In this document: in pieces, positions 1 to 64,000 of the stretch | How positions within the stretch are numbered: the first letter of the stretch is position 1 | Layout: each line of letters begins with the position of its first letter | DNA from: Candidatus Latescibacterota bacterium | GTDB lineage: Bacteria; Latescibacterota; UBA2968 | Assembly: GCA_965198115.1 (NCBI GenBank) | Contig: OZ240241.1 | Coordinates: 3,648,001 to 3,712,000 of the forward strand | Direction of reading: 5' to 3' | DNA length: 64,000 nt | Notes under the pieces: model-generated | The model's input: the letters and a program-made list of their open reading frames with translations, nothing else | Databases searched by the model: none | What the model was told of the DNA's origin: nothing | Translations under genes and position numbers: made by a program

Positions 1-2
1 TC

Positions 3-937
3 CCGTGCACCGCTCCTGTCCAGGTAATCCTCGAACGTCTCCGTGGAATGGATCAGACGATCGACGAATTGCGCCAGCTCGTCGACATCTCTCTCGACAT
101 CGAGCCATTCCCGCAGGTGCACCTCATCGGAAAAGTAACAACCAGCCATATTCCCGGGATAGGATCCATAAGGGACTTCGCATACGGCGTCTACGCAAAC
201 CGACGGGATGATCGTTTCGTGGGGACTCCGCCTGATTTCATCATTCGTGACGACACGTTCGGTCGTCAGGATGACGCGTTTAGCCGCCCGTGCAAGATCG
301 GCGTCGGCCACGGAGATACCCTCGATCCGAGCGTTCCCCAGCGCATCGCACGCGTGTACGTGGATGAAAGCCACGTCAGGATACAGGGCGGGTACCGCGG
401 CCAGACGATGTCCCGTGAAGGGGCACTCGACGGTCTTGGCCGCGCTGCGCAGATACGTGTCCGTACCCTGTGTGCTCCGCATAGGCAAGAACGGAACGCC
501 CGTCGCGGCAGCGCGGAGTCGCACGGCCAGAGCATAGTTAGACCACTCACAGACCTCGACATCCCCGCTTTGCATCACACGTCGGGCCTGGGGCGACAGA
601 CCGCGCACCTCCACCCCCACGATGTAGGCGGCATCCACCCGTTCCAGGACCAGACCACGCAGATGCCCTGCGCAGAGAATTTCGAAATCGTGCGTGGTCG
701 TATGCCCCGCGAAACCCAGACCCCGACGCTCCTGACGGACGACCTCGTGCAAGAGAGCGGTCGCAATGCGGTTCGTTCCGAACCCGCCGGAGGCAAGATA
801 GTCGCCGTCCTTCACGAAGGCTTCGATCGCCTCCCGGACGGACATCACCTTCTCTGTCAGCGCGACTCGTTTCGTCCTGAAAAAAGCGCGTGCCCGGTCA
901 GGGTCGGGATCGGTGAAAAGCGATCCCAGCCCGGCGC

Positions 938-941
<4 letters not shown>
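3..941 (-). CDS. CoA-transferase subunit A (glutaconate CoA-transferase alpha-like), runs off window end
   Basis: Absent from the ORF track because no stop lies in the window. Manual translation from GTG 941: MSAGLGSLFTDPDP..EKVMSVREAIEAFVKDGDYLASGGFG..EWSNYALAVRLRAAATGVPFLP..PDVAFIHVHACDALGNARI..VDAVCEVPYGSYP. Start overlaps the SDR stop. Confidence 0.85.
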
Positions 942-1724
<783 letters not shown>

Positions 1725-1742
1725 CCACAACCCAGTTCGATC

Positions 1743-1771
1743 TTGACAGAAAAATGCAGTTTGCGTATGTT
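1743..1771 (+). promoter_or_regulatory. Sigma70-like promoter for tRNA-Thr
   Basis: TTGACA-N17-TATGTT upstream of the tRNA. Confidence 0.6.
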
Positions 1772-1817
1772 TATTAAGCTTTGGAAGCCGTATAAAGGGT
1801 TGAAAATACAGGATTAA

Positions 1818-1893
1818 GCCACCCTAGCTCAGCTGGTAGAGCAACGCACTCGTAATGCGTAGGTCGGCGGTTCGATCCCGCTGGGTGGCCCCA
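1818..1893 (+). tRNA. tRNA-Thr(CGT)
   Basis: GCCACCC/GGGTGGC acceptor stem, ACGCA-CT-CGT-AA-TGCGT anticodon arm, GGTTCGATCC T arm, encoded CCA. Confidence 0.97.
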
Positions 1894-1898
1894 TATGT

Positions 1899-1931
1899 AA
1901 AGGGCTTGTGCCGCACCGGCACAAGCCCTTT
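1899..1931. terminator. Hairpin terminator between tRNA-Thr and convergent transaldolase
   Basis: aaagggcttgtgccg-cac-cggcacaagcccttt perfect inverted repeat. Confidence 0.7.
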
Positions 1932-2144
1932 GTGCTTACTCTCGCCTCACGGACGACTGATCGAGTCCCAGCCAAACCTTTACCACGACCCACGAGACCT
2001 TTCACTCTCAGTGGCCTCCGTGTCCTCAGTGGCGCCTTTCGTATCCCACACCACGCCTGGCTACGACAACCTTTCCTCCCCGAATAGGGCCTGGGATCCC
2101 TCCACGACTCACTCCGTGATTCTCCGTGTCCTCCGCGGTCAGCT

Positions 2145-2816
2145 CTATGCGAGCACCTTCCCGTCTGCCTGCTTGGCCTCCCAGGCCCGCCAATCCGCCA
2201 GGAACCGCTCCAACCCGATATCCGTAAGCGGGTGGGCGAGCATCTTCTGAAGGACGTCGGGCGGCAGGGTCACGACGTCGGCTCCCGCGAGCGCGCACTC
2301 CACGACGTGCTTCGGTGACCGTAGGCTGGCGCCCAGAATCTCCGTTTCGTAGCCGTAGTTGTCGTAGATCTGACGAATCGTGCTGATCAACTCCATTCCG
2401 TCGTGCGCGATGTCGTCCAGCCGACCGATGAACGGACTGATGTAGGTCGCCCCCGCCTTCGCAGCGAGGTAGGCCTGGTTGGGAGAAAAGCAGAGCGTCA
2501 CATTCGTTCTGATCCCCTCATCGGTGCACGCCTTGATCGCCTTCAATCCTTCCGGAATGATCGGGATCTTGATCACGACATTGTCCGCCAACCCCGCGTT
2601 GTGCCGTGCCTCTTCCATCATTCCTATGAAGTCTGTGGCCACGACCTCCGCACTGACCGGGCCGTCCACCTCGGCGCAGATCTGCCGGATGATGTCGTCG
2701 AACGACCCTGACTCCTTCGAGATGTGCGACGGATTCGTCGTCACCCCGTCAAGAATGCCCATGTCATTCGCTTCCCGAATGGCATCCATATCCGCCGTAT
2801 CCACAAAAATCTTCAT
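2145..2816 (-). CDS. fsa: Transaldolase / fructose-6-phosphate aldolase family
   Basis: [38 protein letters not shown]. Confidence 0.93.
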
Positions 2817-2950
2817 CGATGAACTCCTCTCCTGGCTTCTCCGCTCTCGAAGTGTAGTGTGATCTTGTGTAGCTCGGCCTGGCGACTGAAGTGCCGGATC
2901 GGGCGTAAGCCCGTCGATCCTTCGCGCCTAGGTTCTTCGCGGCTTCGTGT

Positions 2951-3994
2951 TTAGAATACTCTTTCAACCAGAAAGGAACACATCTCGCGCAGGGTTTCCC
3001 GCGCATCTGTCTCGGGCAATCGATCCAGATACGCTTCCGCCGCCTCCGCCCGAACCTGGCATTCCTCCTGCGCCCTATCCATCGCACCCGACGCCGACAT
3101 CAGCTCGATGGCCCACTCGATGTCGACTGCCGACGTTCCGTCCCGGTCTCCATCGAGGATATCGCGCAGCTGCCGAGCATCGGCTTCAGATGAAGCGTTG
3201 AGCGAATCGATCACCATCAGGGTACGCTTCCCCTCGGCAATGTCACCACCCCGTTCCTTTCCGTAGCCACCTGCCGTGCCCGTCGGAGCTTCGACCGCGT
3301 CGTCCGTGGCGACCGTCAGGTTGAGAAGGTCATCTCGGATCTGGAAAGCTACCGCCATCCGCTCTCCGAATTCGCCCAGTGCCTCTCGCTCGTGGTCTGA
3401 AGCATTTCCGATGATGGCACCCGCCGTACAGGGACCACGACCACTATACCACCCCGTCTTCAACCGTAGCATCTCCAAAAAAGCACCGACGGTCGGAATC
3501 TCCGCCGCCTCGATCCAACCGATGTCGTAGGCTTGCCCCTCGAACGTACACCGGGCGCCCACGACCATCATCTCCAACAATTCGAAGGTCCTCGCATCGC
3601 CGAGACGATCGCGGTTGGCCACGAGGATTTCGAACATCTTCGAGTAGAGGGCGTCGCCCACGTTGATGGCCAGGGGCGTTCCGTGAAGGTGGTGGAGACA
3701 CGGCTTCCCCCGTCGCATTTCCGAGCCATCCTCGATGTCGTCGTGTACGAGGGCGAAGGACTGGAACATCTCGAAAGCCGCAGCCGTCAGAAGAGCCTCG
3801 TCCGGGCTGCCGCCGACGGCTTCGCAAGCCAGAAGCACCAGGACCGAGCGGAATCGCTTCCCTCCTCGAAGCGGGTAATCCCTCATCGGTCCATACAGAA
3901 ATCGAAGCGGCTCGTCCTCCGGCAAAAAAGCGAACAGCTCTTCGTCGATCTGTGGAACGCTGTCCTCGATGTAGGCGCGAAGTCGTTCCCTCAC
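2951..3994 (-). CDS. Polyprenyl diphosphate synthase (IdsA/GGPPS-like)
   Basis: GGKRFR, LVHDDIEDGSEMRRGKP, FQIRDD, GDIAEGKRT. Confidence 0.92.
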   Translation of the reverse strand: MRERLRAYIEDSVPQIDEELFAFLPEDEPLRFLYGPMRDYPLRGGKRFRSVLVLLACEAVGGSPDEALLTAAAFEMFQSFALVHDDIEDGSEMRRGKPCLHHLHGTPLAINVGDALYSKMFEILVANRDRLGDARTFELLEMMVVGARCTFEGQAYDIGWIEAAEIPTVGAFLEMLRLKTGWYSGRGPCTAGAIIGNASDHEREALGEFGERMAVAFQIRDDLLNLTVATDDAVEAPTGTAGGYGKERGGDIAEGKRTLMVIDSLNASSEADARQLRDILDGDRDGTSAVDIEWAIELMSASGAMDRAQEECQVRAEAAEAYLDRLPETDARETLREMCSFLVERVF

Positions 3995-6453
3995 TCTCCG
4001 AAGCTCCTCACCTTTCGCCGGATCTTCGCCTCGACGTTCGTCGGCAGTGGCTTGACCGGGATCGGGGATGCGGCAATCATCGACTCTGCGTCCACACCAG
4101 CTGCTACATTCGCTGGCCTGTCTGCCGGCCTCGGCATTTTTGGCGTATAGGGCTCCTTTTCGAGCAAGGCGTGGAGCAGCACGAGCGCAGCCTCCTTGTC
4201 CGGAATCGTCTCCCGCGTTCCGTCACCACCCAGTTCGGGGGACGCAGGCGCTCCGACACAGGACGGGCAGCCCTCCGCGCACCCGCATTCCGACACGACC
4301 ATCCAGCACGCAGAGACGACTTCCTCCATCATCTCGTAGATCTTTTCCGAAAATCCAATCCCTCCCGGGTGACGGTCGTAGAGGAACAGCGTGGGGCTCC
4401 CCGTGTTCGAACTGTCGATCGTCGTACCGATGTTCGATGGATCGCACATCGCGAACAACGGGGCGACCTCCGCAATCACGTTGGCGATCCCCTTCAGCCC
4501 TTCCGTCGGCACACGCCCGTGCGTGCGACAGAGACGCAGTGCGTCGCGGGGCGGGATCAGCCAGCACCCCATCGTGTCGAGCTTGATCTCGGGCAGGTCG
4601 AGATTCTCCCACCCGATACTGTCGCGGTCCTCGAATTTGACCTTTTTGAACATCATCACCAGCGTCGTCACGGACACATCGCCGAAGCAGGTCTGACTCA
4701 CCCGCCACGGTTGCTCGCATTCCGTTTCGTTCACTTTGATCGCCGTCTCGTCCACCGCCTGGGTATAGTAATCGAGCCCCTGCTGACTCACGTTCGCGAT
4801 CTTGCGATCCACGTCGAGCTTGTCGACAAAGTAAGTCTGGGCGTTGTGCATGTAGACGGCGTGCGTGTGGAGCTGGAAATACGAGCTCACTTCGTCCAGG
4901 GTTCCGATCACCTGCGGACCCTCGGTCGTGTCCTCGATGATCGTATACACTTTGTCGTTCATGTTGCGTAGACTGACATCAGCAGCCGGGTAACCGGATT
5001 GATTGTAGTACCAGCGCCCGTCAATCTGCCTTGCCTGGAGTTCTTCCTCCAAAATCTCGAGCAGGGCGCCCGTGAATTCGCCGAACAGCTCTCCCTCGTC
5101 GGGACGAACCGGCAGTTCCCTCAGAGCGCATCGCAAGTGACCGATCGCGATATGAGGATTGTGTGGGTCGATCGTCGCGTGCTCGGGCGACTGCTCGAAG
5201 AAATAGTCGGGGGTTCGCATCAGGAACTGGTCAATCGGCGCATTCTGCCCGATGTAGACCACGAAGGATTCGTCCGAGCTGCGCCCTGCCCTGCCGGCCT
5301 GTTGCCACATACTCGCGATAGTGCCGGGGTAACCCACAATAAGGGACGCGTCGAGGCCACCGATGTCGATGCCCAGCTCCAGGGCGTTCGTGCTGACCAC
5401 GCCGAGCAGTTCCCCGTCGAAAAGCTGCCGCTCGATCTCTCGCCGTTCCGTTGGAAGGTAGCCGCCTCGATACGCACGGATGGCGTTGGCCAGCTTCGGA
5501 CTTACGCGCGAAAGGTCGTCCTGGCAGTATCGGTAAATGACTTCGGCCGTCGTCCGCGCCCTCACGAAGGCGATCGTCTGAATACGGCCCTGAATCAGCT
5601 GAGTCATCAACGATTGGGCTTCCGTATTCGGACTGCGTCGGTCGGTCGTGCTGCCTTCTAGAAAAGGAGGATTCCAGAAGACGAACCGACGCTTGCCTTT
5701 CGGCGACCCGTCGTCGTCGACGAGCGTCATCGACTGTCCGATGAGTCCCTCGGCGTGGTCCTTCGGGTTCGCGATCGTGGCCGAACTGCAGATAAACCGG
5801 GGTGACGCATCGTAATGCTGGCAGATCCGCGTCAATCGACGAATCACGTTCCCCACGTGGGACCCGAAGATACCTCGATAGGCGTGAACCTCGTCGATGA
5901 CCACGGTACGGAGGTTTTGGAAGAACCGCCCCCAGCGAGGGTGATTGGGCAGGATACCCGTGTGCAGCATGTCCGGATTCGTGAGGATCACACGGCCTTC
6001 TTCACGCAGCTTCCGCCGCAGGTCGGGTGGCGTGTCACCGTCGTAGGTACCCGAAACCGTCGTCAGGTTCTCGCGATGTTCACCAAAACGGGCGAACCCC
6101 CGAGCCTGGTCTTGCGCAAGAGCCTTTGTCGGGAACAGATAAAGGGCGGTCGCTTCGGGCGACGCAATCAGGGTCTCGAACGTCGGTACCTGATAGCAAA
6201 GGGTCTTCCCGCTGGCCGTCGACGTCACGACCACCACGTGCTCGCCACGGCGTGCCGCGTTGATGGCCTGCGCCTGGTGTGTGTAGAGCCGCTCGATGCC
6301 CTCTGCCTCGAGCGCGCCCTCGATAGAGGCATTCAGAGGCGAGTCCAGATCGGCAAAACGGGCTTCGCGTGGCTCGATCTGTTCTACGTGGGCAACCTGC
6401 CCGGCGTAGTCGTAGCCGCTTCGGATCTGCTGAAGAAACTTGCCGAAATCCAT
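3991..6453 (-). CDS. DEAH-box helicase with C-terminal DUF1998 (MrfA/Hrq1-like)
   Basis: TASGKT, PTKALAQDQ, DEVH, SATIAN, QQAGRAGR, MCD..CGCAEGCPSC. Start set at MDFGK. Confidence 0.92.
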   Translation of the reverse strand: MDFGKFLQQIRSGYDYAGQVAHVEQIEPREARFADLDSPLNASIEGALEAEGIERLYTHQAQAINAARRGEHVVVVTSTASGKTLCYQVPTFETLIASPEATALYLFPTKALAQDQARGFARFGEHRENLTTVSGTYDGDTPPDLRRKLREEGRVILTNPDMLHTGILPNHPRWGRFFQNLRTVVIDEVHAYRGIFGSHVGNVIRRLTRICQHYDASPRFICSSATIANPKDHAEGLIGQSMTLVDDDGSPKGKRRFVFWNPPFLEGSTTDRRSPNTEAQSLMTQLIQGRIQTIAFVRARTTAEVIYRYCQDDLSRVSPKLANAIRAYRGGYLPTERREIERQLFDGELLGVVSTNALELGIDIGGLDASLIVGYPGTIASMWQQAGRAGRSSDESFVVYIGQNAPIDQFLMRTPDYFFEQSPEHATIDPHNPHIAIGHLRCALRELPVRPDEGELFGEFTGALLEILEEELQARQIDGRWYYNQSGYPAADVSLRNMNDKVYTIIEDTTEGPQVIGTLDEVSSYFQLHTHAVYMHNAQTYFVDKLDVDRKIANVSQQGLDYYTQAVDETAIKVNETECEQPWRVSQTCFGDVSVTTLVMMFKKVKFEDRDSIGWENLDLPEIKLDTMGCWLIPPRDALRLCRTHGRVPTEGLKGIANVIAEVAPLFAMCDPSNIGTTIDSSNTGSPTLFLYDRHPGGIGFSEKIYEMMEEVVSACWMVVSECGCAEGCPSCVGAPASPELGGDGTRETIPDKEAALVLLHALLEKEPYTPKMPRPADRPANVAAGVDAESMIAASPIPVKPLPTNVEAKIRRKVRSFGE

Positions 6454-6613
6454 CGAGCGCCAAACGGAGAGGGTGATGAGAACTGCGAAAAACCCGGGAG
6501 AGGTACCGGCCTGAAGGAGAGGATACGCGCCAGTGTTGCTGAATATAGCGGGGCTGCTCAGACCGGTCAACCGCGATGTCCGTCTCTCGCATCGACGACG
6601 CGAACGGACTGCC

Positions 6614-7549
6614 TCATTCGGGACCCGGGAGCTGCTCGTAGGCGCGAAACACCACGTCGAGATCTCGCCGTGCTTTGTCATAGCCCGAGCGGGTCGGCCC
6701 TCCGTCCAAAAAAGCCAGAAATTCGTCCATCATCGCGCCATAGCCGAGCAGATCGCCGAGTCCGGGCACGGAAAAGGCGCGTCCTCGCCCGGAGAGACTC
6801 GCATAGATGCCGTTGCTCTCGAACACGATCCTGCCTGCATCCCCAACGATCTCAGAATGCTGAAACGTCCCTTTCGTCAGGGAAGGTGTGTCCCACCCGT
6901 AATCGACCTCCCCGATGATTCCATTCTCGAATTCGACCTTCAGAACCGCGTGACGCTCCGGATCGTCTGCGCGATACCCCGGAAAGCGAGCGCGAACGTC
7001 AACGACCTCCGCATCGGCGAGTGCGGTGAGCAACGCCACGAAGTGGATGCCGCCCTCGATCAAGGCACCGTAACAGGCCCGCCAACCAGACCCTTCTTGC
7101 ATCGTACACTTCCTCAGCCGAATGCCGGTCACCCTACCTACCTCACCCGCATCGATCCACGCCCGAAGCTTCGCGAGCGAAGGCTTGAACACATAGTTCT
7201 CCGCCACCATCAGACGCGCAGTCGGTGCGGTGTCAATGGCTTGCAGCTCTGCCCGTTCCAGGCACATCGGCTTCTCGACGAGAACGGTTTTCCCCGCTTC
7301 AAGAGCCGCGATGACCTGCTCCGCGTGGACATCGGGCGGCGATGTGATCACCACCGCCTCGACCGCGGGATCGCGAATGACCGAATCATACGTGTCGTAA
7401 GTCCCTTCTCCTCCGGCCTGTGAGTTCATCGCTTCGGCGCTATCGGGCGATCGACTGTGGAACACCGCGCGCACTCGACCCCGCAACCGTTTCACGTGGG
7501 ACGCGCAGATCGCCCCACACCCCACGAAACAGACGAGCGAGTCAGCCAC
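6614..7549 (-). CDS. Gfo/Idh/MocA family oxidoreductase
   Basis: VGCGAI, AGKTVLVEKPM, GALIEGGIH. Confidence 0.88.
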   Translation of the reverse strand: MADSLVCFVGCGAICASHVKRLRGRVRAVFHSRSPDSAEAMNSQAGGEGTYDTYDSVIRDPAVEAVVITSPPDVHAEQVIAALEAGKTVLVEKPMCLERAELQAIDTAPTARLMVAENYVFKPSLAKLRAWIDAGEVGRVTGIRLRKCTMQEGSGWRACYGALIEGGIHFVALLTALADAEVVDVRARFPGYRADDPERHAVLKVEFENGIIGEVDYGWDTPSLTKGTFQHSEIVGDAGRIVFESNGIYASLSGRGRAFSVPGLGDLLGYGAMMDEFLAFLDGGPTRSGYDKARRDLDVVFRAYEQLPGPE

Positions 7550-9035
7550 GTACGATGCCCTCCCCGATCCTCAGAGCGTTGGCGGCGATCGTCAAGCTCG
7601 GGTTGACACCCGCTGACGTAGGAAACGCGCTGCCGTCGCTCACGTAGACGTTCTCCGCCTCCCTGAGATGCCCAGCACGATCCACCGGCCCTGCCTCTGG
7701 ATCGTCCGACATGTGGAGTGTCCCCAGCGCGTGGGAGAACGTATCGAGTCGATAGCGATACGGAAATCGTCCGCCAGCAGCTTTCAAAATCGCAGCGGCG
7801 TGATCCGCTAACAGCCGGTTGCGAGCGTAGTCGGCCGATGTGTAATCGTGGGTCACGCGTATCGTGGGGAAGCCATCGGAATCGACCCGATCGACCAGGG
7901 TCATCCTGTTGTCGCTCTGCGGCTCATCCTCGGCGACACAGAGGAGATTTTGCAGACGTCGATGCGTCAAGTCGAGGAGGCATCGCCCCCACCACGGTGC
8001 GTGGCGCTTCATCACTTCTGCCGACGGGGTGTAAATATCCTGAATCACGCCCCCGGCCGTCCCGTCCTTTTCCCGGAACGCTTCGTAGAAATCGGTTAGG
8101 CAGACTTGCTTATGGAACGTCTCATCTGGATTCGTCTGAAACGGGAAGAGGCACGTGACGATCGTGTTGCAATGCCGCATCAGATACCGCCCGACGGCCG
8201 GGTGGGAGCCCAGCCCCGACCGCATCAGAAGAGCCGGCGACTCGATCGCGCCCGCCGCAACGACGACGATGTCGGCTGACACTTCGACACGTGCCGATGT
8301 GGCCCGATCGACGCAGACGAGACCGGTCGCGTGCGGCCCGGACCGCGAGATTTCGTGCACGCGCGTATGGGCGAGGACGGTCAGCCCCGCCTCGACGGCT
8401 CGTCGCAGAAAGGTGCGCGTCACATCGTTCTTCGCTTCGAGCTTGCACGGAAACCCGTCACACGTCGTGCAGCGGATGCAACGGGGTTCCCGCTCATCCG
8501 TAAAATTGATGGCCAGCGGCAGCGGAAACGGACGATGTCCCAAAGATCTCGCTGCTTCCGCGATACGTTCGGCGGGCGCCGTGTAGTCGATGGAGCCGAA
8601 CGGATAGGGCGCCCGGCGAGGCGGTTCGAACGGATCGGCGCCGGCAGTTCCGTGCACACCCAGAATGGCTTCTGCCTCGTCGTAACGAGGCGACAGGTCC
8701 TCGTAGTCGATCGGCCAGCGTGCGAAATCCGTCTCCCGCAACCTCAGGGCGGCGCCACCGTAGAACACCGAGTTCCCCCCCACCACGGCATTCGCGTGTT
8801 CTACACGCGTAGCACCGTCCCCATAGAGCACAGATTCGTAACCGGACTCCGAACGGTATCGCTGATCGAGCAGAATCCGACGCGGCGACCAGTCGTCGTC
8901 ATCGCGAGCGGGCCATCCACCGCGCTCGATCACCACCGTGCGTAACCCCGCCTTGACGCAGGCGTAGGCTGTTGCCGCGCCGCCAAAACCGGACCCGACC
9001 ACGGCTACGTCAAAGGAGTTCGATCTCGTAGACAT
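7542..9035 (-). CDS. GMC family oxidoreductase
   Basis: VVGSGFGG, VGGNSVFY, CIRCTTCDGFPC, AAGAIESP, HALGT, GVNPSLTIAANALR. Confidence 0.9.
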   Translation of the reverse strand: MSTRSNSFDVAVVGSGFGGAATAYACVKAGLRTVVIERGGWPARDDDDWSPRRILLDQRYRSESGYESVLYGDGATRVEHANAVVGGNSVFYGGAALRLRETDFARWPIDYEDLSPRYDEAEAILGVHGTAGADPFEPPRRAPYPFGSIDYTAPAERIAEAARSLGHRPFPLPLAINFTDEREPRCIRCTTCDGFPCKLEAKNDVTRTFLRRAVEAGLTVLAHTRVHEISRSGPHATGLVCVDRATSARVEVSADIVVVAAGAIESPALLMRSGLGSHPAVGRYLMRHCNTIVTCLFPFQTNPDETFHKQVCLTDFYEAFREKDGTAGGVIQDIYTPSAEVMKRHAPWWGRCLLDLTHRRLQNLLCVAEDEPQSDNRMTLVDRVDSDGFPTIRVTHDYTSADYARNRLLADHAAAILKAAGGRFPYRYRLDTFSHALGTLHMSDDPEAGPVDRAGHLREAENVYVSDGSAFPTSAGVNPSLTIAANALRIGEGIVRG

Positions 9036-9813
9036 ACAGGACCGCGAGCGAAACGATGATTATCCACGCCGCATAGTGAAACTTTTCCCTGGCATCGATG
9101 TAGGTCTGAATCCGTTCCAGGTCGGGTCGGAATTTTCCCGACATGTTTCTCTGGATATACGTCTTGTAGTACTCCACCAGAAATCGCTCGAGCCCACCAT
9201 TCATGTAAATCAGGAAGCCCAGCGAAATAGGACGAGCGTCATCGTTGACGTAGTAAAAGAGCGGTGACGCAACCGCCACGACAACGGCGGACCGTTGAAA
9301 CTTGAACCACCTGAATCCTTCAAAAGGCGCGTCCTTGTAGGCACCGCCGAGGGATACGATCAGTCCGGATCCATAGGCCACGACAAGAAAGGTAAGGGGG
9401 CGCTCGATCGGCGTGGGAATCGTCAGGACGGCGAACACGCCGGCCACCAGGAGCAGACCGGCCCCACGCCGGATCCAGTCGTCCCCCACATACCTGCCCA
9501 GGAACGTGATCCTCGATGGAACGAAATACTTCGCCTGATCCTCCGTTCGGAAGAAGCCCTTGTAAAGCTCGGCCAGAAACCGCTCCAGACCCATCACGAG
9601 AAAAAACAGCTGGAAGAGAGCGAGTTCCCTGAACGGAGCAGCGAACGGTGGCAAGTAGTAAAGTAGGACGAAGAGAACGATGTGGAAGTAGATGCTGCGG
9701 GGAAAAGTCTTCGGTTTGAGACCTTCGTAGGGCGAATCCTTGAACGCCCCCCATAAACACGTGTAGAATCCGGAAACGATCGTCACGAACAAAGGCAGGA
9801 AGAGTGGATGCAT
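9010..9813 (-). CDS. Hypothetical membrane protein with internal two-fold repeat
   Basis: Several hydrophobic helices. GAFKDSPYEG..GLERFLAELYK is repeated as GAYKDAPFEG..GLERFLVEYYK. Confidence 0.8.
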   Translation of the reverse strand: MHPLFLPLFVTIVSGFYTCLWGAFKDSPYEGLKPKTFPRSIYFHIVLFVLLYYLPPFAAPFRELALFQLFFLVMGLERFLAELYKGFFRTEDQAKYFVPSRITFLGRYVGDDWIRRGAGLLLVAGVFAVLTIPTPIERPLTFLVVAYGSGLIVSLGGAYKDAPFEGFRWFKFQRSAVVVAVASPLFYYVNDDARPISLGFLIYMNGGLERFLVEYYKTYIQRNMSGKFRPDLERIQTYIDAREKFHYAAWIIIVSLAVLYVYEIELL

Positions 9814-9942
9814 CGATCGTCTCCCGGGGAACCCGAGAATCGTTGGAGAGCCTACGTCCGGGGCCGGTGTGGGTCAAGCCAGACAAACAAAAAAGCGGAA
9901 CGCACGAACGTTCCGCCAGTGATTCGGGATCGGATACCGCAG

Positions 9943-12417
9943 CTACTCGGCAGCCGCCGCTGCCTGGGGCTCAGAATACCCCTCCCCGGCACCCTCGTTC
10001 CGCGAATCCTTCTCCTCGTGTTGTTCCAGAGCTTGCAGGATCGCCGGTAGTACGACGACAGCTGCCACAAAGCACGTCACCAACCCGATCAAGGCCAACA
10101 CACCGATCGAATTGAGCCCGGGATGCGTGGCCATGCGGAGACCGAAAAAACCCACCATCGTCGTGAGCATGGACGCGAACATGGCGCCCCCTGTACTCCG
10201 GAGCACGAGACGCAAAGACCCGGGACCCTCTTCGCGATAACGGTGGTAGAGATGCACACCATTGTCGATACCCATCCCGATGATCGTCGGGAGCGCGACC
10301 ATGTTGTAAAAGTTCAGCTTCATCTTAAACAGATACATCACTCCACACATCCAGACAGCACCGCAGATCAGCGGAAACATCACCATCAGTGCTGGACGTA
10401 GGCCTCTGAAGTCCGCGATCACGATCAGGAAAACGACCGTCAAGGTCACGCCGATCGCGGTCGGACTGTCACGCAACATGAGCTGCAGCATGTCCGAAAA
10501 GACCATGCTTGCGCTAGACGAATAGACGACGTCGCCCTTTGCGGTCTGAATCTCCTGCGCGTCCTCGGCGAAGGCCATCGCGTTCTTCCCGTCGCGCAGT
10601 TGGACGTCAGGGTAAATGAACGCAAAGTGAGCCCGACTTCCGTCGATCGTCGAGAATTTCCGCAGAATCATCTTCGGCAGATCATCGATCGTCAAGAGTT
10701 CGACATCCAACAGATTCCTGAGTTCATTCAGACGCTCACGCTGCTCGCCTTTGATCAGGTCAGCACTGGGCCCATCCGTCAGATCTCGAAGCTCTCCGAT
10801 CAACTCCATTTTGTCGTCTTGGTCCTTAGGAAGGAAGGACCACAGAGTGCGCACCGTGTCGATCGTCGGGGTAGGGTCTTCATCTGCGATCTTTGCCTCT
10901 ACCGCGGTGACGATGTCGTCCAGTTGCGCCTTGTCTCTGGCCAGCACCAGGCTCGGCGACTGCGAAAGCTTATTGAAAGGAGAGATCGTCCTGATCTTGC
11001 GCTTCACATCGGCCGACGACGGAAGGTTCGAGCGCAAGTTCGTAAAGTCGTACTCGAACTGAATGTGGCGGAGGTTATACGCAAAGTAGATCGTCACGAT
11101 CACGCCGATCGCTAGCACGGTCTTCGCACGGGGGAACCGCCCTCGGGCCGTGTGCAGATCTCCGTGGCCCCAAACCGGTCGTGCGCGAACCAGACCGAGC
11201 TTTTCGTCTGCCAGAACGATAAACGCCGGCAAGACCGTCGTCATAGCGACCAGCGACATCAGGATACCCGTTCCCACGATGAAGCCGAACTCCGAAAAAC
11301 CTTTGAAGTCGGTGATCGTAAGAGAAAAGAATGCCATCGACGTCGTCAGCGCGGCCGTGAAGATCGCCTGCCCGGTTTGGATCAGCATCGTGTCGATCGC
11401 CGATCGCACGTCCACCCGACCGATGCGGTCTTCCAGATACCGGGCGAACATGTGAATCCCGAAGTCGATCCCCAGCCCGAACAGAATGACGAACAGGAAA
11501 GCCGTCATTGTGTTGAGGTTGCCGATTACCCAGTAGGTGATCGCAAACGCCCACATCAGTCCCATCGCCAGGGGCGTTGCAATAAAAAAGACAGCCAACG
11601 GCTGCCTGAAGTAAATCGTCAGAATCAGAAAGACGCCGACCACGCCGTAGATCAGCGTGGACCTCACATCCTTCATGATCACGTCGAATTCGTCGATCTT
11701 GTTCTTGTAAGTTCCCCCGTAGCGGACTTGCAGGTCTGAGTGGTAGGCGCCGGGGCCGACTCTCCCAACTGCGTCCCGCAGTGTACGGTGCATGGCCTTC
11801 GTGAATCCGATATTGCTGACCGTGCCCGCCGCTTCCACCTCGAGCGCGACGATCGATTTGTCCGGATTCGTGAAGTAAGTGTCGTCGCCGTTCTCGCTTT
11901 TGTATTTCGCCTCGATGTCACTAAAGTCGAGCGGCGCGTCGTCTGCGTCATCATCGAGCTGAATGAACAAGGGCGACAGCTTCAGCTTCTCCTGCGCGAT
12001 CCGGTCCTCGATGCGAATGAGGATTTCTTCCAGATCTTCAATATCCATGTAGAGCAGTGCGTGGTCTTTATAGAACTGAACATCCTTCTTGAAGCTCACG
12101 AAATTCACGTGTTCCCGATACGTGTCATTCTGCAATTCTGCAGCGAGCGCGTCCGCGAATCGTTTCAATGCGTCGAAGTCATCGCATTCGAGCAGAACGA
12201 TCATGCTCCCCACGCCACCCACGACGGCTTCGATTTCTTTCAGGGTCTGAACGCTCTTGTAGTTCTCGGGAATGAGCGCGGCGATATCCGTCTCGATATT
12301 CTTGACCAGCCTGACGACGTAAACGGAACTGATCGCCGTCAAGATGGTGGACAGAATCACGATCCACTTGTAGTGGTCGTAGGTGATCCTGGCCAGGCTG
12401 TGGAAAAACGTCTTCAT
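9943..12417 (-). CDS. MMPL/RND family transporter (HpnN-like)
   Basis: Two repeats of TM helix, large loop and five TM helices; GLGIDFGIH and GMGIDNGVH motifs. Confidence 0.9.
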   Translation of the reverse strand: MKTFFHSLARITYDHYKWIVILSTILTAISSVYVVRLVKNIETDIAALIPENYKSVQTLKEIEAVVGGVGSMIVLLECDDFDALKRFADALAAELQNDTYREHVNFVSFKKDVQFYKDHALLYMDIEDLEEILIRIEDRIAQEKLKLSPLFIQLDDDADDAPLDFSDIEAKYKSENGDDTYFTNPDKSIVALEVEAAGTVSNIGFTKAMHRTLRDAVGRVGPGAYHSDLQVRYGGTYKNKIDEFDVIMKDVRSTLIYGVVGVFLILTIYFRQPLAVFFIATPLAMGLMWAFAITYWVIGNLNTMTAFLFVILFGLGIDFGIHMFARYLEDRIGRVDVRSAIDTMLIQTGQAIFTAALTTSMAFFSLTITDFKGFSEFGFIVGTGILMSLVAMTTVLPAFIVLADEKLGLVRARPVWGHGDLHTARGRFPRAKTVLAIGVIVTIYFAYNLRHIQFEYDFTNLRSNLPSSADVKRKIRTISPFNKLSQSPSLVLARDKAQLDDIVTAVEAKIADEDPTPTIDTVRTLWSFLPKDQDDKMELIGELRDLTDGPSADLIKGEQRERLNELRNLLDVELLTIDDLPKMILRKFSTIDGSRAHFAFIYPDVQLRDGKNAMAFAEDAQEIQTAKGDVVYSSSASMVFSDMLQLMLRDSPTAIGVTLTVVFLIVIADFRGLRPALMVMFPLICGAVWMCGVMYLFKMKLNFYNMVALPTIIGMGIDNGVHLYHRYREEGPGSLRLVLRSTGGAMFASMLTTMVGFFGLRMATHPGLNSIGVLALIGLVTCFVAAVVVLPAILQALEQHEEKDSRNEGAGEGYSEPQAAAAAE

Positions 12418-13022
12418 CGATCGCCCTGCAACGGCGCCTCCTCTTCCTTCTTGAGCTTATCCCTCAGCTTCTTGACCAGCCCCTCGTACGAACTCTTGCG
12501 GATTTCTTTTCGAAATTGCGACCGGTTGTTTCGAGCGACGCTCAGATCATCGATCACCATGTCGTAGATCAGCCAGACGTCGTCACGTTTGTGCAGCCGG
12601 TAGGCAATGGTGCTCTGCTCCGTCTTGTAATGCACGATCGTTTCGACCGAACCTTCGTCACCTTCCTGCTCCTCGCCAACGTAGTCGACTCGCTCGGCTT
12701 TCTTATAAAGCTGAGGATCGGCATAGTTGCGCTCGATTAACCGTCGACACAGATCCGTGAAGTCTCGACGCTCGTCATCGGTTCGATCTTTCCAGTATCG
12801 TCCGAGTGAAAGCTCGCTGTAGCGGCGGAAGTCGAAAAGTCCGCTGACGATCGATCTGATCTGATCCCGCTCCGCAGGTGTTTCACCTCCGGTCGGAGAC
12901 CGGACGATCGATTCAATAGCCTGGTTGCGATCCCGAACCAGATCCAACAGCGGAGATGCCGATTCTGCGAAAGCCGCCCCGCCCGAAGACAGAAGGAGGA
13001 ATATACAGAAACGAGTCGCCAT
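12414..13022 (-). CDS. MlaC/Ttg2D/HpnM-like periplasmic lipid-binding protein
   Basis: Signal peptide; FDFRRYSELSLGRYW, WLIYDMVIDDLSVARNNRSQF. Confidence 0.88.
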   Translation of the reverse strand: MATRFCIFLLLSSGGAAFAESASPLLDLVRDRNQAIESIVRSPTGGETPAERDQIRSIVSGLFDFRRYSELSLGRYWKDRTDDERRDFTDLCRRLIERNYADPQLYKKAERVDYVGEEQEGDEGSVETIVHYKTEQSTIAYRLHKRDDVWLIYDMVIDDLSVARNNRSQFRKEIRKSSYEGLVKKLRDKLKKEEEAPLQGDR

Positions 13023-13144
13023 CTCAAATTTTCCTTGTTTTTAGAAGACTTACAGTCGATCCAGACGCACAAAGGGGAACCGTGCCGGTCGTCGTCCTGA
13101 AGACGAGCAAGCCTGGCAAAGGTTCCCCTTGGATTGCTCCGATG

Positions 13145-14608
13145 TTAGTCGGCCTTTTCGGTAATCAGCTCCGGTTCGGGAGTGGCCACCGAACGAGACG
13201 GCCAAAAACCTCGTGAACGCATCAGATGACCGGCGTAGATCAGGATCGATAACGTGATGAGGCTCGACCCGACAGCAAAAATCCAAAACATCGTCGCACG
13301 GGCATTCGCGAGCGCGAGAACAGCGAACAGGGCGGCGAAGAAATCACGCCGGCTGGCGAATTTCAGGTGGTGTGAAACCCGATGAAACCATCCGCGGCGT
13401 TCTTTAGGCACTTCGTCCAGGAACGTCTCGTTGAAACTCACAATGCTCCCGGATCCGGACAAACGCAGGTAGATGAAAACCAGCGATAGCGCCATAATCA
13501 ACGAGGCGATCACGAAGCACGAAAGAGTAAGCACGTTCGAGTCACCGGTGTATCGATACATCCCAACCGCGATCGCCACGAAGAACACGAAATAGGACAC
13601 GTTGTCAGCGACCGTGTCAACCCACTCCCCGAGGTTGGACCCCTGGAACTTGAGGTTCGCCACTTCCCCATCACATCCGTCGACGATGCTGGCGAACTGG
13701 AACAGAAGACCACCTGCCGCAAGGGACAGATACGAGGGATCCGCAATGAAGTAGGCCGCCACGAAGCTCACACACATCGTCAAGATCGAAATGTGGTTCG
13801 GCGTAAGCCGTGTTTTCACAAGCTGACGTGAAATGCGTGTGGAGAGTTTCCGATTGAAGTACTTCGACACGAGACCGTCGGTCGGTTTCCCCAGGTTGGC
13901 GATCAGCGCGTTTTCTGCGTGGATGTGTGATTCCGGCGTATCGACGTCCAGCCAGAACAGGTCGCCGATATCGGTCGTACGCATCCTCCCCTGTACGGCC
14001 AACTCCTGGATCCCCGCCGAAAGCGACTCCTCGCCTCGAGCAACTGCTGCCTCCAGCGCGTCGAACAACGTTGAGGAACAGGAAAATACGCCCGTGTCGA
14101 TCGCGTTGAAGTCCGTTAACGTCTTCCCGATTTCCTCGACCTGGTCCGCACTCACTCGCACTTTCGTCGCATCGTCCACGTCGAAAATGTCGTCGACGCG
14201 TCGATCGACACCGAGCGAACACTCACCGGCCGCCAGCGTCGTGTTCTGCATTACCACGAAAACGCCGGGATCGAGCAGATGGTCCGACATGGTCAGAATG
14301 AACGGCTCGTCACCCACCAGAGGCCTGGCAGCGAGAACCGACAGCCCGTTCCCTCTCTCCCAGTCCGCGTTGAAAACCCAGTCGATGCGCGTTTTGATCT
14401 GCGAATCCCCGGCAATCGCCTCTCGGATCTCATCCGAGCGGTGACCCGTCACAATGACGACACGCTCGATACCCGCCCGCTCCGCCGTCAGAATCGTACG
14501 CTTGAGTAAGCCGACGCCCGCAACGGCGACGAGCGGCTTGGGGAGGTGACTGTGGCCGTTCAAACGACTGCCCGCCCCCGCGGCGATGATGACGGCCTGC
14601 TTGACCAT
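13145..14608 (-). CDS. Bifunctional NTP transferase / CDP-alcohol phosphatidyltransferase (IPCT/DIPPS-like)
   Basis: IAAGAGSRL..PKPL at the N-terminus; DGCDGEVA..GEWVDTVAD CDP-alcohol phosphotransferase motif. Confidence 0.9.
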   Translation of the reverse strand: MVKQAVIIAAGAGSRLNGHSHLPKPLVAVAGVGLLKRTILTAERAGIERVVIVTGHRSDEIREAIAGDSQIKTRIDWVFNADWERGNGLSVLAARPLVGDEPFILTMSDHLLDPGVFVVMQNTTLAAGECSLGVDRRVDDIFDVDDATKVRVSADQVEEIGKTLTDFNAIDTGVFSCSSTLFDALEAAVARGEESLSAGIQELAVQGRMRTTDIGDLFWLDVDTPESHIHAENALIANLGKPTDGLVSKYFNRKLSTRISRQLVKTRLTPNHISILTMCVSFVAAYFIADPSYLSLAAGGLLFQFASIVDGCDGEVANLKFQGSNLGEWVDTVADNVSYFVFFVAIAVGMYRYTGDSNVLTLSCFVIASLIMALSLVFIYLRLSGSGSIVSFNETFLDEVPKERRGWFHRVSHHLKFASRRDFFAALFAVLALANARATMFWIFAVGSSLITLSILIYAGHLMRSRGFWPSRSVATPEPELITEKAD

Positions 14609-14641
14609 TGGATGGATCCTTTCGTTCCGTGAGTCTCGGCC

Positions 14642-16006
14642 TCAATGGGCCGACAAAACTGAACTGCCTGTTGCCAGGTTCAACGCGATCCAGGCCTTGT
14701 TGAACTTGTAGACGGCCTCGAAATACTTTCCTCGAATAATGCCGTACTCCTTCACCGCATCGATCAATTCACTCGCGTCCTCGAGTCCCGCATTGAACCC
14801 GTCCCGCGCCGAAAGAAACCAGCGGCGCGTCGCCCGCCGCGCCTTGCGTGCGGCAGTCACGTTCGCCTGCGCTTCGATCAGGTCGCGGTACGCGCGTTCG
14901 ATCTGAAGACTCGCTCCCATCGTCGCCAGCTCGCTCTGATACACCAGCTTGGCGTGTTCCAGCTTTGACTTCCGTGCCTTCGCCGATGTTTGTCCGAACG
15001 AAAGCGATTGCCGAAGCCCGATCACGGCGCCCGCCTGAAGGAAATTGAAATCGTCGCGCGCAAACGGACTCGACTGATCGTCACGATTGGGTGCGTAACC
15101 GTATCGAAAGCCTCCCGCCACGAACACCTGCGGGAAAAATTCGGCTCGAGCCGCCGACGCCTGAGCCTTGAGGACTCGAAGACCGGCCGCCAGTTGCTGT
15201 AGATCGTGCCGCTGCCGCGCACGATCCAGATACGACGAAAGCGGGGCAATGCCTGCGTCGACAGGCTGCAAGACCTCGTCAGCCAGAAGAATCGAATCTT
15301 CGGCTCCCAGCCCCATCAGCCGACGCAAAGCCGACGTGATCAGCGCCCTGCCTTTGACGACCTTGTTGCCGTTCTCTTCCACGTCGAACACGAATCGATC
15401 GAGCTTGAAGAGGTCCGTGTATGTGTAATCCCCTTCGTCGGCCTCGAGCGCCTCGTCGATTCGGTCTCGAGCCTTCCCGATTTCGGTTCGCGCCTCGTCG
15501 GCCAGATCGGAAAGGTGGTGAGCGAGCAACAGACCGAAGTAAGCCTCGGCAACCTGCGCCGTCAGCCTCTCCCGCGATCCGGCAACACCCGCCGTGCGGG
15601 CTTCGATCCCCGCCCTGGCGGCATCCCGCGCAGCCCCCAGTCGACCGAACGTGTAGAGCGGCTGAACGAACGTCAGCTCCGTTCGATTGAAGACACTCAG
15701 GTTCGAAAGGTTCGTCTCGCCACTGACCGCATCGCCACGTGCCTCCGGCGAAGGGCCCACCACCCACGTCAGGTCCAGCTTCGGGAGGTAGCGAACAGCC
15801 TCGGCCTGATCGGCCAGCGCCTGCGCGATCCGGAGATCCGCATCGGCCGCCCGAACCTCGGGGCTGACCGCAAGCGCAGCCTCCACGCACGCCCTCAGAT
15901 CGAAGGTCTCCGCGTGGGCGGGCTGAAGACCGAACGTGGAGCCCGTCGAGCAAACGGCGGAGATGAGGAACTGGACCCACCATAGGTGTGAAATTTTTCT
16001 ACACAT
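14642..16006 (-). CDS. TolC family outer membrane protein (start uncertain)
   Basis: Two OEP repeats (YLPKLDL..QPLYTFG; FFPQV..), VAEAYFGL, signal-like N-terminus. Confidence 0.82.
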   Translation of the reverse strand: MCRKISHLWWVQFLISAVCSTGSTFGLQPAHAETFDLRACVEAALAVSPEVRAADADLRIAQALADQAEAVRYLPKLDLTWVVGPSPEARGDAVSGETNLSNLSVFNRTELTFVQPLYTFGRLGAARDAARAGIEARTAGVAGSRERLTAQVAEAYFGLLLAHHLSDLADEARTEIGKARDRIDEALEADEGDYTYTDLFKLDRFVFDVEENGNKVVKGRALITSALRRLMGLGAEDSILLADEVLQPVDAGIAPLSSYLDRARQRHDLQQLAAGLRVLKAQASAARAEFFPQVFVAGGFRYGYAPNRDDQSSPFARDDFNFLQAGAVIGLRQSLSFGQTSAKARKSKLEHAKLVYQSELATMGASLQIERAYRDLIEAQANVTAARKARRATRRWFLSARDGFNAGLEDASELIDAVKEYGIIRGKYFEAVYKFNKAWIALNLATGSSVLSAH

Positions 16007-16140
16007 GTTGCGCTTTTGCAACGAAAACCTCCACACCGCACCCCGAATCGCCGATGGCGACCCCGGTGCAAGCGCACAGTCCCCTCCCCCCGCTTAGCCG
16101 AACCTAAGGGTGCGAAAGACGTGCCAGAAGTATGGGAATA

Positions 16141-17145
16141 TCAAGGACTTGGCGCCCCGGAGACCACAGGGGTCGTCGACTCGGGGCGCCGCCGGTTGAA
16201 GACCATAAGGCCGAATCCGACGGCGATCCAGAAGATCTTCCGAATCCGACGGATCAATCCCACCGAAAGACCCAGAGCGGGTTCGAGCCCGAGTAGGTGG
16301 AACAGGAAGACGTGTCCTCCCTCGAAGACACCCACACCGGAAGGGACGAAGAAGAAGGCCGCGTTGATGACCGAGGACAAGGAAGCCAGGAGGAAGGCGG
16401 TGGAAAACGGGAGGGGCTCGTTCAGGATCGTCAGGATGTAGTAGATCTCGAAGGCACCGAAGAACCAGCTGAGCAGATGAAACAGGAAGGACACGACGAA
16501 CCCGCGAGGGTTGCGTCGGTAGAAGGCCGCGATGTTACGATCCGTCTCCTCGATCTGCTCACGACGTCTTTCAAGAAACGTAAGACGCATTCGGTTCAGT
16601 AGATCGAGCAACCAACCGAAGGTGTTCTGGCGCTGTTTGACGAACGCGAGGACAACGACGACGGTACACACGATGAGCGCCAGAATCAGACCGAGCCGTA
16701 CCCGCTCATCGATTTCGAACACCAAAAATGCCACGAACGTTCCGGCCACGGCGAAAAGCAGTCCACTGATCGCTTCGATCGTCTTGTTCACCACGAGAGA
16801 GGGCAGACCTCGGGTCGCCGATATGCGGGCTCTGAGAATGTAAACCTTCGCGAGTTCACCGCCGACGTGTGAAGCCGGTGTCACGTTGCCCACCGCCTCG
16901 CCTACGAGCTTGATGTGAAAAAGCCGCCAGAACTCGGGGCGGTCCTCGTCGTCCTTGTCGAAGCACGCCTGCCAGGCGAAGGTATTGCTCAGGTGCCAGG
17001 AAACGGCGATCAGGATAGCCGGGATCACCTGCCATCCAAGATCCACGACACGGTTGACGACCTGGTCCAGCCCTATCTCGAGGATGAGCCCCGCGAGCAA
17101 CAGCAGACCGACGAGCCACAGGAGGATGCGAAGAGGTGTTTTCAA
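16141..17145 (-). CDS. Lysylphosphatidylglycerol synthase TM / flippase-like protein (HpnL-like)
   Basis: GEAVGNVTPASHVGGELAK, FFVPSGVGVFEGG, many TM helices. Confidence 0.85.
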   Translation of the reverse strand: MKTPLRILLWLVGLLLLAGLILEIGLDQVVNRVVDLGWQVIPAILIAVSWHLSNTFAWQACFDKDDEDRPEFWRLFHIKLVGEAVGNVTPASHVGGELAKVYILRARISATRGLPSLVVNKTIEAISGLLFAVAGTFVAFLVFEIDERVRLGLILALIVCTVVVVLAFVKQRQNTFGWLLDLLNRMRLTFLERRREQIEETDRNIAAFYRRNPRGFVVSFLFHLLSWFFGAFEIYYILTILNEPLPFSTAFLLASLSSVINAAFFFVPSGVGVFEGGHVFLFHLLGLEPALGLSVGLIRRIRKIFWIAVGFGLMVFNRRRPESTTPVVSGAPSP

Positions 17146-17200
17146 GCGGAACGCTCAGCAGGGAACCGTGGGGACCGGCCCGTTGGGCAAACAGAGGAGG

Positions 17201-18751
17201 TTAGTAGAGGCGCTGGATGATGTGGTAACCGACAGGGGTCTTTACGACGCCACTGACGTCCCCCGGCTCGAGCTCGAATGCCGCGGCTTCGAAGTCAGGA
17301 TTTAGATCTCCGCGTCGGAAGAATCCGATATCGCCCCCGTCTTGGCCGGAAGGATCGGTCGAATGCAACCTGGCCAACTCGTGGAAATCCTCGTCTCGTT
17401 CGAGAGCGACAAGCACCTGCCTGGCTTCGGCCTCGGTCGAGAGCACGATGTGCCTCACACGAATCTTGCCTTGCTCCAGGGACTTGACGGCTTCCAGATT
17501 GTCCTGAACCTCCGCGAGCTCACGAGCATCTTTCGACGTGTCCATCGCCCGCGTGTAAGCGCGTTTGGCACTGTCCCAATCCTTCCGCAGGGAGTGCAGG
17601 AATCCGATGTTGTTGTGGATGGTGGCGTCCGTCGAGTCCACCCGCAGGACTGCATCGTAAACGATCATCGCCGAATCCAAATGGCCCGACTCCACGAGCA
17701 AAACACCAAGACTCTTGTAAGGCTCGGTCCACTGGGGTTCGGCCTGGATACACAACAGGAACTGTTGCTTGGCCTCGTCCAACCGCCCGGCGTTTCGATA
17801 GAGAAACCCGAGCGTATGACGCGAAAGGGCTGCCCGGGGCTCGCGCGCCACGATCGCCTCGAACTGAGCCACGGCCGCTGGTTCATTGCCCTGATTGACA
17901 TACAACTGCCCCAGGGCATTTCTGACTTCGAGATCGTCGCCGTTCAACGAGACCGCGCGCTCCCAGGATTCCCTGGCCACCCGGAGAGACCCCACCTCCG
18001 TGGACATGAACCCGAGAGCCCGATGGACTTGAGGGTCCTCGGGCGCGACCGAAATCGCTCGTTCATACGTCTCGAATGCGCCAGCCAGATCTCCCTTTGT
18101 GTGCAGCACGCCTCCTCGGTTGACGAGAACCCCGGGATGATCAGGGGCCGCAGCGAGGGCACGGTCGAGAACGGCGAGGGCACGGTCGTGCGCCTGCGCG
18201 GCCGTCAGAATCAATGCGAGATTCTGATACGCCTCCAGGTTGTCGCCGTCGGCAGCGATGACCTTCTCGAGATCTGCTTCGGCCTGCTCGACCTTTGCTG
18301 CATTGCCGAATAACACGCCTCGCTGCATCAGGAGCGGCACGGGGTCGGGGACACGATCGACGCCTTTGCTCAAGACAGCGATCGCTTCCTGCAATTTCCC
18401 GACGCGGGCAAAGAGCACGGAGAGGTTTCGATAGCCGTCGGGCGACGTCGGATCCAGCTCGGTCACCCGAGTAAAGGCGCCGACGGCATCGGCGACACGC
18501 CCGGATTCGGTGTACATCGTCCCCAGGTAACCATAGGCATTCGCGCTGTCTGGATGGGCCGATACGTAGGTTTCACTCGCCGCCAGTGCGGAATCCAGGT
18601 GCCCCCTTCTGTAGTACATCTCGATCTCTGCCGAGTAGTCCTGACCCACAGCCGGCAGGCTGAGCCACAGCACGACTGCAAACGCCGGGGCTTGACGCAA
18701 CAGGTTCCTCCCTCTATACTCGCCCGCCTTTTTGGGTCGATTACACATCAC
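17201..18751 (-). CDS. TPR-repeat protein with C-terminal parvulin (PpiC) PPIase; true start probably downstream
   Basis: About 11 TPR-like repeats, then VRHIVL..FHELARLHSTDPS..GGDIGFF..GYHII. Confidence 0.85.
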   Translation of the reverse strand: MMCNRPKKAGEYRGRNLLRQAPAFAVVLWLSLPAVGQDYSAEIEMYYRRGHLDSALAASETYVSAHPDSANAYGYLGTMYTESGRVADAVGAFTRVTELDPTSPDGYRNLSVLFARVGKLQEAIAVLSKGVDRVPDPVPLLMQRGVLFGNAAKVEQAEADLEKVIAADGDNLEAYQNLALILTAAQAHDRALAVLDRALAAAPDHPGVLVNRGGVLHTKGDLAGAFETYERAISVAPEDPQVHRALGFMSTEVGSLRVARESWERAVSLNGDDLEVRNALGQLYVNQGNEPAAVAQFEAIVAREPRAALSRHTLGFLYRNAGRLDEAKQQFLLCIQAEPQWTEPYKSLGVLLVESGHLDSAMIVYDAVLRVDSTDATIHNNIGFLHSLRKDWDSAKRAYTRAMDTSKDARELAEVQDNLEAVKSLEQGKIRVRHIVLSTEAEARQVLVALERDEDFHELARLHSTDPSGQDGGDIGFFRRGDLNPDFEAAAFELEPGDVSGVVKTPVGYHIIQRLY

Positions 18752-18753
18752 GC

Positions 18754-19359
18754 ATGAGCCTACTTACCAAAAAACTGCCTACACTCGTCGCCATCAGTCT
18801 GTGCGCGGTTGTCTCTCTCCTGGCCTACCCGTATCTGCAAGCCCAGGTCCCCGTTCACTGGGGAGCTACCGGAAGCATCAACACCTACGCCGACGCAGAC
18901 ATCGCCGTTTACCTGAACCCTCTCGGCGCGTGTGTCGTGTTTCTGTTTTTCCTGCTCATTCCCTATGCCGACAGACGTCGGGTAGGACAACTCCGCAGAA
19001 TCGGTCTCTACGAACCCCTTCGGAACATCGCGGTGTTCGGTTTCTCCTATGCCCATTGCCTGGGCATGGGAATAGGAACCGGTCTGTTACCCGATCGGGC
19101 AAACTTCCTCGGCGGCCTGGCCGGCCTGCTGCTCGCCCTCCTCGGGTGGGAACTCCGTCTTCCAGCTCCACGGCGTCTGCCCCTCGCCGGACGTCTCCCC
19201 GACCAGGTCTGCCGCAGCCTCGGATCGGTAGCGCTGGTCGCCGGCATCGTTTCGGCGTCGCTCGCAACGCTGGGGGCTCCCCCGGCCACGTGGCTCGCCA
19301 TACTCTTCGGGACCACCCTGGGTTCGGCTCGTCGAGCGTGGCGGGAGATTCGAGCGTGA
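18754..19359 (+). CDS. DUF1648/SdpI-like membrane protein
   Basis: YPYLQAQVPVHWGATG motif, TM helices. Confidence 0.7.
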   Translation: MSLLTKKLPTLVAISLCAVVSLLAYPYLQAQVPVHWGATGSINTYADADIAVYLNPLGACVVFLFFLLIPYADRRRVGQLRRIGLYEPLRNIAVFGFSYAHCLGMGIGTGLLPDRANFLGGLAGLLLALLGWELRLPAPRRLPLAGRLPDQVCRSLGSVALVAGIVSASLATLGAPPATWLAILFGTTLGSARRAWREIRA

Positions 19360-20240
19360 ACGTTCAGAACGAACGACTGACGGCGGGGGCAGCCGGCCTC
19401 ACACTCTTAACGGCCATACTCTGGGGAGGGAACTCGGTCGCCATCAAAATAGCGCTGGCCGGGGTTCCGCCTCTGGCACTCGCTGGAGTCCGCTTCCTGC
19501 TGGGGGGTCTCTTTCTCACGGTGTGGTGCGTCATAAGCCGGACGACGATCCGTCCCGCGAACGGAGAAACACCACGTATCCTCCGCCTTCTGATCCTATT
19601 CGTTGCTCAGATCAGCCTGCTGAATGGGGGCACTGCGAACACGCTCGCCGCCCGATCCACCGTCTTCATTTCTGCTCACCCGTTCTTCACCGCCCTGTTC
19701 GCCCATTTGTTCATTCGAGGAGACCAGAGCGGAGCTACGCGCTTTTGGGGGATGGCGCTTTCCTTCTCGGGAGTGATTCTCGTCTTCGGCGAGAGTATCG
19801 CCCGGGCCGAGTGGACCTATCTGAAGGGCGACCTCATGGTCCTGCTCAGTGCGCTGCTCCTCGGTGCGCGTCAGGTCTACCTCAAACGGCTCGCCCAGGA
19901 TATCCTACCCGCACGGCTGCTCGTCTGGCAATCCGCTCTCAGTCTACCCGTCTTTTTCGGGGCAAGTTTTCTATTCGAACATATAGGGCAAGTCACGCTC
20001 CCGACTGACGTCATTCTTGGGATCTTCTACCAGGGCCTCGTGATCGCCGGTTTCTGCTTCCTCGTACTGACCAACCTTCTCAAACGCTATCGGGCGAGCC
20101 AGATCGGCGTCTTCGGATTCGTCACTCCCATCTTTGGGGTGATCCTCAGCAACCTGCTGTTAGGCGAACCGGTTTCACCGGGACTGCTCGGAAGTATGGT
20201 CCTGGTCGGTGCGGGCATCGCGTTGGCCAACCGCGACTAG
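19356..20240 (+). CDS. DMT/EamA transporter
   Basis: LWGGNSVAIK, PPLALAGVRF, TPIFGVILSNLLLGE. GTG start overlaps the previous stop. Confidence 0.9.
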   Translation: MNVQNERLTAGAAGLTLLTAILWGGNSVAIKIALAGVPPLALAGVRFLLGGLFLTVWCVISRTTIRPANGETPRILRLLILFVAQISLLNGGTANTLAARSTVFISAHPFFTALFAHLFIRGDQSGATRFWGMALSFSGVILVFGESIARAEWTYLKGDLMVLLSALLLGARQVYLKRLAQDILPARLLVWQSALSLPVFFGASFLFEHIGQVTLPTDVILGIFYQGLVIAGFCFLVLTNLLKRYRASQIGVFGFVTPIFGVILSNLLLGEPVSPGLLGSMVLVGAGIALANRD

Positions 20241-21580
20241 GCATCCCCAACGAGCACGAAAGCTACATCTGCCACGTTCGTGCCGGTCGGGCCGGTCATC
20301 ACCAGATCGTCGAGCGCTTTAAAGAAGTGGTAGGCATCGTTGTTTCTCAGATACTCGTTCGACGACAGCTCGGCCTCTTCGGCCCGCTCCATCGTCTGGC
20401 CGTCCGACACGGCACCTGCCGCATCGGTCGGGCCGTCGGTGCCATCCGTGCCCCCGCTGAACAACACGAGGGGTGACCAGCCAGCAATCTGCTGCGCCCC
20501 TGCCAGGGCGATCTCCTGATTCCGCCCACCCTTCCCTGATCCACGAACCGTCACGGTCGTCTCTCCACCCGCAATCACGCAGGCCGGGGGCGCGACAGGC
20601 GTTCCCGACGACAGGATCTCCTTCCCGATTGCGGAATAAACGTGTGCGATCTCTCGGGCCTCGCCTTCCAGACGCGTCGTGAGAACCAACGTGTTATAGC
20701 CCAGCTCGACGGCCTTCTCGTGGGCGGCGAATACGGCCAGGCCGTTACTTCCGACGACCACGTTCTGAACACGGGAAAGCGCCTCGTCTCCGGGTTTGGG
20801 TGTGTCGCCCACCTCTCCCGACAATCCGAGCTTGAGACGCTCAGCCACAGTCGCCGGCAGAGAGTCGGTCAACTCGTACTTCGAGAAGATTTCTGCACAC
20901 GTCTTGTATGTCGACGAATCCGGAACCGTCGGTCCCGACGCGATCACGTCGAGCGGATCCCCGATGACGTCGGACAACATCAGGGCGACAACCGTCGCGG
21001 GAAAGGCCATACGGGCGAGCCCCCCCCCCTTGACGCGGGAGAGATGTTTTCGCACCGCGTTCAGTTCGACGATGTTCGCACCGCACGACAGGAGCAGACG
21101 CGTCGTCTCCTGCTTGTCTTCCAGCGTAATGCCCTCACAAGGCGCCGGTAAAATCGCCGACCCGCCGCCCGAGAGCAGGCAGATCACCAGCGTGTGTTCA
21201 TCGGCCTCCTCCAGGAGTGCCAGGATGCGGTTCGTCCCTTCCACACCGGCGAGATCAGGAACCGGATGGCCGCACTCGACCGTCTCGATCTGCGTCAGAG
21301 GCTCCGAGTGTTCGTATTTGGTGTTGATGAGACCCGCGGTGATGCGGTCACCCAGGATCGACTCGAGCGCGACCGCCATGCGTGGGGTCGCCTTCCCGGC
21401 ACCCACAGCCACAACGTTCTCGAAGATACCGAGGTCGTATGTCTGCCCGTCGATCGTGAGCGTGTCGCCGTCCAGCGAAACAAAGGACTTCACGCATTGT
21501 TCCGCATCGACCGCGTGAACGGCCGACCCGAAAATCCGGTCCGCGTCCGCGCGCATACGGGCCACATCGTAGCTACTCAT
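20237..21580 (-). CDS. Glycerate 2-kinase (MOFRL/TtuD family)
   Basis: GAGKA, LSGGGSA, RKHLSRVKGG, SDVIGD, GGETTV, GTDGTDGPTDAAGA, TGPTGTNV. Confidence 0.93.
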   Translation of the reverse strand: MSSYDVARMRADADRIFGSAVHAVDAEQCVKSFVSLDGDTLTIDGQTYDLGIFENVVAVGAGKATPRMAVALESILGDRITAGLINTKYEHSEPLTQIETVECGHPVPDLAGVEGTNRILALLEEADEHTLVICLLSGGGSAILPAPCEGITLEDKQETTRLLLSCGANIVELNAVRKHLSRVKGGGLARMAFPATVVALMLSDVIGDPLDVIASGPTVPDSSTYKTCAEIFSKYELTDSLPATVAERLKLGLSGEVGDTPKPGDEALSRVQNVVVGSNGLAVFAAHEKAVELGYNTLVLTTRLEGEAREIAHVYSAIGKEILSSGTPVAPPACVIAGGETTVTVRGSGKGGRNQEIALAGAQQIAGWSPLVLFSGGTDGTDGPTDAAGAVSDGQTMERAEEAELSSNEYLRNNDAYHFFKALDDLVMTGPTGTNVADVAFVLVGDA

Positions 21581-22328
21581 AAAGATCCTTCCTCGAATGC
21601 CTGAACGGCCGCTTCTTGATCCTCATTCTCGATGGACGCGCACGCCTCACCTCCGTGATCGCTTCTTCCGACTTTGCCCCACAGTGGACGAGATAGGCCG
21701 CCAGGAAGGTCCCGGTCCGGCCGAATCCACCCAGGCAATGAACCAGAACTGGATGGTTCTGCGGAAGCAACCGATCGACATACGCGTTGAACGTCTCGAC
21801 CTGATCAGCCGTCGGGACTCCACCGTCCGGGACCGGAAGATGGAGCGATTCCACATCGGACTCCTCGATCCACTCTTCGGGCAGGGCTCGCTCGGTCAGA
21901 GTCACGAGATGCTGAATGCCCTGCGATCGCACGAACGCAAGGTCCTCAAGAGCCAGCTTCTCCGATCGAACAAACCGATCGACTTCGGACCCACCATCCC
22001 CGAAACCCTCCCGCACCGATGACAGAATGCCCCACGTATCACGAAACTTCCGATACATAGCCGGCATCCGCTGGTCGACATCGACACGACCCAATCCGAT
22101 GTCTTCGGCTAACTGTTCCCGGTTGGCTGCCAGGGAGCGTGACGAATTGAGCCAAGAGAGAAAACGCTGTTCGTGAGGCAGCATCTCCCCCGAGAACTCG
22201 AGCCCGCATCCCGGACGTCCCAAAGCAAGATGACCTGGAACGAGCCAGGAGAAGTTGAACGGCAATGCATCCTCAATTCGAACACGCTGATGGGAAGGAA
22301 GGCGCGTAATGATAAATAAATCGGGCAC
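21573..22328 (-). CDS. Dual-specificity (CX5R) protein phosphatase; C-terminus frameshifted, start approximate
   Basis: NFSWL, VPDGGVP, HCLGGFGRTG. The expected tail IENEDQEAAV lies in another frame. Confidence 0.75.
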   Translation of the reverse strand: MPDLFIITRLPSHQRVRIEDALPFNFSWLVPGHLALGRPGCGLEFSGEMLPHEQRFLSWLNSSRSLAANREQLAEDIGLGRVDVDQRMPAMYRKFRDTWGILSSVREGFGDGGSEVDRFVRSEKLALEDLAFVRSQGIQHLVTLTERALPEEWIEESDVESLHLPVPDGGVPTADQVETFNAYVDRLLPQNHPVLVHCLGGFGRTGTFLAAYLVHCGAKSEEAITEVRRARPSRMRIKKRPFRHSRKDLYE

Positions 22329-22341
22329 TCCAAACAAACAG

Positions 22342-23310
22342 TCACCCGTCGAGGAGAGCGCCGATCTGGTCGGGTGCGAGGTGGATGCACCAGTCAGCCG
22401 TCGGAGCGTAAGACGTGTGCCAGGCCTCGAGACGACCGCGCACCTCGGGTTGCGCGTCTTGGGCCAGACGCCGCCACAGCGCCAGCCCCCTAGCCGCTGC
22501 CCAACAGAGGTAGGACGGTAACTGGTCGATTTCTTGGTCTCCCAGCGGGTAGACCCCGTGGTAGGCCTTGAGAAAGGCTGAACGCTCCACGGGCAGGGGC
22601 CCGGAGGGTGCCACGGCGGCGCCAAAGAACACAGTGGCGTAGGCCAGGTCCCACAGCCGCGTGCCAAAACGGGCATCGTCGAAATCCAGCACGCCAGCGA
22701 CTCGGCTACCCCGGTAGACAAGATTTTGAGCCCGGTAATCGCCGTGACAGAGTCCACAGGTCACCGTCCGCAAGCGCGCGGTGTCGACCCTCTCGCTCAA
22801 ATCTCGAACCACATCACCATCCGGAAGCCTCCTGAGCCCGTCCGCGAACCGCGCGAAGACGTCAGCGTCCGAAACAGTTGCGTCGGCGCGGTGACAGGTT
22901 CGATGGAGCCACGCAAGGGCCCGAGCCGCCGATCGAATCTGATCCGTCCGGCCAGCGGAGTACGTCTGACCGCCCAGGTAGGGAAAGAGAACGAAGAACT
23001 GTATCGTCTGACCGGAGGGTCGAAGGGATACGGTGGGATTGTCGGCCCCCCCTTCGTGAGGCTTCAGAGGTAGCACTGCGGGAGCGCCGTGGTCAGCCGC
23101 CAGTCTCGAGAGACGAAGGGATTCCGTGATCCGATCCCGGTCGACAGTGGCGTAGACCTTCGCGACGAACGATCGAGTCCGACCTTCCATGAAGAGCACG
23201 GTGGAATGGGGACCCGTCCGACCCCGGCCGATCGTCACTTTGTGCCCGAAGACACGCTCGATCGCTTCCACGAGCCCGTCTGGTACATCGACACGACCGT
23301 AGTTCATCAT
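22342..23310 (-). CDS. APH / type II homoserine kinase-like phosphotransferase
   Basis: LAWLH, HGDYRAQN, LDFDD, DLA. Confidence 0.82.
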   Translation of the reverse strand: MMNYGRVDVPDGLVEAIERVFGHKVTIGRGRTGPHSTVLFMEGRTRSFVAKVYATVDRDRITESLRLSRLAADHGAPAVLPLKPHEGGADNPTVSLRPSGQTIQFFVLFPYLGGQTYSAGRTDQIRSAARALAWLHRTCHRADATVSDADVFARFADGLRRLPDGDVVRDLSERVDTARLRTVTCGLCHGDYRAQNLVYRGSRVAGVLDFDDARFGTRLWDLAYATVFFGAAVAPSGPLPVERSAFLKAYHGVYPLGDQEIDQLPSYLCWAAARGLALWRRLAQDAQPEVRGRLEAWHTSYAPTADWCIHLAPDQIGALLDG

Positions 23311-24197
23311 TCCGCAGCATCCACGTGCTGATTCAGAATCTCCAGGAAGGTGTCGGCCGCCGGCGACAGATAGCCACCCGGCCGGAGGATCAACGACACC
23401 TGCCGGGCAGGAATCCCACTCACATCCAGAAGACAGAGAGCGCCCTCCGACCGCTCACGTTCGACCGCCACTTCGGGCACGATCGCAATGCCCAGACCGA
23501 TACTCACGTATTTCTTAATCACTTCGATACTGCCCAGTTCCATCACGACCTTGGGCCGCAAGCCCACATCGAGGAGTGCCCGGTCGACCAGCCCCCGACT
23601 GGTACTGCCGGGCTCGAGCATGAGCCAGTTCTCGTCGGCCAGGTCGGGGAGCCCGAGTCCTCTGCTGCCCTCGAGTGGATGGCCGCGTGGGGCGATCACC
23701 ACATCCTCCCGTTCGAACAGGTGCGAGGTCACGACACCGGTGTGTCCAACTGGCATAGTTGCGATACCGAAGTCGACTGCCCCTTCGACGACCAGACGCA
23801 CGACCTCCGGCGACATACGGTCTGTCAGACGAATGTCCACGCCCGGGTACCGTCTTCGAAACACCCGTACGCTTTGAGGGAGGACGTAGGTGCAGTTGGT
23901 ATCGCTCGTGCCAATGCTCAAGTGGCCCGTGTTGAGAGCCCCGAGACCCGAAAGATCCTCCCGAGCCCGGTCCACGAGCGCCAGAATCTGTTCGGCTCTT
24001 TGGCAGAGAAGACGGCCGGCGTTCGTGATCGTCACACGCTTCCCGTGTCGCTCGAACAGCCTTTGACCGACTTCCTCTTCAAGCGCCTTGATCTGCAGAC
24101 TCACCGCAGGCTGAGTCAGGAAGAGTTTCTCTGCTGCGCGTGTGAAGCTTCGCTCCCTGGCGATTTCGACAAGACCTTTCAGCTGATCCAGGTCCAT
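23307..24197 (-). CDS. LysR family transcriptional regulator (CysL/CmpR-like)
   Basis: SFTRAAEKLFLTQPAVSLQIKALE HTH plus substrate-binding domain. Confidence 0.95.
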   Translation of the reverse strand: MDLDQLKGLVEIARERSFTRAAEKLFLTQPAVSLQIKALEEEVGQRLFERHGKRVTITNAGRLLCQRAEQILALVDRAREDLSGLGALNTGHLSIGTSDTNCTYVLPQSVRVFRRRYPGVDIRLTDRMSPEVVRLVVEGAVDFGIATMPVGHTGVVTSHLFEREDVVIAPRGHPLEGSRGLGLPDLADENWLMLEPGSTSRGLVDRALLDVGLRPKVVMELGSIEVIKKYVSIGLGIAIVPEVAVERERSEGALCLLDVSGIPARQVSLILRPGGYLSPAADTFLEILNQHVDAAE

Positions 24198-24228
24198 AAG
24201 CCCAACCTATGCGATAGTAGATTTCAAT
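24196..24228. promoter_or_regulatory. Putative LysR-type binding boxes overlapping the LysR start
   Basis: ATAA-N7-CTAT (24196-24210) and ATAG-N7-CAAT (24214-24228), T-N11-A pattern. Confidence 0.45.
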
Positions 24229-24419
24229 AGGGCAAAGTTATGACGTAAGGTAAAAGGAACCGGGCAATGGCCGCCAAACCTGGTCAGGCGGTCACAGCCA
24301 GGCCTACGTATGTCGGTTTCGGCCCCGGGTCGGTCTGGCTCTTCGGGTTGATAGTTCAGGCGAATACGAATAGGGGTTCGAACCTCGTTCGAACCCCTTG
24401 CTTAGGTCTGAACATCATT

Positions 24420-24455
24420 AAAAAAAGAGCGAGTGACCTCCCGAGTCACTCGCTC
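24420..24455 (-). terminator. Rho-independent terminator
   Basis: gagcgagtgac/gtcactcgctc stem followed by a T run on the minus strand. Confidence 0.7.
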
Positions 24456-24558
24456 GTGTTCACCATCGGTCCCCCTCTGGACCCACCTTCCTTCCCCTCT
24501 CCCCTGTTAGTGAAGGAAGGTGAATCGCAACTCAACCGACAGTGATGTTAGACTTGAA

Positions 24559-24870
24559 TCACGCCGCCAGAGTCTGGGAGCTGTCGGAGTCGGTCTGGAA
24601 CGTGTGACCGGCAGCGATCAACCAGCTCTTTTCGTAATCGTCGAGCACCTGAAGCCAGAGACTGCGATCGCACCGGCCAGCCACGTAGGCCTTCGCGCAG
24701 GCATCCACCTGTCGCTCCAGACACGTCACGTCATCGATCCGATCGTCTGAAATGGTGGCGTGTGCAGAGCCGATCGTGCCTGCCACGCGTTCGATGACTT
24801 TTTCGAGTTCCCGACTCAGGTCCTCTGTGCGGACGATGTTGTCCATGTCTGCGGCCACGGTGCGAATCAC
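24559..24870 (-). CDS. Hypothetical protein (103 aa)
   Basis: GGGAG RBS before GTG, own promoter, downstream terminator. Confidence 0.65.
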   Translation of the reverse strand: MIRTVAADMDNIVRTEDLSRELEKVIERVAGTIGSAHATISDDRIDDVTCLERQVDACAKAYVAGRCDRSLWLQVLDDYEKSWLIAAGHTFQTDSDSSQTLAA

Positions 24871-24929
24871 GTTGATCTCCCTCTTCCTGAGGCGCCCAGG
24901 CGCCTTCCTGTTTTGAATACCTGCACAAA

Positions 24930-24958
24930 AAGATACTACTCATCCGTATACCTGTCAA
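24930..24958 (-). promoter_or_regulatory. Sigma70-like promoter
   Basis: TTGACA-N17-TATCTT on the minus strand. Confidence 0.6.
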
Positions 24959-24968
24959 GGCTGCTCTG

Positions 24969-25177
24969 AAAAAATGCAGACGCCCTTCCGAGCGTTCGCC
25001 CCACCTGGTGGGAGGGTGTGTCCAGGCAGGGACAAACAAGAAAGGGCGTCTGACTCAATCAGTCAGACGCCTCGGTGCCGGGTCAAGTTCCCGACTCAAG
25101 ATCTATATAAAACGGGATCCTCGGTCATCCCACCCCTAGTATGCCCGAGGATCCCAATTGGGCCATCCCAATAGCCC
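24969..25177 (-). ncRNA. Candidate ~200-nt structured small RNA
   Basis: Near-consensus promoter upstream, several strong hairpins, ends in a stem plus T6, no credible ORF. Confidence 0.5.
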
Positions 25178-25183
25178 CACAAA

Positions 25184-25212
25184 AGTATACAGCGACGCCG
25201 AACCAGTGTCAA
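25184..25212 (-). promoter_or_regulatory. Sigma70-like promoter for the candidate sRNA
   Basis: TTGACA-N17-TATACT on the minus strand. Confidence 0.7.
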
Positions 25213-25342
25213 CAGAGATTTCGCAACGGACAGCGCGGTCTGATTGCCCGGAAACTGGCCTTTTTTCGCCCGGAGACGTATTTTGTCGCGGCTAAAAGGG
25301 CCCTGTCGATCCAGATGATGAGTCGACAGGGCCTCGAAGAAG

Positions 25343-25417
25343 TGGTGACCCCGAGGGGAATCGAACCCCCGTTACCGGCGTGAAAGGCCGGTGTCCTAAC
25401 CGCTGAACGACGGGGTC
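25343..25417 (-). tRNA. tRNA-Glu(TTC)
   Basis: GACCCCG/CGGGGTC acceptor stem, CCGGC-CT-TTC-AC-GCCGG anticodon arm, GGTTCGATTCC T arm, CCA. Confidence 0.97.
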
Positions 25418-25533
25418 ACGCAGTGGCCTGAATATATAGAAAACCAGAATACCGAGCAAGCATCACATACGTAATCATAACTATTTGTTTAAAAAAGGTT
25501 TAAACTGTATTTGGCCTGCGAAAGGAACCCCTC

Positions 25534-26518
25534 GTGACCGACCACAAAGTGCTGCTGTTCGAACCCGTACACCAGAAGGGGCTCGATCACCTGACGCAGA
25601 ATGGTGCCGCAGTCATCTATGCGGATGGATTCGGCGCGGAGTCGATCAAACGGGCCGTTTCGGATGTCGATGCCATCCTCGCCCGCGCTCAGGGCAGCAT
25701 CGACGGGGAAGTCATGGACGCGGCCCCGAACCTGAAAGTCGTGGGTCGGCACGGAATCGGGGTCGACAATGTCGACGTCGAGGCAGCCACCGATCGGGGC
25801 ATATTCGTCGTAAACACACCCGTCGCACCGGCCGAGTCGGTGGCTGAGTTCGTCGTGATGGGCATGATCGCGTTACCCCGGCGGATCGTGCAGGCAGATG
25901 CGGCGACTCGCAACCTCCGTTGGAGTTTCAGGAACGAGGTCCACGCGGCCTGAGCTCGTGGGCAGGACCCTCGGAATCGTGGGTTTTGGCAGGATCGGCC
26001 GTCGCATCGCCGAAATCTGCTCGCTCGGCTTTCGGATGAACGTCATTTACACGGATGCCTACGCGGCCCCCGTGGAGGAGGAGAAGCGTCTTCGCGCCAT
26101 CCGCGTCGAGCTGAACGACCTGCTCTCGAGGTCCGATTTCGTCTCCCTGAACGTGCCCCTGCTCGAATCGATCCATCATCTGATCGATGCCGAAGCCCTC
26201 TCCCCCATGAAGCCCGACGCCTACCTCGTCAACTGCTCGCGAGGACCCGTCATCGACGAGCCGGCGCTGGCCGAGGCCCTTCAGAATCGAAAGATCGCCG
26301 GGGCTGTGATCGACGTCTTCGAAAGCGAGCCCATCTCGGAGGGCAATCCCTTGCTCGACCTCGACAATGTGCTCCTGACGCCCCACTGTTCGGGTCACTC
26401 CATCGAGTCGACACAGGCCATGGCCATGGTCGCGTCGGACATCATCAAGGTCCTCGAGGGCAAGCAGCCGGTCTATCCGGTCAACGAGCCACCGAACCCT
26501 CGCCAACGCATCGGTTGA
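25534..26518 (+). pseudogene. D-2-hydroxyacid / phosphoglycerate dehydrogenase-like, 1-nt frameshift near 25946
   Basis: ORF1 RHGIGVDNVD..NTP; ORF2 PELVGRTLGIVGFGRIG..NCSRG..DVFESEP..TPH. Confidence 0.85.
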
Positions 26519-26652
26519 CCAGCTAACTTGACAACTCATCGGGGTTTATGTTAATTAGCCGGGCTATTCAAACACCTGTCGCGACACGTCATTTCTCGAG
26601 CCAGACCACGGTTGGAAAGGGCACGACAACGGCACCCGGTGTTCACACATCA

Positions 26653-26729
26653 GGGCGATTAGCTCAGCTGGTTAGAGCGCTGGTTTCACATACCAGAGGT
26701 CACTGGTTCGAGTCCAGTATCGCCCACCA
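26653..26729 (+). tRNA. tRNA-Val(CAC)
   Basis: GGGCGAT/ATCGCCC acceptor stem, CTGGT-TT-CAC-AT-ACCAG anticodon arm, GGTTCGAGTCC T arm, CCA. Confidence 0.97.
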
Positions 26730-26784
26730 CTTCACACCGGCCGCCAGCCGCGAGAGTGCACAACCCAAACAGAATGAGCATTCA

Positions 26785-26825
26785 CAACGGTGCATCTCCC
26801 CCTTCGGAGATGCACCGTTGCTTTT
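26785..26825 (+). terminator. Terminator after tRNA-Val
   Basis: caacggtgcatctcc/ggagatgcaccgttg 15-bp stem followed by CTTTT. Confidence 0.65.
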
Positions 26826-26852
26826 AGCCCCCACGTCAGGAGATCGCCCATT

Positions 26853-27572
26853 ATGAAGGAAAGCCTCCACCGGCTGCTGGAACTCCAGGAAATCGACAAG
26901 GAAATCGGCACCCTCGAGCGTTCGAAGCAGGAGTTTCCAGACGAGATCGATCGACTCAAGAGCGAGCTCGAAAGCGCGAGAAAATCGATCACCGAAACGG
27001 AAGAACGCGTCGCGGAACTGGAAAGTGGCAGACGGGCAATGGAGGGCGAACTCGAGACCATTAGCGAAGACCTGAAAAAACATCAGGACCGACTTTACGA
27101 GGTCAAATCCAACCGCGAGTACGACGCGTTGCAGCTCGAGATCGAATCCCTCGGGAACAGAAAGGACGAGCAGGAGAACGGCATTCTACAGTCCATCGAG
27201 GACTTTGAGGATCTATCGGGTAAGCTCGATGAAGACAAGTCCGCCTTCTCGCAACGTGAGACGGAGATCCTGGATCGGATCAACGATCTTGAGTCCAAGC
27301 TCGGGTCTGTCGAGGGAGACATTAAAGGCTGGATGACCAAGCGAAAGAAAATCGAGAAGGTGGTAGATGCGCCCGCTCTTTCCTCCTACAACAGGATCCG
27401 GCGAATGGTACGCGGGGGCGTGGCCGCCGTCGCAATAAAAAAAGGCGCCTGCGGCGGTTGCTTCAGGCAGCTTTCGCCCCAGTTGCTCGTCGAAGCGCGA
27501 CGAACGGACAAACTCCTTCGGTGCGAAAACTGTGGACGCATGTTGATCTGGAAGGACGAAGTTTTAGTGTAA
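26853..27572 (+). CDS. Coiled-coil protein with C4 zinc ribbon (DUF164/CT398-like)
   Basis: LLELQEID, NREYDALQLEIE, CGGC..CENCGRML. Confidence 0.9.
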   Translation: MKESLHRLLELQEIDKEIGTLERSKQEFPDEIDRLKSELESARKSITETEERVAELESGRRAMEGELETISEDLKKHQDRLYEVKSNREYDALQLEIESLGNRKDEQENGILQSIEDFEDLSGKLDEDKSAFSQRETEILDRINDLESKLGSVEGDIKGWMTKRKKIEKVVDAPALSSYNRIRRMVRGGVAAVAIKKGACGGCFRQLSPQLLVEARRTDKLLRCENCGRMLIWKDEVLV

Positions 27573-27975
27573 GCGGGCCGGATGGTCGCGTCCCGAGGGG
27601 GCTTGCCTCCCGAGGGATGAGGAAAGTCCGAGCACCACAGGGCAGGATGCTGGGTAACACCCAGGCGGGGCAACCCGACGGAAAGTGCCACAGAGAACAG
27701 ACCGCCAGCGGGCCGGGTCACCCCGGCAGCGGGCAAGGGTGAAACGGTGGGGTAAGAGCCCACCGCGTCTTCGGAGACGAAGACGGCACGGCAAACCCCA
27801 TCCGGTGCAAGGCCTAATAGGAGCGGAGAGGCTGCCCGTCTCGTCCAGGCTGCTCGTCAGGGCTGCCACGCTCGGGTTGGCCGCACCGAGGTGTCGGGCA
27901 ACCGACATCCCAGATAAATGACCATCCGCCCGACCTCGTCGGGCGACAGAACTCGGCTTACAGGCCCGCTTGCAC
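27567..27975 (+). ncRNA. rnpB: RNase P RNA (type A)
   Basis: GAGGAAAGTCCG, GAAAGTGCCACAGAGAACAGACCGCC, GGTGAAACGGTGGGGTAAGAGCCCACC, ACAGAACTCGGCTTA; P1 stem gtgtaagcgggcc/ggcccgcttgcac. Confidence 0.97.
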
Positions 27976-28063
27976 GCTCGGCGGATCCAGATGCCCACGT
28001 TCATTCGAGCGAAGGCATCGGATCCGCCGAGTGTGTATCGACCCCTCAATCACCGGAGGCCCC

Positions 28064-28594
28064 GTGATCAACGTCTCTGGGGTATCGATCGAAATCGTTC
28101 GGGGCGACATTACCGGCCAGGATGTCGACGCGATCGTCAACGCCGCCAACAACCACTTTTGGATGGGAGCCGGTGTCGCTGGTGCGATAAAGAAAAAGGG
28201 CGGCGATTCGATCGAAATCGAGGCCACTTCTCAGGGTCCTGTCGAAGTCGGAGAATCCGTCATCACGGCCGGGGGGGCGTTGAAGGCGCGTTACGTCATT
28301 CACGCGGCCGGCATGGGTCAGGATCTGCAGACAGACGTCGTCAAGGTGGCCGCCGCGACGAGGAGCAGCCTGAACCTTGCCATCGACGCGAACCTCGAAA
28401 GCATCGCCTACCCCGCGATCGGAACCGGCGTTGGCGGTCTATCCCTCCAGGCCGCCGCGAAGGCCATGATCGACGCGACCGTCGACCGCTTGCTCGAGAG
28501 CCACGGAAACCTGAAGCAAGTCTGTTTCGTCTTGTTCGACGAACCGGGTTACGACGCGTATCGTGGATATCTGACCCAGAAATTCTCTGCCTGA
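28064..28594 (+). CDS. Macro domain protein (ADP-ribose binding/hydrolase)
   Basis: GDIT, AIVNAAN, GAGVAGAI, VIHA, PAIGTGVGG; GGAGG RBS before GTG 28064. Confidence 0.92.
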   Translation: MINVSGVSIEIVRGDITGQDVDAIVNAANNHFWMGAGVAGAIKKKGGDSIEIEATSQGPVEVGESVITAGGALKARYVIHAAGMGQDLQTDVVKVAAATRSSLNLAIDANLESIAYPAIGTGVGGLSLQAAAKAMIDATVDRLLESHGNLKQVCFVLFDEPGYDAYRGYLTQKFSA

Positions 28595-28603
28595 GGAACA
28601 CAC

Positions 28604-29416
28604 GTGTCCTTCACCCAGGCCATCGACGCCCGCGCAACGACGATCGACTCTTGCGTATGCGTAGGCCTTGACCCGGACTTGACCAAACTCCCCCGATCGA
28701 TCGACAGAAACCCCGAAGGCGCCGAACGGTTCCTCGAACGAATCATCGAGACAACGTCCGACATCTCCTGCGCCTACAAACCCAACTTCGCCTTTTTCGG
28801 CGCCCTCGGCCCAGAGGGACTCGACATCCTTGTCCGGATTCGAAAAGCCATCCCATCCGATGTGCCCGTCATTCTCGATTTCAAAGCAGGCGACATCGGA
28901 AACACGGCCGACCGCTACGCCGAAATGGCCTACGACGTGATCGGCGCCGACGCGGTCACCGTCAATCCATACATGGGTTTCGACGCAATCGAGCCATTCC
29001 TTCGGCCGGGCCGCTGCGCTTACGTGCTGTGTCTGACGTCGAACGAGACGTCTGCCGAGGTTCAGAGGCTGACGGTCGATGGACGTCCCCTCTACGCGAT
29101 CACCGCGGAAACGACAAATGGATGGGCCGAGCACGGCGAATGTGGACTCGTCGTCGGCGCCACGCACCCAGACGAGCTGGCAGAGATTCGGCAGATCTCC
29201 CCGACCCTCCCTTTCCTCATTCCTGGCGTGGGCACCCAAGGAGGCGACGCGCTGACGGTCGTTCGGCGGGGGGCCTTTCTGGGCGGGGGCGGCATCCTCA
29301 TCAACGCCTCCCGAAGCGTCCTGTATGCTTCCCCGAACGACGATTTCGCTGAAGCCGCGCGCGAGGCAGCTGAAGCGCTGCGAACAGTCACATCCGCCGT
29401 CTCCAACGAGGCCTGA
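28604..29416 (+). CDS. pyrF: Orotidine-5'-phosphate decarboxylase
   Basis: CVGLDP, YKPN, DFKAGDIGNT, TVNPYMG, PGVGTQGG, NASRS. Confidence 0.95.
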   Translation: MSFTQAIDARATTIDSCVCVGLDPDLTKLPRSIDRNPEGAERFLERIIETTSDISCAYKPNFAFFGALGPEGLDILVRIRKAIPSDVPVILDFKAGDIGNTADRYAEMAYDVIGADAVTVNPYMGFDAIEPFLRPGRCAYVLCLTSNETSAEVQRLTVDGRPLYAITAETTNGWAEHGECGLVVGATHPDELAEIRQISPTLPFLIPGVGTQGGDALTVVRRGAFLGGGGILINASRSVLYASPNDDFAEAAREAAEALRTVTSAVSNEA

Positions 29417-29417
29417 T

Positions 29418-30221
29418 GTGCCCAAGAGACTGACGGACCAACAGCTGGAGGCGTGGAATCGGGACGGGTATCTCGTCCTCAAAAGGGTCCTGACCAAATC
29501 GCAGATCAACGGACTTCGCGCCGACGTCGACCGACTTTACAGAAAATACGTCACCCGAAACCCGGAAGCAGATGCGACGGGTGGCCTGGATCGACGGGAC
29601 ATCCTCCATGAAAGCAACCGATTCATCAAACTGATCGATCACCGGTCGACGTTCGACATAACGCGCCAGCTCATGGGACCGTGGATCCAGCTAAGCATGG
29701 CACAGGCGCTGATCAGGAAACCCGACCCCGGCTACAACGGCTACGTGCACACCGACGGCGGTCAGGCCCTAAGCCGAATCCGGGTGACGGAAACGAGTGC
29801 CCCTCTACAAGTCAAGTTTCAGTACTTTCTGACCGACGTGACCGGCGAGGATCGTGGCAATTTCGTCGTCTTTCCGGGCAGCCACCTCCGCCCCTATCCC
29901 CAGAACGGCGAACGCCCCACACCCGCCACCCCGGGAGCGGTGCAGCTCGAGGCGAGGGCCGGAGATGCGGCCATCTTTCCGCACGCGCTATGGCACGGTG
30001 TGGCCCCGAACAAAGGGCGCCGAGCAAGAAAAACGCTGATCTACTGCTACAGCCACCACTGCTTTCGCCAGTTCGACTTCAATATCGTCAACCCTGACGT
30101 CCTATCACGATGCACGCCCAGACAGCGCAGGCTCCTCGGTGACCTGGGGGCCGACTGGCGGCCGGGCGCCTACTTCTACAGTCCCGGAGACCAGGAGCAG
30201 GTCATCGGTTCGAACCCGTAA
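29418..30221 (+). CDS. Phytanoyl-CoA dioxygenase (PhyH) family
   Basis: RDGYLV, HTD, FPGSH, AGDAAIF..LWHG; start set at GTG 29418. Confidence 0.88.
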   Translation: MPKRLTDQQLEAWNRDGYLVLKRVLTKSQINGLRADVDRLYRKYVTRNPEADATGGLDRRDILHESNRFIKLIDHRSTFDITRQLMGPWIQLSMAQALIRKPDPGYNGYVHTDGGQALSRIRVTETSAPLQVKFQYFLTDVTGEDRGNFVVFPGSHLRPYPQNGERPTPATPGAVQLEARAGDAAIFPHALWHGVAPNKGRRARKTLIYCYSHHCFRQFDFNIVNPDVLSRCTPRQRRLLGDLGADWRPGAYFYSPGDQEQVIGSNP

Positions 30222-30222
30222 C

Positions 30223-30600
30223 TCATCCAGCCCCTCCAAGCCGAACCGAACGCCCGTCGTCGTTCACGGCCACATAGACCGCGCGCGCTTTCGTGACGCT
30301 GACGGTGCCCGAACCATCCACACGTTCAGCCTCCACATCGACCGCCACCGTGACCGATGACCGCCCCGTTTCGAGTGTTTCGGTGTAGAACGACACGAGG
30401 TCGCCCACGTTCACCGGCGCGATGAACTCCACCTTGTCGATCGCTGCGGTGACGACACGGTGTCGCGTGTGCTTCCGCGCCTCGACCGCGCCAGCAATGT
30501 CGAGATGGCTCAAAATGGCGCCGCCGAAGATCGTGCCGTGACCGTTCGTGTCTTTGGGCATCAGGATCACTCGGATCGAAGGTTCTCGGTTCTCGTTCAT
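30223..30600 (-). CDS. Acyl-CoA thioesterase (YciA-like hotdog fold)
   Basis: MPKDTNGHGTIFGG, VVTAAID, TGRSS. Confidence 0.92.
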   Translation of the reverse strand: MNENREPSIRVILMPKDTNGHGTIFGGAILSHLDIAGAVEARKHTRHRVVTAAIDKVEFIAPVNVGDLVSFYTETLETGRSSVTVAVDVEAERVDGSGTVSVTKARAVYVAVNDDGRSVRLGGAG

Positions 30601-32708
30601 CTCTCTCTCGCCCCTCCGAAATGCTTTTGGAGCAACCGCTTGGCACCGTCCGCCGCGATGTCCTGCGTGACGAGCTGACGCAGCAGCGATCTGCCCTGGC
30701 CACCCGCCTCGAATCGCTCGATAGCTGTCGCGAGCGCTGAATCGGCCGCCAACTCGTGCCCGCTCGCAAGCAGAAACATTACGTGTTCGAAGTGCAGATC
30801 GCGCAGGTTGCCGTTCAGTTTGAGCGCGTATTCGGCCTCCGAGCGGGCCTCCTCGAAGTAGCTGTGCTCGAAAAACGACCGGGCGATGCGCTGCCGCACG
30901 TGCGCCTGGAAGCTGTCTGACTCCGCCACGGACAGATCGACCACCTCCGAAAAGTGATCTTTCGCCTCCTCCAGCCTGCCGGCTCTCAGATACTTGAGCG
31001 CATCTTGATACAGGCGGATGGCTCGGGCCTCGGACCGGAGGCCCCGGGTGCGTTGCTCCCTTGCTTGAGTCGTGTCACCATCGGCAAGCAGCAGGGCGGC
31101 CACCCGATGGCGGGCGCCCCGCGCCCCTCTCAGTTTGCCCTCCGCGTATTCCTCGACCAGAGCCAACCACGATCCTCTTCGGGGGGCGAGCCCGTTCCGA
31201 CGGCCATAAAGGTGGACGTCGTCGAACGATCGTATCAGCCGAAAGTCGTCGATTCGACCGCCCTCCAGGTAGCGATGGAAGAGGTGTGCGTCCACGAAGG
31301 CGTGGCGACCGGTCCGTGTGGCATCCGCTTTGGACGTGTCGGCGTACTCGGCCGCCATCGCATTTCGGACAATTAGAAGATCCGGTCGGAAGTGGTTGAC
31401 GATCGGATAGGACCATCTCGAATAGCCTAAAAGCATCCAGAAACTCCGATGGCACGTAGGCGTAGGTCGAGTAAAGAATCCGTGTCGTCGACGGGTAGTG
31501 TTCGCCGATCCACCGACCCGCTTCGACTTCCGCTGATGCAACGTCACGGCCCGCTATCGCCAAGAACACGGCGCGTGTCTCTGATGCAGGCATCCACGCC
31601 GCCACGATGCCCAAAGCGACAACCCCCCATCGTCCGGATCGCCCCGCCATTCGATTCCATACATAGACGTAGCCATATCCAACGAAAAGGAGGATCACGG
31701 GCAAAAGTGGTAAGAGGTGGCGTGGCCGTTTGAGGCTGGAAAAGATCGATAGGTATGCCAACAGCACGATGACCCAGGCAAACAGAAGGAGCGTTTGTCT
31801 CCGGACAGGGATCTCACGCCGCCATACGCGGAGAGCAACGTGGGATCCGAGCAGGGAGAGGACGATCGTGTTGACCGGCCCCAGAAGCGTATAGAGAACG
31901 GTCAACCAGTTCAAAAGGCTGCGTTCTCCCCACACGGTGTGTCCGAATGCCATCACCTGGCGTTCAGCCTGCAGATTCTCGAGGAAAAGATCCAAGTCTA
32001 CGATGGCGTGCGGATTGGTCACTGCGAACGTCGTCAAGAACGACAAGACGATCACGGCAACGCCCGCGATCCGATGCGGATCGCGCCAGTGGAGAGCCAC
32101 CCGCATGGACCGATGTTCGTGGGCGCAAGGAGGGTCGCCAACCCGATGATCGGGAGTAGGAACAGCCCTCCGTACTTGGTGTTGAAAGCTAGTGCCGCCA
32201 GGACCGCAGCGCCCGCGACATCGAGCAGACTGAACCGCTGGCCGAGTCGGCAGACCATCAGCAGAGTCAGCAGAATCCAAAAGAGTTGAGGCAGATCGGG
32301 GTGGATGGTCACACCCCACCGCAGAAAAATCGCGGTCAGGGCAAGCAGAGCCGTCCCGATCAAGCCCGCCACATTCCCCACACAGACACACCCGAGCCGG
32401 TAGGTGAGGAACAAACATCCGATTCCAAAACAGGCGCAGACGGCTCGTAAAACGATCACGATCGTTCGGTCACTCGGATCGGTGAGGGGTGCCATCAGGA
32501 CGTAGGGCACGTAGTAAAACAGACTGCCGTACTTGAACGACAGACCGACATCAAGACCCTGTCTGAGCAAGTATCTGATCTCGACAGCGGCACCTGCCTC
32601 GTCCACTGAGAAGACATCGACCAGACGGATGTCATCGGCCGCGATCGCATAGCACGACAGAATCAGGATCAGAAACACACGGGACAACGACACGCTCGGC
32701 AAGCTCAA
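30597..32708 (-). pseudogene. ArnT/GT39-like membrane glycosyltransferase with TPR-like tail, split by two frameshifts (~32100 and ~31413)
   Basis: Three overlapping ORFs continue one protein: SVDE, HPD, NTKY; then TNPH..RPRHLLPLLP; then SYPIVNHFRPD and helical repeats. Confidence 0.7.
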
Positions 32709-32897
32709 TCATCCTCGAAATGCGGTGGCAAGTGCTTTTGAATTCGCAACTTAGGCACGTTTTGAAATATAGGTCCTACGGATGAAGAGGGTCAACAGAC
32801 GCCCGTGTCGACAGCTCACTCGCCACACCGGTCAACGCACTTCCATTCGGCCGGGCTGAGTTGACTTGAAAAGGCCCCTGGGTCATCTTTCGATGCC

Positions 32898-34784
32898 ATG
32901 CCGCACATTCAGATCGAAAACGTCTCCAAAGCTTATGGAGCGCTCGACGTCCTGAAGGATATCTCCTGGGCCCTGAACCAGGGGGATCGCGTGGGACTTG
33001 TCGGCCGAAATGGCTGCGGCAAGACGACGCTCCTCCATATTCTGACCGGTGAGATCCGACCGGAGAGTGGATCCGTACACCGCACCCGGGGCCATCGGAT
33101 CGGTTATCTTGCCCAGGACCCGGAATTCGAGCCTTCCAGCACGGTTCTGTCCACGATCCTCGAAGGATTCGGTGACCTGCTCGACCTGCGGGCTCGACTT
33201 CGCGATCTCGAGACGCGCATGGCCCAGGGCGATCAGGAACCGTCCACGCTCGAGATCTACAGCAGGACCCACGCTCGCTACGAACACCTCGACGGCTACA
33301 CCCTCGAGGCCCGCGCGGGCGCCATCCTCGACGGTCTGGGATTCCCCCTTCGCGAGCACGAAACTCCCGTCGAAATCCTCAGCGGGGGCCAGCAGAACAG
33401 ACTCGCATTGGGACGTCTCCTGGCATCCACCCCCGACGTGCTCCTGCTCGACGAGCCCACGAACCACCTGGATTTGCGTGCGATCGAGTGGCTGGAGCGA
33501 TTCCTCTCCGACTACGAAGGCACCTACGTCGTCATCTCACACGATCGGTACTTCCTCGATCGCGCCGTTAAGACGATCGTCGAGATCGAGGACACGCATC
33601 TCCGGAGGTATTCCGGAAACTACAGTTTCTACGTCGCGGAGAAGGCACGGCAGGTCGGACAGCAAAGAAGCGCCTACGACACCCAGCAGGCCGAAATCGC
33701 ACGAACAGAAGACTACATCCGTCGTAATATCGCTGGCCAGAAGACCAAGCAGGCCAAGAGCCGACGGAAGACGCTCGAGAAGATGGACCGGGTCGAACGA
33801 CCCGGATCGCACAAAACCGTCGACTTGCGAATCGGGATCGGCAAACGGGGCGGCGATCGCGTACTTCAGGCCGAAGACATTGCCAAGTCCTACGGCGACC
33901 TCACACTGTTCGAAAACCTCAACTTCATCGCGTGGCGCGGGGACAGAATCGGGATCGTCGGACCGAACGGGGCGGGGAAAACGACCCTCATCAAAGTCCT
34001 GACGGGGGCCCTCCAACCCGACGCCGGATGGGTCAGGCTCGGTCACGATGTGGAGGTCGGATACTACGATCAGAATCGAATCGATCTGAACCTGAACAAG
34101 ACGGTGATCGAAGAAGTCTGGTCGGTTACCCCCGAATCGACCATCACGGAGATCCGGACGTACTTGGGCGCCTTCCTGTTCTCGGGCGACGAAGTCGAGA
34201 GCCGGGTCGAGCACCTGAGCGGAGGAGAGCAGAGCCGCGTCGCCCTCGCAAAGCTCGTCCGCCGCCCCCTCAACCTGCTCGTTCTAGACGAGCCGACGAA
34301 TCACCTCGACATTCCTTCCCGCCAGGCCCTCGAAGCCGCTCTCAAGCAGTTTCGGGGAACGATCGTGACCGTGTCTCACGATCGTTACTTCCTGAACGAC
34401 ACGATCAACCGGCTACTCGTCATCGACCAGGGCGCTTACCGCACCGTCGACGGCAACTACGACAGCGTGCAGCAGCTGTGGGACCCACCCGATGTAGGAA
34501 CTCAAAAGAAGCCTGTAAGGGGGGCCAGGGTGGCACCGCGTGCCAGAAACCGGGATGTTCAAAAGAGGCGCAAACGGATCGAGTCCATCGAGGCCGAAAT
34601 CGCGGACTTCGAGCGCGAAATCGGCCAGCTGGACGACGAGCTTGCGCGGGAGGATCTTGCGACGGACTGGGGTCGACTGAAGGAACTGACCGACGAGAAG
34701 ACCCGCTTGCAGAACGAAGTGGAAACGCGAATGGCCGAATGGGACGCCCTCGAGGCGTTCATCGAGGACGCGGAGGTAGGCTGA
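32898..34784 (+). CDS. ABC-F family ATP-binding protein
   Basis: Two ABC domains (GRNGCGKT, GPNGAGKT, LSGG, DEPTNHLD), no TM helices, C-terminal coiled coil. Confidence 0.95.
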   Translation: MPHIQIENVSKAYGALDVLKDISWALNQGDRVGLVGRNGCGKTTLLHILTGEIRPESGSVHRTRGHRIGYLAQDPEFEPSSTVLSTILEGFGDLLDLRARLRDLETRMAQGDQEPSTLEIYSRTHARYEHLDGYTLEARAGAILDGLGFPLREHETPVEILSGGQQNRLALGRLLASTPDVLLLDEPTNHLDLRAIEWLERFLSDYEGTYVVISHDRYFLDRAVKTIVEIEDTHLRRYSGNYSFYVAEKARQVGQQRSAYDTQQAEIARTEDYIRRNIAGQKTKQAKSRRKTLEKMDRVERPGSHKTVDLRIGIGKRGGDRVLQAEDIAKSYGDLTLFENLNFIAWRGDRIGIVGPNGAGKTTLIKVLTGALQPDAGWVRLGHDVEVGYYDQNRIDLNLNKTVIEEVWSVTPESTITEIRTYLGAFLFSGDEVESRVEHLSGGEQSRVALAKLVRRPLNLLVLDEPTNHLDIPSRQALEAALKQFRGTIVTVSHDRYFLNDTINRLLVIDQGAYRTVDGNYDSVQQLWDPPDVGTQKKPVRGARVAPRARNRDVQKRRKRIESIEAEIADFEREIGQLDDELAREDLATDWGRLKELTDEKTRLQNEVETRMAEWDALEAFIEDAEVG

Positions 34785-35495
34785 GTGGCCCGGATCCTGG
34801 CGGTCGACGACATGCCCCTGCACCTAGACTACCTGCAGGAGGAACTGACACATCTCGGCCACGAGGTCGTGACGGCCGAAGACGGCCAGGAAGCTCTGCG
34901 GGCGGTTTCAGAACACCAACCAGACATCGTGCTACTCGATCTGTCCATGCCCGGCATGGACGGCCTTCAAGTCCTTCAAGTTCTCCGAAGAGAGGAAGCC
35001 TACGCATCTCTACCGGTGATCATGCTGACGGCACGGAAGGAGTATGAAGATCGGATTGCGGGACTCGACGCGGGCGCCGACGACTACATCACCAAGCCTT
35101 TTCACATCGGTGAGGTCTCTGCGAGGATCAAGGCCCTGCTGCGAATTCGCGACCTGCAGGCCAGCGTCCTCGAACGCGAAAAACGACTCGCGCAGCTTCG
35201 AGGCGTAGCCCAGACCCTCGTCACCCTGGCTCATCATCTCAACAACGCGACGCAATCGATTTCGGGGACCGCCCAGCTCGCGGCGTCGAACCCAGAGGAC
35301 ACGGGACTGTCGGAGCAGCTGCGCGAGGTAGCCATCCGACAGACCGAGAAAATCAGCGCTGTCCTTCAGACGCTTCAGCACACGGTCGACAACGTCGAAA
35401 TCGGCACGGTCGACTACGCTGGGGAACCCGACCGTATGCTGGACATCGAAGCGGAGTTGAGACAACGACTCGACGAAATCGATTCCGCACCCTGA
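34785..35495 (+). CDS. Response regulator receiver domain with DHp-like C-terminus
   Basis: VDD, LLDLSMPGMDG, ITKPF, then TLAHHLNN. Confidence 0.85.
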   Translation: MARILAVDDMPLHLDYLQEELTHLGHEVVTAEDGQEALRAVSEHQPDIVLLDLSMPGMDGLQVLQVLRREEAYASLPVIMLTARKEYEDRIAGLDAGADDYITKPFHIGEVSARIKALLRIRDLQASVLEREKRLAQLRGVAQTLVTLAHHLNNATQSISGTAQLAASNPEDTGLSEQLREVAIRQTEKISAVLQTLQHTVDNVEIGTVDYAGEPDRMLDIEAELRQRLDEIDSAP

Positions 35496-35554
35496 CGAAA
35501 CAGAAAAAGGCCGCCCGAATCTGGACGGCCCTCTCTCAAGACGGCTGCCGACAC

Positions 35555-35998
35555 TCAGGATACGTCTTCTAGGTCGACCAGCGTCGCCAGGATCTCGGCC
35601 TCCGACGCCACCTCGTCGCCCACCTTGGCGGTCGCCGAAACACGGACGACCTGTCTCCGCTGCTGGATCATCACCGCTTCCAAAATGAGCTGATCGCCCG
35701 GGACGACTCGTCGTCTGAACCGAGCCTTGTCGATTCCCATGAAGAGTGGAATCTGGCCCGCGCCCTCCTCCCCGACCATGAGGGCGGCGGTCTGTGCCAT
35801 GGCTTCCACGAGCAGCACCCCGGGCATCGTCGGTCGACCGGGGAAGTGCCCCTGAAAAAAGGGCTCGTTGGCGGTCACATTTTTCACGCCGACAGCCCGT
35901 ACTCCCGGTTCGAGCTCGATGATCGCGTCGACCATCAGAATCGGGAAACGGTGCGGCAGGATCCGCTGGATCGCCGCGTTGTCCAAGACGACCGCCAA
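35555..35998 (-). CDS. fabZ: 3-hydroxyacyl-ACP dehydratase
   Basis: LPHRFPILMVD, NEPFFQGHFPG.P.MPGVLLVEAMAQ. Confidence 0.95.
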   Translation of the reverse strand: MAVVLDNAAIQRILPHRFPILMVDAIIELEPGVRAVGVKNVTANEPFFQGHFPGRPTMPGVLLVEAMAQTAALMVGEEGAGQIPLFMGIDKARFRRRVVPGDQLILEAVMIQQRRQVVRVSATAKVGDEVASEAEILATLVDLEDVS

Positions 35999-36000
35999 AC

Positions 36001-36564
36001 CTAACGACCTGTCCTCGTCCCTGTCCCCCCTGTCTCTCTCTCGAGTTCGGTCTTCGTCGCTTCCTCCAGCGCCTCCAGAACTAACCGGGTCAGGTCGTGA
36101 CTTTCGTCCGCGAAGGCCAGGGCCGCCGTGTTCAACACGAAGTCGTAGCCCTTGTCTTTTGCGACTTCGGCGATGACCTCGTTGACCTGCCCGATGATCG
36201 GCTGCAGAAGCTCCTGCGTCTTACGCTGCAGCTTTCCGCCCTGCCCGCTGACCTCTTCCAAAAACTGTCGGAGCTCCACTTCTTTCTTCTGGATCGATTG
36301 CTGCTCTTCCTTCTTGCGCTGCTCGCTCATCAGAAGAGACTGACGCTCGAAGCTGTCCTTGAGTCGTGCCAGCTCATTCTGGGCCTTGCTGAACTCACGT
36401 GTAAGCTCCTCTTCGAAGCGCTGGGCTTCCTTCTGGGCGTCCAGGAACTTTTGAAAGTTCGTCGTAATCGCATCCGCATCGATGTAGCCGATTTTCGACT
36501 GGGCGTCAGCCCCGCCGACGAGAAGGATCGAGGCGGCCAGAATCGTCAATAGTTTCTTGTGCAT
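36001..36564 (-). CDS. skp: OmpH/Skp periplasmic chaperone
   Basis: Signal peptide, KIGYID, helical coil, VAKDKGYDFVL, DLT; located between bamA and fabZ. Confidence 0.9.
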   Translation of the reverse strand: MHKKLLTILAASILLVGGADAQSKIGYIDADAITTNFQKFLDAQKEAQRFEEELTREFSKAQNELARLKDSFERQSLLMSEQRKKEEQQSIQKKEVELRQFLEEVSGQGGKLQRKTQELLQPIIGQVNEVIAEVAKDKGYDFVLNTAALAFADESHDLTRLVLEALEEATKTELERETGGTGTRTGR

Positions 36565-36653
36565 ATCCATCTCCTGTGAGGTCGTGCGAAACCCGGCGGC
36601 TCGACCGCCACGCAACTCGTGTGTGAAGGCTGTGTCGTCCGTTTGAGCGTGTC

Positions 36654-38939
36654 TTAGAATTGGGGTCCAAATTGAAAGTGTGTCAACATCTGCGTGGGGA
36701 GCTTGTTCCCAGCCGAATCCCGACGGTCGAAGCCCCAAGCGAAATCGAATCCCATGATGCCCAGGAGCGGAGCCACGATGCGAATACCGAACCCAACCGA
36801 TCGTCTGAGATCGAGCATGCTGATCCTGGCGTGATCGTCCCACGCGTTGCCCGCGTCGGCGAACACGAGCGCATAGAATTGGTTCACCGCCAGAGGAATG
36901 CTGACTTCGGCGTTGAACAGCAGCTGCGACGTCCCCCCGATCGGAACGCCGGCCGAGTTGAGCGGACCGACCGACTGATCCTCGTACCCGCGGAGCTGCG
37001 TCCTATCGAACAGGGAGACGCCTCCGGGAGTGTAGAGTTCGCTGAAGGGAATCGGTTCGTTCCCATACCCGATCACCATGCCCAGGGTCGTCTTCAGACT
37101 GATTGCCGTCTTCCAAAACATCGGGTAGTAGAAGGTCGAGGTGATGTCGTGTTTGTGGAAGTTGACATTGCCCCCCAGAGGACCTCCAGCCACCTCCGGT
37201 CGGTAGCTGAACACGGACCCTATCGTCGCGAACGTGGGGAGGTCGCGGCTGTCCCTGGAGAAACTCATAGAGATGGCGCTCGTCACGTTGTCCCGCAGGG
37301 CGGGATCCCCGATACGAGTGGAATCTCGAAAATTGATGAAAGACACCTCGGACAGACTGTAGCCCAATGAAACGCTCGAAAAGTCTGGCCACTTCAGACG
37401 ACGACCGAGCCGAACCGAGCCACCCTGGCTGCGCTGGTCGAAATCGGCGAAAAACCGCTGGGTCGTTCGGAAGAGCTGGCCGGAAAGACTCGTGGGCGTG
37501 TTGAACATCCACGGCTCCGTGAACCCGAGCACGAAGGTCTCGCGCTGAGATCCGAACTCCCACTGGAAGTCGAGTTGCTGACCGTTCCCCATAAAGTTCG
37601 GAATCTGTAGCCCCAGCGTTCCCACCAGACCGTCCTGCTCGCTAAAACCCGCCCCGATCGACGCCGTACCCGTCTGCTTCTCCTCGACCGACACGACCAG
37701 GTCGATCTCCGACGTCGCCTCGTTCGTCTCGATGTCGGGCTCTACATTATTGAAAAAATTCAACTGCATCAGATTGCGAACACTACGTTCGATCTTCGAA
37801 CGCTGGAAAGTGTCGCCTGGCTGAATCCACAGCTCGCGCCGGATCACACGATCCTTCGTCTTGGTGTTCCCCGCGATCACGATCTCTCGCACCTTCCACG
37901 GGTCGTTCTCGATCACCGAATAGTGGAGGTTTACGATGTTGTCTTCGGCCGGCTCTTCCTTGCGCGAGACATACGCGCCGATGTAGCCGATGTCCATGTA
38001 GGCATTCCGCAGCTGCTCGAGCGACTTGTCGATGCGCTCGGTACTGTAGACAGCTCCCTCCTTCGACACGATCATCTCGTCGAACACGAAATCCGGCAGA
38101 TGCTCGTTTCCGTCCCACGAAACCGCGCCGACTCGGAATAGGGGGCCCTCGTCGATCGTGATGTGGATGAACAGGTCGCGCCCGGTCGAGTCGAAGAACA
38201 GGCTGTCGCTGACGACTTCCACTTGCCGGTAGCCGTTCTCACGATAGAAGCCCACGACCTTCTGCTTGTCCTCGTCGTAGAGATCCGCGTCGTATTTGCC
38301 TCCACCGAACCACCACCCGTCCTGTTTGGTTTCCTTCATCTGCTTCCGAAGCTTGCGGTCGGAGAAAGCCACATTGCCATCGAACGTAATTCGCTTCAGG
38401 TTGACTTTGGGGCCTTCCTGGATGCGGAAGATCAGCTCGACACGCCCGTCCTTGTCGGGGCGCCCTATCTCGGTCGAGACGCGCGCCAGATTGTGACCCT
38501 TTTCGTGGTAAGCCTCTCGGATGCCGAGTTCAGCCTCCACGCGGGCTTGAGGCCTGAGCACTTCGCCCCGTATGAACCCTGCCGTCTTTCTGAGTTTCTT
38601 GTCTTTGATCGCCTTGTTGCCCTCGAATCGGACCTCGCCGAGCCGGGGGTATTCCCGTACCTCGAAGATCACCACCACACCCCCCTCAGCCTCTTCGACG
38701 TAGACCTTGATGTCCTCGAACAGCCCGACACTGAAGAGATTTCGAATGGCGGTCGCGGGATGGTCGGGTTGGAGACGCTGATCGATGTCCAGACCGCTCT
38801 GAAAACGGACCAGCGACGCCTCGGTGATCTCGTTCCCCTCGACCCGAATCTCCTTGATCAAGGGACGTGGCGCACCCTGCCCCGACGCCGGGCGAAACCC
38901 GGCCAGAACCAACAGCAACGCACCGAGACATGGGGTCAT
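36654..38939 (-). CDS. bamA: Outer membrane protein assembly factor BamA
   Basis: POTRA repeats (GNTKTKDRVIRRE), FTEPW, LRGY, C-terminal Phe. Confidence 0.95.
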   Translation of the reverse strand: MTPCLGALLLVLAGFRPASGQGAPRPLIKEIRVEGNEITEASLVRFQSGLDIDQRLQPDHPATAIRNLFSVGLFEDIKVYVEEAEGGVVVIFEVREYPRLGEVRFEGNKAIKDKKLRKTAGFIRGEVLRPQARVEAELGIREAYHEKGHNLARVSTEIGRPDKDGRVELIFRIQEGPKVNLKRITFDGNVAFSDRKLRKQMKETKQDGWWFGGGKYDADLYDEDKQKVVGFYRENGYRQVEVVSDSLFFDSTGRDLFIHITIDEGPLFRVGAVSWDGNEHLPDFVFDEMIVSKEGAVYSTERIDKSLEQLRNAYMDIGYIGAYVSRKEEPAEDNIVNLHYSVIENDPWKVREIVIAGNTKTKDRVIRRELWIQPGDTFQRSKIERSVRNLMQLNFFNNVEPDIETNEATSEIDLVVSVEEKQTGTASIGAGFSEQDGLVGTLGLQIPNFMGNGQQLDFQWEFGSQRETFVLGFTEPWMFNTPTSLSGQLFRTTQRFFADFDQRSQGGSVRLGRRLKWPDFSSVSLGYSLSEVSFINFRDSTRIGDPALRDNVTSAISMSFSRDSRDLPTFATIGSVFSYRPEVAGGPLGGNVNFHKHDITSTFYYPMFWKTAISLKTTLGMVIGYGNEPIPFSELYTPGGVSLFDRTQLRGYEDQSVGPLNSAGVPIGGTSQLLFNAEVSIPLAVNQFYALVFADAGNAWDDHARISMLDLRRSVGFGIRIVAPLLGIMGFDFAWGFDRRDSAGNKLPTQMLTHFQFGPQF

Positions 38940-39084
38940 TCGACGATACACAGACACTCCAGGCCGACGTAGGAACCTACGTTCCGAAATACGCGTGGCC
39001 CGTAAAAAGGTTCCCCGCTCAATCACGGAAAACGGGCCCGGTAAACGGTCTCCGGGCCCGTCAGGTAGCTCTCATCCGTCGTGG

Positions 39085-41541
39085 TTACGCTTTGTCTCGA
39101 TCCACCACCTCGGCATCCACCTCCGCCGTCTCGTCCGTGAAGTGAAGGTTTTTGCCCTTTTTGGAGATCCGAATCTTGCTGCCCTCGCGAAACCGCCCCA
39201 TCAGAATCTCTTCGGCAAGTGGGTCCTCGACCAGCTTCTGGATCATCCGTTTCAGCTGACGGGCCCCGTAGGTGGGGTCGAAGCCCTTTTCCGCCACGAG
39301 CGCCTTGGCGCCAGGTGTCAGACTCAACGACATGCCCCGTTCCTCGACACGCTCAAGGACGGAAACGAGCATGATGTCGACGATCTGGATGATGTCCTTT
39401 CGATCGAGTGGATTGAAAATGACGGTCTCGTCTAGCCGGTTGATGAATTCGGGGCTGAACGCCTTTTTCACCTCTTCATTGATGCGCTGGTCCATGCGTT
39501 CCTTGAGTGACTTCTTGTCCGAGGCCTGGAACCCGAGGCCGCCCGATTTAGCGACCTCTTTCGTACCCAGGTTGGAAGTCATGATAAGGATGGTGTTTTT
39601 AAAATTGACCTTCCGCCCAAAACTGTCGGTCAACCGGCCTTCATCCAGAAGCTGGAGCAACAGGTTGAACACATCCGGGTGGGCCTTTTCGATCTCGTCG
39701 AGCAACACCACGGAATAGGGCCGTCTCCTGACTTTTTCGGTGAGCTGGCCGCCCTCGTCGTAGCCGATATATCCCGGAGGAGCACCGACGAGCCTCGAGA
39801 TTGCAAATTTCTCCATGTACTCCGACATGTCGACGGTGATCAGAGCCTCGTCGTCGTCGAACAGATACCGCGCCAGCGACTGCGCGAGGTGGGTCTTTCC
39901 GATCCCGGTCGGGCCCAGGAACATGAATGTCCCGATCGGTCTGTTCGGGTCTTTGAGTCCGGCGCGAGTCCGCCGAATCGAGCGGCACACGATCTTGACC
40001 GCCGCCTCCTGGCCGACGACCTGTTCTTTGAGTTCGTCTTCCATGCGAAGTAACTTCTCGGACTCGGCTTCGGCGAGCCTGAACACTGGAATCCCGGTCA
40101 TACTCGCGATGACCTCGGCGATGTTGTCCTCGGTGACCTCGACGACTTCGTCCTTCACTTTGCTATCCCAGGTCTTTCGCTTCTCTTCCAACAGTGCCTT
40201 CTTCGATCGCTCCTGATCCCTCAGTTTCGCCGCTTCCTCGAACTGCTGTTTGTCGGCAGCCGTATCCTTGTCGCGTGTGATCTTCTCGATCTCCAGCTCG
40301 AGGTCTTTGATCTCCTCGGGTGGATTCAGTCGAGCAAGACGGACACGTGACCCGGTTTCGTCGATCACGTCGATCGCCTTGTCAGGAAGATGTCGATCGG
40401 TGATGTATCGATCGGCCAGACGGACGGAGGCGTCGATCGCCTGCTCCGTGTACTGCACCTTGTGGTGTACCTCGTAGCTGGTTTTCAACCCCTTCAGGAT
40501 CTCTATCGTGTCGTCGGGCGATGGCGCATCGACCAAGATCGTCTGAAAGCGACGCTCCAGGGCGCCGTCTTTCTCGATGTATTTGCGATACTCATCGAGC
40601 GTCGTGGCGCCGATGCACTGAAGCTCGCCACGGGACAGCGCAGGTTTGAACATGTTCGACGCATCGAGCGTGCCCTCGGCCGATCCGGCCCCGACGATCG
40701 TGTGAAGCTCGTCGATGAAGATCACCACATCGTTGCTCTGCTGGAGCTCGTTCATCACCGCCTTGATTCGTTCTTCGAACTGACCGCGATATTTCGTTCC
40801 TGCGACGATCCCACCCATGTCGAGGGTGACGACACGCTTGTCGGCCAGGACCTGAGGCACGCGACGCTCAACGATGCGCTGCGCCAGCCCCTCTACGATC
40901 GAGGTCTTGCCGACACCGGGCTCACCGATCAGCACCGGATTGTTCTTCTTTCGGCGGCTGAGCACTTGCGACACACGCTCGATCTCGTCGTTGCGACCGA
41001 TCACCGGATCCAGTTTGCCTTGTTTGGCCAGTTCAGTCAGGTCACGGCCGAAGTGATCCAGAAAAGGCGTCTTGCTCTTCTTCTTCTCCCGCTTTCCCGT
41101 CGGTTTGCCCTGCAGGACGGCGATCACCTCCTCCTTCGCCGTCTTGTGGTCGACACCGAAGGCAGCCAGGATCTGCGCGGCCACGCCGTCCTTGTCTTTG
41201 AGCAGCGCCAGCAGCAGGTGGCAGGTCTTCACGAACTGGCTCTTCATTTCCTTCGCTTCGTTCGCCGCGATTTCAAGGATCTGCTTCGCCCGGGGCGTGA
41301 AGGGGACCTCGCCCATGGTCATCGATCCACCCGAAGAGGCCACGTAGTCGTCGATCGACTGCTTGATGTTCTCAAGGTTCAGACCGAGGTTTTGCAAAAC
41401 AGTGGTCGCCGAACCTTTGCCCTCTCGGATGATACCGAGCAGGAGATGCTCGGTCCCGATGTAGTTGTGACCGAGTCGGGCAGCTTCCTCCCGAGCCAGC
41501 TGCATCACGCGCTTCACACGGTCTGAGAACATGTTGTTCAT
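39085..41541 (-). CDS. clpC: ATP-dependent Clp protease ATP-binding subunit
   Basis: Clp-N domains, [11 protein letters not shown] domain, [17 protein letters not shown]. Confidence 0.97.
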
Positions 41542-41625
41542 TGTGACGACTCCTCTTCTTTCACACCCATTTGGAGGGGATCCGGAACGAACCCTCTCGA
41601 ATAATCCCCGATTGACACTCGCGAT

Positions 41626-42660
41626 TCAAGCCGCGAGCTGAGTTCTCACCTGTTTGGCTCTCAGGACGTCCCGCTCGTCCGGGGAGAGCGTCCGACCTGC
41701 CCTGAACTGCAGGTGCGAAGGCTTGGACTCGACCATCAGACGATTGAGCGATCCCAGCTCGACGCCCTCGACCATCTTCAGATCGATGCCCAACCGAAGC
41801 GCGGAGGAAAAATTCATCAGCTCCTGCGAAGTCAGGAGTCGCGCGTGACGCAGGATCCCGAGCGCGCGTCCGACCTTGTCTTCGATTTGCGTTTTGGCCT
41901 CGCGCAACAGCGTTTCGCGCGCGTTCGTTTCACACGCGATCAGCTCCTCTACGACGCTCCTCAGGTCGTTCAGCAGCGCTTCTTCGGACCTGCCCATCGT
42001 CAGCTGGTTTGAAATCTGATAGAGATTGCCAGCCGACGCGGTGCCTTCGCCATAGATGCCGCGGACCACGAACCCCATTTGGGCAACCCCGCGTACGACA
42101 CGCTCCATCTCGCGGGTCAACACGAGTCCGGGGAGGTGAATCAGGACAGAAGCACGAAGCCCTGTCCCGGCGTTCGTGGCACACGCCGTAAGATAACCCC
42201 ATCTGTCCGATTCGGCGAACGTCAGTTGGCCCGACAGCTGGGCCTCCAGACCACGGGCCGCTGTCCACGCCTCGTCCGGGTGAAACCCGGAAAGAATGGA
42301 CTGAATGCGAAGGTGATCCTCCTCGTTCACCATCACGCTCAAACACTCGCCCGAGCCGACGAGAACACCCCGAGCCCCACTTTCATCGGCCAGGCTGGGG
42401 CTGATCAGATGACGTTCGACCAGGAGTTGCCTTTCGAGCTCGGAAAGATCCGTCGTCTCGAAGAACACCATCGTATCCGGCGGCGTGGTGGCGACCGCGT
42501 CGACGACGGCCCGCTTCTCGGCCTCGTTCGCGCGGTGCGTGAACGGGATATGATCGAGGTTGCGCGCCAGACGGACGCGGCTGCTCACGACCACCGACGA
42601 GGCCTGGCCCGTGCCGTCGAGCCACGAGGCCGTACCGTCCGCCAGATCCTGAAACGTCAC
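41626..42660 (-). CDS. mcsB: Protein arginine kinase
   Basis: SSRVRLARN, LVERHLIS, NEEDHLRIQ, GTGLRASV..HLP; directly upstream of clpC. Confidence 0.93.
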   Translation of the reverse strand: MTFQDLADGTASWLDGTGQASSVVVSSRVRLARNLDHIPFTHRANEAEKRAVVDAVATTPPDTMVFFETTDLSELERQLLVERHLISPSLADESGARGVLVGSGECLSVMVNEEDHLRIQSILSGFHPDEAWTAARGLEAQLSGQLTFAESDRWGYLTACATNAGTGLRASVLIHLPGLVLTREMERVVRGVAQMGFVVRGIYGEGTASAGNLYQISNQLTMGRSEEALLNDLRSVVEELIACETNARETLLREAKTQIEDKVGRALGILRHARLLTSQELMNFSSALRLGIDLKMVEGVELGSLNRLMVESKPSHLQFRAGRTLSPDERDVLRAKQVRTQLAA

Positions 42661-43103
42661 CGGTGTGGCGCCCCTTCCCCACGGGCCCGCCGAATCTGAT
42701 CGCGAAGATCGGCCGCCTCTTCGAACGCCTCCTGCCGCACCGCCTCCTCGAGTGCCCGCTCCAGCCCATCCAGGTCGACCGCGGGGGGTTCCGGTCTGTG
42801 CTCAGCCACGCCTTGAACCCGCCTGAATAGCCGTCCCAGGTGAGGGTCGAACGCTTCGTAGCACCGGGCGCAACCGAACAAGCCGCTTTTCCGAAACTCT
42901 GCAAAACTCTTGCCACACCCGGGGCACGAAACGGCAGGCGCCTGCTCCCCGCGTGTCATGGTCTGAATCGTGATGGCCACACCCCCGGCCCCGTTCAGCG
43001 TCGACGCGCAAGACGGGCAGAGGTGCGTCACCTTGTGCTGTTCACCCACGACCTTGGTGATCACCACCGTCGCCTCGTTCTCCTGGCAGTTTTGACAATT
43101 CAC
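42657..43103 (-). CDS. mcsA: McsB activator
   Basis: Four CxxC motifs plus UvrB/C motif (EAFEEAADLRDQIR). Confidence 0.9.
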   Translation of the reverse strand: MNCQNCQENEATVVITKVVGEQHKVTHLCPSCASTLNGAGGVAITIQTMTRGEQAPAVSCPGCGKSFAEFRKSGLFGCARCYEAFDPHLGRLFRRVQGVAEHRPEPPAVDLDGLERALEEAVRQEAFEEAADLRDQIRRARGEGAPHR

Positions 43104-43104
43104 G

Positions 43105-43800
43105 TCACTCCGCCCTGCCGATGTGGCCATCTTGTAGTCGAACCACGCGGTCGACGCGGGAGGCCAGTGTCGAATCGTGCGTCACGACGACGAACGTCTG
43201 CCGGCGTTCGCGGGCCAGCGCGATCATCGTGTCGTGAAGGGCCTCGCTCAGTCCCGCGTCGAGATTCCCCGAGGGCTCGTCCGCCAGCACGACGGTGGGG
43301 TCCGTCACGAGGGCGCGGGCGAATGCGACGCGCTGGCTCTCGCCGCCTGAGAGTTCCGACGGCAGGTGCTCCATCCGATCCGCCAGACCCACATCCTCTA
43401 GCAGCGTCTCCGCCTGAGACCTCGCTGTTTCGGGTGGAGCATCCCGAATCAGGAGGGGCATCATCACGTTTTCCAGCGCGGTGAAATCGGCGAGCAGGTG
43501 GTGGAACTGGAAAACGAACCCGATGTGGCGATTGCGAAATCGCGCCAGCGCCCTGTCGTCGAGCGACAGCAAGTCGACGGAGGCCATTTCGATCGCACCG
43601 GCGTCAGGACGATCGAGCCCCCCCAGCAAATGGAGCAGGGTACTCTTGCCCACCCCCGAGGGTCCCACGATGGCCACCATCTCCCCGGCCGCGACATCGA
43701 GATCGGCACCCAGAAGCACATCGATCGTGTTCTCGCCGACCTCGAACCGCTTGTGGAGCCCGCGCGCCGAGATCAGACACGTGGGCGCCACGGAGCTCAC
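43105..43800 (-). CDS. lolD: Lipoprotein-releasing ABC transporter ATPase (LolD-like)
   Basis: GPSGVGKST, FRNRHIGFVFQFHHLL, LSGGE, DEPSGNLD. Confidence 0.85.
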   Translation of the reverse strand: MSSVAPTCLISARGLHKRFEVGENTIDVLLGADLDVAAGEMVAIVGPSGVGKSTLLHLLGGLDRPDAGAIEMASVDLLSLDDRALARFRNRHIGFVFQFHHLLADFTALENVMMPLLIRDAPPETARSQAETLLEDVGLADRMEHLPSELSGGESQRVAFARALVTDPTVVLADEPSGNLDAGLSEALHDTMIALARERRQTFVVVTHDSTLASRVDRVVRLQDGHIGRAE

Positions 43801-45341
43801 GTCTCCGCCGCGTGCGGGGAGTCCGCACCCTCTTCCGGACGCATGTGCGGAAACAGAATCACATCTCGAATGGATGCGGAGTCGGTCAACAACATAACGA
43901 GCCGATCGATGCCAATGCCAAGCCCGCCCGTTGGAGGCATACCATACTCCATGGCGCGCACGTAGTCCTCGTCCATCTCGTGCGCTTCAGCGTCCCCTTC
44001 TGCCCGCAGTGTCGCCTGTTGTTCGAATCGCTGTCGCTGATCGATCGGGTCGTTCAGCTCGGAGAAGGCGTTCCCGATCTCGCCGCCGCAGATGAATGGC
44101 TCAAAGCGCTCCGTCAGGTCTTCGCTCGAGCGATGCCGTTTGGCCAGCGGCGACATATCGACGGGGTAGTCCGTCACGAAAGTGGGCTGAACCAGCGTGG
44201 AAGCGACGGCGGCGTCGAAGATCTCGTCGATCATCTTGCCCCGGCCCGCGGTCGGATCGAGATCGACCTCCATCCGATCGCAGACGGCCCGCAGGTCGGC
44301 ATCGCTCGCCCGCGATACGTCGACGTCCGCGGAGGCCGCGATGCCCTCCAGCATCGAAAGTCGCCGCCACGGTGGACTCAGGTCGATCGTCTGACCCTGG
44401 TAGGTGATCGTAGACGACCCGGTGACCTCCTCCGCAACGGACGAGACCAACGCCTCCGTCACGACCATCATATCATCATAATCGGCGTAGGCCTGGTAGA
44501 GCTCCAGCATCGTGAACTCGGGACTGTGTGTTCGATCAATCCCTTCGTTCCTGAAGTCCTTGCAGATTTCGTAAACCCTGTCGAAGCCCCCTACGATGAG
44601 CCGCTTGAGATAGAGCTCGTCCGAAATCCGGAGATACAACGACATGTCGAGCGCGTTGAGGTGCGTGACGAAGGGCCGAGCGGCTGCCCCTCCGTAGAGC
44701 GGCTGAAGCGTGGGCGTTTCGACCTCCAGGAATCCACGGCCGTCCAAAAACCGTCGCAGGGCCGAAACGACGGCCGACCGGGTTCGGAAGACATCCTGAA
44801 CCCCGGGGTTCAACGCCAGATCCAGGTATCGACGGCGGTATCTGAGTTCCACATCGCTGAATGCGTCGTGGATCACGCGCTCGCCGTCGCGAACCTCCTC
44901 CTTGGGAACGGGCAGGGGCCGGATGGCTTTGCTCAGCAGTTCGAGCTTCCGCACCTCCACCGTCATCTCTCCGGTCCGCGTCTGGAACACCGGACCCCGA
45001 ACCCCGATGAAATCGCCAATATCCAGCAGTTTCCACAGCTCGAAGGCACCGTCTCCAACGATGTCGAGCTTGACGTAGATCTGGAATCGCCCGGCGCCGT
45101 CCCTCAGGTCGGCGAACGCCGCCTTTCCGTGTCCTCGCGTGACGACCAGCCTCCCGCACACGGCAACTTCGGCCTCTTTGGAAAGGAGGTCGTCGAACCC
45201 TTCCCGCAAAGCCTGCGTCGTGTGGGTTCGTTCAAACCGGTAGGGATACGGAGAAACACCGAGGGCTTTGATGCTTTCGAGCTTCTTGAGGCGCTGTTCG
45301 ATCAGCTGCGACTCCGGTGTCGCAGCGCTCTGCTGGCTCAC
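43797..45341 (-). CDS. lysS: Lysine--tRNA ligase
   Basis: YRRRYLDL, GGAAARPF, FRNEG, ELNDP, YGMPPTGGLGIGIDRL. Confidence 0.97.
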   Translation of the reverse strand: MSQQSAATPESQLIEQRLKKLESIKALGVSPYPYRFERTHTTQALREGFDDLLSKEAEVAVCGRLVVTRGHGKAAFADLRDGAGRFQIYVKLDIVGDGAFELWKLLDIGDFIGVRGPVFQTRTGEMTVEVRKLELLSKAIRPLPVPKEEVRDGERVIHDAFSDVELRYRRRYLDLALNPGVQDVFRTRSAVVSALRRFLDGRGFLEVETPTLQPLYGGAAARPFVTHLNALDMSLYLRISDELYLKRLIVGGFDRVYEICKDFRNEGIDRTHSPEFTMLELYQAYADYDDMMVVTEALVSSVAEEVTGSSTITYQGQTIDLSPPWRRLSMLEGIAASADVDVSRASDADLRAVCDRMEVDLDPTAGRGKMIDEIFDAAVASTLVQPTFVTDYPVDMSPLAKRHRSSEDLTERFEPFICGGEIGNAFSELNDPIDQRQRFEQQATLRAEGDAEAHEMDEDYVRAMEYGMPPTGGLGIGIDRLVMLLTDSASIRDVILFPHMRPEEGADSPHAAET

Positions 45342-45438
45342 CCCACTCCTCCGCTAACGTGACGCGCATTCGAATCAGTCTCAAAAGTAGTAGGTATACC
45401 GAATGCGTGTTGGGGAAAAAAACCGTCCGATGTCGGCT

Positions 45439-46552
45439 TCAGCTGCTGAACTCGTGGAGGAAAGCCGTGATGAACGCATCGATGTCCCCGTCCATCACGC
45501 CCTGCACGTCGGAGGTCTCGACCCCTGTCCTGACGTCTTTGACCATCTGGTGGGGCTGGAACACGTAATTCCGGATCTGACTGCCCCACTCGATCTTCTT
45601 CTTCCCACTCTCGAGCGCCGCCCGCTTCTCCTCTTCCTTTTCCTTATAGTGCTGATACAGCCGGGCCTTGAGGATCTTCGTGGCCGAATTCTTGTTCTTG
45701 TGCTGGCTGCGCTCGTTCTGGCACTGAACGACGATCCCCGTCGGTAGGTGCGTCATTCTCACGGCCGAGTCGGTCTTGTTCACGTGCTGACCGCCGGCAC
45801 CGCCAGCCCGATACGTGTCGATCCGGACGTCTTCGGGTTTGATTTCGACCTCGATGTCGCCGGCCGCTTCGGGGTAGACGAATACGGAGGCAAACGAGGT
45901 ATGACGCCGCTTGTTGGAGTCGAACGGGGAGATGCGGACCAGGCGATGGACGCCGATCTCTGCCTTCAGGTACCCGAAAGCATACTCCCCCGTCACTTCG
46001 ATCGTCGCGCTCTTGAGTCCCGCCGTTTCGCCGGGTTGAAGATCCAGGACGTCGGCCTTCAAGTCGTGACGCTCAGCCCAGCGCACATACATGCGCATGA
46101 GCATCTGGGCCCAATCCTGCGCCTCCGTCCCACCGGCACCCGGGTGGATCGACAGGATGGCGTTGAGCCGGTCCTCGCGATCACCCAACATGTGTCGTAA
46201 CTCGAGGTCGGCCAGCTTGCGCTCCGACTCCGAGAGTTCCTGGTCGATTTCTGCGAGTGTCTCTTCGTCGTCCTCCTCGGCAGCGAGTTGGTAGAGCTCT
46301 TCGACGTCGGTCATGGCCTCCTCGATCGTCGTCCAGCCATCAACCCACGCCTTGTGTCCGTTCACTTCCTCGATCGTCTCTCTCGCCTTTTCCTGGTCGT
46401 CCCAGAAAGAGGACGCCTCCATCAGCCGCTCAAGCTCGGCGATACGCGATCGTCGCGAGTCTAATTCAAAGATACCTCCCGAGATGGTCTACTCTCTCTC
46501 GGCAGGATTGGATACGGGACTGAACATCGACAGATTGGATTTCGGGAGCCAT
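45439..46552 (-). CDS. prfB: Peptide chain release factor 2, programmed +1 frameshift
   Basis: ATG 46552 ORF ends GGGAGG-TAT-CTT-TGA (46466-46480); the +1 frame carries SPF and GGQ motifs. Confidence 0.96.
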
Positions 46553-46556
46553 ACCG

Positions 46557-47210
46557 TTACCTCAAATCGACGACCTCGACGCCCTCGGGCGCCTCAAACC
46601 TGAACGTCTCGTCCTTCGTTCGTTTATTCTCCTTCAGATCACTCAACAGATACGTCGTTTCATCGGCGTTGATGTTCCGATACTCGACCTTGCGGACCAA
46701 CCAGGCCTTCCGGTCGACCCACAGCCGAACACGGTTCACATACGCGTCCTTCTCCTTTGGCGTCAACGTCAGCAGGTGGCATCGTTTGCCCTGCACACGT
46801 TCCTCCCCTTCCAACTCCGAGGTGAACCGAGCATCGTATCCCCCGAGCAGGATCAGGTCGAACAGCAGCTTTTCGTAACTCTGATCCTGATCCACGACGG
46901 AGTAGTCGCTCAGCAGAACCTGCGCGCTAGACGGGTCGTAGCTCCAGGCTGTTTTACCGTCTGTCACGATGGTCTGCACATTCGACTCGAGCAGAAACCG
47001 ATTCGGCTTCTCGACGACCAGACGCCCCTTCACTTCCTGGGTCTGATCGACGAGCTTCCAATAGTGGCGCTTTTGAAAGTCCGCCTGGAGCGTCTTCAGC
47101 TTCCCAAACCTCTGCTGGAGCCGCTCGATGATGCCCGCACCATCCACAGCGAGCGTCCGAGCACTGGGCATAAGGAACAGAAACACAGCAATGGGAGCAA
47201 CTTTTCTCAC
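46557..47210 (-). CDS. lolA: Outer membrane lipoprotein carrier LolA family
   Basis: Signal peptide, ADFQ, KPNRF, TDGKTAWSY, F.FEAPEGVEVVD; follows ftsK. Confidence 0.85.
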   Translation of the reverse strand: MRKVAPIAVFLFLMPSARTLAVDGAGIIERLQQRFGKLKTLQADFQKRHYWKLVDQTQEVKGRLVVEKPNRFLLESNVQTIVTDGKTAWSYDPSSAQVLLSDYSVVDQDQSYEKLLFDLILLGGYDARFTSELEGEERVQGKRCHLLTLTPKEKDAYVNRVRLWVDRKAWLVRKVEYRNINADETTYLLSDLKENKRTKDETFRFEAPEGVEVVDLR

Positions 47211-49633
47211 GTTTCCTGAGCTTCCGATTCGAGAAGGGCCTCCAGGTAGTCCTCTCCGACCAAAACAGGTCGCGCTTTGCTCGACCCGTCCGAAGCGCCG
47301 ACGATGCCGGCTCTCTCGAGTTCGTCGACCAGCCGGGCTGCCCGTGCGTAGCCCACCTTCATCCTGCGTTGCAGGAGCGAGGCCGAACCCTGTTGGTGCA
47401 CGACCACCAGCTTCAGGGCCTCGTCGAACCGCTCGTCCCGTGAGTCTTCCTCGAAGTCGAAATCGTTCATCCCCTTGCCGAAATCGACCGTGTCCAGACA
47501 GACCGATTGGGAGGCCGCGAAATCGACGATTCGCTCCGTCTCCTCTGTCTCAATATACGCCCCTTGGGCCCTGATCGGTTCCGGCTTTCCCGATGGAAGG
47601 AACAGCATATCGCCGTTTCCGAGTAGCTTTTCGGCCCCGTTGCGATCCAGAATCGTTCGAGAATCGACTTTAGAGGCCACGCGGAACGCTATGCGGGACG
47701 GGAAGTTAGCTTTTATAGTTCCCGTAATGACGTTGACCGATGGTCGTTGCGTCGCGATGATCAGGTGGATCCCGACGGCACGGGCCATCTGCGCCAGCCT
47801 CGCCAGCGAGTTCTCGATGTCAGCGGGCGCAGTCATCATCAGGTCTGCCAGCTCATCGATCACCACGACCAGGTAGGGGAGTTTCTCGGGCAGGTCTTCC
47901 CGGTCTTCGTCGGTCGTCGCCTCATTTCGCAGCCGATTCAGCTTTTTGTTGTAGTCGGCGATGTTTCGGACACTCAACTGAGACATGGTTCGGTAGCGGT
48001 TTTCCATTTCCACGACGGCCCATTTGAGCGCATCTGCCGCGATCTTGGGATCGGTCACGACCGGTGAGAAAAGGTGTGGAATGCCCTCGTAGACCGAGAG
48101 CTCGAGCATCTTCGGATCCACCATGATGAACCGAACCTCGTCGGGGGAGTTCCGAAACAGGATGCTCGCGATCAACGAATTGATACAGAAGGACTTACCG
48201 CTACCCGTTGCGCCAGCGATCAAGAGGTGGGGCATCTTGGAAAGGTCCGCGGAAATGGGCTCCCCCGTTACCGTTTTCCCCAACCCCACCATCAGGTTCA
48301 CTTTCGACCTCTGGAATGACGGCGCGTCGAGCACCTCCCTTAAGTAAACATAACGAGGGACGGGGTTGGGCACTTCGATCCCTACGGCAGCCTTGCCCGG
48401 AATCGGTGCAAGGATGCGAATCGTTCGCGCCTTCATCACCATGGCCAGATCGTCCGCCAGATTGACGATTCGAGAGACCTTGACTCCCGATGGGGGCTGG
48501 ACCTCGAACGACGTGATGACAGGCCCCGGATTCACCTGAACGACACGTCCGTCGACGCCGAAACTGCTCAGACTCTCCTCCAGGATCTGGGCGCCTTCGA
48601 GCAAGTAATCCTTCTCCACCTCCACAGTATCCTGCGGAGGATCGGAAAGGAGATCGAGATTGGGGAGCTCGTAGTCCAGCTCATCGCTCCCTCTCGGCTT
48701 CCGCTCCAGAACAGTCCGGGACGAGGATCGGGTCGTCTCCCGCGTCCTGACGATCTTGGGATTGACGATGGAACCCGTCAAAACGGGCACTCCGGGTCCT
48801 TCGATCCTTTCAGTCGGGAGATCGGGCGGCTCGGGTTGAAAAGGATCGTCGTCCTCCGTTTCGGGACCCTCGTCGAACCCATCCTGGCAGTCTTCGTCCA
48901 CGGGCAACGAGGCGACGGTAGCTTCTTCGGCCAGAACCCGTGCGCGCTCTTTCTCGATTTTGCGCTCCACACGTCTCTCCGACCAGGTCTGCCAAAAGTC
49001 TCGTAGCCTGCGCACCGCCCAGGGCCCGCTCCGCAGAACCGCCCGGTTCCCACGAACGAGATTTCTGCCCGCAACCCTCGCGCCCGACATCAGCAGATCG
49101 GGAAACCGGTGGACGGGAACATTCGTCGCGACCATAACCAAGATGAGCCCGCCGGCCCCGATCAGAATGAAGGCACCCACCTGACCCAGATAAGGCACGA
49201 GCAACGTCGAGGACAGCGTAACACCCATCCACCCACCCATCAAGAACGCCTGGTGCGTGCGCCCGCCAGAGGGAACACCAGAACCCGCACAGAACAGAAC
49301 CATGACAACGATCAGGCTGATCGAACGCCAGAGTGCCGTCATACGATCCCGTTTGTTGAAAAGCGTCCAACCCCACATGAAGACGAGGGCATTCACGACG
49401 ATTGACCCGTATCCCGCGATGAAAAGGAGACGATAGGAGAGATGTGCGCCGACCCAGCCGGCCAGGTTCTCGGCCATTTCGGGTGGACGGCTCGAATTCG
49501 GAGGATCTTCAGGAGAGTGCGAAGCGAGGCTGACGAGCACGAGAAGCCCGACGGCCAGAAGGAGGACACCCAGAATCTGGAGCGGCAGATCGCCGCCCAA
49601 AGGGCCCCTGGAATCCTTCGACGATCTGTTCAT
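47207..49633 (-). CDS. ftsK: DNA translocase FtsK
   Basis: N-terminal TM domain, PHLLIAGATGSGKS, DELADLM, ATQRPS, gamma domain LQRRMKVGYARA. Confidence 0.97.
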   Translation of the reverse strand: MNRSSKDSRGPLGGDLPLQILGVLLLAVGLLVLVSLASHSPEDPPNSSRPPEMAENLAGWVGAHLSYRLLFIAGYGSIVVNALVFMWGWTLFNKRDRMTALWRSISLIVVMVLFCAGSGVPSGGRTHQAFLMGGWMGVTLSSTLLVPYLGQVGAFILIGAGGLILVMVATNVPVHRFPDLLMSGARVAGRNLVRGNRAVLRSGPWAVRRLRDFWQTWSERRVERKIEKERARVLAEEATVASLPVDEDCQDGFDEGPETEDDDPFQPEPPDLPTERIEGPGVPVLTGSIVNPKIVRTRETTRSSSRTVLERKPRGSDELDYELPNLDLLSDPPQDTVEVEKDYLLEGAQILEESLSSFGVDGRVVQVNPGPVITSFEVQPPSGVKVSRIVNLADDLAMVMKARTIRILAPIPGKAAVGIEVPNPVPRYVYLREVLDAPSFQRSKVNLMVGLGKTVTGEPISADLSKMPHLLIAGATGSGKSFCINSLIASILFRNSPDEVRFIMVDPKMLELSVYEGIPHLFSPVVTDPKIAADALKWAVVEMENRYRTMSQLSVRNIADYNKKLNRLRNEATTDEDREDLPEKLPYLVVVIDELADLMMTAPADIENSLARLAQMARAVGIHLIIATQRPSVNVITGTIKANFPSRIAFRVASKVDSRTILDRNGAEKLLGNGDMLFLPSGKPEPIRAQGAYIETEETERIVDFAASQSVCLDTVDFGKGMNDFDFEEDSRDERFDEALKLVVVHQQGSASLLQRRMKVGYARAARLVDELERAGIVGASDGSSKARPVLVGEDYLEALLESEAQET

Positions 49634-49738
49634 TGGGACCTGCCGAATCTATCGAAGGGGAGATTTGGTGTGTGAACGCCGGGGAAAGCGCCACAACAGA
49701 GAAACATAGGCAATCGGCCAACGGGGGTGAAGCGCATT

Positions 49739-51037
49739 CTACGGGCCGAACTGTAGTCCCCTGCCGTAAATCACGGTGTTTCGTGCACGCAGAATCCGTC
49801 CGTTTTCGGCGACGGCCTCGACATCGATAACGAAGGGACCTGGCTTTACACGCACCCCTCGATCGTCCCGCCCATCCCACACGGTCACGAACCGTGAACC
49901 CACCTGTTCGCCGCTCGCTAGCGTCCTTCTCAGTCGTCCCAGGCGGTCGAAGACCCTGAGCATCAATCGTGCGTGTCGCGAATCGACTGTCACCGTGATC
50001 TCGGTCGTGTCGGCGAACGGGCTGGGTGTTGCATCGATCCGCAGTTGGGCCGTCGCGTCGTAGGCCACACTGTTGGGTTGCCCCGGGGTGGAACCGCCCG
50101 ATGCCGTCGACACCAGCCAGTTGTCTGGCCCGCCCTCGACGGAGACATCGATCCTTTCTATAGATCGCCCAGGCCGTGAAGAATCGTAGGTAACGTCGTC
50201 GACCTCGGAATCGGTCGCATCGAGAAGCGTCAGCGTGTCTCCGCCGTCGTTCAAAGCCGGCCAGGGCGATACGACGGACGTCGGAGATCCAGCAAGTGGG
50301 ACCCTCGCTAGGATGCGTCGGCCCCCGGGGGCTACCGGCTCGGCGGGCTGGACACGCCCCACTCTCCCGGATCGATCTCGCAGCCCCCATCCGGCAAGAT
50401 CGACCTCAAAGGACGCACGGTTCTGGACCTCAACCCACTCCGTGCCCTCCGTTGGGGCCACCATCAACTCCGTCACGACAACAGAACCCGAGGGCACTCC
50501 GAAGACGATCTCGACTGTGGCCCGGTCATTCGTCGGATCCTCGTCCCCCGGTGCAACGACCTCAGCCACATACGTCTCTCGGACGCCCGGCGACGACTCA
50601 ATCGTCACCTCCACCCAGACGGACGCGCCTGCCTCGACCGAAAAAATGCTGTCACCGGCGGCCGAATCTGCACCAACCAGATGAACGTGGGCCCGGGCGA
50701 CCATCGTGCCGTGATTTACGACCCTCAACGATACGACGGACCGCCCGCCGAAAGGGAGTTCGAAGGAAGCCGGCTCGATGGCCACATCTCGAGTCTTTGG
50801 CGAAACGCTGTTCGTGCGACCTGGAGTACCGCCTTCCCACCGTCCATCCTCCCATTCCGAGTCATCCGAAACGCGTTCCTCACTCACCCCCTCCCGATTC
50901 CCGATCGTGTAGGTGTGCGAGTCGACCGTATCGCCCTGCGCATCCACGAGTAGCACCGTCTCGCCCTGAAGGTTGCTGAACCCGCTGAGACCGAAGGTAG
51001 GATCTCCGAGGACGAAAACCACGGCGTCGGGCGGTAA
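49739..51037 (-). pseudogene. Lamin-tail-domain protein with FlgD-like Ig C-terminus; 5' end cut by ISAzo13 and the cassette island
   Basis: ELMVAP..EWVEVQN, STPGQPNS, PSPF..WDGRDDRG. Frame continues about 12 codons beyond the IS (52336-52371). Confidence 0.75.
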
Positions 51038-52332
51038 GGGTTTGCCACGAAATAAGTGCTGCACTTTTCAAGGTAATGATCTTACGCTCGGAGTGTGGAC
51101 GTCGAAACTCTCCGAACGAAGTATGAAGCCTTGGCTCCGGTGCTGACGGAACGCACGCGTCGTCTGTGGGCCGCCACGGAAGCCGAAGCGTTGGGTCACG
51201 GTGGGATCGCGATTGTGGCTCTGGCGACAGGAATGTCCAGAGAGCGGATCTTTCGTGGCATTCAGGAGTTGAGGTCGGACGAACCTTTGGACCCGGCTCG
51301 CATCCGGCGTCCAGGCGGCGGTCGTAAGCGGAAGGCCGACACGGACCCGACGCTGTGGCAGGACCTGAATGATCTGGTCGAGCCAACGACTGCGGGGTCG
51401 CCTGACGACAATCCTCTGAGATGGACATCGAAGAGCACTCGCAAACTGGCCGCCGAGTTGCAAGCGATGGGGCATTCGGTGAGCCCCAGGATCGTTGCCA
51501 ATCTCCTGCACGAACACGATTACACGCTGCAGGCGAATCGGAAGACAAGGGAGGGATCTGCACACCCGGATCGGGACGCTCAGTTCGTTTACCTCGATGA
51601 TCGGATTAGCCAGCAGCAGCAGCAGGGCCTTCCCGTTATCTCGGTGGACACCAAGAAGAAAGAGTTGATCGGCGACTTCAAGAATCCTGGCCGAGAATGG
51701 CGACCCAAGGGAGACCCGGAGCGTGTGAAGGTACACGATTTCATAGTGCCTGCTCAGGGCAAGGCGATCCCTTATGGAGTGTATGATCTGAGCCGTGATG
51801 AAGGCTGGGTAAGTGTCGGTATCGATCACGACACGGCCAGCTTCGCCGTGAATGCGATCCGAAGTTGGTGGAAGAACATGGGACGGCCCGCCTACGGCAC
51901 TTCGACGCATCTGCTAATCACGGCGGACGCAGGCGGCAGCAACGGCGCCAAGACGCGGCTGTGGAAGTGGGAGCTGCAGCGCTTTGCGAATCGCACTGGC
52001 CTGACGATCACCGTATGCCACTACCCTCCTGGCACTAGTAAGTGGAACAAGATCGAACATCGCCTGTTCTCCTTCATCGCTATGAACTGGGCGAGGCAAG
52101 CCCCTGGTCAGCCTGGCTGCAACCGTGAATCTCATTGCCGGAACGACCACTCAAGCCGGTCTCCGAGTACGCTCCGAGATCGACAAGCGACCCTACCCTA
52201 ACGGGGTCAAGGTGACCGATGAACAGATGACCCAAATCGATCTCACTCCGCACGATTTCCACGGCGACTGGAACTACACGATCCGGCCAATGGCTCAACA
52301 TTGAGATCGACCGTTTATTTATTCGCGAACCC
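51038..52332 (+). mobile_element. ISAzo13 family IS
   Basis: Imperfect IRs GGGTTTGCCACGAAATAA / GGGTTCGCGAATAAATAA; TAA direct repeats at 51035-51037 and 52333-52335. Confidence 0.9.
51095..52304 (+). pseudogene. ISAzo13 transposase with an extra G near 52090
   Basis: ISVDTKKKE, TADAGGSN, PPGTSKWNKIEHRLF. MNWRGKPL is broken; the shifted frame ends FHGDWNYTI. Confidence 0.88.
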
Positions 52333-52370
52333 TAAGTACTTACCGCCGTACTTCTCGATACTTCTATGGT

Positions 52371-52442
52371 CGTTCCGGGCACCCGCGAACTTGCCGTGGG
52401 TCGAGGGGCGTCAGCCTCGAGCCGCGGGTGCTGCTGTTAGGC
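52371..52442 (-). repeat. attC-like site (R' non-canonical) after the VOC gene
   Basis: GCCTAAC, arms gcacccgcg/cgcgggtgc, then G-ACCATA where GTTRRRY is expected. Confidence 0.55.
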
Positions 52443-52529
52443 GGTGTTGTTTTGACTCTCTCAGCGACCACCGGAGCGTCCACTCCGGGAATGTAGCATC
52501 GAGGCACGGACCGGATCTGTGTCCTGAGA

Positions 52530-52946
52530 TCATCCACGATTCGCCTCGGTCGGGCTCGTGAAGTTGAGGTGGTTACCGAATGGGTCCAGGAGATGCAACT
52601 CCGTCTTCCCCCACGGCTGGTCGACCAGCTCTGTCCCGTGGTGTGTCCCCCCTGCCGCTTCGAGCGCGTCCGGATTCCTGCACTTCAGGTCGTCGTAGAA
52701 CACATACACATCTTCCACATCCAACCCGATTCCGATGCCTTCTGGTACCTCCTTGTGCTCGGTCAGATGCAGAGCCAGCTCTCCATCTGCGATGCCGGGA
52801 CTCTCCCCTCTAGAAACCCCCATAAGCACCGGGAATCCCTCTTCGTGGCGCCACTCGAAATCGATCTTGAATCCGAGGAAATCAACGTAGTAGCGGACCG
52901 CTTCTTCGTAGCTTTTGATGTACAAGCAGGGATATGCACGTGACAT
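52530..52946 (-). CDS. VOC/glyoxalase family protein (gene cassette)
   Basis: YYVDFLGFKIDFEWR, LHLTEH, PWG, DPFGNHL. Confidence 0.88.
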   Translation of the reverse strand: MSRAYPCLYIKSYEEAVRYYVDFLGFKIDFEWRHEEGFPVLMGVSRGESPGIADGELALHLTEHKEVPEGIGIGLDVEDVYVFYDDLKCRNPDALEAAGGTHHGTELVDQPWGKTELHLLDPFGNHLNFTSPTEANRG

Positions 52947-53049
52947 ACCAATCTCCGATCAGATTTCTTGAAGCTGTGCTGTCCGCGATTTCCCGGTCTT
53001 TTTACACCCACCCTAAAGACCTTAGCTAATACAGTAGCCAGCCAATGCC

Positions 53050-53130
53050 GCCTAACGGACAAGGCTGCCCGACGGCGCGAAGCGCTGTTTTGGCGGTGGG
53101 TATGGTGGGGGCGGGCAGCCGCAGTTAGCC
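53050..53130 (-). repeat. attC-like site (81 bp)
   Basis: GGCTAAC..ggctgcccg/cgggcagcc..GTTAGGC. Confidence 0.7.
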
Positions 53131-53223
53131 GCTGTTGCAGTCCCGGTCCCTCACGCGACCCTTCAAGGATGGAAGGGCGTCGCGTAGAGCTATCAGGAAT
53201 CGGTTCCCCTAACTGTCGACCTA

Positions 53224-55676
53224 TCAGGCCAAGCGACTAAGCCGGCTTCTGATGAAGGCCGTGATTTCGGCGAGTTCATCCTCCTCATAGTTCGACTCAA
53301 TGAGATCCCAACAGGAGAAGAATCCTAATCCAGAGGTCTGACGATAGAAATGCAGCCACGAATCACGGTCTGACGGCAAAGGGCCGTCGTAAGCATCGAA
53401 GAAAGCATTGGTGCAAGGGGTGAGGAGATCCTCCCGACCGAACCCAAGATCGAACTCCTGATTTGAGAAATGGAAATAGAGTCGCGAGAGGTCCATAAAC
53501 ACATGCCCCGGGCGCATCCCACCGAGATCAAGGAGGCCGGTCACCCGATCCCCAGAGATCATAATGTTGGTGGCGGAAAAGTCACCGTGGACCAGACAGG
53601 GGGTGAGCTCGTCGCTCAGTTCTTGGATGGTCGTTCTCAACCACGCTTGTAGCTTGGAAGTAGAATCGGCGAAAGGAGTCTTGAGGCCCGATCTTGCCTC
53701 AGTCAGCCATCTCTGGAGCTCGTATTCTCGGGCTGACACGAAAAAGGGGTTCTCCGGTCCTTCGACGGATCGAACTTCACCATCCTCGTAGGTCAAGAAC
53801 CACCAAACAGCGAAAACTGAACGAGACTATGCAGCGTAGATACGATCTTACCGAGTTGCGAGTATACAGACACCGCTACATCGAGTGAAAGGTCACAACC
53901 AATATCTCTCAGATTCTGTCCAGGAATGCGACTCTTGACGAGGAATTCACCGTCCACCCCCGTCACCCGGAGTCCGGTATGTAGAATCCGGGGGAGGAGG
54001 ATTGTGGTCTTCTCAGACAAGATCCGAAGAGCAAGTTCCTCACGATCGACCGATCTCTTCTTTTTTATAGAGACGTGCTGAACGACAACCGCTTCGCCGT
54101 GCCTCGGTTCGATTAGGTATGTGGGTTTGTCAATCCCGCCAGGAGCTCAGGTCAATAGGTGTGTAAAAGAAATCAGGCGGCCATCTTCCCGGTTTCGACC
54201 TGCGGTCCGGTTGAGTGTTTCTGATCGTAGACTTGTTGTAGCAAGTGTGGCGCGGTGAGTTTCCTGAATCGGCTCTCTGCGACCTTGAGCGTACGCCAGA
54301 TGAGAGTCGTGGCGTTCCTGACTTTCTTGAATCGCCTGGCGGCGTTTGTGCGAAGCCGAACGGAAGCAAAGGGGCTCTCGACGACGTTCGTGGTTCTCAG
54401 GTGTTTCCAGTGTTCCTTCGGGAAGTCGTAGAACGTGACCATCCGATCCCAGTCTCTTTCGAGCGTCTCCACGGCGGCAGGGAACTGTGAGCGATACCGT
54501 GCGGCAAAGCGTTTCCGGAGCTTCTCGGCCTCCTTTTTCGTGCCGGCATAGGGGATCTGGACGAGCAGTGCGCGGGCTTCAGCCTGTGCACGCTTGGCGA
54601 CCTTGTCGAGCACGTTGAGGATCTTGTGGTTCCAGCACCGTTGTTGCCGGCTCTCTGGCCAGACCTGATCAACGGCCGCCCAGATGCCCATATTCCCGTC
54701 CGCGGCGATCAGGACAGGATGTTCGAGCCCGCGATCCCGGAGATCCCGGAGCACCGTGAGCCAGGATTCTGTAGACTCTCGATAACCGGGTTCTATCGCC
54801 AGGATCTCCTTGCTGCCGTCGCTCATCGCGCCGATCACGACCAGCAGACACGCCTTCTCGCGCTCGAGCCCGGCTTTGACGTAGATGCCATCAGCCCAGG
54901 CGTAGACCAGTTCGCGATTATCCAGACGCCTTTCTTTCCAGTCCTGGAAGTCGACCTCCCACTTCCCTCGAAGACGAGCGATCGAGGTCGGCGAAAGCGG
55001 CGCGCCATCACCGAGCAGCGCACGCAAAGACAACTCGAAGTCGCCCTGGGAGAGACCGTGGAGATAAAGGTCGGGAAGCAGATCTCCAATGGCCCTGGTT
55101 CTCCGGGCGAACAGGGGGAGGATGCGGCTTTCAAACCGCTCTTCCAGACCACGAACCCGGGGACGCCGGACCTTGATCGTTCCGCAGCTCGTCGAGAGAC
55201 GCCGGGGCTTGCCGTAGCCGTTCCTGTAGCCCCTGGAGCGAACTTGGGAGTACTGTCTACTCGATCTTTCCTGCTTGCCCCCAGGTGTCCACACCGGACG
55301 AGCCTGCGCCGTGGGAAGGGCTATCGACCTCGGCTCGGCGCTCATACCACGACCGGCCCAAGAACGCGGTCGCCTCCTCCTCCAGAATGGACTGGAACCG
55401 GCCCTGGATCTCTTCACGGATCCAATCGTCAACCGTCTCCCACGTCGGCATGGACTTCAATGGGGCTCTATGCGTATGTTCCTTCACGGCGATCCTCCTT
55501 CCCAACCGGGCCTCTCACCCGGTTTTGTGTGAATCAACTATCTCACGGGAAGGGTAGGGTCGCCCTTTCTCTTTTTCCACACCTTTTGATTATAGCTCCC
55601 CGCCAGTCATTTGTTGCACAGACGAGATGTCACATTGGAGAACTTGCTCGAAAACCTGTTGTGAGAATCCGTTCAA
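53224..55676 (-). pseudogene. APH-family phosphotransferase cassette, interrupted by IS256 and two frameshifts
   Basis: Removing the IS joins MTG to GIDKPTY; downstream LVHGDFSATNIM, LLDLG. Confidence 0.75.
54143..55598 (-). mobile_element. IS256 family element, copy A (transposase frameshifted by an 82-bp insert)
   Basis: IRs gagctataatcaaaaggtgtggaaaa / gagctcaggtcaataggtgtgtaaaa; 8-bp TSD cccgccag (54135-54142, 55599-55606); YRNGY, WADG, QRCWNH, RTTN. Confidence 0.93.
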
Positions 55677-55680
55677 CTGT

Positions 55681-55754
55681 CTCTCACACTGGACTCTGGC
55701 GGCGCAGGGCACGCGCAACCGACCGGGACTGTGATGGCGGCTGCGGTGTTAGGC
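55681..55754 (-). repeat. Degenerate attC-like site (74 bp)
   Basis: GCCTAAC after the methyltransferase stop; R' reads GTGAGAG; arms pair weakly. Confidence 0.4.
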
Positions 55755-55825
55755 GTAGGCGGCTCCTTTCGGGCAAAGCCAATTGAGGAGAGTAATCGTC
55801 GCACGGTAGAACCAACTGGTGGGTC

Positions 55826-56614
55826 TCAGACCCTCTGGAGTATCAAGTAGATGTTCCCGAGTTCCCCGGACAGGTTCTCCCTGTCTTTCAATTCTTCGAA
55901 ATCCTCGCCGTATATCGCCACAATCTCAAACTGGCCAGATCGTTCAACCAAACTCTCGAGATCATCAAAAAGCCACATCCTTAAGGTGTGGCGGTCTTCA
56001 AGGTGTTCTAGCCTATCGTCTTGTTCGACTTGAAAGGAGCAAATCTCGTGGCTGAGCTTGGATTCCCTGTCTTCGGTGATGATTTCCCAGGAGGTTTTCA
56101 CGCGGATTCCGTCACGTACCATCGTCCAGCGGTCGTCGGGATCTCCGATGCCTTGAAGTTCGCCATCCTGAGCAAGATTCAGATGGACGATGTAGACACC
56201 GTTCTCTCGAAGGGAGGAACCCGTAGCTTTCAGGTGGGCGATCACATCGGCATCGGAAAGCAGATAACGAAAGCTGTTGATCGAATTATAAGCTGCATCG
56301 AATTCACCATGGATCTCAGACGAAACCATGTCGGCCAGTAGAATCTTAGCATCTTTCAGGCAGCCGGCGTCCGAGACAGATTGCTCCGCGTATTGGACCA
56401 TAGCAGGGCTTATGTCATAGCCTGTCACTCGAAACCCGTGTTTAGGAAGCACCCTCAGAAAGCGACCTGAGCCGCAGGCCGGTTCCAGCAAACGTGTCAC
56501 CGTAAACGGTACGTGTGTTTCGAATACCCTCTTGAAGAAGGCAACTTCGCGTGAAAGGTCCCAAGAGAACGCGATGTCGTAGATCTCAGGATGATCGTAG
56601 AGTTTGAAGCTCAC
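55826..56614 (-). CDS. Class I SAM-dependent methyltransferase (gene cassette)
   Basis: LLEPACGSGR, GYDIS.AM, ADM, FDAAY..INSF. Confidence 0.9.
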   Translation of the reverse strand: MSFKLYDHPEIYDIAFSWDLSREVAFFKRVFETHVPFTVTRLLEPACGSGRFLRVLPKHGFRVTGYDISPAMVQYAEQSVSDAGCLKDAKILLADMVSSEIHGEFDAAYNSINSFRYLLSDADVIAHLKATGSSLRENGVYIVHLNLAQDGELQGIGDPDDRWTMVRDGIRVKTSWEIITEDRESKLSHEICSFQVEQDDRLEHLEDRHTLRMWLFDDLESLVERSGQFEIVAIYGEDFEELKDRENLSGELGNIYLILQRV

Positions 56615-56649
56615 GTGTTTTCGTGCCCCTCAGTTTCTTAGCCGCTTAC

Positions 56650-56739
56650 GCCTAACGGTTTCACAATTCACGACGCCGCGAATGGGGGGTGCCGAAGGCC
56701 AAGCGCCGCAAGGCGCGCAACGGGAATTGCTGGTTAGAA
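56650..56739 (-). repeat. attC-like site (90 bp)
   Basis: TTCTAAC-cag-caattc..gaattg-tgaaacc-GTTAGGC with internal hairpins. Confidence 0.75.
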
Positions 56740-56784
56740 GACGGGATACTGCAACTTGTGCAAAAACTCGTCTCAGAGCAGAAA

Positions 56785-57780
56785 CTACCTTTGAGGGATC
56801 TTCACCTGGGAAAATTGAAAGTTCGGTCCTTTGGTATAAGTGGCCCCAAGACCCAGCCCCCAGTCATACGGCCCGGGGCCGGCTTGCTCTTCAGCCCACG
56901 CCTTCAGCGGAACACTATCCCATTCGTCCGTAAACCAGTATTGCGACGACGGATTGCCGATCGGGTCTTTGCCGAGCCGATCTGAACCATCGCCCGTGGC
57001 CCCCAGTAGCTGCCGTCGGATAGGCGCACTGCGGGCAATCACCTCTGGATCCTGTTCTATATAACCGCTCGGTCGTATCCATCTGGGCGCATAGCTGATA
57101 TAGAGGGCCTTGCGGAAGTTTGTGGAAAGGTTGGGGGTCACACTGTGCAAGATCGTGGGCCGCCATAGCATGGCGCTGCCGGCCGGTACGCGCAATGCGA
57201 AGATGTCCTCCGGATCGAGCCAGGACTCCCAGGTAGCCCGTTGCTCTCGGGTCCACTGGTAGCTACCGGGCACCATAAGGATGGTGCTGTGACCAGGCTC
57301 GGTATGATCCGAAACGTACCAGCCGACCTTAAAGTCCAGGAGGGGCATGCGGCCATCTATCGTCGTGCCAGCGAATTCTTCTTCATAATCGAAATGCCAT
57401 CCCAGCGATAATACGTCGGGATCGGTGTCGCCAGGCTGCGGCGCTTTATAGTCAAAAACGCTATCGCGATTTTGAATATTCCAGCCCATGGCATCGACGA
57501 CCAAGGGCAGGATGCGGGGATGATCGAGCAAGTCCATTATGACCTCATGACGTGCCACCGCATTGCGGACGACGACGCTGTCATTGGGACCCAAGCCACG
57601 TACTTTCCGAAGCTGCTCCGCCACCTCGTCCATACCTGCCCACAAGCGTTCTAGCTCGGATGGGTTCAATACACGCTCTAATACCGTGAACCCCTGTCCG
57701 TTGAGTTCATCTTTCTGTTGATCGGTCATAGCTATTGTCATCTGATTTCCCTCTACTTTTGTCGCAAATGCATCCTGCAA
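56785..57780 (-). CDS. PhyH family dioxygenase (gene cassette)
   Basis: QGFTVL, WHFD, VPGS, PAGS..LHS..N. Confidence 0.87.
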   Translation of the reverse strand: MQDAFATKVEGNQMTIAMTDQQKDELNGQGFTVLERVLNPSELERLWAGMDEVAEQLRKVRGLGPNDSVVVRNAVARHEVIMDLLDHPRILPLVVDAMGWNIQNRDSVFDYKAPQPGDTDPDVLSLGWHFDYEEEFAGTTIDGRMPLLDFKVGWYVSDHTEPGHSTILMVPGSYQWTREQRATWESWLDPEDIFALRVPAGSAMLWRPTILHSVTPNLSTNFRKALYISYAPRWIRPSGYIEQDPEVIARSAPIRRQLLGATGDGSDRLGKDPIGNPSSQYWFTDEWDSVPLKAWAEEQAGPGPYDWGLGLGATYTKGPNFQFSQVKIPQR

Positions 57781-57792
57781 AATACTCCTGTT

Positions 57793-57950
57793 GTCTAACG
57801 TTTCAGCAATCGCGAAGCCGGCCCTTCGGCAGGCTCCCTTCGACTTCGCCCCTCGACTCCGCTCGGGACAGGCTCAGGACAGCAGGACAGGCTCTCGCCG
57901 GTTTGGGTGGCTGGGTTCTTGGGCAGGGGGGCGCGTCCGCGGTGTTAAGT
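57793..57950 (-). repeat. attC-like site (158 bp; 88 bp without the nested repeat insert)
   Basis: ACTTAAC..ccgg/ccgg..cgcgattgctgaaac-GTTAGAC. The right arm resembles that of the 56650 site. Confidence 0.55.
57822..57891 (+). repeat. Three nested copies of a ~23-nt CCCTTCGAC-N3-GCTCAGGACAGG unit
   Basis: Outer 57822-57835 + 57883-57891; middle 57836-57849 + 57874-57882; inner 57850-57873. Confidence 0.7.
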
Positions 57951-58045
57951 GTCCGTGCCGGTGCCAGTGGTTGAGGACGCGAGTATAGAAGCATCGTCGT
58001 CTTGAGGTCTTGGTGACCAAGGCGTTCCTGAATGGTCCGGATGTC
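57930..58045 (-). pseudogene. intI: C-terminal fragment of an integron integrase (IntI)
   Basis: DIRTIQERLGHQDLKTTM, then (1-nt shift) FYTRVLN; matches IntI box II DIRTVQELLGH.D..TTMIYTHVLN. Confidence 0.75.
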
Positions 58046-58062
58046 GTTAAGCTGTCTGCAGA

Positions 58063-58857
58063 CTAGCGCTCCACGATGTGGGCAAACAGCGGCCTGACCT
58101 TCTCGGGTAGCGCGGCGTACGTCTCGGCCGTAATCAGCTGCACGTCTTCAGGCCGGGTCCCGGTCTCTTCGGCCACGCGTTCGTACTCGATTGTGCCAGG
58201 GATCAGGTGATTCAGGTTAAGCCACCAGGGCGCATACCGGACCACAACCGCGACCCGGGTGCGATCGCTGACGTTGGCGGCCGTGGCGTGCCACATCCGG
58301 CTATCGAGGATCAGCACGTTCCCGGCTTCGCCCGTGGCCTGCATCTCGGTCGGATATGGAGCGTGAGCGTCGACGCCGATGTTTCCGGAGGGATTGCCGG
58401 GTGCTCTATGGCTCCCGGGAACCAGAAGCGTACCGCCTGTTTCCTTGGTGAAGGTCGTCAGCATCCATATCGTCGTCAGGTGCATGACGGCGTCGGCGTA
58501 GGGCGCCGGAATATGTCGGGACTGCTTCTGGCCGAACGGCCAGTCTGAGTGCCAGTTGTCCCGTTCCTGCCCCGGCGTGGTGACCAGTCCCGTGGTAAAC
58601 GATACCCGTGCGTACGGGCCGAAGAATGCCTCCACGATGCCCAGCACACGGTCGTCCGCCAGATAGGGCGCCAGGGATTGGTTGTAGGTGATAAGGCCCC
58701 TAAGGGCGTGTCGAGCGCCCTCTTTACCCCTGGCGTCGGACCTCGCGGTTTCAACGATGCTCTGGCAGACTGCGTCTACCTCGTTCTCCGGTATGACGCC
58801 GGGAACAACGCACCATCCGTCCATCTTGATGCGCCGCACCGCTTCTTCTTTTGACAA
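58063..58857 (-). CDS. PhyH family dioxygenase
   Basis: DGWCVV, WHSDWP, VPGSH, DSRMWHA..N..R; GAGGAGG RBS. Confidence 0.9.
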   Translation of the reverse strand: MSKEEAVRRIKMDGWCVVPGVIPENEVDAVCQSIVETARSDARGKEGARHALRGLITYNQSLAPYLADDRVLGIVEAFFGPYARVSFTTGLVTTPGQERDNWHSDWPFGQKQSRHIPAPYADAVMHLTTIWMLTTFTKETGGTLLVPGSHRAPGNPSGNIGVDAHAPYPTEMQATGEAGNVLILDSRMWHATAANVSDRTRVAVVVRYAPWWLNLNHLIPGTIEYERVAEETGTRPEDVQLITAETYAALPEKVRPLFAHIVER

Positions 58858-59113
58858 GCCAACCTCCTCGCCATCACTATTGTAAGAGCGGCAACGTCAC
58901 TCCTATCGAACGCGTGGCATGTTCTGACACGCCGATGACGGGTCGTTTGCGGACTACTAAAGGCAACCACCAAGACACGAAGACACGAAGAAAGGCAACC
59001 GAGACAGCACGTTCCCACACGCCTCGAGCCCGAGAAGATGGCCGTCATGCGGCCCGACGCCGTCACCCTCGGAGACGTCTACCTGATGGTATCCCACGGG
59101 CGACAAACAACTC

Positions 59114-59260
59114 TTATGCTGGTGGCGCCACCGAGAGCTTTCCTTGAACGCCGAACTGTTCGATAAAGCTTGCGACTAAGCCGTTGGCCTTTGACGCTTC
59201 AACAAAGGCTTTGAGCCAGGCATAGGCTGCCTCATTGCCATGAGAACGCCGTTCATACAT
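59114..59260 (-). pseudogene. Probable C-terminal fragment of an ABC amino-acid substrate-binding protein
   Basis: GNEAAYAWLKAFVEASKANGLVASFIEQFGVQGKLSVAPPA resembles SBP family 3 C-termini (recognised by eye only). Confidence 0.45.
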
Positions 59261-59423
59261 CCGTCCTTTCGTTACGCGGTCTATATTACGGACTAATTAG
59301 GTTCTTCCACGGGAAAATGGTGGCGCCCCACGACGCTCGGGCACGTGGATCAGTTGGTGGAGAGTCCCTCTATGTCAGATCAGAAAGGCCTGCGAATCGC
59401 GGTGAGGAAGTTGGATGCGTTCG

Positions 59424-60811
59424 GGTGTTGTGCCTATCGTAGTTGAAACTTAGAGGGCTCCAAACTTACGTTGGGTAGACGTGTAGGAGCGTATACCCGT
59501 AAGAAAGGAGCCCAGATGGAGAAGCTATTTGTAGGCGATGGTGAAGTCAAGGTTGAGGGCGATGTCATCGATTTGGAGACGCGTTTGTCGGTGATCCAGG
59601 CGTTGATCCCGTTGGGTCTGGAGGCAGTGGCAGACCTCCTCCAGCAGGAGGTCGAGCAGCTCGCAGGCGTTCGGTATGCGCGCAAAGGTTCGGAGCAGGC
59701 GCATCGTCGGTGGGGAAGCCAGAAGGGATCCGTGTATCTGATGGACCAGAAGCTCCCGTTAGACGTTCCCCGGGTGCGCGACGTCGAGGCCGACGCAGAG
59801 GTTTCCCTGGCTGCATACCGGGCTCTACAGACGCCCAAGAAGACGGACGAGGGGCTGTTGCTTCGTGTTCTCAAGGGGATCTCGTGCCGCAACTACAAGG
59901 CCTGTGCCGAATCGGTTCCAGAAGCGTTTGGTATCTCAGCGTCCTCCGTCTCGCGGCGGTTCATCAAAGCCACCGCGAAGAAGCGGAAGCAGTTCCAGGA
60001 GCGTCCCCTCGACGACTACGGCTTCGTGACCCTGTTCATTGACGGAAAGAGCTTTGCCGACAAAGAGATCGTGATCGCTCCGGGGGTCACGATGGACGGC
60101 CAGAAGATCCCCCTGGGCTTCGTCGAATCGGCGACGGAGAACGAACGGATCTGCCGCCAGCTGATCCAGGACCTCATCCGGAGAGGCCTGTGCTACGACC
60201 AGGGCCTTCTCGTTGTGCTTGACGGCTCAAAGGGACTCCGCAGTGCTGTCACCAAAGCCCTCAAAGGGTATGTGCGCGTGCATCGCTGTCAGTGGCACAA
60301 GCGCGAGAATGTCGTCAGCTATCTCCCGGAGAGGGAACGTCCAAGAGTTCGACGGAAGCTCCAGAAAGCCTATGACTGCGACACCTACGAGGAGGCAAAA
60401 GCCGCACTCGAATCACTTAAACCCGAACTGAAGCTGATGAATCAGTCTGCCGTAACGAGCCTCGAGGAAGGCCTGGAGGAAACCCTGACCCTCCACCGGC
60501 TGGGTATGCTCCCATTCCTGAAACGAAGCTTCCGAACCACCAACTGCATCGAAGCCCTCAACAGCAGGACCGGCGAGCTCACTCGGAAGGTCAGACGCTG
60601 GAACAACTCTCCCCAGAGACACAGATGGGTGGCTGCCGCACTCCTCGACATCGAACCTCGCCTGCGACGCGTGAGCGGATACAAACATCTTCCCCTACTC
60701 AGGCAAGCACTGAACAAAGATCTGAATCTCGACAACGAACAGAATGCTCAAAAGAGAGCCTGACCAAACTACGGGGCCCGATGAGTTTTCAACTGACTAT
60801 GGGACTTGACC
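59424..60811 (+). mobile_element. IS256 family element (distinct type)
   Basis: 8-bp TSD tgcgttcg (59416-59423, 60812-60819); imperfect IRs containing AGTTGAAA. Confidence 0.92.
59516..60763 (+). CDS. IS256 family transposase
   Basis: FIDG, LDGSKGL, HRCQWHKREN, RTTNCIE. Confidence 0.92.
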   Translation: MEKLFVGDGEVKVEGDVIDLETRLSVIQALIPLGLEAVADLLQQEVEQLAGVRYARKGSEQAHRRWGSQKGSVYLMDQKLPLDVPRVRDVEADAEVSLAAYRALQTPKKTDEGLLLRVLKGISCRNYKACAESVPEAFGISASSVSRRFIKATAKKRKQFQERPLDDYGFVTLFIDGKSFADKEIVIAPGVTMDGQKIPLGFVESATENERICRQLIQDLIRRGLCYDQGLLVVLDGSKGLRSAVTKALKGYVRVHRCQWHKRENVVSYLPERERPRVRRKLQKAYDCDTYEEAKAALESLKPELKLMNQSAVTSLEEGLEETLTLHRLGMLPFLKRSFRTTNCIEALNSRTGELTRKVRRWNNSPQRHRWVAAALLDIEPRLRRVSGYKHLPLLRQALNKDLNLDNEQNAQKRA

Positions 60812-61647
60812 TGCGTTCGAGCGGGCGATAGAAAGACAATGGACTGACTTTTGCAGATCGGAGCAAGATGATTGGACTCTGGAAATCGTGTCCCTCAATA
60901 TTCCCGACTTGCATACAGCGTTGTTTGAAAAAGGCGGACTCGAGCGAGGCGATTTCGACGTCGCTTTTGTCGTGACGGATTGGATCGCTGAAGCAGCTGC
61001 CGGGCATCACCTCGCGGATTTGCAGCCCTACTTGAAAGAGCTGCCACCGGAGGATTACCCCCACGGATGGGATCACTCTCTATTACGCTTCCAGACTTAT
61101 GGAAACGAAGTATATGGTCTTCCCTACCATAACGGACACAAATGCCTGATTTATCGAAAAGACCTTCTCGACGACCCAGGAGAACGGGCAAACTATGAGA
61201 GAAGATTCGGTAGTCGTCTTGCAGTACCGCAAACGTGGGATGAGTTTACACGGGTTGCCCGGTTCTTTAATCGCCCGAAAAGTGGAATGTCGGGTGTTGT
61301 CTTTGTCGCGCATGAGGATGGATACAATACTGTTTGCGACTTCTGTCTTCATTTGTGGTCACGAGGGGAGAGCTTGGTTACGCGAGTGGGAATCTTGTTC
61401 TGAACCATCCACTTGTGGAAGAAACGTTAGCATTCTACCGCAAGATTGTGAATGATCCCCAAATTGTCCCCGCGCATACGCGGATGTTTGACGCCGTAGA
61501 ATCGGGGATGGCTTTTGTTAGGGGCGAAGCGGCCATGATGATGAACTGGTTCAGCTGGGCAGCGCAGTGTGAACGTCTGTCCGAATCCAAAGTAAAAGGG
61601 AAGGTTGGGGTTGCTCATTTGCCGAATGAGAATGAGCAACCCGGGTT

Positions 61648-63001
61648 GAGCTATAATCAAAAGGTGTGGAAAAAGAGAAAGGGCGACCCTACCCTTCCCG
61701 TGAGATAGTTGATTCACACAAAACCGGGTGAGAGGCCCGGTTGGGAAGGAGGATCGCCGTGAAGGAACATACGCATAGAGCCCCATTGAAGTCCATGCCG
61801 ACGTGGGAGACGGTTGACGATTGGATCCGTGAAGAGATCCAGGGCCGGTTCCAGTCCATTCTGGAGGAGGAGGCGACCGCGTTCTTGGGCCGGTCGTGGT
61901 ATGAGCGCCGAGCCGAGGTCGATAGCTCCACGGGCTACAGGAACGGCTACGGCAAGCCCCGGCGTCTCTCGACGAGCTGCGGAACGATCAAGGTCCGGCG
62001 TCCCCGGGTTCGTGGTCTGGAAGAGCGGTTTGAAAGCCGCATCCTCCCCCTGTTCGCCCGGAGAACCAGGGCCATTGGAGATCTGCTTCCCGACCTTTAT
62101 CTCCACGGTCTCTCCCAGGGCGACTTCGAGTTGTCTTTGCGTGCGCTGCTCGGTGATGGCGCGCCGCTTTCGCCGACCTCGATCGCTCGTCTTCGAGGGA
62201 AGTGGGAGGTCGACTTCCAGGACTGGAAAGAAAGGCGTCTGGATAATCGCGAACTGGTCTACGCCTGGGCTGATGGCATCTACGTCAAAGCCGGGCTCGA
62301 GCGCGAGAAGGCGTGTCTGCTGGTCGTGATCGGCGCGATGAGCGACGGCAGCAAGGAGATCCTGGCGATAGAACCCGGTTATCGAGAGTCTACAGAATCC
62401 TGGCTCACGGTGCTACGGGATCTCCGGGATCGCGGGCTCGAACATCCTGTCCTGATCGCCGCGGACGGGAATATGGGCATCTGGGCGGCCGTTGATCAGG
62501 TCTGGCCAGAGAGCCGGCAACAACGGTGCTGGAACCACAAGATCCTCAACGTGCTCGACAAGGTCGCCAAGCGTGCACAGGCTGAAGCCCGCGCACTGCT
62601 CGTCCAGATCCCCTATGCCGGCACGAAAAAGGAGGCCGAGAAGCTCCGGAAACGCTTTGCCGCACGGTATCGCTCACAGTTCCCTGCCGCCGTGGAGACG
62701 CTCGAAAGAGACTGGGATCGGATGGTCACGTTCTACGACTTCCCGAAGGAACACTGGAAACACCTGAGAACCACGAACGTCGTCGAGAGCCCCTTTGCTT
62801 CCGTTCGGCTTCGCACAAACGCCGCCAGGCGATTCAAGAAAGTCAGGAACGCCACGGCTCTCATCTGGCGTACGCTCAAGGTCGCAGAGAGCCGATTCAG
62901 GAAACTCACCGCGCCACACTTGCTACAACAAGTCTACGATCAGAAACACTCAACCGAACCGCAGGTCGAAGCCGGGAAGATGGCCGCCTGATTTCTTTTA
63001 C
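61648..63001 (+). mobile_element. IS256 family element, copy B (right IR interrupted by ISL3)
   Basis: Near-identical to copy A in inverted orientation; identity stops at atttcttttac. Confidence 0.92.
61741..62991 (+). CDS. IS256 family transposase (intact; start uncertain)
   Basis: YRNGY, WADG, IAADG, QRCWNH, RTTNVVES. Confidence 0.92.
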   Translation: MGRRIAVKEHTHRAPLKSMPTWETVDDWIREEIQGRFQSILEEEATAFLGRSWYERRAEVDSSTGYRNGYGKPRRLSTSCGTIKVRRPRVRGLEERFESRILPLFARRTRAIGDLLPDLYLHGLSQGDFELSLRALLGDGAPLSPTSIARLRGKWEVDFQDWKERRLDNRELVYAWADGIYVKAGLEREKACLLVVIGAMSDGSKEILAIEPGYRESTESWLTVLRDLRDRGLEHPVLIAADGNMGIWAAVDQVWPESRQQRCWNHKILNVLDKVAKRAQAEARALLVQIPYAGTKKEAEKLRKRFAARYRSQFPAAVETLERDWDRMVTFYDFPKEHWKHLRTTNVVESPFASVRLRTNAARRFKKVRNATALIWRTLKVAESRFRKLTAPHLLQQVYDQKHSTEPQVEAGKMAA

Positions 63002-64000
63002 GGCTATATCCGGATCTCTCAACGAGCTGAAGTGGGTGAAGGTGCCGTGGTTCCTGGCATGGGGGCGCGGTTAGCGTGTGCGGAACCTCTTCGGAATCTG
63101 CTCAGGGATGTTTATGTCTCCGACGGTAAGGAAGATCATATCGTTGAATGCGTCGAGTGTGCGGAATCCGCTGGCTCGGTTCTTGACGATTTGGACGATT
63201 CGGTTGAGGCCTTCGGCGATGGCGTTGGTAAGACGCGTGTTCACGAATGCGAGGACGCCGAAGAAGTGCTGTCGCAGGGTCCTGACGAACTTTCGCAGGG
63301 GTTCACGTCGACTTCTGAGTGCGGACGTCGTCCAGCATTTCAGGAAGCGTTCGGCAGCCCAGGGCGCTTTGTATTCCCAGAACTGCTCGAACTCGTCCTT
63401 GAGTCTCCAGGCTCTATAGATTCGGTAGTTCGCCTTCTCCAGTGCTTTGAGTGTCCGAGTATCCCCTCTGGAGCGTGTCGCTGAGTGCCGGTAGAGGAGC
63501 CATCGGAGGCCCTTCATGGCTTTGCGCTCATCCGGGGCAGCTTTACGCCACTGGTCCTTACGGACCTCGTCAACGGCGGCATTGAGAGCCTTGACGATGT
63601 GAAAGCGATCGAGGACCAGCTTGGCATTCGGACAGTGTTCCTGGATGGCTCCGATGTAAGCTTCGCTCATGTCGCAGCAGGCCCACTCGATCTTGGATCT
63701 CTGGTAGGGACTGAGAGCCTCTGTGAAGAACCGATCGATCGTTTTACGCGCCCTGCCGCGGCCAACCCACACCACGCAGGAGCGGTCCAGATCGTAAACG
63801 AGCGTGGCGTACCTGTGACGCTTGGCGTAGGAGATCTCGTCGATCCCGATGGTTTTGAGCCCTCGGATACGATGACCTTCACGAAGCCGCGTGATGGATC
63901 GGTGAAGGAGATCCGACAGCGTCGAGGCAGAGATGCGCAGCAACTCGGACGCCGCCTTCTGCGTCATGGTCTGGCAGTAGCGCAGCATGGCATACTCGAA
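63002..64000 (-). mobile_element. ISL3 family IS (partial); transposase 63071 to beyond 64000
   Basis: IGIDE, CCDMSEAY, DRFHIVK, TNAIAEGLN..ASGFR; GGCT terminus at 63002. Confidence 0.92.

What the first reader, a model, noticed from the sequence alone, without database searches (positions are those of the whole stretch)
6614..17145. Uncharacterised lipid head-group synthesis and export cluster
Seen: one strand carries flippase-like protein, TolC, NTP-transferase/CDP-alcohol phosphotransferase fusion, MlaC-like protein, MMPL, a repeat membrane protein, a GMC oxidoreductase and a Gfo/Idh/MocA enzyme, several with overlapping stops and starts. Known: IPCT/DIPPS fusions make CDP-inositol and transfer it to an alcohol; HpnL/HpnM/HpnN-type proteins traffic hopanoids. 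No squalene-hopene cyclase, inositol-3-phosphate synthase or periplasmic adaptor lies in this window. Inference: a pathway that makes a polyol-phospholipid, modifies it by oxidation/reduction, and moves it through an adaptor-less MMPL-MlaC-TolC route.
Basis: partly seen in the sequence, partly recalled or inferred. Interest (0 to 1): 0.7.

Follow-up and report, generated by a model that had tools for sequence, protein, structure and literature searches.

The report
Lipid exporter of LPS-less bacteria
This gene cluster lies in a two-membrane bacterium whose genome lacks the genes for the usual outer-membrane lipid (LPS), and its transporter gene is kept almost without exception in two separate bacterial classes that lack those genes; it likely makes an inositol-headed lipid and likely carries lipid to the outer membrane, which would point to what such bacteria use in place of LPS.

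Summary
All eight genes are real, on the minus strand of a Ca. Latescibacterota genome, but they form two modules. Module A (HpnL-like, TolC, IPCT/CDP-alcohol phosphotransferase fusion, MlaC, HpnN-like MMPL) is conserved across the class, in a new gene order in another family, and in part in other phyla. Module B (repeat membrane protein, GMC, Gfo) follows a terminator-like hairpin and usually occurs without A, so the proposed redox step on the lipid is not supported. The closed genome has ino1, BamA and Lpt genes, but no hit for squalene-hopene cyclase, serine palmitoyltransferase, MlaA, LpxC or LpxB; in this window bamA-skp-fabZ has lost lpxD, lpxA and the LpxC half of the fusion. LpxC is missing in 125 of 125 genomes of the host class (MMPL in 122) and present in 28 of 28 other Latescibacterota (MMPL in 5). 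In a second phylum sample, MMPL is in 48 of 50 LpxC-negative and 0 of 151 LpxC-positive genomes. These are about two independent losses. Best reading: a CDP-inositol lipid synthase plus an MMPL-MlaC-TolC route supplying an LPS-free outer membrane. Cargo, acceptor and TolC's role are inferred; retained Lpt is a rival exporter.

The parts
16141..17145 (-). Module A. HpnL-like / LPG_synthase_TM (PF03706) membrane protein; likely a flippase or partner of lipid glycosylation (inferred)
   Evidence: Pfam E 2.6e-32; TIGR03476 169 bits, cut-off 196; in 13 of 19 order-level loci; a GT4 glycosyltransferase stands at this place in L026 and L027
14642..16036 (-). Module A. TolC-like outer-membrane factor (an ATG start at 16006 is possible); no adaptor gene beside it
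   Evidence: PF02321 E 1.3e-39; one of 7 OEP genes in the genome but the only tblastn hit to this query; one ORF with MMPL in L112
13145..14608 (-). Module A. Cytidylyltransferase (IPCT-like) fused to a six-helix CDP-alcohol phosphotransferase with a conserved amphipathic insert (about residues 385-419)
   Evidence: best solved relatives A. fulgidus IPCT/DIPPS 4MND (E 3.5e-49; TM 0.72/0.85) and IPCTs 2XME, 4JD0; motif D310xxD313G314xxA317..G327xxxD331xxxD335; model pLDDT 87.8
12414..13022 (-). Module A. MlaC/HpnM-like periplasmic lipid-binding protein with a signal-peptide-like N-terminus; the only MlaC-like hit in the genome
   Evidence: PF05494 E 5.5e-33; single tblastn hit; no MlaA and no MlaE motif in the genome
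9943..12417 (-). Module A. MMPL/RND lipid transporter of the HpnN/BstA kind
   Evidence: PF03176 E 5.6e-43; closest solved structure HpnN 6WU0/5KHN, E 9e-58; paired GxGIDxxxH motifs at 314 and 714
9894..9917 (-). Terminator-like hairpin (10 pairs, T-run) between module A and module B
   Evidence: top row of 24 terminator-like sites in 6300-19000; shuffles give 11.7 +/- 3.9 sites, so a consensus match only
9010..9813 (-). Module B. Internally duplicated membrane protein of no named family (G.[YF]KD.P.EGF..F.RS repeat); distant relatives are fused to DUF3047 or VTT/DedA domains
   Evidence: no Pfam or NCBIfam hit; no clear fold match; 319 representatives at E<=0.001; fusions P0160, P0158, P0166, P0229
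7542..9035 (-). Module B. GMC flavoprotein without signal peptide, with a Cys cluster (C186, C189, C192, C197) that aligns to the Cys-rich stretch of FAD glucose dehydrogenase
   Evidence: Pfam; best solved relatives glucose dehydrogenase 8HDD/6A2U and fructose dehydrogenase large subunits, E 1e-20 to 4e-18
6614..7549 (-). Module B. Gfo/Idh/MocA NAD(P)-dependent oxidoreductase
   Evidence: Pfam; iolG model 75 bits, cut-off 355; weak hits to many sugar and inositol dehydrogenases
35555..38861 (-). Context outside the finding: bamA (36654-38861), skp (36001-36570), fabZ (35555-35935) with no lpxD, LpxC domain or lpxA between or after them
   Evidence: BamA passes TIGR03303; FabZ matches only positions 338-462 of the LpxC-FabZ fusion model; Skp PF03938; gaps 83 and 65 nt; LpxC-positive relatives have the lpx genes here

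Best explanation
Module A is likely a lipid synthesis and export unit of a bacterium that has an outer membrane but no lipid A genes: the fusion likely makes CDP-inositol and would pass the phospho-inositol to a membrane lipid alcohol, and MMPL, MlaC and TolC likely move lipid from the inner to the outer membrane. Shown: the gene families; co-conservation; presence of ino1, BamA and Lpt genes; no hit for lpxA, lpxB, lpxC, lpxD, shc, spt or mlaA; the near-exclusive pairing of this MMPL with LpxC loss in two phyla. [quoted passage not shown] Module B is likely an independent membrane-bound sugar or polyol oxidation-reduction unit that lies next door in this order.
For: Lipid A loss: LpxC 0 hits and LpxB 0 hits in the single-contig, 100%-complete genome; LpxA and LpxD of relatives find only weak hexapeptide-repeat hits, E 6e-11 or weaker; BamA present; bamA-skp-fabZ stripped of lpx genes that 5 of 5 fetched LpxC-positive relatives carry near bamA. 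Pairing: Latescibacterota LpxC-negative 125, MMPL in 122; LpxC-positive 28, MMPL in 5. Class of G169 (a Balneolaceae locus, L121): LpxC 0 of 151, MMPL 148 of 151. Phylum of G169, 201 genomes: MMPL in 48 of 50 LpxC-negative and 0 of 151 LpxC-positive. Module coherence: TolC and fusion 19 of 19, MlaC and MMPL 18 of 19 order-level loci; same genes in another order and background in family f4; TolC, MlaC and MMPL together in a Fibrobacter locus (L113) and Balneolaceae loci (L116, L118, L123, L127, L128); MMPL and TolC in one ORF in L112. Inositol: a 41-45% identical NTP transferase directly follows ino1 near the MMPL in Balneolaceae L116, L120, L121, L122; IPCTs are the best solved relatives; ino1 in 123 of 125 class genomes. 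Lipid acceptor: the Arg after the catalytic Asp in A. fulgidus DIPPS is Asn here and an amphipathic insert is conserved; an insert-bearing relative sits between an Spt-like gene and the MMPL in L110. Precedent: NTP transferase + CDP-alcohol phosphotransferase + PF03706 clusters proposed for inositol lipids in Bacteroidetes (PMC9246714, passages).
Against: The pairing rests on about two independent LPS losses, and kin are not independent. The MMPL also occurs with LpxC: 5 of 28 Latescibacterota and 9 of 28 genomes behind the non-Latescibacterota loci. LptF/G are kept in 123 of 125 class genomes and G000 keeps lptC, an LptA-like gene and lptB; Lpt paralogues move sphingolipids in Caulobacter (10.64898/2026.04.12.717747, abstract), so Lpt could carry any LPS substitute. 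Clarke et al. state that CDP-alcohol phosphotransferases with lipid acceptors typically have 3-4 extra C-terminal helices (PMC4634129, passages); this model has six membrane helices. An IPCT-like fold does not fix the substrate: CpgD resembles IPCT yet uses phosphoglycerate (PMC12275187, part 1 of 4). ino1 is also in 24 of 28 LpxC-positive relatives and G000 has a separate PIPS-like gene that could use it. In f3, f13 and f14 the fusion lies beside polysaccharide flippases and glycosyltransferases, and in f3 the MMPL stands alone. In 5 genomes of the second lineage only 3 had the IPCT and none a close membrane-domain relative, so cargo may differ between lineages.
Confidence: 0.5

Rival explanations
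1. Module A makes and traffics an accessory lipid, as HpnN does for hopanoids, while the retained Lpt system exports the bulk LPS substitute; the link to LPS loss is shared ancestry of two clades.
For: LptF/G in 123 of 125 LPS-less class genomes; lptC, lptA-like, lptB in G000; MMPL present beside LpxC in 5 of 28 Latescibacterota and 9 of 28 other genomes, four of them next to Spt-like genes; Lpt paralogues carry sphingolipids in Caulobacter (abstract).
Against: Single-copy retention in 122 of 125 and 148 of 151 genomes, against 0 of 151 in LpxC-positive members of the second phylum sample, is more than an accessory gene usually shows; these genomes range from 2 to 8 Mb.
Confidence: 0.25
2. The fusion activates a polyol phosphate for a surface glycopolymer or glycolipid anchor (teichoic-acid-like decoration) and the transport genes move a different cargo, such as diacylglycerol, a carrier lipid or phospholipid in the reverse direction.
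For: Fusion orthologues lie beside Wzx-like flippases and GT4 genes in f3, f13, f14; in Balneolaceae ino1 and IPCT follow a PF04464 glycerophosphotransferase-like gene with flippase, Wzi and sulfotransferases; MlaC in the E. coli Mla system works retrograde (abstract of PMC10665443 in listing).
Against: In G000 no relatives of those flippase, PF04464 or Wzi genes were found; a CDP-alcohol phosphotransferase acts inside the membrane; the fusion stays between TolC and MlaC in 18 of 19 order-level loci.
Confidence: 0.13
3. One reading: all eight genes act on one lipid, with GMC and Gfo oxidising and reducing (epimerising) its head group.
For: Adjacent in 13 of 19 order-level loci for repeat protein and GMC; repeat protein in 118 of 125 LPS-less class genomes and 0 of 28 others; triad beside the MMPL in unrelated L106 and beside a CDP-alcohol phosphotransferase fusion and GT4 in L249; repeat-protein fusions to DUF3047, a domain that recurs in module A.
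Against: Separate locus in 13 of 13 f4 genomes sampled; absent from 2 closed or near-closed f2 genomes and all 3 f3 genomes that keep the MMPL; 80 distant loci carry Gfo (61) and GMC (47) but no MMPL, TolC, MlaC or HpnL, also in the 28 loci of 7 kb or more; terminator-like hairpin before the triad; unrelated neighbours are syntenic too (TPR protein 17 of 19).
Confidence: 0.15
4. The fusion is an ordinary IPCT/DIPPS making the soluble osmolyte di-myo-inositol phosphate, unrelated to its neighbours.
For: Best sequence and structure match is A. fulgidus IPCT/DIPPS over both domains; six membrane helices as in DIPPS.
Against: 254 bits against a cut-off of 580; Asn for Arg after the catalytic Asp, and a 35-residue insert absent from the DIPPS-like L039 protein; a quick tree separates it (99) from the Asp-Arg type proteins of L039, L031, L038, L040; stable linkage to lipid transport genes.
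Confidence: 0.08

Closest known systems
HpnN/HpnM/HpnL hopanoid trafficking genes
   Same: MMPL-type RND with HpnN as closest solved structure, MlaC-like shuttle and PF03706 protein; all three TIGR models hit.
   Different: All three below cut-off; no squalene-hopene cyclase in the genome; TolC in the cluster and no MlaA/VacJ in the genome; linked to a head-group transferase.
BstABC sterol transport of Methylococcus capsulatus (PMC10942540, passages)
   Same: Inner-membrane MMPL, periplasmic carrier and outer-membrane partner encoded next to lipid synthesis genes.
   Different: BstB is PhnD-like and BstC a TRAP-T lipoprotein; here the partners are MlaC and TolC; BstA model 218 of 1400 bits; no sterol cyclase hit.
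Archaeoglobus fulgidus IPCT/DIPPS (4MND) and Thermotoga IPCT (4JD0)
   Same: Same two-domain layout and fold (TM 0.72/0.85, 29% identity); GxGxR, PK, NG/GN, SD/GD, DTG and W.DvDT stretches align.
   Different: Below family cut-off; Asn after the fourth Asp; amphipathic insert; mesophilic marine host; lipid-transport neighbours.
CDP-inositol lipid routes: Rhodothermus marinus dialkylether glycerophosphoinositol synthase (Jorge et al. 2015, recalled, not seen) and the alternative Bacteroides/Prevotella cluster (PMC9246714, passages)
   Same: Activation of the head group rather than the lipid; NTP transferase + CDP-alcohol phosphotransferase + PF03706 gene.
   Different: Here fused in one chain and tied to MMPL, MlaC and TolC; no HAD hydrolase or ino1 in the cluster; I could not compare sequences with these enzymes directly.
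Caulobacter ceramide phosphoglycerate pathway (CpgD and partners; PMC12275187) and Sphingomonas glycosphingolipids (PMC13721041, passage)
   Same: A non-LPS anionic lipid that supports an outer membrane without LPS, made with a cytidylyltransferase of this fold.
   Different: No Spt found in G000; Caulobacter exports through Lpt paralogues, not MMPL.

Membership tests
Hopanoid transport (HpnN/HpnM/HpnL) | Host encodes squalene-hopene cyclase | tested here: not met
   PF13243 0 hits in the closed genome
Hopanoid transport (HpnN/HpnM/HpnL) | Scores above TIGR03480/03481/03476 cut-offs | tested here: not met
   342/752, 57/160, 169/196 bits
MMPL/RND lipid transporters | Two MMPL repeats with the paired membrane Asp motifs | tested here: met
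   PF03176 twice, above cut-off; GLGIDFGIH and GMGIDNGVH (their role in proton relay is recalled)
MMPL/RND lipid transporters | Moves a lipid across or out of the inner membrane | not testable with these tools
   needs biochemistry
Tripartite RND efflux pump (AcrAB-TolC type) | Periplasmic adaptor encoded with RND and TolC | tested here: not met
   none of the eight ORFs is an adaptor; adaptors elsewhere in the genome were not searched
Mla system | MlaA and MlaFEDB partners | tested here: not met
   PF04333 0 hits; recalled MlaE motif not found (a weaker test); MlaD not searched
IPCT (inositol-1-phosphate cytidylyltransferase) | Closest solved relatives are IPCTs and catalytic Arg, Lys, Asp align | tested here: met
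   2XME E 2.6e-24, 4JD0 E 1.9e-21, next family E 4e-11; R15, K24, D109 align
IPCT (inositol-1-phosphate cytidylyltransferase) | Uses inositol-1-phosphate as substrate | tested here: inconclusive
   ino1 present and adjacent to a 41-45% identical relative in Balneolaceae; inositol-binding residues could not be looked up
IPCT/DIPPS (di-myo-inositol phosphate synthesis) | NF041135 cut-off and Asp-Arg at the end of the signature | tested here: not met
   254/580 bits (that model is Thermococcales-specific); D335-N336 against D-R in 4MND
Class I CDP-alcohol phosphotransferases | DxxDGxxAR...GxxxDxxxD signature | tested here: met
   all four Asp and both Gly present; the Arg of AR is Asn here and Lys or Ser in close relatives
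Lipid-acceptor CDP-alcohol phosphotransferases (CEPT/CPT type) | Three or four extra C-terminal membrane helices (PMC4634129) | tested here: not met
   six membrane helices plus a short helical insert in the model
Bacterial sphingolipid clusters | Serine palmitoyltransferase in the genome | tested here: not met
   the two relatives pass BioF and Kbl cut-offs, Spt 325 and 348 of 640 bits; Spt-like queries find only these two
LPS-less diderm | BamA present, lipid A genes absent | tested here: met
LPS-less diderm | No lipid A in the cell envelope by chemistry | not testable with these tools
   host is known only as a genome

The most novel reading that the evidence does not exclude
An MMPL-MlaC-TolC system is a third route, beside Lpt and Mla, for delivering lipid to the outer membrane, and two large aquatic classes (this Latescibacterota class and the class of Balneolaceae and Rhodothermales) each fixed it when they lost lipid A; in this class its cargo is an inositol phospholipid made by a fused CDP-inositol synthase, with TolC acting as a lipid acceptor instead of an efflux channel.
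Probability: 0.3. Interest if true: 0.88.

Novelty: new variant of a known kind. Interest (0 to 1): 0.7.

Why it matters
How two-membrane bacteria without LPS build a barrier, and how lipids other than LPS reach the outer membrane, are open questions. This locus names a candidate lipid, a candidate route and two lineages in which to test them. One lineage has cultured members (Rhodothermus, Salinibacter, Balneola; recalled), so deletion and lipid analysis are possible. A TolC that receives lipid from a shuttle without an adaptor would be a new use of that protein family. Nine searches of the open paper library listed no paper on this cluster or on lipid A loss in these classes; most subscription journals are not in that library, so the loss in Rhodothermia may be in print.

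Tried and rejected
Hopanoid or sterol cargo: no cyclase. Ceramide acceptor in this genome: no Spt. Plasmalogen-synthase-like genes beside the cluster in L047 have no hit in G000. Order-level synteny as proof of function: rejected, since unrelated neighbours are syntenic too. ino1 as a marker of the system: not discriminating, 147 of 153. Fold of the repeat protein: Foldseek no match at E<=0.001, VIA-align best Z 6.8 over 111 residues, so inconclusive. The protein atlas did not answer. No RNA holder was listed for the stretch; no conclusion on expression. Two papers with IPCT and DIPPS residue data are not held, and no characterised DIPPS, Rhodothermus or Bacteroides enzyme could be placed in the tree, which is a quick unrooted tree of 38 of my own rows. 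The MMPL tree (FastTree, 41 rows chosen by me, no HpnN outgroup) does not join the LPS-less lineages into one clade and gives no order of events. KdsB, LptD and MlaA motif scans were too loose or blank and are not used. L266 was not the contig I wanted and is not used. Paper supplements were not read; Heaver et al. Supplementary Table 5 and Clarke et al. Supplementary Fig. 3 may bear on the acceptor question.

Full report
Observation. Three junctions overlap (4, 26 and 8 nt); the rest are 33-129 nt. The 267-aa protein has no family hit and is an internal duplication. Close relatives are named Ca. Latescibacterota by their sources. The genome is one contig, 100% complete, 5.1% contamination.

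Two modules. In 19 loci from 9 genera's order (20 fetched, one paralogous locus dropped), TolC and the fusion are in 19, MlaC and MMPL in 18, HpnL-like in 13, repeat protein and GMC in 13, Gfo in 8; some misses are contig or window ends. Unrelated neighbours are syntenic as well (TPR protein 17 of 19), so this alone proves little. Family f4, at 27-43% identity, keeps the HpnL-like gene, TolC, an MlaC-DUF3047 fusion, MlaC and MMPL in a new order behind a free NTP transferase and a fusion with a decayed first domain. There the repeat protein, GMC and Gfo form their own triad at another place in 13 of 13 genomes fetched (GMC or Gfo seen in part through my gene caller). Among the best 80 of 457 metagenome loci of distant repeat-protein relatives, 61 hold Gfo and 47 GMC, one a CDP-alcohol phosphotransferase fusion, and none MMPL, TolC, MlaC or HpnL; the 28 loci of 7 kb or more give 28, 26, 1 and 0. 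The best terminator-like hairpin of the region lies between MMPL and the triad. So module A (five genes) and module B (three genes) are separate units. Hints of a link remain: L106 and L249, and fusions of the repeat protein to DUF3047 and DedA-type domains.

What the genome has. ino1 is present; no squalene-hopene cyclase; the two relatives of Spt pass the BioF and Kbl cut-offs; PgsA, PssA and a PIPS-like gene exist apart; MlaA is not found and this MlaC is the only hit. LpxC and LpxB are not found, and LpxA and LpxD of relatives give only weak repeat hits, yet BamA and seven TolC-family genes are there. The window shows the loss: bamA-skp-fabZ lie 83 and 65 nt apart, and FabZ matches only the C-terminal part of the LpxC-FabZ fusion, whereas five fetched LpxC-positive relatives carry lpx genes next to bamA.

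The pairing with LPS loss. Of 153 Latescibacterota genomes at least 80% complete, LpxC is found in 0 of 125 of the host's class and 28 of 28 others. This MMPL (E<=1e-60) is in 122 of 125 and 5 of 28; the three misses are fragmented drafts of 81-86% completeness. In a sample of 151 genomes of the Balneolaceae class, LpxC was found in none and the MMPL in 148. In a sample of 201 genomes of that phylum, 151 have LpxC and none of these the MMPL; 48 of the 50 without LpxC have it (only four candidates per genome were scored). These counts stand for about two independent losses. Against an exclusive link, 9 of the 28 genomes behind the non-Latescibacterota loci have LpxC, and LptF/G are kept in 123 of 125 class genomes, with lptC, an LptA-like gene and lptB in G000.

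The fusion. Its best solved relatives are IPCT/DIPPS and IPCTs by sequence and by fold. In four Balneolaceae loci a 41-45% identical free NTP transferase directly follows ino1, close to the MMPL, which favours inositol-1-phosphate. CpgD shows that this fold can take other substrates. The membrane domain keeps the four Asp of the signature. It differs from DIPPS in two ways: Asn follows the last Asp where DIPPS and the genome's PIPS-like and PgsA proteins have Arg or Lys, and a conserved insert forms two short amphipathic helices. I read the first as loss of a phosphate-binding group, hence a non-phosphorylated acceptor; that role is my inference. Clarke et al. report that lipid-acceptor enzymes typically have extra helices, which this model lacks. 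Heaver et al. propose a cluster with the same two activities and a PF03706 gene for inositol lipids in Bacteroides and Prevotella, and cite CDP-inositol-derived dialkylether lipids. In f3, f13 and f14 the fusion lies with polysaccharide flippases and glycosyltransferases, and 3 of 5 genomes of the second lineage had the IPCT but none a close membrane domain, so head-group use may vary.

The route. The MMPL is closest to HpnN among solved structures. TolC, MlaC and MMPL travel together in Fibrobacter L113 and five Balneolaceae loci, and L112 has MMPL and TolC in one ORF. With no MlaA and no adaptor in the cluster, the simplest model follows HpnN and BstABC: MMPL hands lipid to MlaC, and TolC takes it at the outer membrane. 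No binding test could be run.

Module B. The GMC is closest to FAD glucose and fructose dehydrogenases and keeps their Cys-rich stretch; it has no signal peptide. With an NAD(P)-dependent Gfo enzyme and a small membrane protein of unknown fold it likely forms a membrane-bound oxidise-then-reduce unit for a sugar or polyol. Its substrate is unknown. It is in 118 of 125 class genomes and 0 of 28 others.

What is known. Each part has known relatives; the combination was not found in nine library searches. Papers seen: passages of PMC9246714, PMC4634129, PMC10942540, PMC12993501, PMC13721041, PMC7203096 and PMC13228409; part 1 of 4 of PMC12275187; abstract and outline of 10.64898/2026.04.12.717747; the rest as search listings; Jorge et al. 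2015 is recalled only. The passages of PMC13721041 name Borrelia and Sphingomonas as LPS-less and do not mention these classes.

Verdict. Observation confirmed; interpretation partly supported. A new variant of MMPL-shuttle lipid transport, joined to a likely CDP-inositol lipid synthase, with a strong but two-event association with loss of lipid A. Confidence in the best reading 0.5; interest 0.7.

Noticed in passing
window 35555-41541 (-): clpC-bamA-skp-fabZ with lpxD, the LpxC half of the LpxC-FabZ fusion, lpxA and lpxB missing, against the full run in LpxC-positive relatives.
   Followed up: yes
L264:910-5244 (G000:C1:1056910-1061244): pyrG is followed directly by lptC, a 424-aa LptA-like gene and lptB; no Kdo genes lie between, and a recalled KdsA motif is not found in the genome. 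Lpt is kept without LPS.
   Followed up: partly
L006:3132-6705 (G000:C1 about 141100-144700): A tetraether-synthase-like radical SAM gene (Tes model 311 of 450 bits) and a B12 radical SAM gene lie about 1-3 kb from ino1; a hint of membrane-spanning or methylated lipids in this LPS-less host.
   Followed up: no
L136:9967-11994 (G000:C1:1573966-1575993): A second HpnL-like gene is paired with a radical SAM gene that is 50% identical to the one beside the fusion in L035 and 33% to the one between ino1 and MMPL in L113; likely a displaced part of the same pathway.
   Followed up: partly
L044:14315-15682, L016:10894-12180, L137:7719-8510, L138:6541-7326: DUF3047 recurs in module A, often fused to a second MlaC domain; G000 has two free copies elsewhere.
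   Followed up: partly
L112:155-3694: One 1179-aa ORF holds MMPL, then a signal-peptide-like hydrophobic stretch, then TolC; single case, 5' end near the contig edge.
   Followed up: partly
L108, L109, L110, L130: In four gammaproteobacterial loci that keep LpxC, this MMPL follows an Spt-like gene (521-542 of 640 bits), three with CDP-alcohol phosphotransferase fusions nearby: a possible MMPL route for sphingolipids.
   Followed up: partly
L031:8578-10440, L038:9442-11604, L040: A second fusion type, NTP transferase + CDP-alcohol phosphotransferase (Asp-Arg type) + HAD hydrolase, in three genomes of the class.
   Followed up: no
L154, L155: Second MMPL copies of family f4 group inside the Rhodothermales branch of the quick tree, suggesting transfer between the two LPS-less lineages (not tested).
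   Followed up: no
window 25534-26518 (+): A D-2-hydroxyacid dehydrogenase-like gene appears split over two frames (25534-25953 and 25898-26518; name from reading the sequence).
   Followed up: no
window 54173-55451 and 59516-63670: Several transposase-like ORFs, one repeated elsewhere in the genome (names from reading the sequence).
   Followed up: no
window 2951-6453 (-): A DEAD/DEAH helicase overlapping a polyprenyl diphosphate synthase follows the cluster; kept near it in only 4-5 of 19 loci.
   Followed up: partly

Follow-up and report, generated by a model that had tools for sequence, protein, structure and literature searches.

An orphan array of integron-like gene cassettes in a Latescibacterota genome, likely built by a short tyrosine recombinase other than IntI

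In integrons and CALINs each unit carries one gene, the units point in a single direction and the sites between them are bounded by AAC and GTT cores. These sites are chimeric, with halves from adjacent cassettes, their bottom strand folds better, and in CALINs the enzyme is missing. In the portion of the survey of Cury et al. 2016 (PMC4889954) used here, recombinases found near attC without intI_Cterm were judged not to be IntI. Among published systems, only the layout of rAID-1 of Bacteroidales is close. According to the excerpts of the preprint considered here (Ross et al., bioRxiv 10.1101/471110), its 5' end carries a XerD-like tyrosine recombinase, its genes are co-directional, its repeated intergenic sequences are described as reminiscent of integrons, its immunity genes have a GC content of 41% or less, and relatives of the recombinase above 50% are reported in Bacteroidales only.

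The window, meaning the whole stretch of 64,000 nucleotides analysed (Candidatus Latescibacterota bacterium, GCA_965198115.1, contig OZ240241.1, positions 3,648,001 to 3,712,000), holds four single-gene units of foreign appearance (PhyH2, methyltransferase, APH-family kinase and VOC) among five related sites, of which three are whole and two partial (Table 1). An earlier note on this DNA had read five minus-strand genes separated by core-bounded palindromes as a CALIN of lower GC than the backbone. The gene families were confirmed with Pfam (PhyH, PhyH, Methyltransf_25, APH, Glyoxalase_7), the palindromes were found where they had been placed, and the GC content, now measured, is 0.548 in the array (3,987 bp, IS and PhyH1 excluded), compared with a backbone value of 0.600 +/- 0.024 per kb, and 0.51-0.57 in the cassette cargo. 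The array shares with integrons and CALINs all the features named above. It differs from them in that its sites have no L box with an extrahelical base, the spacers measure 4 versus 6-8 nt (5 versus 5-6 in integrons), a conserved outer stem extends past the cores, and the recombinase linked to this site family is co-oriented and lacks the IntI insertion. With rAID-1 it shares two or more co-directional genes, but it has no XerD-like recombinase at the 5' end (a truncated one heads a host array at 6.41 Mb), and its cargo consists of enzymes (Pfam) with 51-57% GC, which sets it apart from rAID-1 as described in that part of the preprint. The array is likely an orphan remnant of an integron-like array built by a short, non-IntI tyrosine recombinase.

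Table 1. Features of the array and its borders (coordinates within the window).
Feature	Coordinates	Strand	Basis or remark
PhyH1, PhyH-family dioxygenase gene, flanking chromosomal	58063..58857	-	Pfam PF05721
intI-like tail, frameshifted 3' piece of a tyrosine recombinase gene	57970..58061	-	TIGR02249 match and translation
Site A	57793..57967	-	flank and both cores; stem 5/8
Cassette 1 with PhyH2, 1,143 bp	56656..57798	-	end pairing and recurrence in X4, X5, X6
PhyH2 ORF within cassette 1	56785-57780	-	start probably 57741
Site B, complete	56650..56739	-	stem 7/8, offset +4; model R1
Cassette 2 with class I SAM methyltransferase	55748..56655	-	ORF 55826-56614
Site C, incomplete: flank and TAAC core of the left half	55700..55765, lower coordinate approximate	-	
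IS256-family element inside start of APH-family gene	54143..55598	-	PF00872
APH-family kinase gene, cassette 3, broken	53224..54142	-	two PF01636 pieces
Site D, complete	53050..53130	-	stem 8/8, offset +3; model R1
Cassette 4 with VOC/glyoxalase gene	52371..53055	-	ORF 52530-52946; PF19581, PF00903
Site E, both arms 8/8, broken at G of right core	52371..52442	-	model R1
attI-like stretch joined to site E	52333..52370	-	38/39 identity to host genome 8098982-8098944
ISAzo13-family element, hybrid copy	51038..52332	+	PF07592

The number of cassettes had to be lowered from five to four, as PhyH1 was ruled out by its backbone-like GC (0.628) and the absence of an upstream site; it has seven paralogues in the host genome at E<1e-12. 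For the site put at 55681-55754 (site C) the left half stands, while the supposed right core does not, its GTT being part of an open frame continuing into the APH gene. Site E had been called a half site; it is indeed incomplete, although both stem arms are present. The IS256 element, the APH frameshift, the REP-like repeat in site A, the intI-like tail and the attI-like stretch had been overlooked. No Rfam family was matched in the region, and a promoter scan gave 2 matches where 2.6 are expected by chance. The GC skew of the host genome, looked at for the replication strand, is heavily disturbed.

The cassette nature of the units is evidenced by their ends. In all three testable cassettes, single co-oriented genes are bounded by two ends that rebuild one site, with pairing of 12/18 (cassette 1), 16/18 (cassette 2) and 13/18 (cassette 4). 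When starts were compared with their own ends, 7, 10 and 8 of 11 positions agreed, each being the best in a row of 5 (p ~1e-4), and the flank of site C pairs with the start of cassette 2 at 10/11. The two ends of each of the three cassettes thus pair best mutually, as expected of excised circles. The same rule is seen in other arrays of the family: neighbouring end pairs agree in all three variable bases in 13/16 cases in the training arrays and in 29/32 in six arrays kept out of training, as compared with 5/47 within one site and 6% all-against-all.

The borders are also known from match ends in contigs of three other studies (X4, X5, X6), where PhyH2 and methyltransferase units recur with other neighbours, on separate long contigs, and the matches end 1-4 nt beyond the G of the upstream core. 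There the PhyH2 unit corresponds to 56690-57803, and the methyltransferase unit has its upstream border at 56657; at its other end the match stops at 55795 and does not reach site C, from which it is 41 nt away, a point against the preferred explanation. Site B has one additional base at 56731, which brings its offset to +3, and the APH region has no coverage. A joint 53088-57944 in these contigs may represent an allele that lacks the three middle cassettes, or just a different site of the family. A methyltransferase homologue in genome G045 sits between sites of this family.

Decay of the array with atypical arms, as proposed in the earlier note, is supported; the array shows IS damage, a broken APH gene and non-canonical site geometry. 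The IS256-family element (1,456 bp, 145 long matches in the host genome) is bordered by an 8-bp target duplication with identical repeats at 54135-54142 and 55599-55606. The APH-family gene carries a frameshift near 53,800, seen also in contigs of run X1 (one of which is identical across 52337-54168), and the upstream half site of its cassette is lost. A REP-like repeat, whose family occurs genome-wide, occupies the loop of site A (~57825-57897). The hybrid ISAzo13 copy bridges the array and a split lamin-tail-domain gene, of which it adjoins the 3' part; the 5' part stops at an ISAzo13 end at 1629482 of the host genome, and a core-bearing flank follows another ISAzo13 copy at 2982510. The hybrid copy also cuts the attI-like stretch just ahead of its GTTA core, while the counterpart at 8098982-8098944 continues into core and array. 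This stretch resembles the sequence ahead of the first core behind short recombinases, and it lies at the tail of the array, not at its head.

The geometry of the sites can be written as TAAC-4 nt-8 bp stem...stem-6/7/8 nt-GTTA plus outer flanks, with 7/8 nt as the second spacer in the window sites and whole AAC and GTT cores in A, B and D. This layout of short-recombinase sites is followed by B, D and E (by model), weakly by A (spacing 4 versus 7, conserved cassette-end flank) and by half by C, where no stem was found at any offset (best 4/8 pairs). An uninterrupted counterpart of site A with a nearly identical left arm exists in genome G050 (locus L099). The spacer offset is +3 or +4 in A (weak), B, D and E, as opposed to 0 or -1 in 8/8 class 1 rows. 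The canonical L-box rule (5-nt spacer, 8-nt arm with extrahelical base, 7-nt partner, 5-6-nt spacer) was applied as a grammar, the 8 control sites being too poorly aligned for a covariance model; four window sites gave 2, 1, 4 and 2 of 7 pairs (3, 1, 2 and 2 on the other strand), whereas the controls gave 6-7 of 7, and the canonical attC grammar had 0 matches over the array region. The strict grammar of this family gave 2 matches in 52,300-58,900, a number reached by 0/1000 dinucleotide shuffles. The bottom strand folds better in 80/80 family sites and 4/4 window sites, an asymmetry that comes partly from base composition. In the stem 7/8 pairs are changed on both sides and 0/500 shuffles reach the covariation score, the sites having been chosen for pairing. 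An A follows AAC in 80/80 reference sites; B and D lack it, which counts against the preferred explanation.

A model (R1) was trained on 20 sites, all of them from relatives, in arrays that follow a short tyrosine recombinase of non-IntI type. Over the whole window it found site B with 48.3 bits (E 1.3e-9), E with 32.1 and D with 30.3, the next best score being 11.7; A and C were not detected (3/5 sites found), a further point against this explanation. The host genome has 21 R1 matches in all, and nhmmer with single sites as query gave relatives only for E (host positions 8096631, 5652808 and 74786). Behind the short recombinase, family sites occur in 11/13 fetched loci by the strict grammar, with 2 model matches in a twelfth, and 44/61 genomes of the lineage searched contain such sites. 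On an Acinetobacter plasmid tet(X3) is flanked by the same core and half site, behind a recombinase of the short type. The short recombinase keeps its catalytic residues, is without both IntI insertions and separates from 23 IntI in a quick tree (SH-aLRT 99); in most loci it is followed by an attI-like stretch with core, as read by eye. The enzyme of a Chryseobacterium plasmid is 38.7% identical to the short recombinase of locus L039 and groups with it, and one query of viral contigs found nothing of the kind. Neither an intact IntI (the best TIGR02249 piece reaches 108 bits against a cut-off of 265), as an integron would need, nor an intact short recombinase was found in the host genome, which has a 5'-truncated short recombinase at 6410046-6410720 heading six family sites. 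No short-type (XerD-like) recombinase lies in or near the window, which counts against the preferred explanation, and the array has neither a co-oriented short recombinase nor an attI-like site at its head.

The sole recombinase piece at the locus looks IntI-like, which speaks against the preferred explanation and keeps the CALIN view alive at long odds. That view would hold that the array was once headed by a co-oriented intI, of which the 92-nt tail is left over, and that IntI recombined the atypical sites; we regard it as improbable. The tail bears IntI-type words and directly precedes site A. It matches TIGR02249 positions 275-296 (E 2.9e-4), outside the IntI-specific insertion, and reads DIRT...TTM, then Y-T-R-V-L-N in another frame. 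True IntI is present in 17/168 genomes of the phylum, co-oriented IntI exist (in the part of Cury et al. 2016, PMC4889954, drawn on here), and some IntI tolerate odd extrahelical bases, as stated in the relevant part of PMC3053210. The tail scores 94-96 at the DNA level against three IntI tails, but also 81 and 58 against two short recombinases (shuffle maxima 58-65), so that its margin over the host's own short recombinase is modest (96 versus 81). It continues into a cassette-end flank, not into an attI-like stretch, and this flank recurs without the tail in 5/131 other genomes of the class and at host position 8096647, whereas by DNA search the tail is absent from these 131. Family sites were found in 0 of 21 true-IntI loci and in none of 8 plasmid IntI loci, a contrast that is weak on the IntI side because only 5 canonical sites occur in 252 kb and several loci are short contigs. 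The lacking L box and the position of the family behind a recombinase without the IntI insertion likewise go against the attC/CALIN assignment.

It is still less probable that the cassettes are real and were moved by another enzyme, namely a 314-aa IS91-linked recombinase or XerC/D, the short recombinase merely travelling along. A 314-aa recombinase of the YLHV type, which groups with the short type, heads arrays L118 and L119, contrary to the preferred explanation, and the host genome has a 304-aa frame of this type (~3498400-3499270). The host copy has no array, however, in loci L030 and L031 the 314-aa type follows IntI with the sites absent, and in most loci an attI-like stretch with core lies behind the short recombinase. 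Least probable of all are dispersed palindromic repeats or terminators among genes that insertion sequences brought together, no site-specific recombinase being involved, since the very IS-rich host genome (76 long ISAzo13 matches, 145 plus 82 long IS256 matches), the REP-like family entering site A and unremarkable folding energies (none of 7 stretches above shuffles, z -1.7 to +2.2) are set against outer arms that pair across a gene and not inside one copy, matches in other runs that end at the core, and terminator-like matches rarer than in shuffles (4 versus 6.6).

A fixed operon of the five genes, which would have spoken against cassettes, was looked for in relatives and rejected: the order lamin-tail gene-ftsK is kept in 5/5 relatives with none of the five genes in those loci. 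The methyltransferase and VOC genes are absent from 30/30 same-family genomes at the thresholds used. Relatives of PhyH2 at 43-48% occur in 28/30 of them, and the 5 of these loci that were inspected have no sites; its homologues at 71-76% in G058 and G060 are also without sites. A whole site adjoins the gene in 0/11 VOC homologue loci, and 4/7 methyltransferase homologue loci have no sites. That close homologues of the cargo genes are often without sites weighs against the preferred explanation.

If an orphan array of a short recombinase is accepted, each cassette would once have been a circle in which the two ends together formed one site, and such circles would have been inserted at G|TT, with the crossover at the same point. 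The folded single-stranded substrate would be the bottom strand (the + strand of the window). The short recombinase is the putative enzyme, and it may read the asymmetric loop of 4 versus 6/7/8 and the outer stem, which would stand in for the extrahelical bases read by IntI. The array is predicted to be frozen now, unless the enzyme arrives from outside.

Surveys for integrons look for the IntI insertion and for attC sites of canonical shape, and would therefore miss such arrays or mislabel them as CALINs. Taken alone, the window locus is a fossil, whose worth lies in its well-defined cassette borders and the unusual intI tail. The fusion of this tail to a cassette end may reflect an exchange of arrays between the two systems, or the transport of one by the other as cargo, which is a doubtful reading. 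We lean slightly towards the existence of a second integron class, in which sister recombinases of IntI, lacking the domain considered essential for attC reading, would capture genes and reshuffle them by means of a single-strand hairpin code of their own. If the short recombinase does move cassettes, single-strand cassette recombination works without the IntI domain, the origin of integrons becomes testable and an unmined cassette pool is opened.

The anatomy of the locus can be read directly in the window, where the genes and the palindromes claimed in an earlier note are both present. The window spans C1:3648001-3712000 of the host genome (G000), which is closed, comprises 8.43 Mb with a GC content of 59% and is densely loaded with insertion sequences (IS). 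Read along the gene strand, PhyH1 comes first, then a 92-nt recombinase tail and site A; PhyH2, site B, a methyltransferase and the left half of site C follow, then an APH-family gene, site D, VOC and site E. The row closes with an attI-like stretch, a copy of ISAzo13 and a lamin-tail-domain gene of which only the 3' part is present. The lower GC content suspected previously is confirmed by measurement in the window (0.548 for the array without IS and PhyH1 versus 0.600 ± 0.024 for the backbone). PhyH1, formerly counted as an array member, is a neighbour gene, because it has no upstream site and its GC content is that of the backbone.

The window sites have a left spacer of 4 nt, an ungapped 8-bp stem and a right spacer of 7-8 nt. 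A strict site grammar was matched by 2 sites in the array region, a number reached in 0/1000 shuffles, and the folding energy of the array sites was nothing special. The sites had been taken for integron attC, which has to be abandoned: canonical L-box pairs amount to 2/7 (A), 1/7 (B), 4/7 (D) and 2/7 (E) versus 6-7/7 in 8 control attC sites of class 1 and Thiodictyon integrons. Of the 8 plasmid regions retrieved, 5 supplied these controls; there were 12 candidates at first, reduced to 8 by leaving out 2 repeats of the aac(6') site and 2 Thiodictyon picks of poor quality. Judged by sequence, the window sites are not attC.

A separate family of sites is observed in relatives, from which 7 true-IntI loci and 13 short-type loci (with tyrosine recombinases devoid of the IntI insertions) were fetched. 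An open scan of the short-type loci (spacers 2-9 and 4-11) gave the form TAAC, 4 nt, 8-bp stem, then stem, 6, 7 or 8 nt and GTTA, and yielded 34 sites in 11/13 loci. Locus L046 contained zero sites and L047 only two model matches, and both were excluded from the grammar tally. In these sites, which were selected for pairing, 7/8 stem pairs change on both sides across 33/34 sites. Model R1, trained on 20 short sites with none from G000, scored B at 48 bits, E at 32 bits and D at 30 bits, with nothing above 12 bits in the rest of the 64-kb window. It gave 21 matches over the whole of G000, matches in 44/61 genomes (some being training sources) and zero in 21 IntI loci and 8 plasmid loci. Counted by grammar, canonical and family sites respectively numbered 5 and 0 in IntI loci, 0 and 81 in 17 short-type or array loci, chosen for such sites, and 13 and 0 in 5 control loci.

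Further arrays and sites were located in G000 (see table). The cargo at 6.41 Mb includes metallo-hydrolase-like, beta-lactamase-like and GNAT genes, labelled by eye; cassette ends at 8.09 Mb are matched in 10/11 and 9/11 positions. The two sites beyond the window may be scattered pieces of its array.

Features of the window and of the host genome (unprefixed positions are window coordinates)
Feature	Position	Strand	Remarks
Fuller array	G000:C1:6398600-6410720	-	truncated short recombinase, attI-like core, IS256, cassettes
Third array	G000:C1:8093600-8099000	-	attI-like head, without recombinase
Two further sites	G000:C1:3713169-3713291, 3719233-3719330	-	1 and 7 kb past window right end, amid IS
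tRNA genes (three) and RNase P RNA	1818-1890, 25346-25417, 26653-26726, 27570-27976		ordinary
Dense IS load	51038-52332, 54143-55598, 59434-60800, 61700-64000		ISAzo13, three IS256-family copies (two kinds), ISL3
Sugar-binding protein gene	60888-61708		broken, between IS elements
CT-rich tandem word	58963-58993		genome-wide short repeat, >30 matches
REP-like palindrome	57825-57897		genome-wide short repeat, >70 matches

No IntI was found in a search of G000, the best partial match being a short recombinase at 6.41 Mb which lacks its first ~150 residues and is followed, in the same orientation, by a core and six family-shape sites between single genes. In short enzymes both IntI insertions are absent and the R-K-H-R-H-Y residues are kept; they score under the TIGR02249 cut-off and near or over that of NF040815, and cluster separately from IntI in a quick tree. 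Some have ~90 additional residues at the N terminus, for which Pfam gave no match (L039:4101-4390, a short-type locus). Arrays of at least 11 sites in genome G042 (L118, L119) are preceded by a 314-aa YLHV-type recombinase, of which this genome has several copies alongside 59 model matches. A long-branched IntI subgroup from genomes of the host's class (L032, L034, L112, L113, L115) exhibits altered C-terminal words (DIRRIQ) and frames of 420-440 aa. Directly 3' of a short-type recombinase (47% to that of L039) lies tet(X3) (L124:2967-5117, NZ_CP104735.1). The gene is preceded by a GTTA core with the typical flank and followed by a TAAC left half; by sequence this unit looks like the first cassette of a short-recombinase system, with its three variable bases mismatched.

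The main support for the earlier label of a CALIN (cassette array without integrase) or integron is the intI-like 92-nt tail, which aligns with scores of 94-96 to IntI ends versus 81 and 58 to short recombinases (shuffle maxima 58-65). Its end abuts a cassette-end flank, which is also seen in other places with no such tail; the tail may be debris within a lost cassette or a remnant of a former intI at the locus.

If circles are inserted at G|TT, bases after the first core must pair with bases before the last. Matched ends are observed at 7, 10 and 8 of 11 positions in the three testable window cassettes, each being its own best partner of five. In relatives, all three variable bases match in 13/16 and 29/32 neighbouring pairs; within sites, such agreement occurs in 2/34 and 5/47. 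The methyltransferase was not found in the 30 same-family genomes searched, and homologues at 64-68% identity occur in three genomes (G045, G048, G031), preceded by a family site arm and other genes, with identical cassette-start bases; in G045 sites flank both sides. Cassette borders are also visible in sequencing runs, of which 4 of 23 were compared with the window; one of them, X1, is probably the run from which the window itself derives. In X4, X5 and X6, runs of three separate studies, the PhyH2 unit (~97% alike) and the methyltransferase unit (~92%) lie on separate contigs, possibly from other species; the matches end at 57803 and 56657, overshooting the G of the respective upstream core by 4 and 1 nt, and beyond these points the contigs extend 1.9-8.1 kb further into other DNA. 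At its opposite end the PhyH2 match passes the left arm of B and enters the B loop. Against mobility, however, the methyltransferase match ends 41 nt before reaching site C, and many PhyH2, VOC and methyltransferase homologues have no sites.

The array is decayed. The APH-family gene is frameshifted and split within its start by IS256 with an 8-bp duplication, site C has lost its right half, site A has taken in a REP-like repeat, and site E is joined at its G to the attI-like stretch, 38/39 identical to the array head at 8.099 Mb. The present position beside ftsK, where relatives carry different genes, is likely an accident of IS rearrangement, because the ISAzo13 element is a hybrid copy: the missing 5' part of the lamin-tail gene stops 2 Mb off, at another IS end, and 1/71 IS left ends, at G000 2982510, has a core and cassette-start flank, which would extend the attI-like stretch if the two are paired.

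Cassettes would move as circles, with crossover at G|TT, the folded bottom strand as substrate and the short recombinase as the enzyme. The bottom strand is lower in energy in 80/80 family sites and 4/4 window sites, and stem mismatches give G.T 10 times on the bottom and 3 times on the top strand. IntI is described as recognising extrahelical bases on the bottom strand (PMC3053210). Since the window sites lack this layout and the short enzyme lacks the IntI insertion, a recognition code other than that of IntI is likely. The figure S4 motifs and supplements of the work on the Bacteroidales clusters rAID-1 (10.1101/471110) bear on a possible kinship with that system. A literature search largely limited to papers outside subscription turned up no account of this site geometry or of recombination catalysed by the short enzyme; related literature includes PMC4889954, PMC8618304 and 10.1101/2024.07.02.601686. 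The notion of a decaying integron array stands as to a real, decayed and integron-like array and falls as to the IntI/attC family: in all sequence tests at hand the cassette array behaves like an integron, but it does not belong to that family.

Follow-up and report, generated by a model that had tools for sequence, protein, structure and literature searches.

Among described systems, those closest to the locus analysed here are the CALINs, which are recognized by at least two attC sites with no integrase nearby and of which, according to Cury et al. 2016 (PMC4889954), 15 of 279 lie near an intI pseudogene. CALINs with an intI pseudogene resemble our locus in (i) at least two co-oriented attC sites, (ii) the lack of a functional intI, (iii) the presence of insertion sequences and (iv) a remnant less than 10 kb away. 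The pseudogene criterion there, however, is more than 50% of the profile, whereas the remnant described below is far shorter and fused directly into an attC leader; IntegronFinder-style screens would therefore miss it. Inverted integrons, reported for Treponema (PMC3607928) and as a paraphyletic group (PMC4889954), likewise have an intI gene that precedes the cassettes and lies on their strand, and T. phagedenis (PMC3607928) has lost intI with attC sites left behind, as is seen here. Unlike these integrons, our locus retains no intact intI, stop codon or attI, and its layout is read from orientation. In the sedentary integrons of Xanthomonas, as outlined in bioRxiv 10.1101/2025.06.18.660453, intI was similarly killed by frameshifts and large deletions and the arrays are frozen; those integrons occupy a fixed ilvD locus, while ours sits in an IS-rich tRNA-Cys island and was not found in the relatives searched. 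Insertion at attG sites, according to bioRxiv 10.1101/2022.09.11.507474, joins the attC bottom strand to GWT targets, neither of which fits the sequence GCTTAAC-GAC found here.

Arrays with XerA-type (NF040815-like) recombinases share the attC type of our locus in relatives and at 6.41 Mb of the same genome, but differ from the remnant in sequence: the latter reads DIRT.Q...VLN and is of the IntI type, while XerA-type enzymes read DLRYIQ...EIYTHV. rAID-1 (10.1101/471110) may be a related case of an integron-like array headed by a recombinase without the IntI insertion. IntI enzymes carry an insertion that is described in PMC9024848 and PMC8138268. A literature search returned no paper evidently concerned with a cassette inserted into intI or with integrons of this phylum, which is not proof of absence.

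Results

The window, a stretch of 64,000 nucleotides, comes from the single-contig, 8.43-Mb genome of a Candidatus Latescibacterota bacterium. The relevant features are collected in Table 1.

Table 1. Features of the integrase remnant and the adjoining cassette run, in window coordinates.
Feature	Position	Strand	Basis
PhyH-family dioxygenase gene, 264 aa, complete	58063..58857	minus	PF05721, E 4e-17
Decayed intI codons L-E-x-G-Y plus one extra base	58046..58061	minus	intI profile, nhmmer
intI remnant, box II, about residues 289-313 of 326	57970..58045	minus	TIGR02249, PDB, nearest-group score
End (19 nt) of conserved non-coding leader	57951..57969	minus	Copies in other genomes
attC-like site, R'' ACTTAAC, R' GTTAGAC, degenerate	57793..57950	minus	R1, alignment
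Cassette-like gene, second PhyH dioxygenase	56785..57780	minus	PF05721; RBS directly after R'
attC-like site, plus (bottom) strand folds attC-shaped	56650..56739	minus	-18.3 kcal/mol, z only -0.83
Cassette-like gene, SAM-dependent methyltransferase	55826..56614	minus	PF13649
Truncated APH-family phosphotransferase gene	53224-53796/54020		PF01636
attC-like site after APH-family gene	53050..53130	minus	R1 E 0.17; hairpin with paired R boxes, z -0.4
Cassette-like gene, glyoxalase/bleomycin-binding family	52530..52946	minus	PF19581
Degenerate attC-like site, R' lost	52376..52442	minus	R1 E 7e-8

At the head of the run lies a piece of 92 bases (58061-57970, minus strand) with two +1 indels. Its sequence supports the original prediction that it is a C-terminal fragment of an integron integrase and not of XerC/D or a phage enzyme. 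When the piece was read through with an X at the break, TIGR02249 scored 37.2 bits (E 2e-9), ahead of XerC (27.7), NF040815 (26.6) and XerD (23.5), and the ranking held without read-through (25.3 versus 18.3 bits). The best PDB match was the integron integrase IntI4 (2A3V, 29.3 bits), followed by the XerC-like 4A8E (21.6), and an intI DNA profile found the remnant genome-wide at E 4.8e-10. In a nearest-group test, which used box-II sets from the phylum and classed 37 of 38 controls correctly, mean top-3 scores fell from IntI (100.7) through long IntI-like (82) and XerA-type (76.7) to XerC/D (71.7).

On the minus strand, the PhyH stop (58065-58063) is followed by 10 nt, the motif GCTTAAC (58052-58046) and then box II, which begins with DIRTIQERLGHQDLKTTM (58045-57992). 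One extra base at 57991 shifts the frame by +1, so that the continuation FYTRVLN (57990-57970), and with it the catalytic Tyr codon, is out of frame. About 30 of about 326 codons are left, the full-length R-K-H-R-H-Y frame is gone, and no start codon was seen in the nearest in-frame stretch. TIGR02249 is matched at positions 277-303 only, the region of the IntI insertion (patch II-III) being deleted. One Logan contig covers 57507-59200 with 0 differences and 0 gaps; it may stem from the source sample and confirms the letters rather than recurrence of the locus, and the frameshift at 57991 is therefore no assembly error. Judged by its sequence, the piece cannot make an active recombinase, so that the array, barring the action in trans of some other recombinase, is a static CALIN. 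Two further contigs, one of 37 nt overlap (58030-58066, 4 differences, no gap, then non-intI sequence; run X1) and one of 151 nt that matches 58034-58162 at about 95% with 22 letters unaligned (run X2), do not bridge the junction by 31 letters and were left out as evidence. Run X2 and a PhyH protein of 89% identity nevertheless indicate that sister strains exist.

The original prediction had placed the start of intI homology immediately after GCTTAAC, taken as an R''-like core and as the point of fusion. The motif is indeed present 10 nt after the PhyH stop and fits RYYYAAC, but the homology begins about 16 nt earlier, at 58061, and crosses it. If one extra base is allowed, the 16 nt that separate the Asp codon from the PhyH stop translate as L-Q-T-A-Y, where most intI genes have L-E-x-G-Y, the best agreement being 12 of 15 letters with one intI. 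Against a profile of 16 intI genes, equal scores were reached by 162 of 50,000 random genome 16-mers and by 4 of 4,699 sites ending in RYYYAAC; for the 9 nt outside the supposed core, with no indel, 235 of 50,000 random sequences scored as well. The resulting P of about 0.003-0.005 for intI homology through GCTTAAC is somewhat optimistic owing to the choice of the upstream window among six lengths; a P of 0.009 set the 15-column window apart from the remaining ones (0.08-0.21). The nhmmer envelope of intI starts at 58062. From the profile match and this envelope, GCTTAAC most likely lies within intI-derived DNA, and may be read as decayed x-G-Y codons with one inserted base rather than as a working site.

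The motif itself is not rare, with 68 occurrences of RYYYAAC in the window versus 80.6 expected by chance. Folds of 57946-58052 and 57793-58052 left core and arms unpaired and revealed no L''/L' hairpin arm at GCTTAAC, and R1, an attC model built from 8 other sites and trained on close relatives, gave no match at 58052. The combination that makes an attC site (R'', L''...L' arms, R' and a bottom-strand hairpin) is absent there, and an attG-type insertion does not fit either: the target would read GTA, the motif is R''-like and not R'-like, and the 5' half was not found. A fusion at a recombination core is not supported, given the homology that runs across GCTTAAC and the missing arm. On this side the remnant is fused 1 nt past the stop of the complete PhyH gene. 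We also considered the PhyH C-terminus F-A-H-I-V-E as intI-derived (F-A-T-H-L-L-E), and rejected this since homologs share that ending, a PLF.H[IWL]V motif.

At the other end, the predicted fragment (57930..58052) has to be redrawn, intI homology ending at 57970. The remnant was also said to run into the next attC-like site; this site does follow (57950-57793), after the leader end (57969-57951). The remnant replaces the 5' part of this leader, and the join lies mid-leader with 1 nt of microhomology. The leader is found longer, without intI and with other DNA before it, in G046, G010, a Verrucomicrobia MAG and at 8,096,649 of the same genome. The DNA after VLN was accordingly rejected as a decayed intI tail, being attC leader plus left arm that is present elsewhere without intI. 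The leader motif has 6 genome matches, namely 5 attC sites and 1 chance match in a coding gene; named records with the leader are mostly Latescibacterota-type MAGs, and viral contigs gave 0 matches. In several copies (L069 of G046, L109, L100) the leader measures 60-130 nt, is non-coding, has an inverted repeat of its own and is shared by two phyla, resembling a cassette that lacks a gene.

The attC-like site behind it is matched by R1 in two pieces, 57897-57950 (E 5e-7) and 57795-57822 (E 0.032). Alignment to uninterrupted copies indicates that a 74-nt REP-type repeat (57823-57896), of a kind with 74 REP-like matches in the genome, replaces a 4-nt loop. The site folds no better than shuffled sequences (z +1.0), and the insertion probably disables it.

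As predicted, the remnant lies on the same strand as the cassettes: it and the four attC-like sites of the run (57950, 56739, 53130, 52442) are all on the minus strand. No further intI part was found in 40 kb around the locus or in the genome, and the run thus has both hallmarks of a CALIN. R1 reaches E<1e-6 for two of the four sites. The site at 56650-56739 has no R1 match, with weak BLAST matches (E 0.009) to attC sites that follow a XerA-type recombinase in G054. In folding, all four sites fall short of a significant advantage over shuffled sequences (z -1.2 to +1.0), and they therefore look decayed. A strict attC regular expression missed known sites and a relaxed scan missed all four window sites, so the attC calls rest on R1, folds and alignment. 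Behind the methyltransferase gene come a partial R'' (55754) and an element of the IS256 family (54173-55432); the site at 52376-52442 precedes an ISAzo13-family transposase (51095-52201, PF07592). The APH-family and glyoxalase/bleomycin-binding-like genes in cassette positions score far below resistance-family cut-offs.

That the remnant is embedded in the array, as the original prediction had it, holds in part: it heads a contiguous run, but the nearest upstream attC-like sites are 7 and 13 kb off, outside the window and across IS-rich DNA. These two sites (genome 3,713,283, L106:1177-1283, and 3,719,322, L106:7242-7322; minus strand, z -2.7) fold well and have ISL3 and IS256 elements between them and the array, and a tRNA-Cys gene (L106:11400-11473) bounds the IS-rich island. 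Between 58063 and 64000, R1 and the relaxed scan, the latter missing the four window sites as well, found no attC. Membership of the upstream PhyH gene (58063..58857) among the cassettes is not shown; no R' is recognizable before it, and the attC model had no match in 8 loci around homologs of both PhyH genes. Rfam had no match in 51000-64000, and no promoter or terminator was found in 57600-59500. Other attC-like sites of the same type, single or paired and many of them degenerate, occur at 74.8 kb and at 2.26, 2.28, 5.65, 6.35, 8.10 and 8.40 Mb of the genome, which has no intact intI; attG-type insertion could explain those scattered single sites.

The matching 5' part of intI, for which the original prediction called, was found neither by TIGR02249, whose 21 matches in the genome all stay below the cut-off, nor by the DNA profile. 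Protein and DNA profiles (from 14 and fewer intact genes) detected no further intI part in 40 kb around the remnant, and the other genome matches of the intI profiles are Xer-family genes. A strong IntI match occurs in 19 of 168 genomes of the phylum, one of them among the 41 nearest. DNA searches of 41, 61 and 168 genomes found no orthologous locus, a metagenome scan with PhyH gave 1 distant locus and no ortholog, and a plasmid BLAST gave 1 weak match, to a tyrosine recombinase/integrase. A pattern scan of 185,579 genomes did not find the junction again. Of 22 stretches examined in the phylum, 12 were set aside (XerA-type, near-full-length or unclassified ones, and the window itself); the other 10 are broken intI copies, whose 5' breakpoints spread over residues ~135 to ~286 and in no case show RYYYAAC in front of the Asp codon. 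A recurrent breakpoint at G-Y was accordingly rejected. C-terminal intI relics are frequent in the phylum (L075 of G147, L035 of G046, L032 of G005, L161-L163, L171), and at least two of them (G147, G046) keep an attI-like region and the first downstream gene.

The suggested comparison with related genomes did uncover intI followed by attC: co-oriented intI with downstream attC occurs in G044 (two copies), in G161 and as a relic in G046, whereas intI is divergent, i.e. non-inverted, in G043, G061 and G121. In relatives, 150-250 nt ending in a GTT core separate the intI stop from the first cassette. The attC type of the array, as captured by R1, has 12 matches behind XerA-type recombinases, spread over 4 of 12 stretches (G039, G025, G044 and, at 6.41 Mb, the same genome), versus none in 7 stretches around canonical intI; in shorter loci there were 5 matches in 30 with XerA-type genes and 0 in 31 with canonical intI. 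This contrast is confounded by kinship, as R1 derives from close relatives and most intI loci are more distant, and the BLAST support for the XerA link is weak (E 0.009).

Discussion

We consider it somewhat probable, at roughly 55%, that the piece is the last trace of a co-oriented, i.e. inverted, intI that headed the cassette run and was trimmed at both ends by ordinary deletions. A left deletion would have taken the first ~283 codons of intI, and a right deletion its final ~13 codons together with attI and the 5' part of what was then the first cassette, one without a gene; two indels and substitutions would then have accumulated in what was left. This reading agrees with (i) the family assignment, (ii) the homology upstream of the supposed core, (iii) the junction with microhomology inside the leader, (iv) the occurrence of co-oriented intI and the commonness of broken intI in the phylum and (v) the IS-rich island beside tRNA-Cys. 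Orientation and position fit the inverted-integrase relic that the original prediction had offered as one of two possibilities: the remnant lies on the cassette strand, upstream of the cassettes. The inverted layout, taken from orientation, is nevertheless unproven because the 3' end of intI and attI are gone, the remnant joining the attC leader directly, and because relatives tie the attC type to XerA-type recombinases. In G147 and G046 the relics have retained attI and the intI 3' end alike, divergent intI genes exist in the phylum, the upstream window was chosen from six lengths, and no close relative spanning the locus was found; all of this counts against the reading.

The rival that survives best, although distinctly less probable than decay in place, is that a stray scrap of intI arrived by illegitimate recombination or IS shuffling in an array assembled by a XerA-type recombinase devoid of the IntI insertion. 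It draws on the distribution of R1-type attC sites described above, on the broken XerA-type copy that heads a similar array at 6.41 Mb, on the leader-attC units, none of which has an IntI match within 2.5 kb (5 of 5 true matches of 6), and on the attC-like sites also present upstream of the remnant. Against it stands our expectation that 92 random nucleotides would be unlikely to land, in a genome of 8.4 Mb, on the same strand and exactly at the head of an attC run, besides the kinship bias of R1 and the weak BLAST matches.

It is somewhat less plausible still that the locus is the fossil of a hybrid platform, in which an inverted canonical IntI headed cassettes with the attC type that XerA-type recombinases otherwise carry. 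If this were true, canonical integrons and a non-canonical system would share one cassette pool in the phylum. The link between attC type and XerA-type enzymes bears on the need for the IntI insertion to move hairpin cassettes, a question that our locus only touches.

The other possibility raised by the original prediction, that IntI inactivated its own gene by recombining it, at the Tyr codon of GYDIRT, with the R'' core of an attC, is largely refuted, and we regard it as improbable. The motif and its place after the PhyH stop suit it, AAC GAC could be read as a TA|C crossover, and off-target insertion by IntI is established (bioRxiv 10.1101/2022.09.11.507474). Yet intI homology extends beyond the core on its upstream side, GCTTAAC is followed by no L''-L' arm, the 5' half was not found, and the junction recurs in none of the genomes scanned and none of the broken copies. 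Moreover, cleavage at R'' would amount to top-strand recombination, which is 1,000-10,000-fold rarer according to PMC5027507, and on its other strand the intI site has GTA where the target consensus is GWT (bioRxiv 10.1101/2022.09.11.507474). Self-inactivation at a core would be surprising, and the evidence is against it.

Very unlikely in our view is an atypical mini-cassette: 76 nt of intI, bounded by AAC-like triplets at the Tyr and Asn codons, that IntI would have cut out and that were inserted as a unit. AAC does occur near both ends of box II (58048-58046 and 57972-57970) as well as, in the intact leader, beside the right junction; however, intI homology starts ahead of the first AAC, the right join lacks the G that an AA|C crossover with the leader should leave behind AAC, and most IntI have the Asn codon anyway, as part of HVLN. 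That the piece is not IntI at all, but a scrap of a Xer or phage recombinase or a chance resemblance, can practically be dismissed: its PF00589 score of 22.6 lies under the cut-off of 27.1 and its 25-30 codons lack the diagnostic IntI insertion, but NCBIfam, PDB and the nearest-group test all rank IntI first and the DNA profile concurs.

The remnant is likely an ordinary product of decay, since CALINs with an intI pseudogene, inverted integrases and dead intI genes have all been described and broken intI copies are common in the phylum. What the locus adds is that CALINs can be adjoined by scraps of intI too short for the usual detection threshold; the published 5% of CALINs with an intI relic may therefore be low.

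Several observations concern recombinases elsewhere in the genome. The N-terminally broken XerA-type recombinase at 6,398,600-6,410,750 (L159) has no IntI insertion: it skips TIGR02249 positions 181-234 and best matches NF040815. Behind it, on the same strand, lie a GTTA core that resembles attI, an IS256-family element and no fewer than four attC-like sites with co-oriented genes, a layout that also follows its homologs in G039, G025, G054, G052, G041 and G044. A second, frameshifted Xer-like recombinase (3,498,430-3,499,250) looks, by eye, like the partner genes after intI in G044, which we take to be IS91-type transposon genes. Finally, prfB appears split over two frames in the window (45403-46422), presumably owing to its programmed frameshift.

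Follow-up and report, generated by a model that had tools for sequence, protein, structure and literature searches.

How could a sequence of 23 nt come to lie inside copies of itself? The question is raised by a 70-nt stretch at positions 57822-57891 of the window, the whole 64,000-nt stretch of DNA analysed here, which corresponds to positions 3648001-3712000 of a single 8.43-Mb contig (G000:C1), 59% GC. A preliminary description made from the letters alone had recognised this stretch as three nested and diverged copies of one short element. The present analysis supports that reading as correct in essence and the feature as real. We attribute the nest, with a probability of roughly 0.55, to three successive insertions of a non-coding hairpin of 23-24 nt, inserted singly, without target duplication and next to a G, and likely spread by small GIY-YIG single-strand nucleases together with host repair.

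Structure and verification of the nest

The 70 nt were parsed as three self-inserted layers of 23, 23 and 24 nt, the inner and middle layers being removed by script and the outer layer being parsed by eye from the sequence. All layers were assigned to the minus strand, which carries the leader and the tandem-GA hairpin in the orientation of the outer unit. The outer unit (23 nt) is formed by a 14-nt part at 57822-57835, the 3' arm of the hairpin on the minus strand, and a 9-nt part at 57883-57891 that includes the 4-nt leader. It is interrupted at GCT|CAGG (plus strand), a bond common to 39 loci outside this genome, by the middle unit (23 nt), whose 13-nt and 10-nt parts, delimited by the script, occupy 57836-57848 and 57873-57882, the latter lacking one terminal base (the last G). 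Within the middle unit, an intact 24-nt unit occupies 57849-57872. It belongs to a subfamily with a compensated, two-sided change of one stem pair (T-A to C-G), of which the genome holds 5 exact matches and 19 with at most one mismatch. The insertions had been placed at about the same GCTC position of the previous copy; the positions are near-identical, but the bonds lie one base apart, the inner unit having entered at G|CTCAGG.

Next to the nest, at 57892-57895 (same strand), come the target C and three bases reading TCT on the plus strand, where homologous empty sites have different loop bases; judged from this comparison, TCT is likely a donor-derived overwrite. Subtracting 70 nt from 57794-57951 leaves 88 nt, the length given earlier for the emptied site. 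The target of the insertion is a small hairpin within the site. Two family relatives (L013, L015) have homologous sites that are empty and form this hairpin with a loop of 4 nt, so removal of the 70 nt restores the ancestral length.

The nest is spanned by contigs of sequencing runs X6 (57507-58400) and X7 (57560-58079) with 0 differences and 0 gaps, the two runs representing one sample, probably the source, and not an independent strain. Because these contigs cross the nest unchanged, an assembly artefact is excluded. No piece of runs X8-X11, X1 and X3 spans the site; those of X9 and X11 diverge into different sequence after 57803. Among 30 relatives, only homologous sites were found and no orthologous empty allele of the nest locus. 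A search of 52000-59000 against Rfam gave no match at E<=0.5.

The unit and its copies in the genome

The consensus of the unit on the plus strand is CCCTTCGAC-N2-3-GCTCAGGRCAGG (23-24 nt). Read on the opposite strand, a leader of 4 nt and a stem of 4 bp are followed by G-A, a mini-stem of 2 bp with a 2-3-nt loop, a second G-A and the closing arm. A scan of the genome for further copies, suggested when the nest was noticed, recovered 156 matches at no more than 2 substitutions, whereas one shuffled genome gave none, which rules out a chance origin. Matches with stand-alone tails (21 of the 156) were left out and all counts below rest on the remaining 135, a set selected for this tail type in which the leader is CCTG in 102 units, CTTG in 11 and TTTA in 10.

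The innermost stem pair is T-A in 99 units and C-G in 29, one-sided changes being limited to 4, and a second stem pair also covaries (C-G in 125, A-T in 7). Since stem pairs covary, the alignment points to a unit that acts as a structure read on one single strand. On its own, the unit has a weak minimum free energy fold (-0.5 to -1.2 kcal/mol), and because the folding model does not score sheared G-A pairs the structure rests on the covariation. The search pattern itself partly imposes the constancy of the GA motif.

The unit is multicopy and mainly extragenic: long open frames contain 18 of the 135 units, against 175 of 300 random positions. In-frame copies, which had been anticipated, do exist. 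Two histidine-kinase paralogues (G000:C1:393375 and 4795580) carry a unit translated as PSASSGQA just before the ATPase domain, and a third paralogue at 475584 is empty of it. The genome also contains at least eight distinct short repeat families with 8 to 113 matches each, and many of them host the unit.

Empty sites and insertion junctions

Each of the 135 units was excised in silico and an empty paralogue of the resulting site was searched for at E<=1e-3. One was found for 87 units, whereas control excisions gave an empty match in 8/135 cases at random positions, 9/135 at random non-ORF positions and 5/135 at neighbouring positions. This search superseded an initial test with 77 joins per site, which was too loose (85 units versus 56 controls at one hit). 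In 69 of the 87 sites with an empty paralogue, the net gain equals the exact unit length. Target-site duplication was rejected by this gain and by the ungapped junction alignments, and the unit does not show the combination of terminal inverted repeats and target-site duplication that characterises MITEs.

Many families with no relation to one another serve as hosts: hairpins led by GTCA, perfect palindromes, families of direct repeats and relatives of the unit itself. A G directly precedes the leader in 127/135 units, and the matching C follows the unit in 19/20 units of three other genomes and in 66/87 phage-contig matches. The same host bond was found to be taken by different unit subfamilies, which implies repeated arrival or exchange; in some cases a filled copy may have been amplified together with its host repeat, as a composite. 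Thus the preliminary description of an ultra-short mobile unit landing in hairpins and in its own sequence holds for a large set of sites, and the unit likely ranks among the smallest known pieces of mobile DNA.

The junctions of the 87 sites fall into three classes: 22 are precise, 44 have the 3 bases after the junction C replaced (mostly by TCC) and 21 are of other kinds. At informative positions, the donor base is present in 37/61, 39/52 and 35/51 cases for the first, second and third base after the junction, and in 1/29 for the fourth. On the hairpin strand, the edge of the overwrite lies 8 nt before the first stem base. The nuclease SsnA is described as releasing a 20-nt 5' fragment from the NTS75 oligonucleotide (PMC11893778). 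From the length of this product and the NTS75 sequence we derived a cut 8 nt before the palindrome. By this comparison the overwrite edge would match the SsnA cutting distance, with a shift of one base if the alignment is made on the tag and not on the stem. The TCC overwrite is limited to some lineages, with 4/17 cases in relatives, 0/20 in three distant genomes and 4/87 phage-contig matches.

Self-nesting and spread across bacteria

Using a strict script, 3 nests were detected in the genome, and 3 further degenerate nests are visible. Outside it, 18 genomes contain the exact double-nest pattern at GCT|CAGG, with 39 loci in all, 16 of them in one genome. These records span Chloroflexota, Planctomycetota, Acidobacteriota, Armatimonadota, Deinococcota, Patescibacteria, Omnitrophota, Verrucomicrobiota and a deltaproteobacterium (9 named phylum-level groups). 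In 26 of the 39 nests, both halves distinguish the inner copy from the outer one, and in 4 the two copies are identical. Deeper nests, of four to six levels, occur at L049, L052 and L071, forming (left half)n(right half)m arrays in which n and m are sometimes unequal. In an Anaerolineae MAG, a double nest (L035:151-194) lies within an apparent ABC-transporter ATPase gene, an insertion into unique coding DNA.

The distribution is patchy, the unit being present in 7 of 31 genomes (this genome and its relatives) and in 39 of a sample of 201 Chloroflexota; it was also found in at least 132 phage-contig stretches. The flanks of L135 contain units with the CCTG leader and different compensated stems, nested at one bond in the hairpin of a nuclease gene. 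Since these units with differing stems nest at the same bond, the leader and the G-A motif may define the mobile unit, rather than the stem sequence.

Small GIY-YIG nucleases as candidate partners

Two small GIY-YIG genes were identified in the genome, with matches to PF01541 and none in NCBIfam. The gene at 510446 on the minus strand (L002, G000:C1:508.9-510.7 kb) is bracketed by inverted tandem-GA hairpins, the downstream one carrying an inserted unit. It is split by an IS256 element of 99% identity to the IS256 of the window, with an apparent 8-bp target duplication, and is likely a dead autonomous partner. The gene at 214165 has a related repeat in its flanks and no ATG, GTG or TTG start in the 43 codons upstream. 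The preliminary description saw no mobilising enzyme in this stretch; none is clearly intact in the genome, but the small GIY-YIG nucleases found elsewhere are candidates.

Hairpins of the tandem-GA family often stand on both sides of homologues from metagenomes and other genomes. This family thus flanks single-domain GIY-YIG genes, and the unit is present there only as an insert: units lie inside nuclease-flanking hairpins at L002, L076, L135 and L284, and no inspected locus showed the unit itself on both sides of a nuclease gene. A quick tree (88 protein rows, 98 columns) contains a 47-row clade (SH-aLRT 97) that holds all 17 genes that are hairpin-flanked on both sides as well as both genes of this genome. 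Hairpin-flanked rows make up 33/47 inside the clade versus 9/41 outside, for a background of 0.042. The two genes of this genome, and many of the partner genes considered here, fall beside and not inside a 19-row subclade that we take to be Ssn-like from its motifs, and in this they may differ from the Ssn/SRM system. At three loci (L073, L074, L078), GIY-YIG genes with inverted hairpins lie directly behind apparent tRNA or tmRNA 3' ends, the start region overlapping the hairpin.

Co-occurrence with a nuclease, one of the checks proposed when the nest was noticed, was evaluated on 28 Chloroflexota genomes with at least 5 exact units and 28 unit-free ones, the latter chosen at 3-5 Mb. GIY-YIG profile matches were found in 23/28 unit-rich versus 3/28 unit-free genomes, with a Fisher p of 1e-7 that is overstated since kin genomes are not independent; the 5 unit-rich genomes lacking a match are incomplete MAGs. 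Inspection of the loci placed a gene in the hairpin-flanked clade for 16 unit-rich genomes, and the best hits of three controls fell outside it; this placement covers the three controls, one further control hit lying outside that set. Within 500 nt of the unit, 0 of 80 phage loci had a GIY-YIG profile match. From the co-occurrence and the kinship of the hairpins, we infer that nucleases of this clade may drive the spread of the unit.

Proposed mechanism and alternative explanations

In the reading that we prefer, the nuclease would bind the hairpin on exposed single strands and nick it 4 or 8 nt 5' of the stem, so that a 24- or 28-nt piece would be freed or primed. Another extruded repeat, nicked at a G, would then be joined to this piece at the nick, the opposite strand serving as a splint, and the 28-nt form would overwrite three target bases. 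The donor site would be restored from its other strand, and host ligase and repair would complete and amplify the event. As the unit is itself such a hairpin, it would also be a target, hence the nests. The unit would be a non-autonomous passenger of a nuclease-hairpin system, invading that system's hairpins as well. GIY-YIG enzymes are known as hydrolytic nucleases and not as strand-transfer enzymes, so the joining step of the proposal is an assumption.

A more complete statement would be that the unit is a transposase-free element of 23-28 nt: a tandem-GA hairpin cut from single-stranded DNA by a GIY-YIG nuclease of about 100 residues and ligated into nicks in repeats with a gain of 23 or 24 nt, its three-base overwrite recording the cut site in some lineages, a hyperparasite across at least 9 phyla and the first sequence-level evidence for how CGTC/SRM-type repeats spread. 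Taken as a whole, we advance this statement tentatively, at something short of even odds. On the spread of such palindromic repeats, the published text covered describes no dedicated transposase (Di Nocera et al.) and cutting but not movement (Chenal et al.). For the unit, empty sites can be paired with filled ones, the ends are exact, the same target bonds recur and the overwrite stops sharply; from these features together the cut position of a partner nuclease is predicted. Since the junctions predict this position, the question is testable with a few oligonucleotides and a 100-residue protein. The unit would also set the lower size limit for a replicating DNA element, and it accounts for short in-frame peptide inserts in proteins and for nested A-A-B-B repeats that resemble assembly errors.

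An alternative is that the unit is mobile without GIY-YIG nucleases, by an enzyme-independent or host route (template switching at stalled hairpins, RNA-templated repair) or by an unidentified recombinase, the GIY-YIG genes merely sharing its hairpin family and its lineages. Precise, duplication-free insertion and a short-patch overwrite fit copy-choice repair, 5/28 unit-rich genomes have no GIY-YIG profile match, this genome has no clearly intact GIY-YIG partner, and the cyanobacterial repeat SDR5 is cited at second hand as inserting precisely within HIP1 with directed cutting as only a partial explanation (PMC4390886). Left unexplained are the bracketing of one small-nuclease clade by a single hairpin family, the 23/28 versus 3/28 co-occurrence and an overwrite edge that would fall at the SsnA cutting distance, and we consider this alternative rather unlikely.

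Still less probable is the action of a HUH (Y1) transposase of RAYT or IS200 type, which would move the unit through cleavage of single strands followed by strand transfer, the mode proposed for REPs and REPINs. The absence of target duplication, the conserved junction base, the imperfect hairpin and the 4-nt leader do recall REP/TnpA-REP substrates (PMC8266576), and the genome has 75 Y1 matches; yet nearly all of these belong to one multicopy IS200, and a family hairpin was found near 2 of the 56 loci checked. The co-occurrence with RAYT or other HUH enzymes that had been envisaged for the unit failed to appear, Y1 being present in 16/28 unit-rich versus 20/28 unit-free genomes (p 0.40). Moreover, REPINs are described as doublets of REPs that carry a GTAG tag and have a Y1 partner (PMC3116915, PMC8266576), whereas the unit is a singlet of 23-24 nt with no Y1 association, no GTAG tag, no repeat-flanked Y1 gene and no C|T junction.

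Finally, local replication slippage, with the halves duplicated separately, or an assembly artefact can hardly have produced the nest: unequal half counts in some deep nests (L052) and the 4/39 nests with identical copies are what slippage would give, but the run contigs span the nest unchanged, its three layers differ, the inner one being of a separate subfamily whose two-sided change is found elsewhere in the genome, 26/39 outside nests differ in both halves, and unrelated hosts that have empty paralogues contain single units. The diverged nests are thus as hard to ascribe to slippage as had been argued from the window. As a general origin, slippage is refuted by the empty paralogues and the layer differences; since nests of the L052 type have unequal halves, slippage or deletion acts on nests afterwards.

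Comparison with known repeats

Small dispersed repeats (SDR) of cyanobacteria are reportedly the subject of Elhai et al. 2008. They are the nearest precedent in size and behaviour, a likeness drawn from behaviour and from a definition taken at second hand. In the partial accounts available (PMC2884548, PMC4390886), these repeats of about 20 nt are thought to be mobile and SDR5 inserts precisely at a fixed bond. The unit also shows precise insertion of a sequence of this size at a fixed bond; it differs in spanning many phyla and in having a candidate nuclease.

Chenal et al. 2025 (PMC11893778) describe SsnA (cd10448) as cutting single strands at NTS/SRM hairpins and raise an IS-like origin as a hypothesis. 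The unit resembles the SRM in being an oriented short hairpin with a 5' leader, and members of its family bracket single-domain GIY-YIG genes. The leader described for the SRM is CGTCA, whereas that of the unit is CCTG-like and its stem contains a tandem G-A motif. The published SRM motif is matched by 0/135 units and by 74 sequences elsewhere in the genome, and the text of Chenal et al. covered here reports no insertion events, nesting or target overwrite. The unit therefore works like a passenger on an Ssn/SRM system and is not a member of it by the published motif. In the part of the Minerva preprint covered (10.64898/2026.09.22.753630), SsnA loci serve only as a benchmark.

The CGTC-tagged REPs are described by Di Nocera et al. 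2013 (PMC3733652) as short palindromes, repeated outside genes, that lack a dedicated transposase. A GTCA leader reminiscent of them is present in several host repeats and in the stand-alone relatives of the unit. The unit itself has no CGTC tag, its outer stem is of 4 bp, and it is mainly an insert in other repeats, unlike the free singlets and dimers described for these REPs. A literature search, motif sequences included and with subscription journals mostly outside its coverage, returned no published account of the unit. It joins the known ultra-short repeats and is distinctive by its exact junction rules and its testable nuclease partner.

The host site and its surroundings

The nest lies in a degenerate attC-like site at 57793-57950, with RYYTAAC at 57793 and GTTRRRY at 57944, its R'' and R' core boxes conforming to the 55-150 nt spacing expected of attC sites. 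The preliminary description placed the unit inside an attC loop; the R boxes are present, but the emptied site forms no R-paired attC stem on either strand (fold z 0.21 and -0.51) and the insertion occupies the small internal hairpin described above. The neighbouring attC-like sites at 53050 and 56651 do pair their ends on at least one strand. The attC host is incidental, one of dozens of host repeats, and attC was ruled out as a special target, the unit having also inserted in coding DNA and in direct repeats that form no hairpin. Group IIC-attC introns and IS1111-attC elements likewise insert into attC-like sites; in the accounts covered they encode their own enzyme and prefer attC, whereas the unit is non-coding and has dozens of hosts.

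Four other attC-like ends lie between 52.4 and 56.8 kb, forming with the host site an array without an intact integrase. Genome-wide, no integron-integrase match to TIGR02249 was found above the cut-off. Beside the host site, a frameshifted remnant of an integron-integrase C-terminus was detected at 57989-58054 on the minus strand (TIGR02249 275-296, E 2.9e-4), the strand of the cassette ORFs; one cassette-like ORF, of the PhyH family (56785-57780, minus strand), adjoins the site. Because no intact intI exists in the genome, the attC cluster at 52.4-58 kb is a CALIN. It is interrupted by an IS256 (54173-55432) and by an ISAzo13-type transposase (51095-52201). Elsewhere in the genome, one near-identical IS200-type transposase is hugely expanded, with about 50 loci, many of the copies being truncated or frameshifted.
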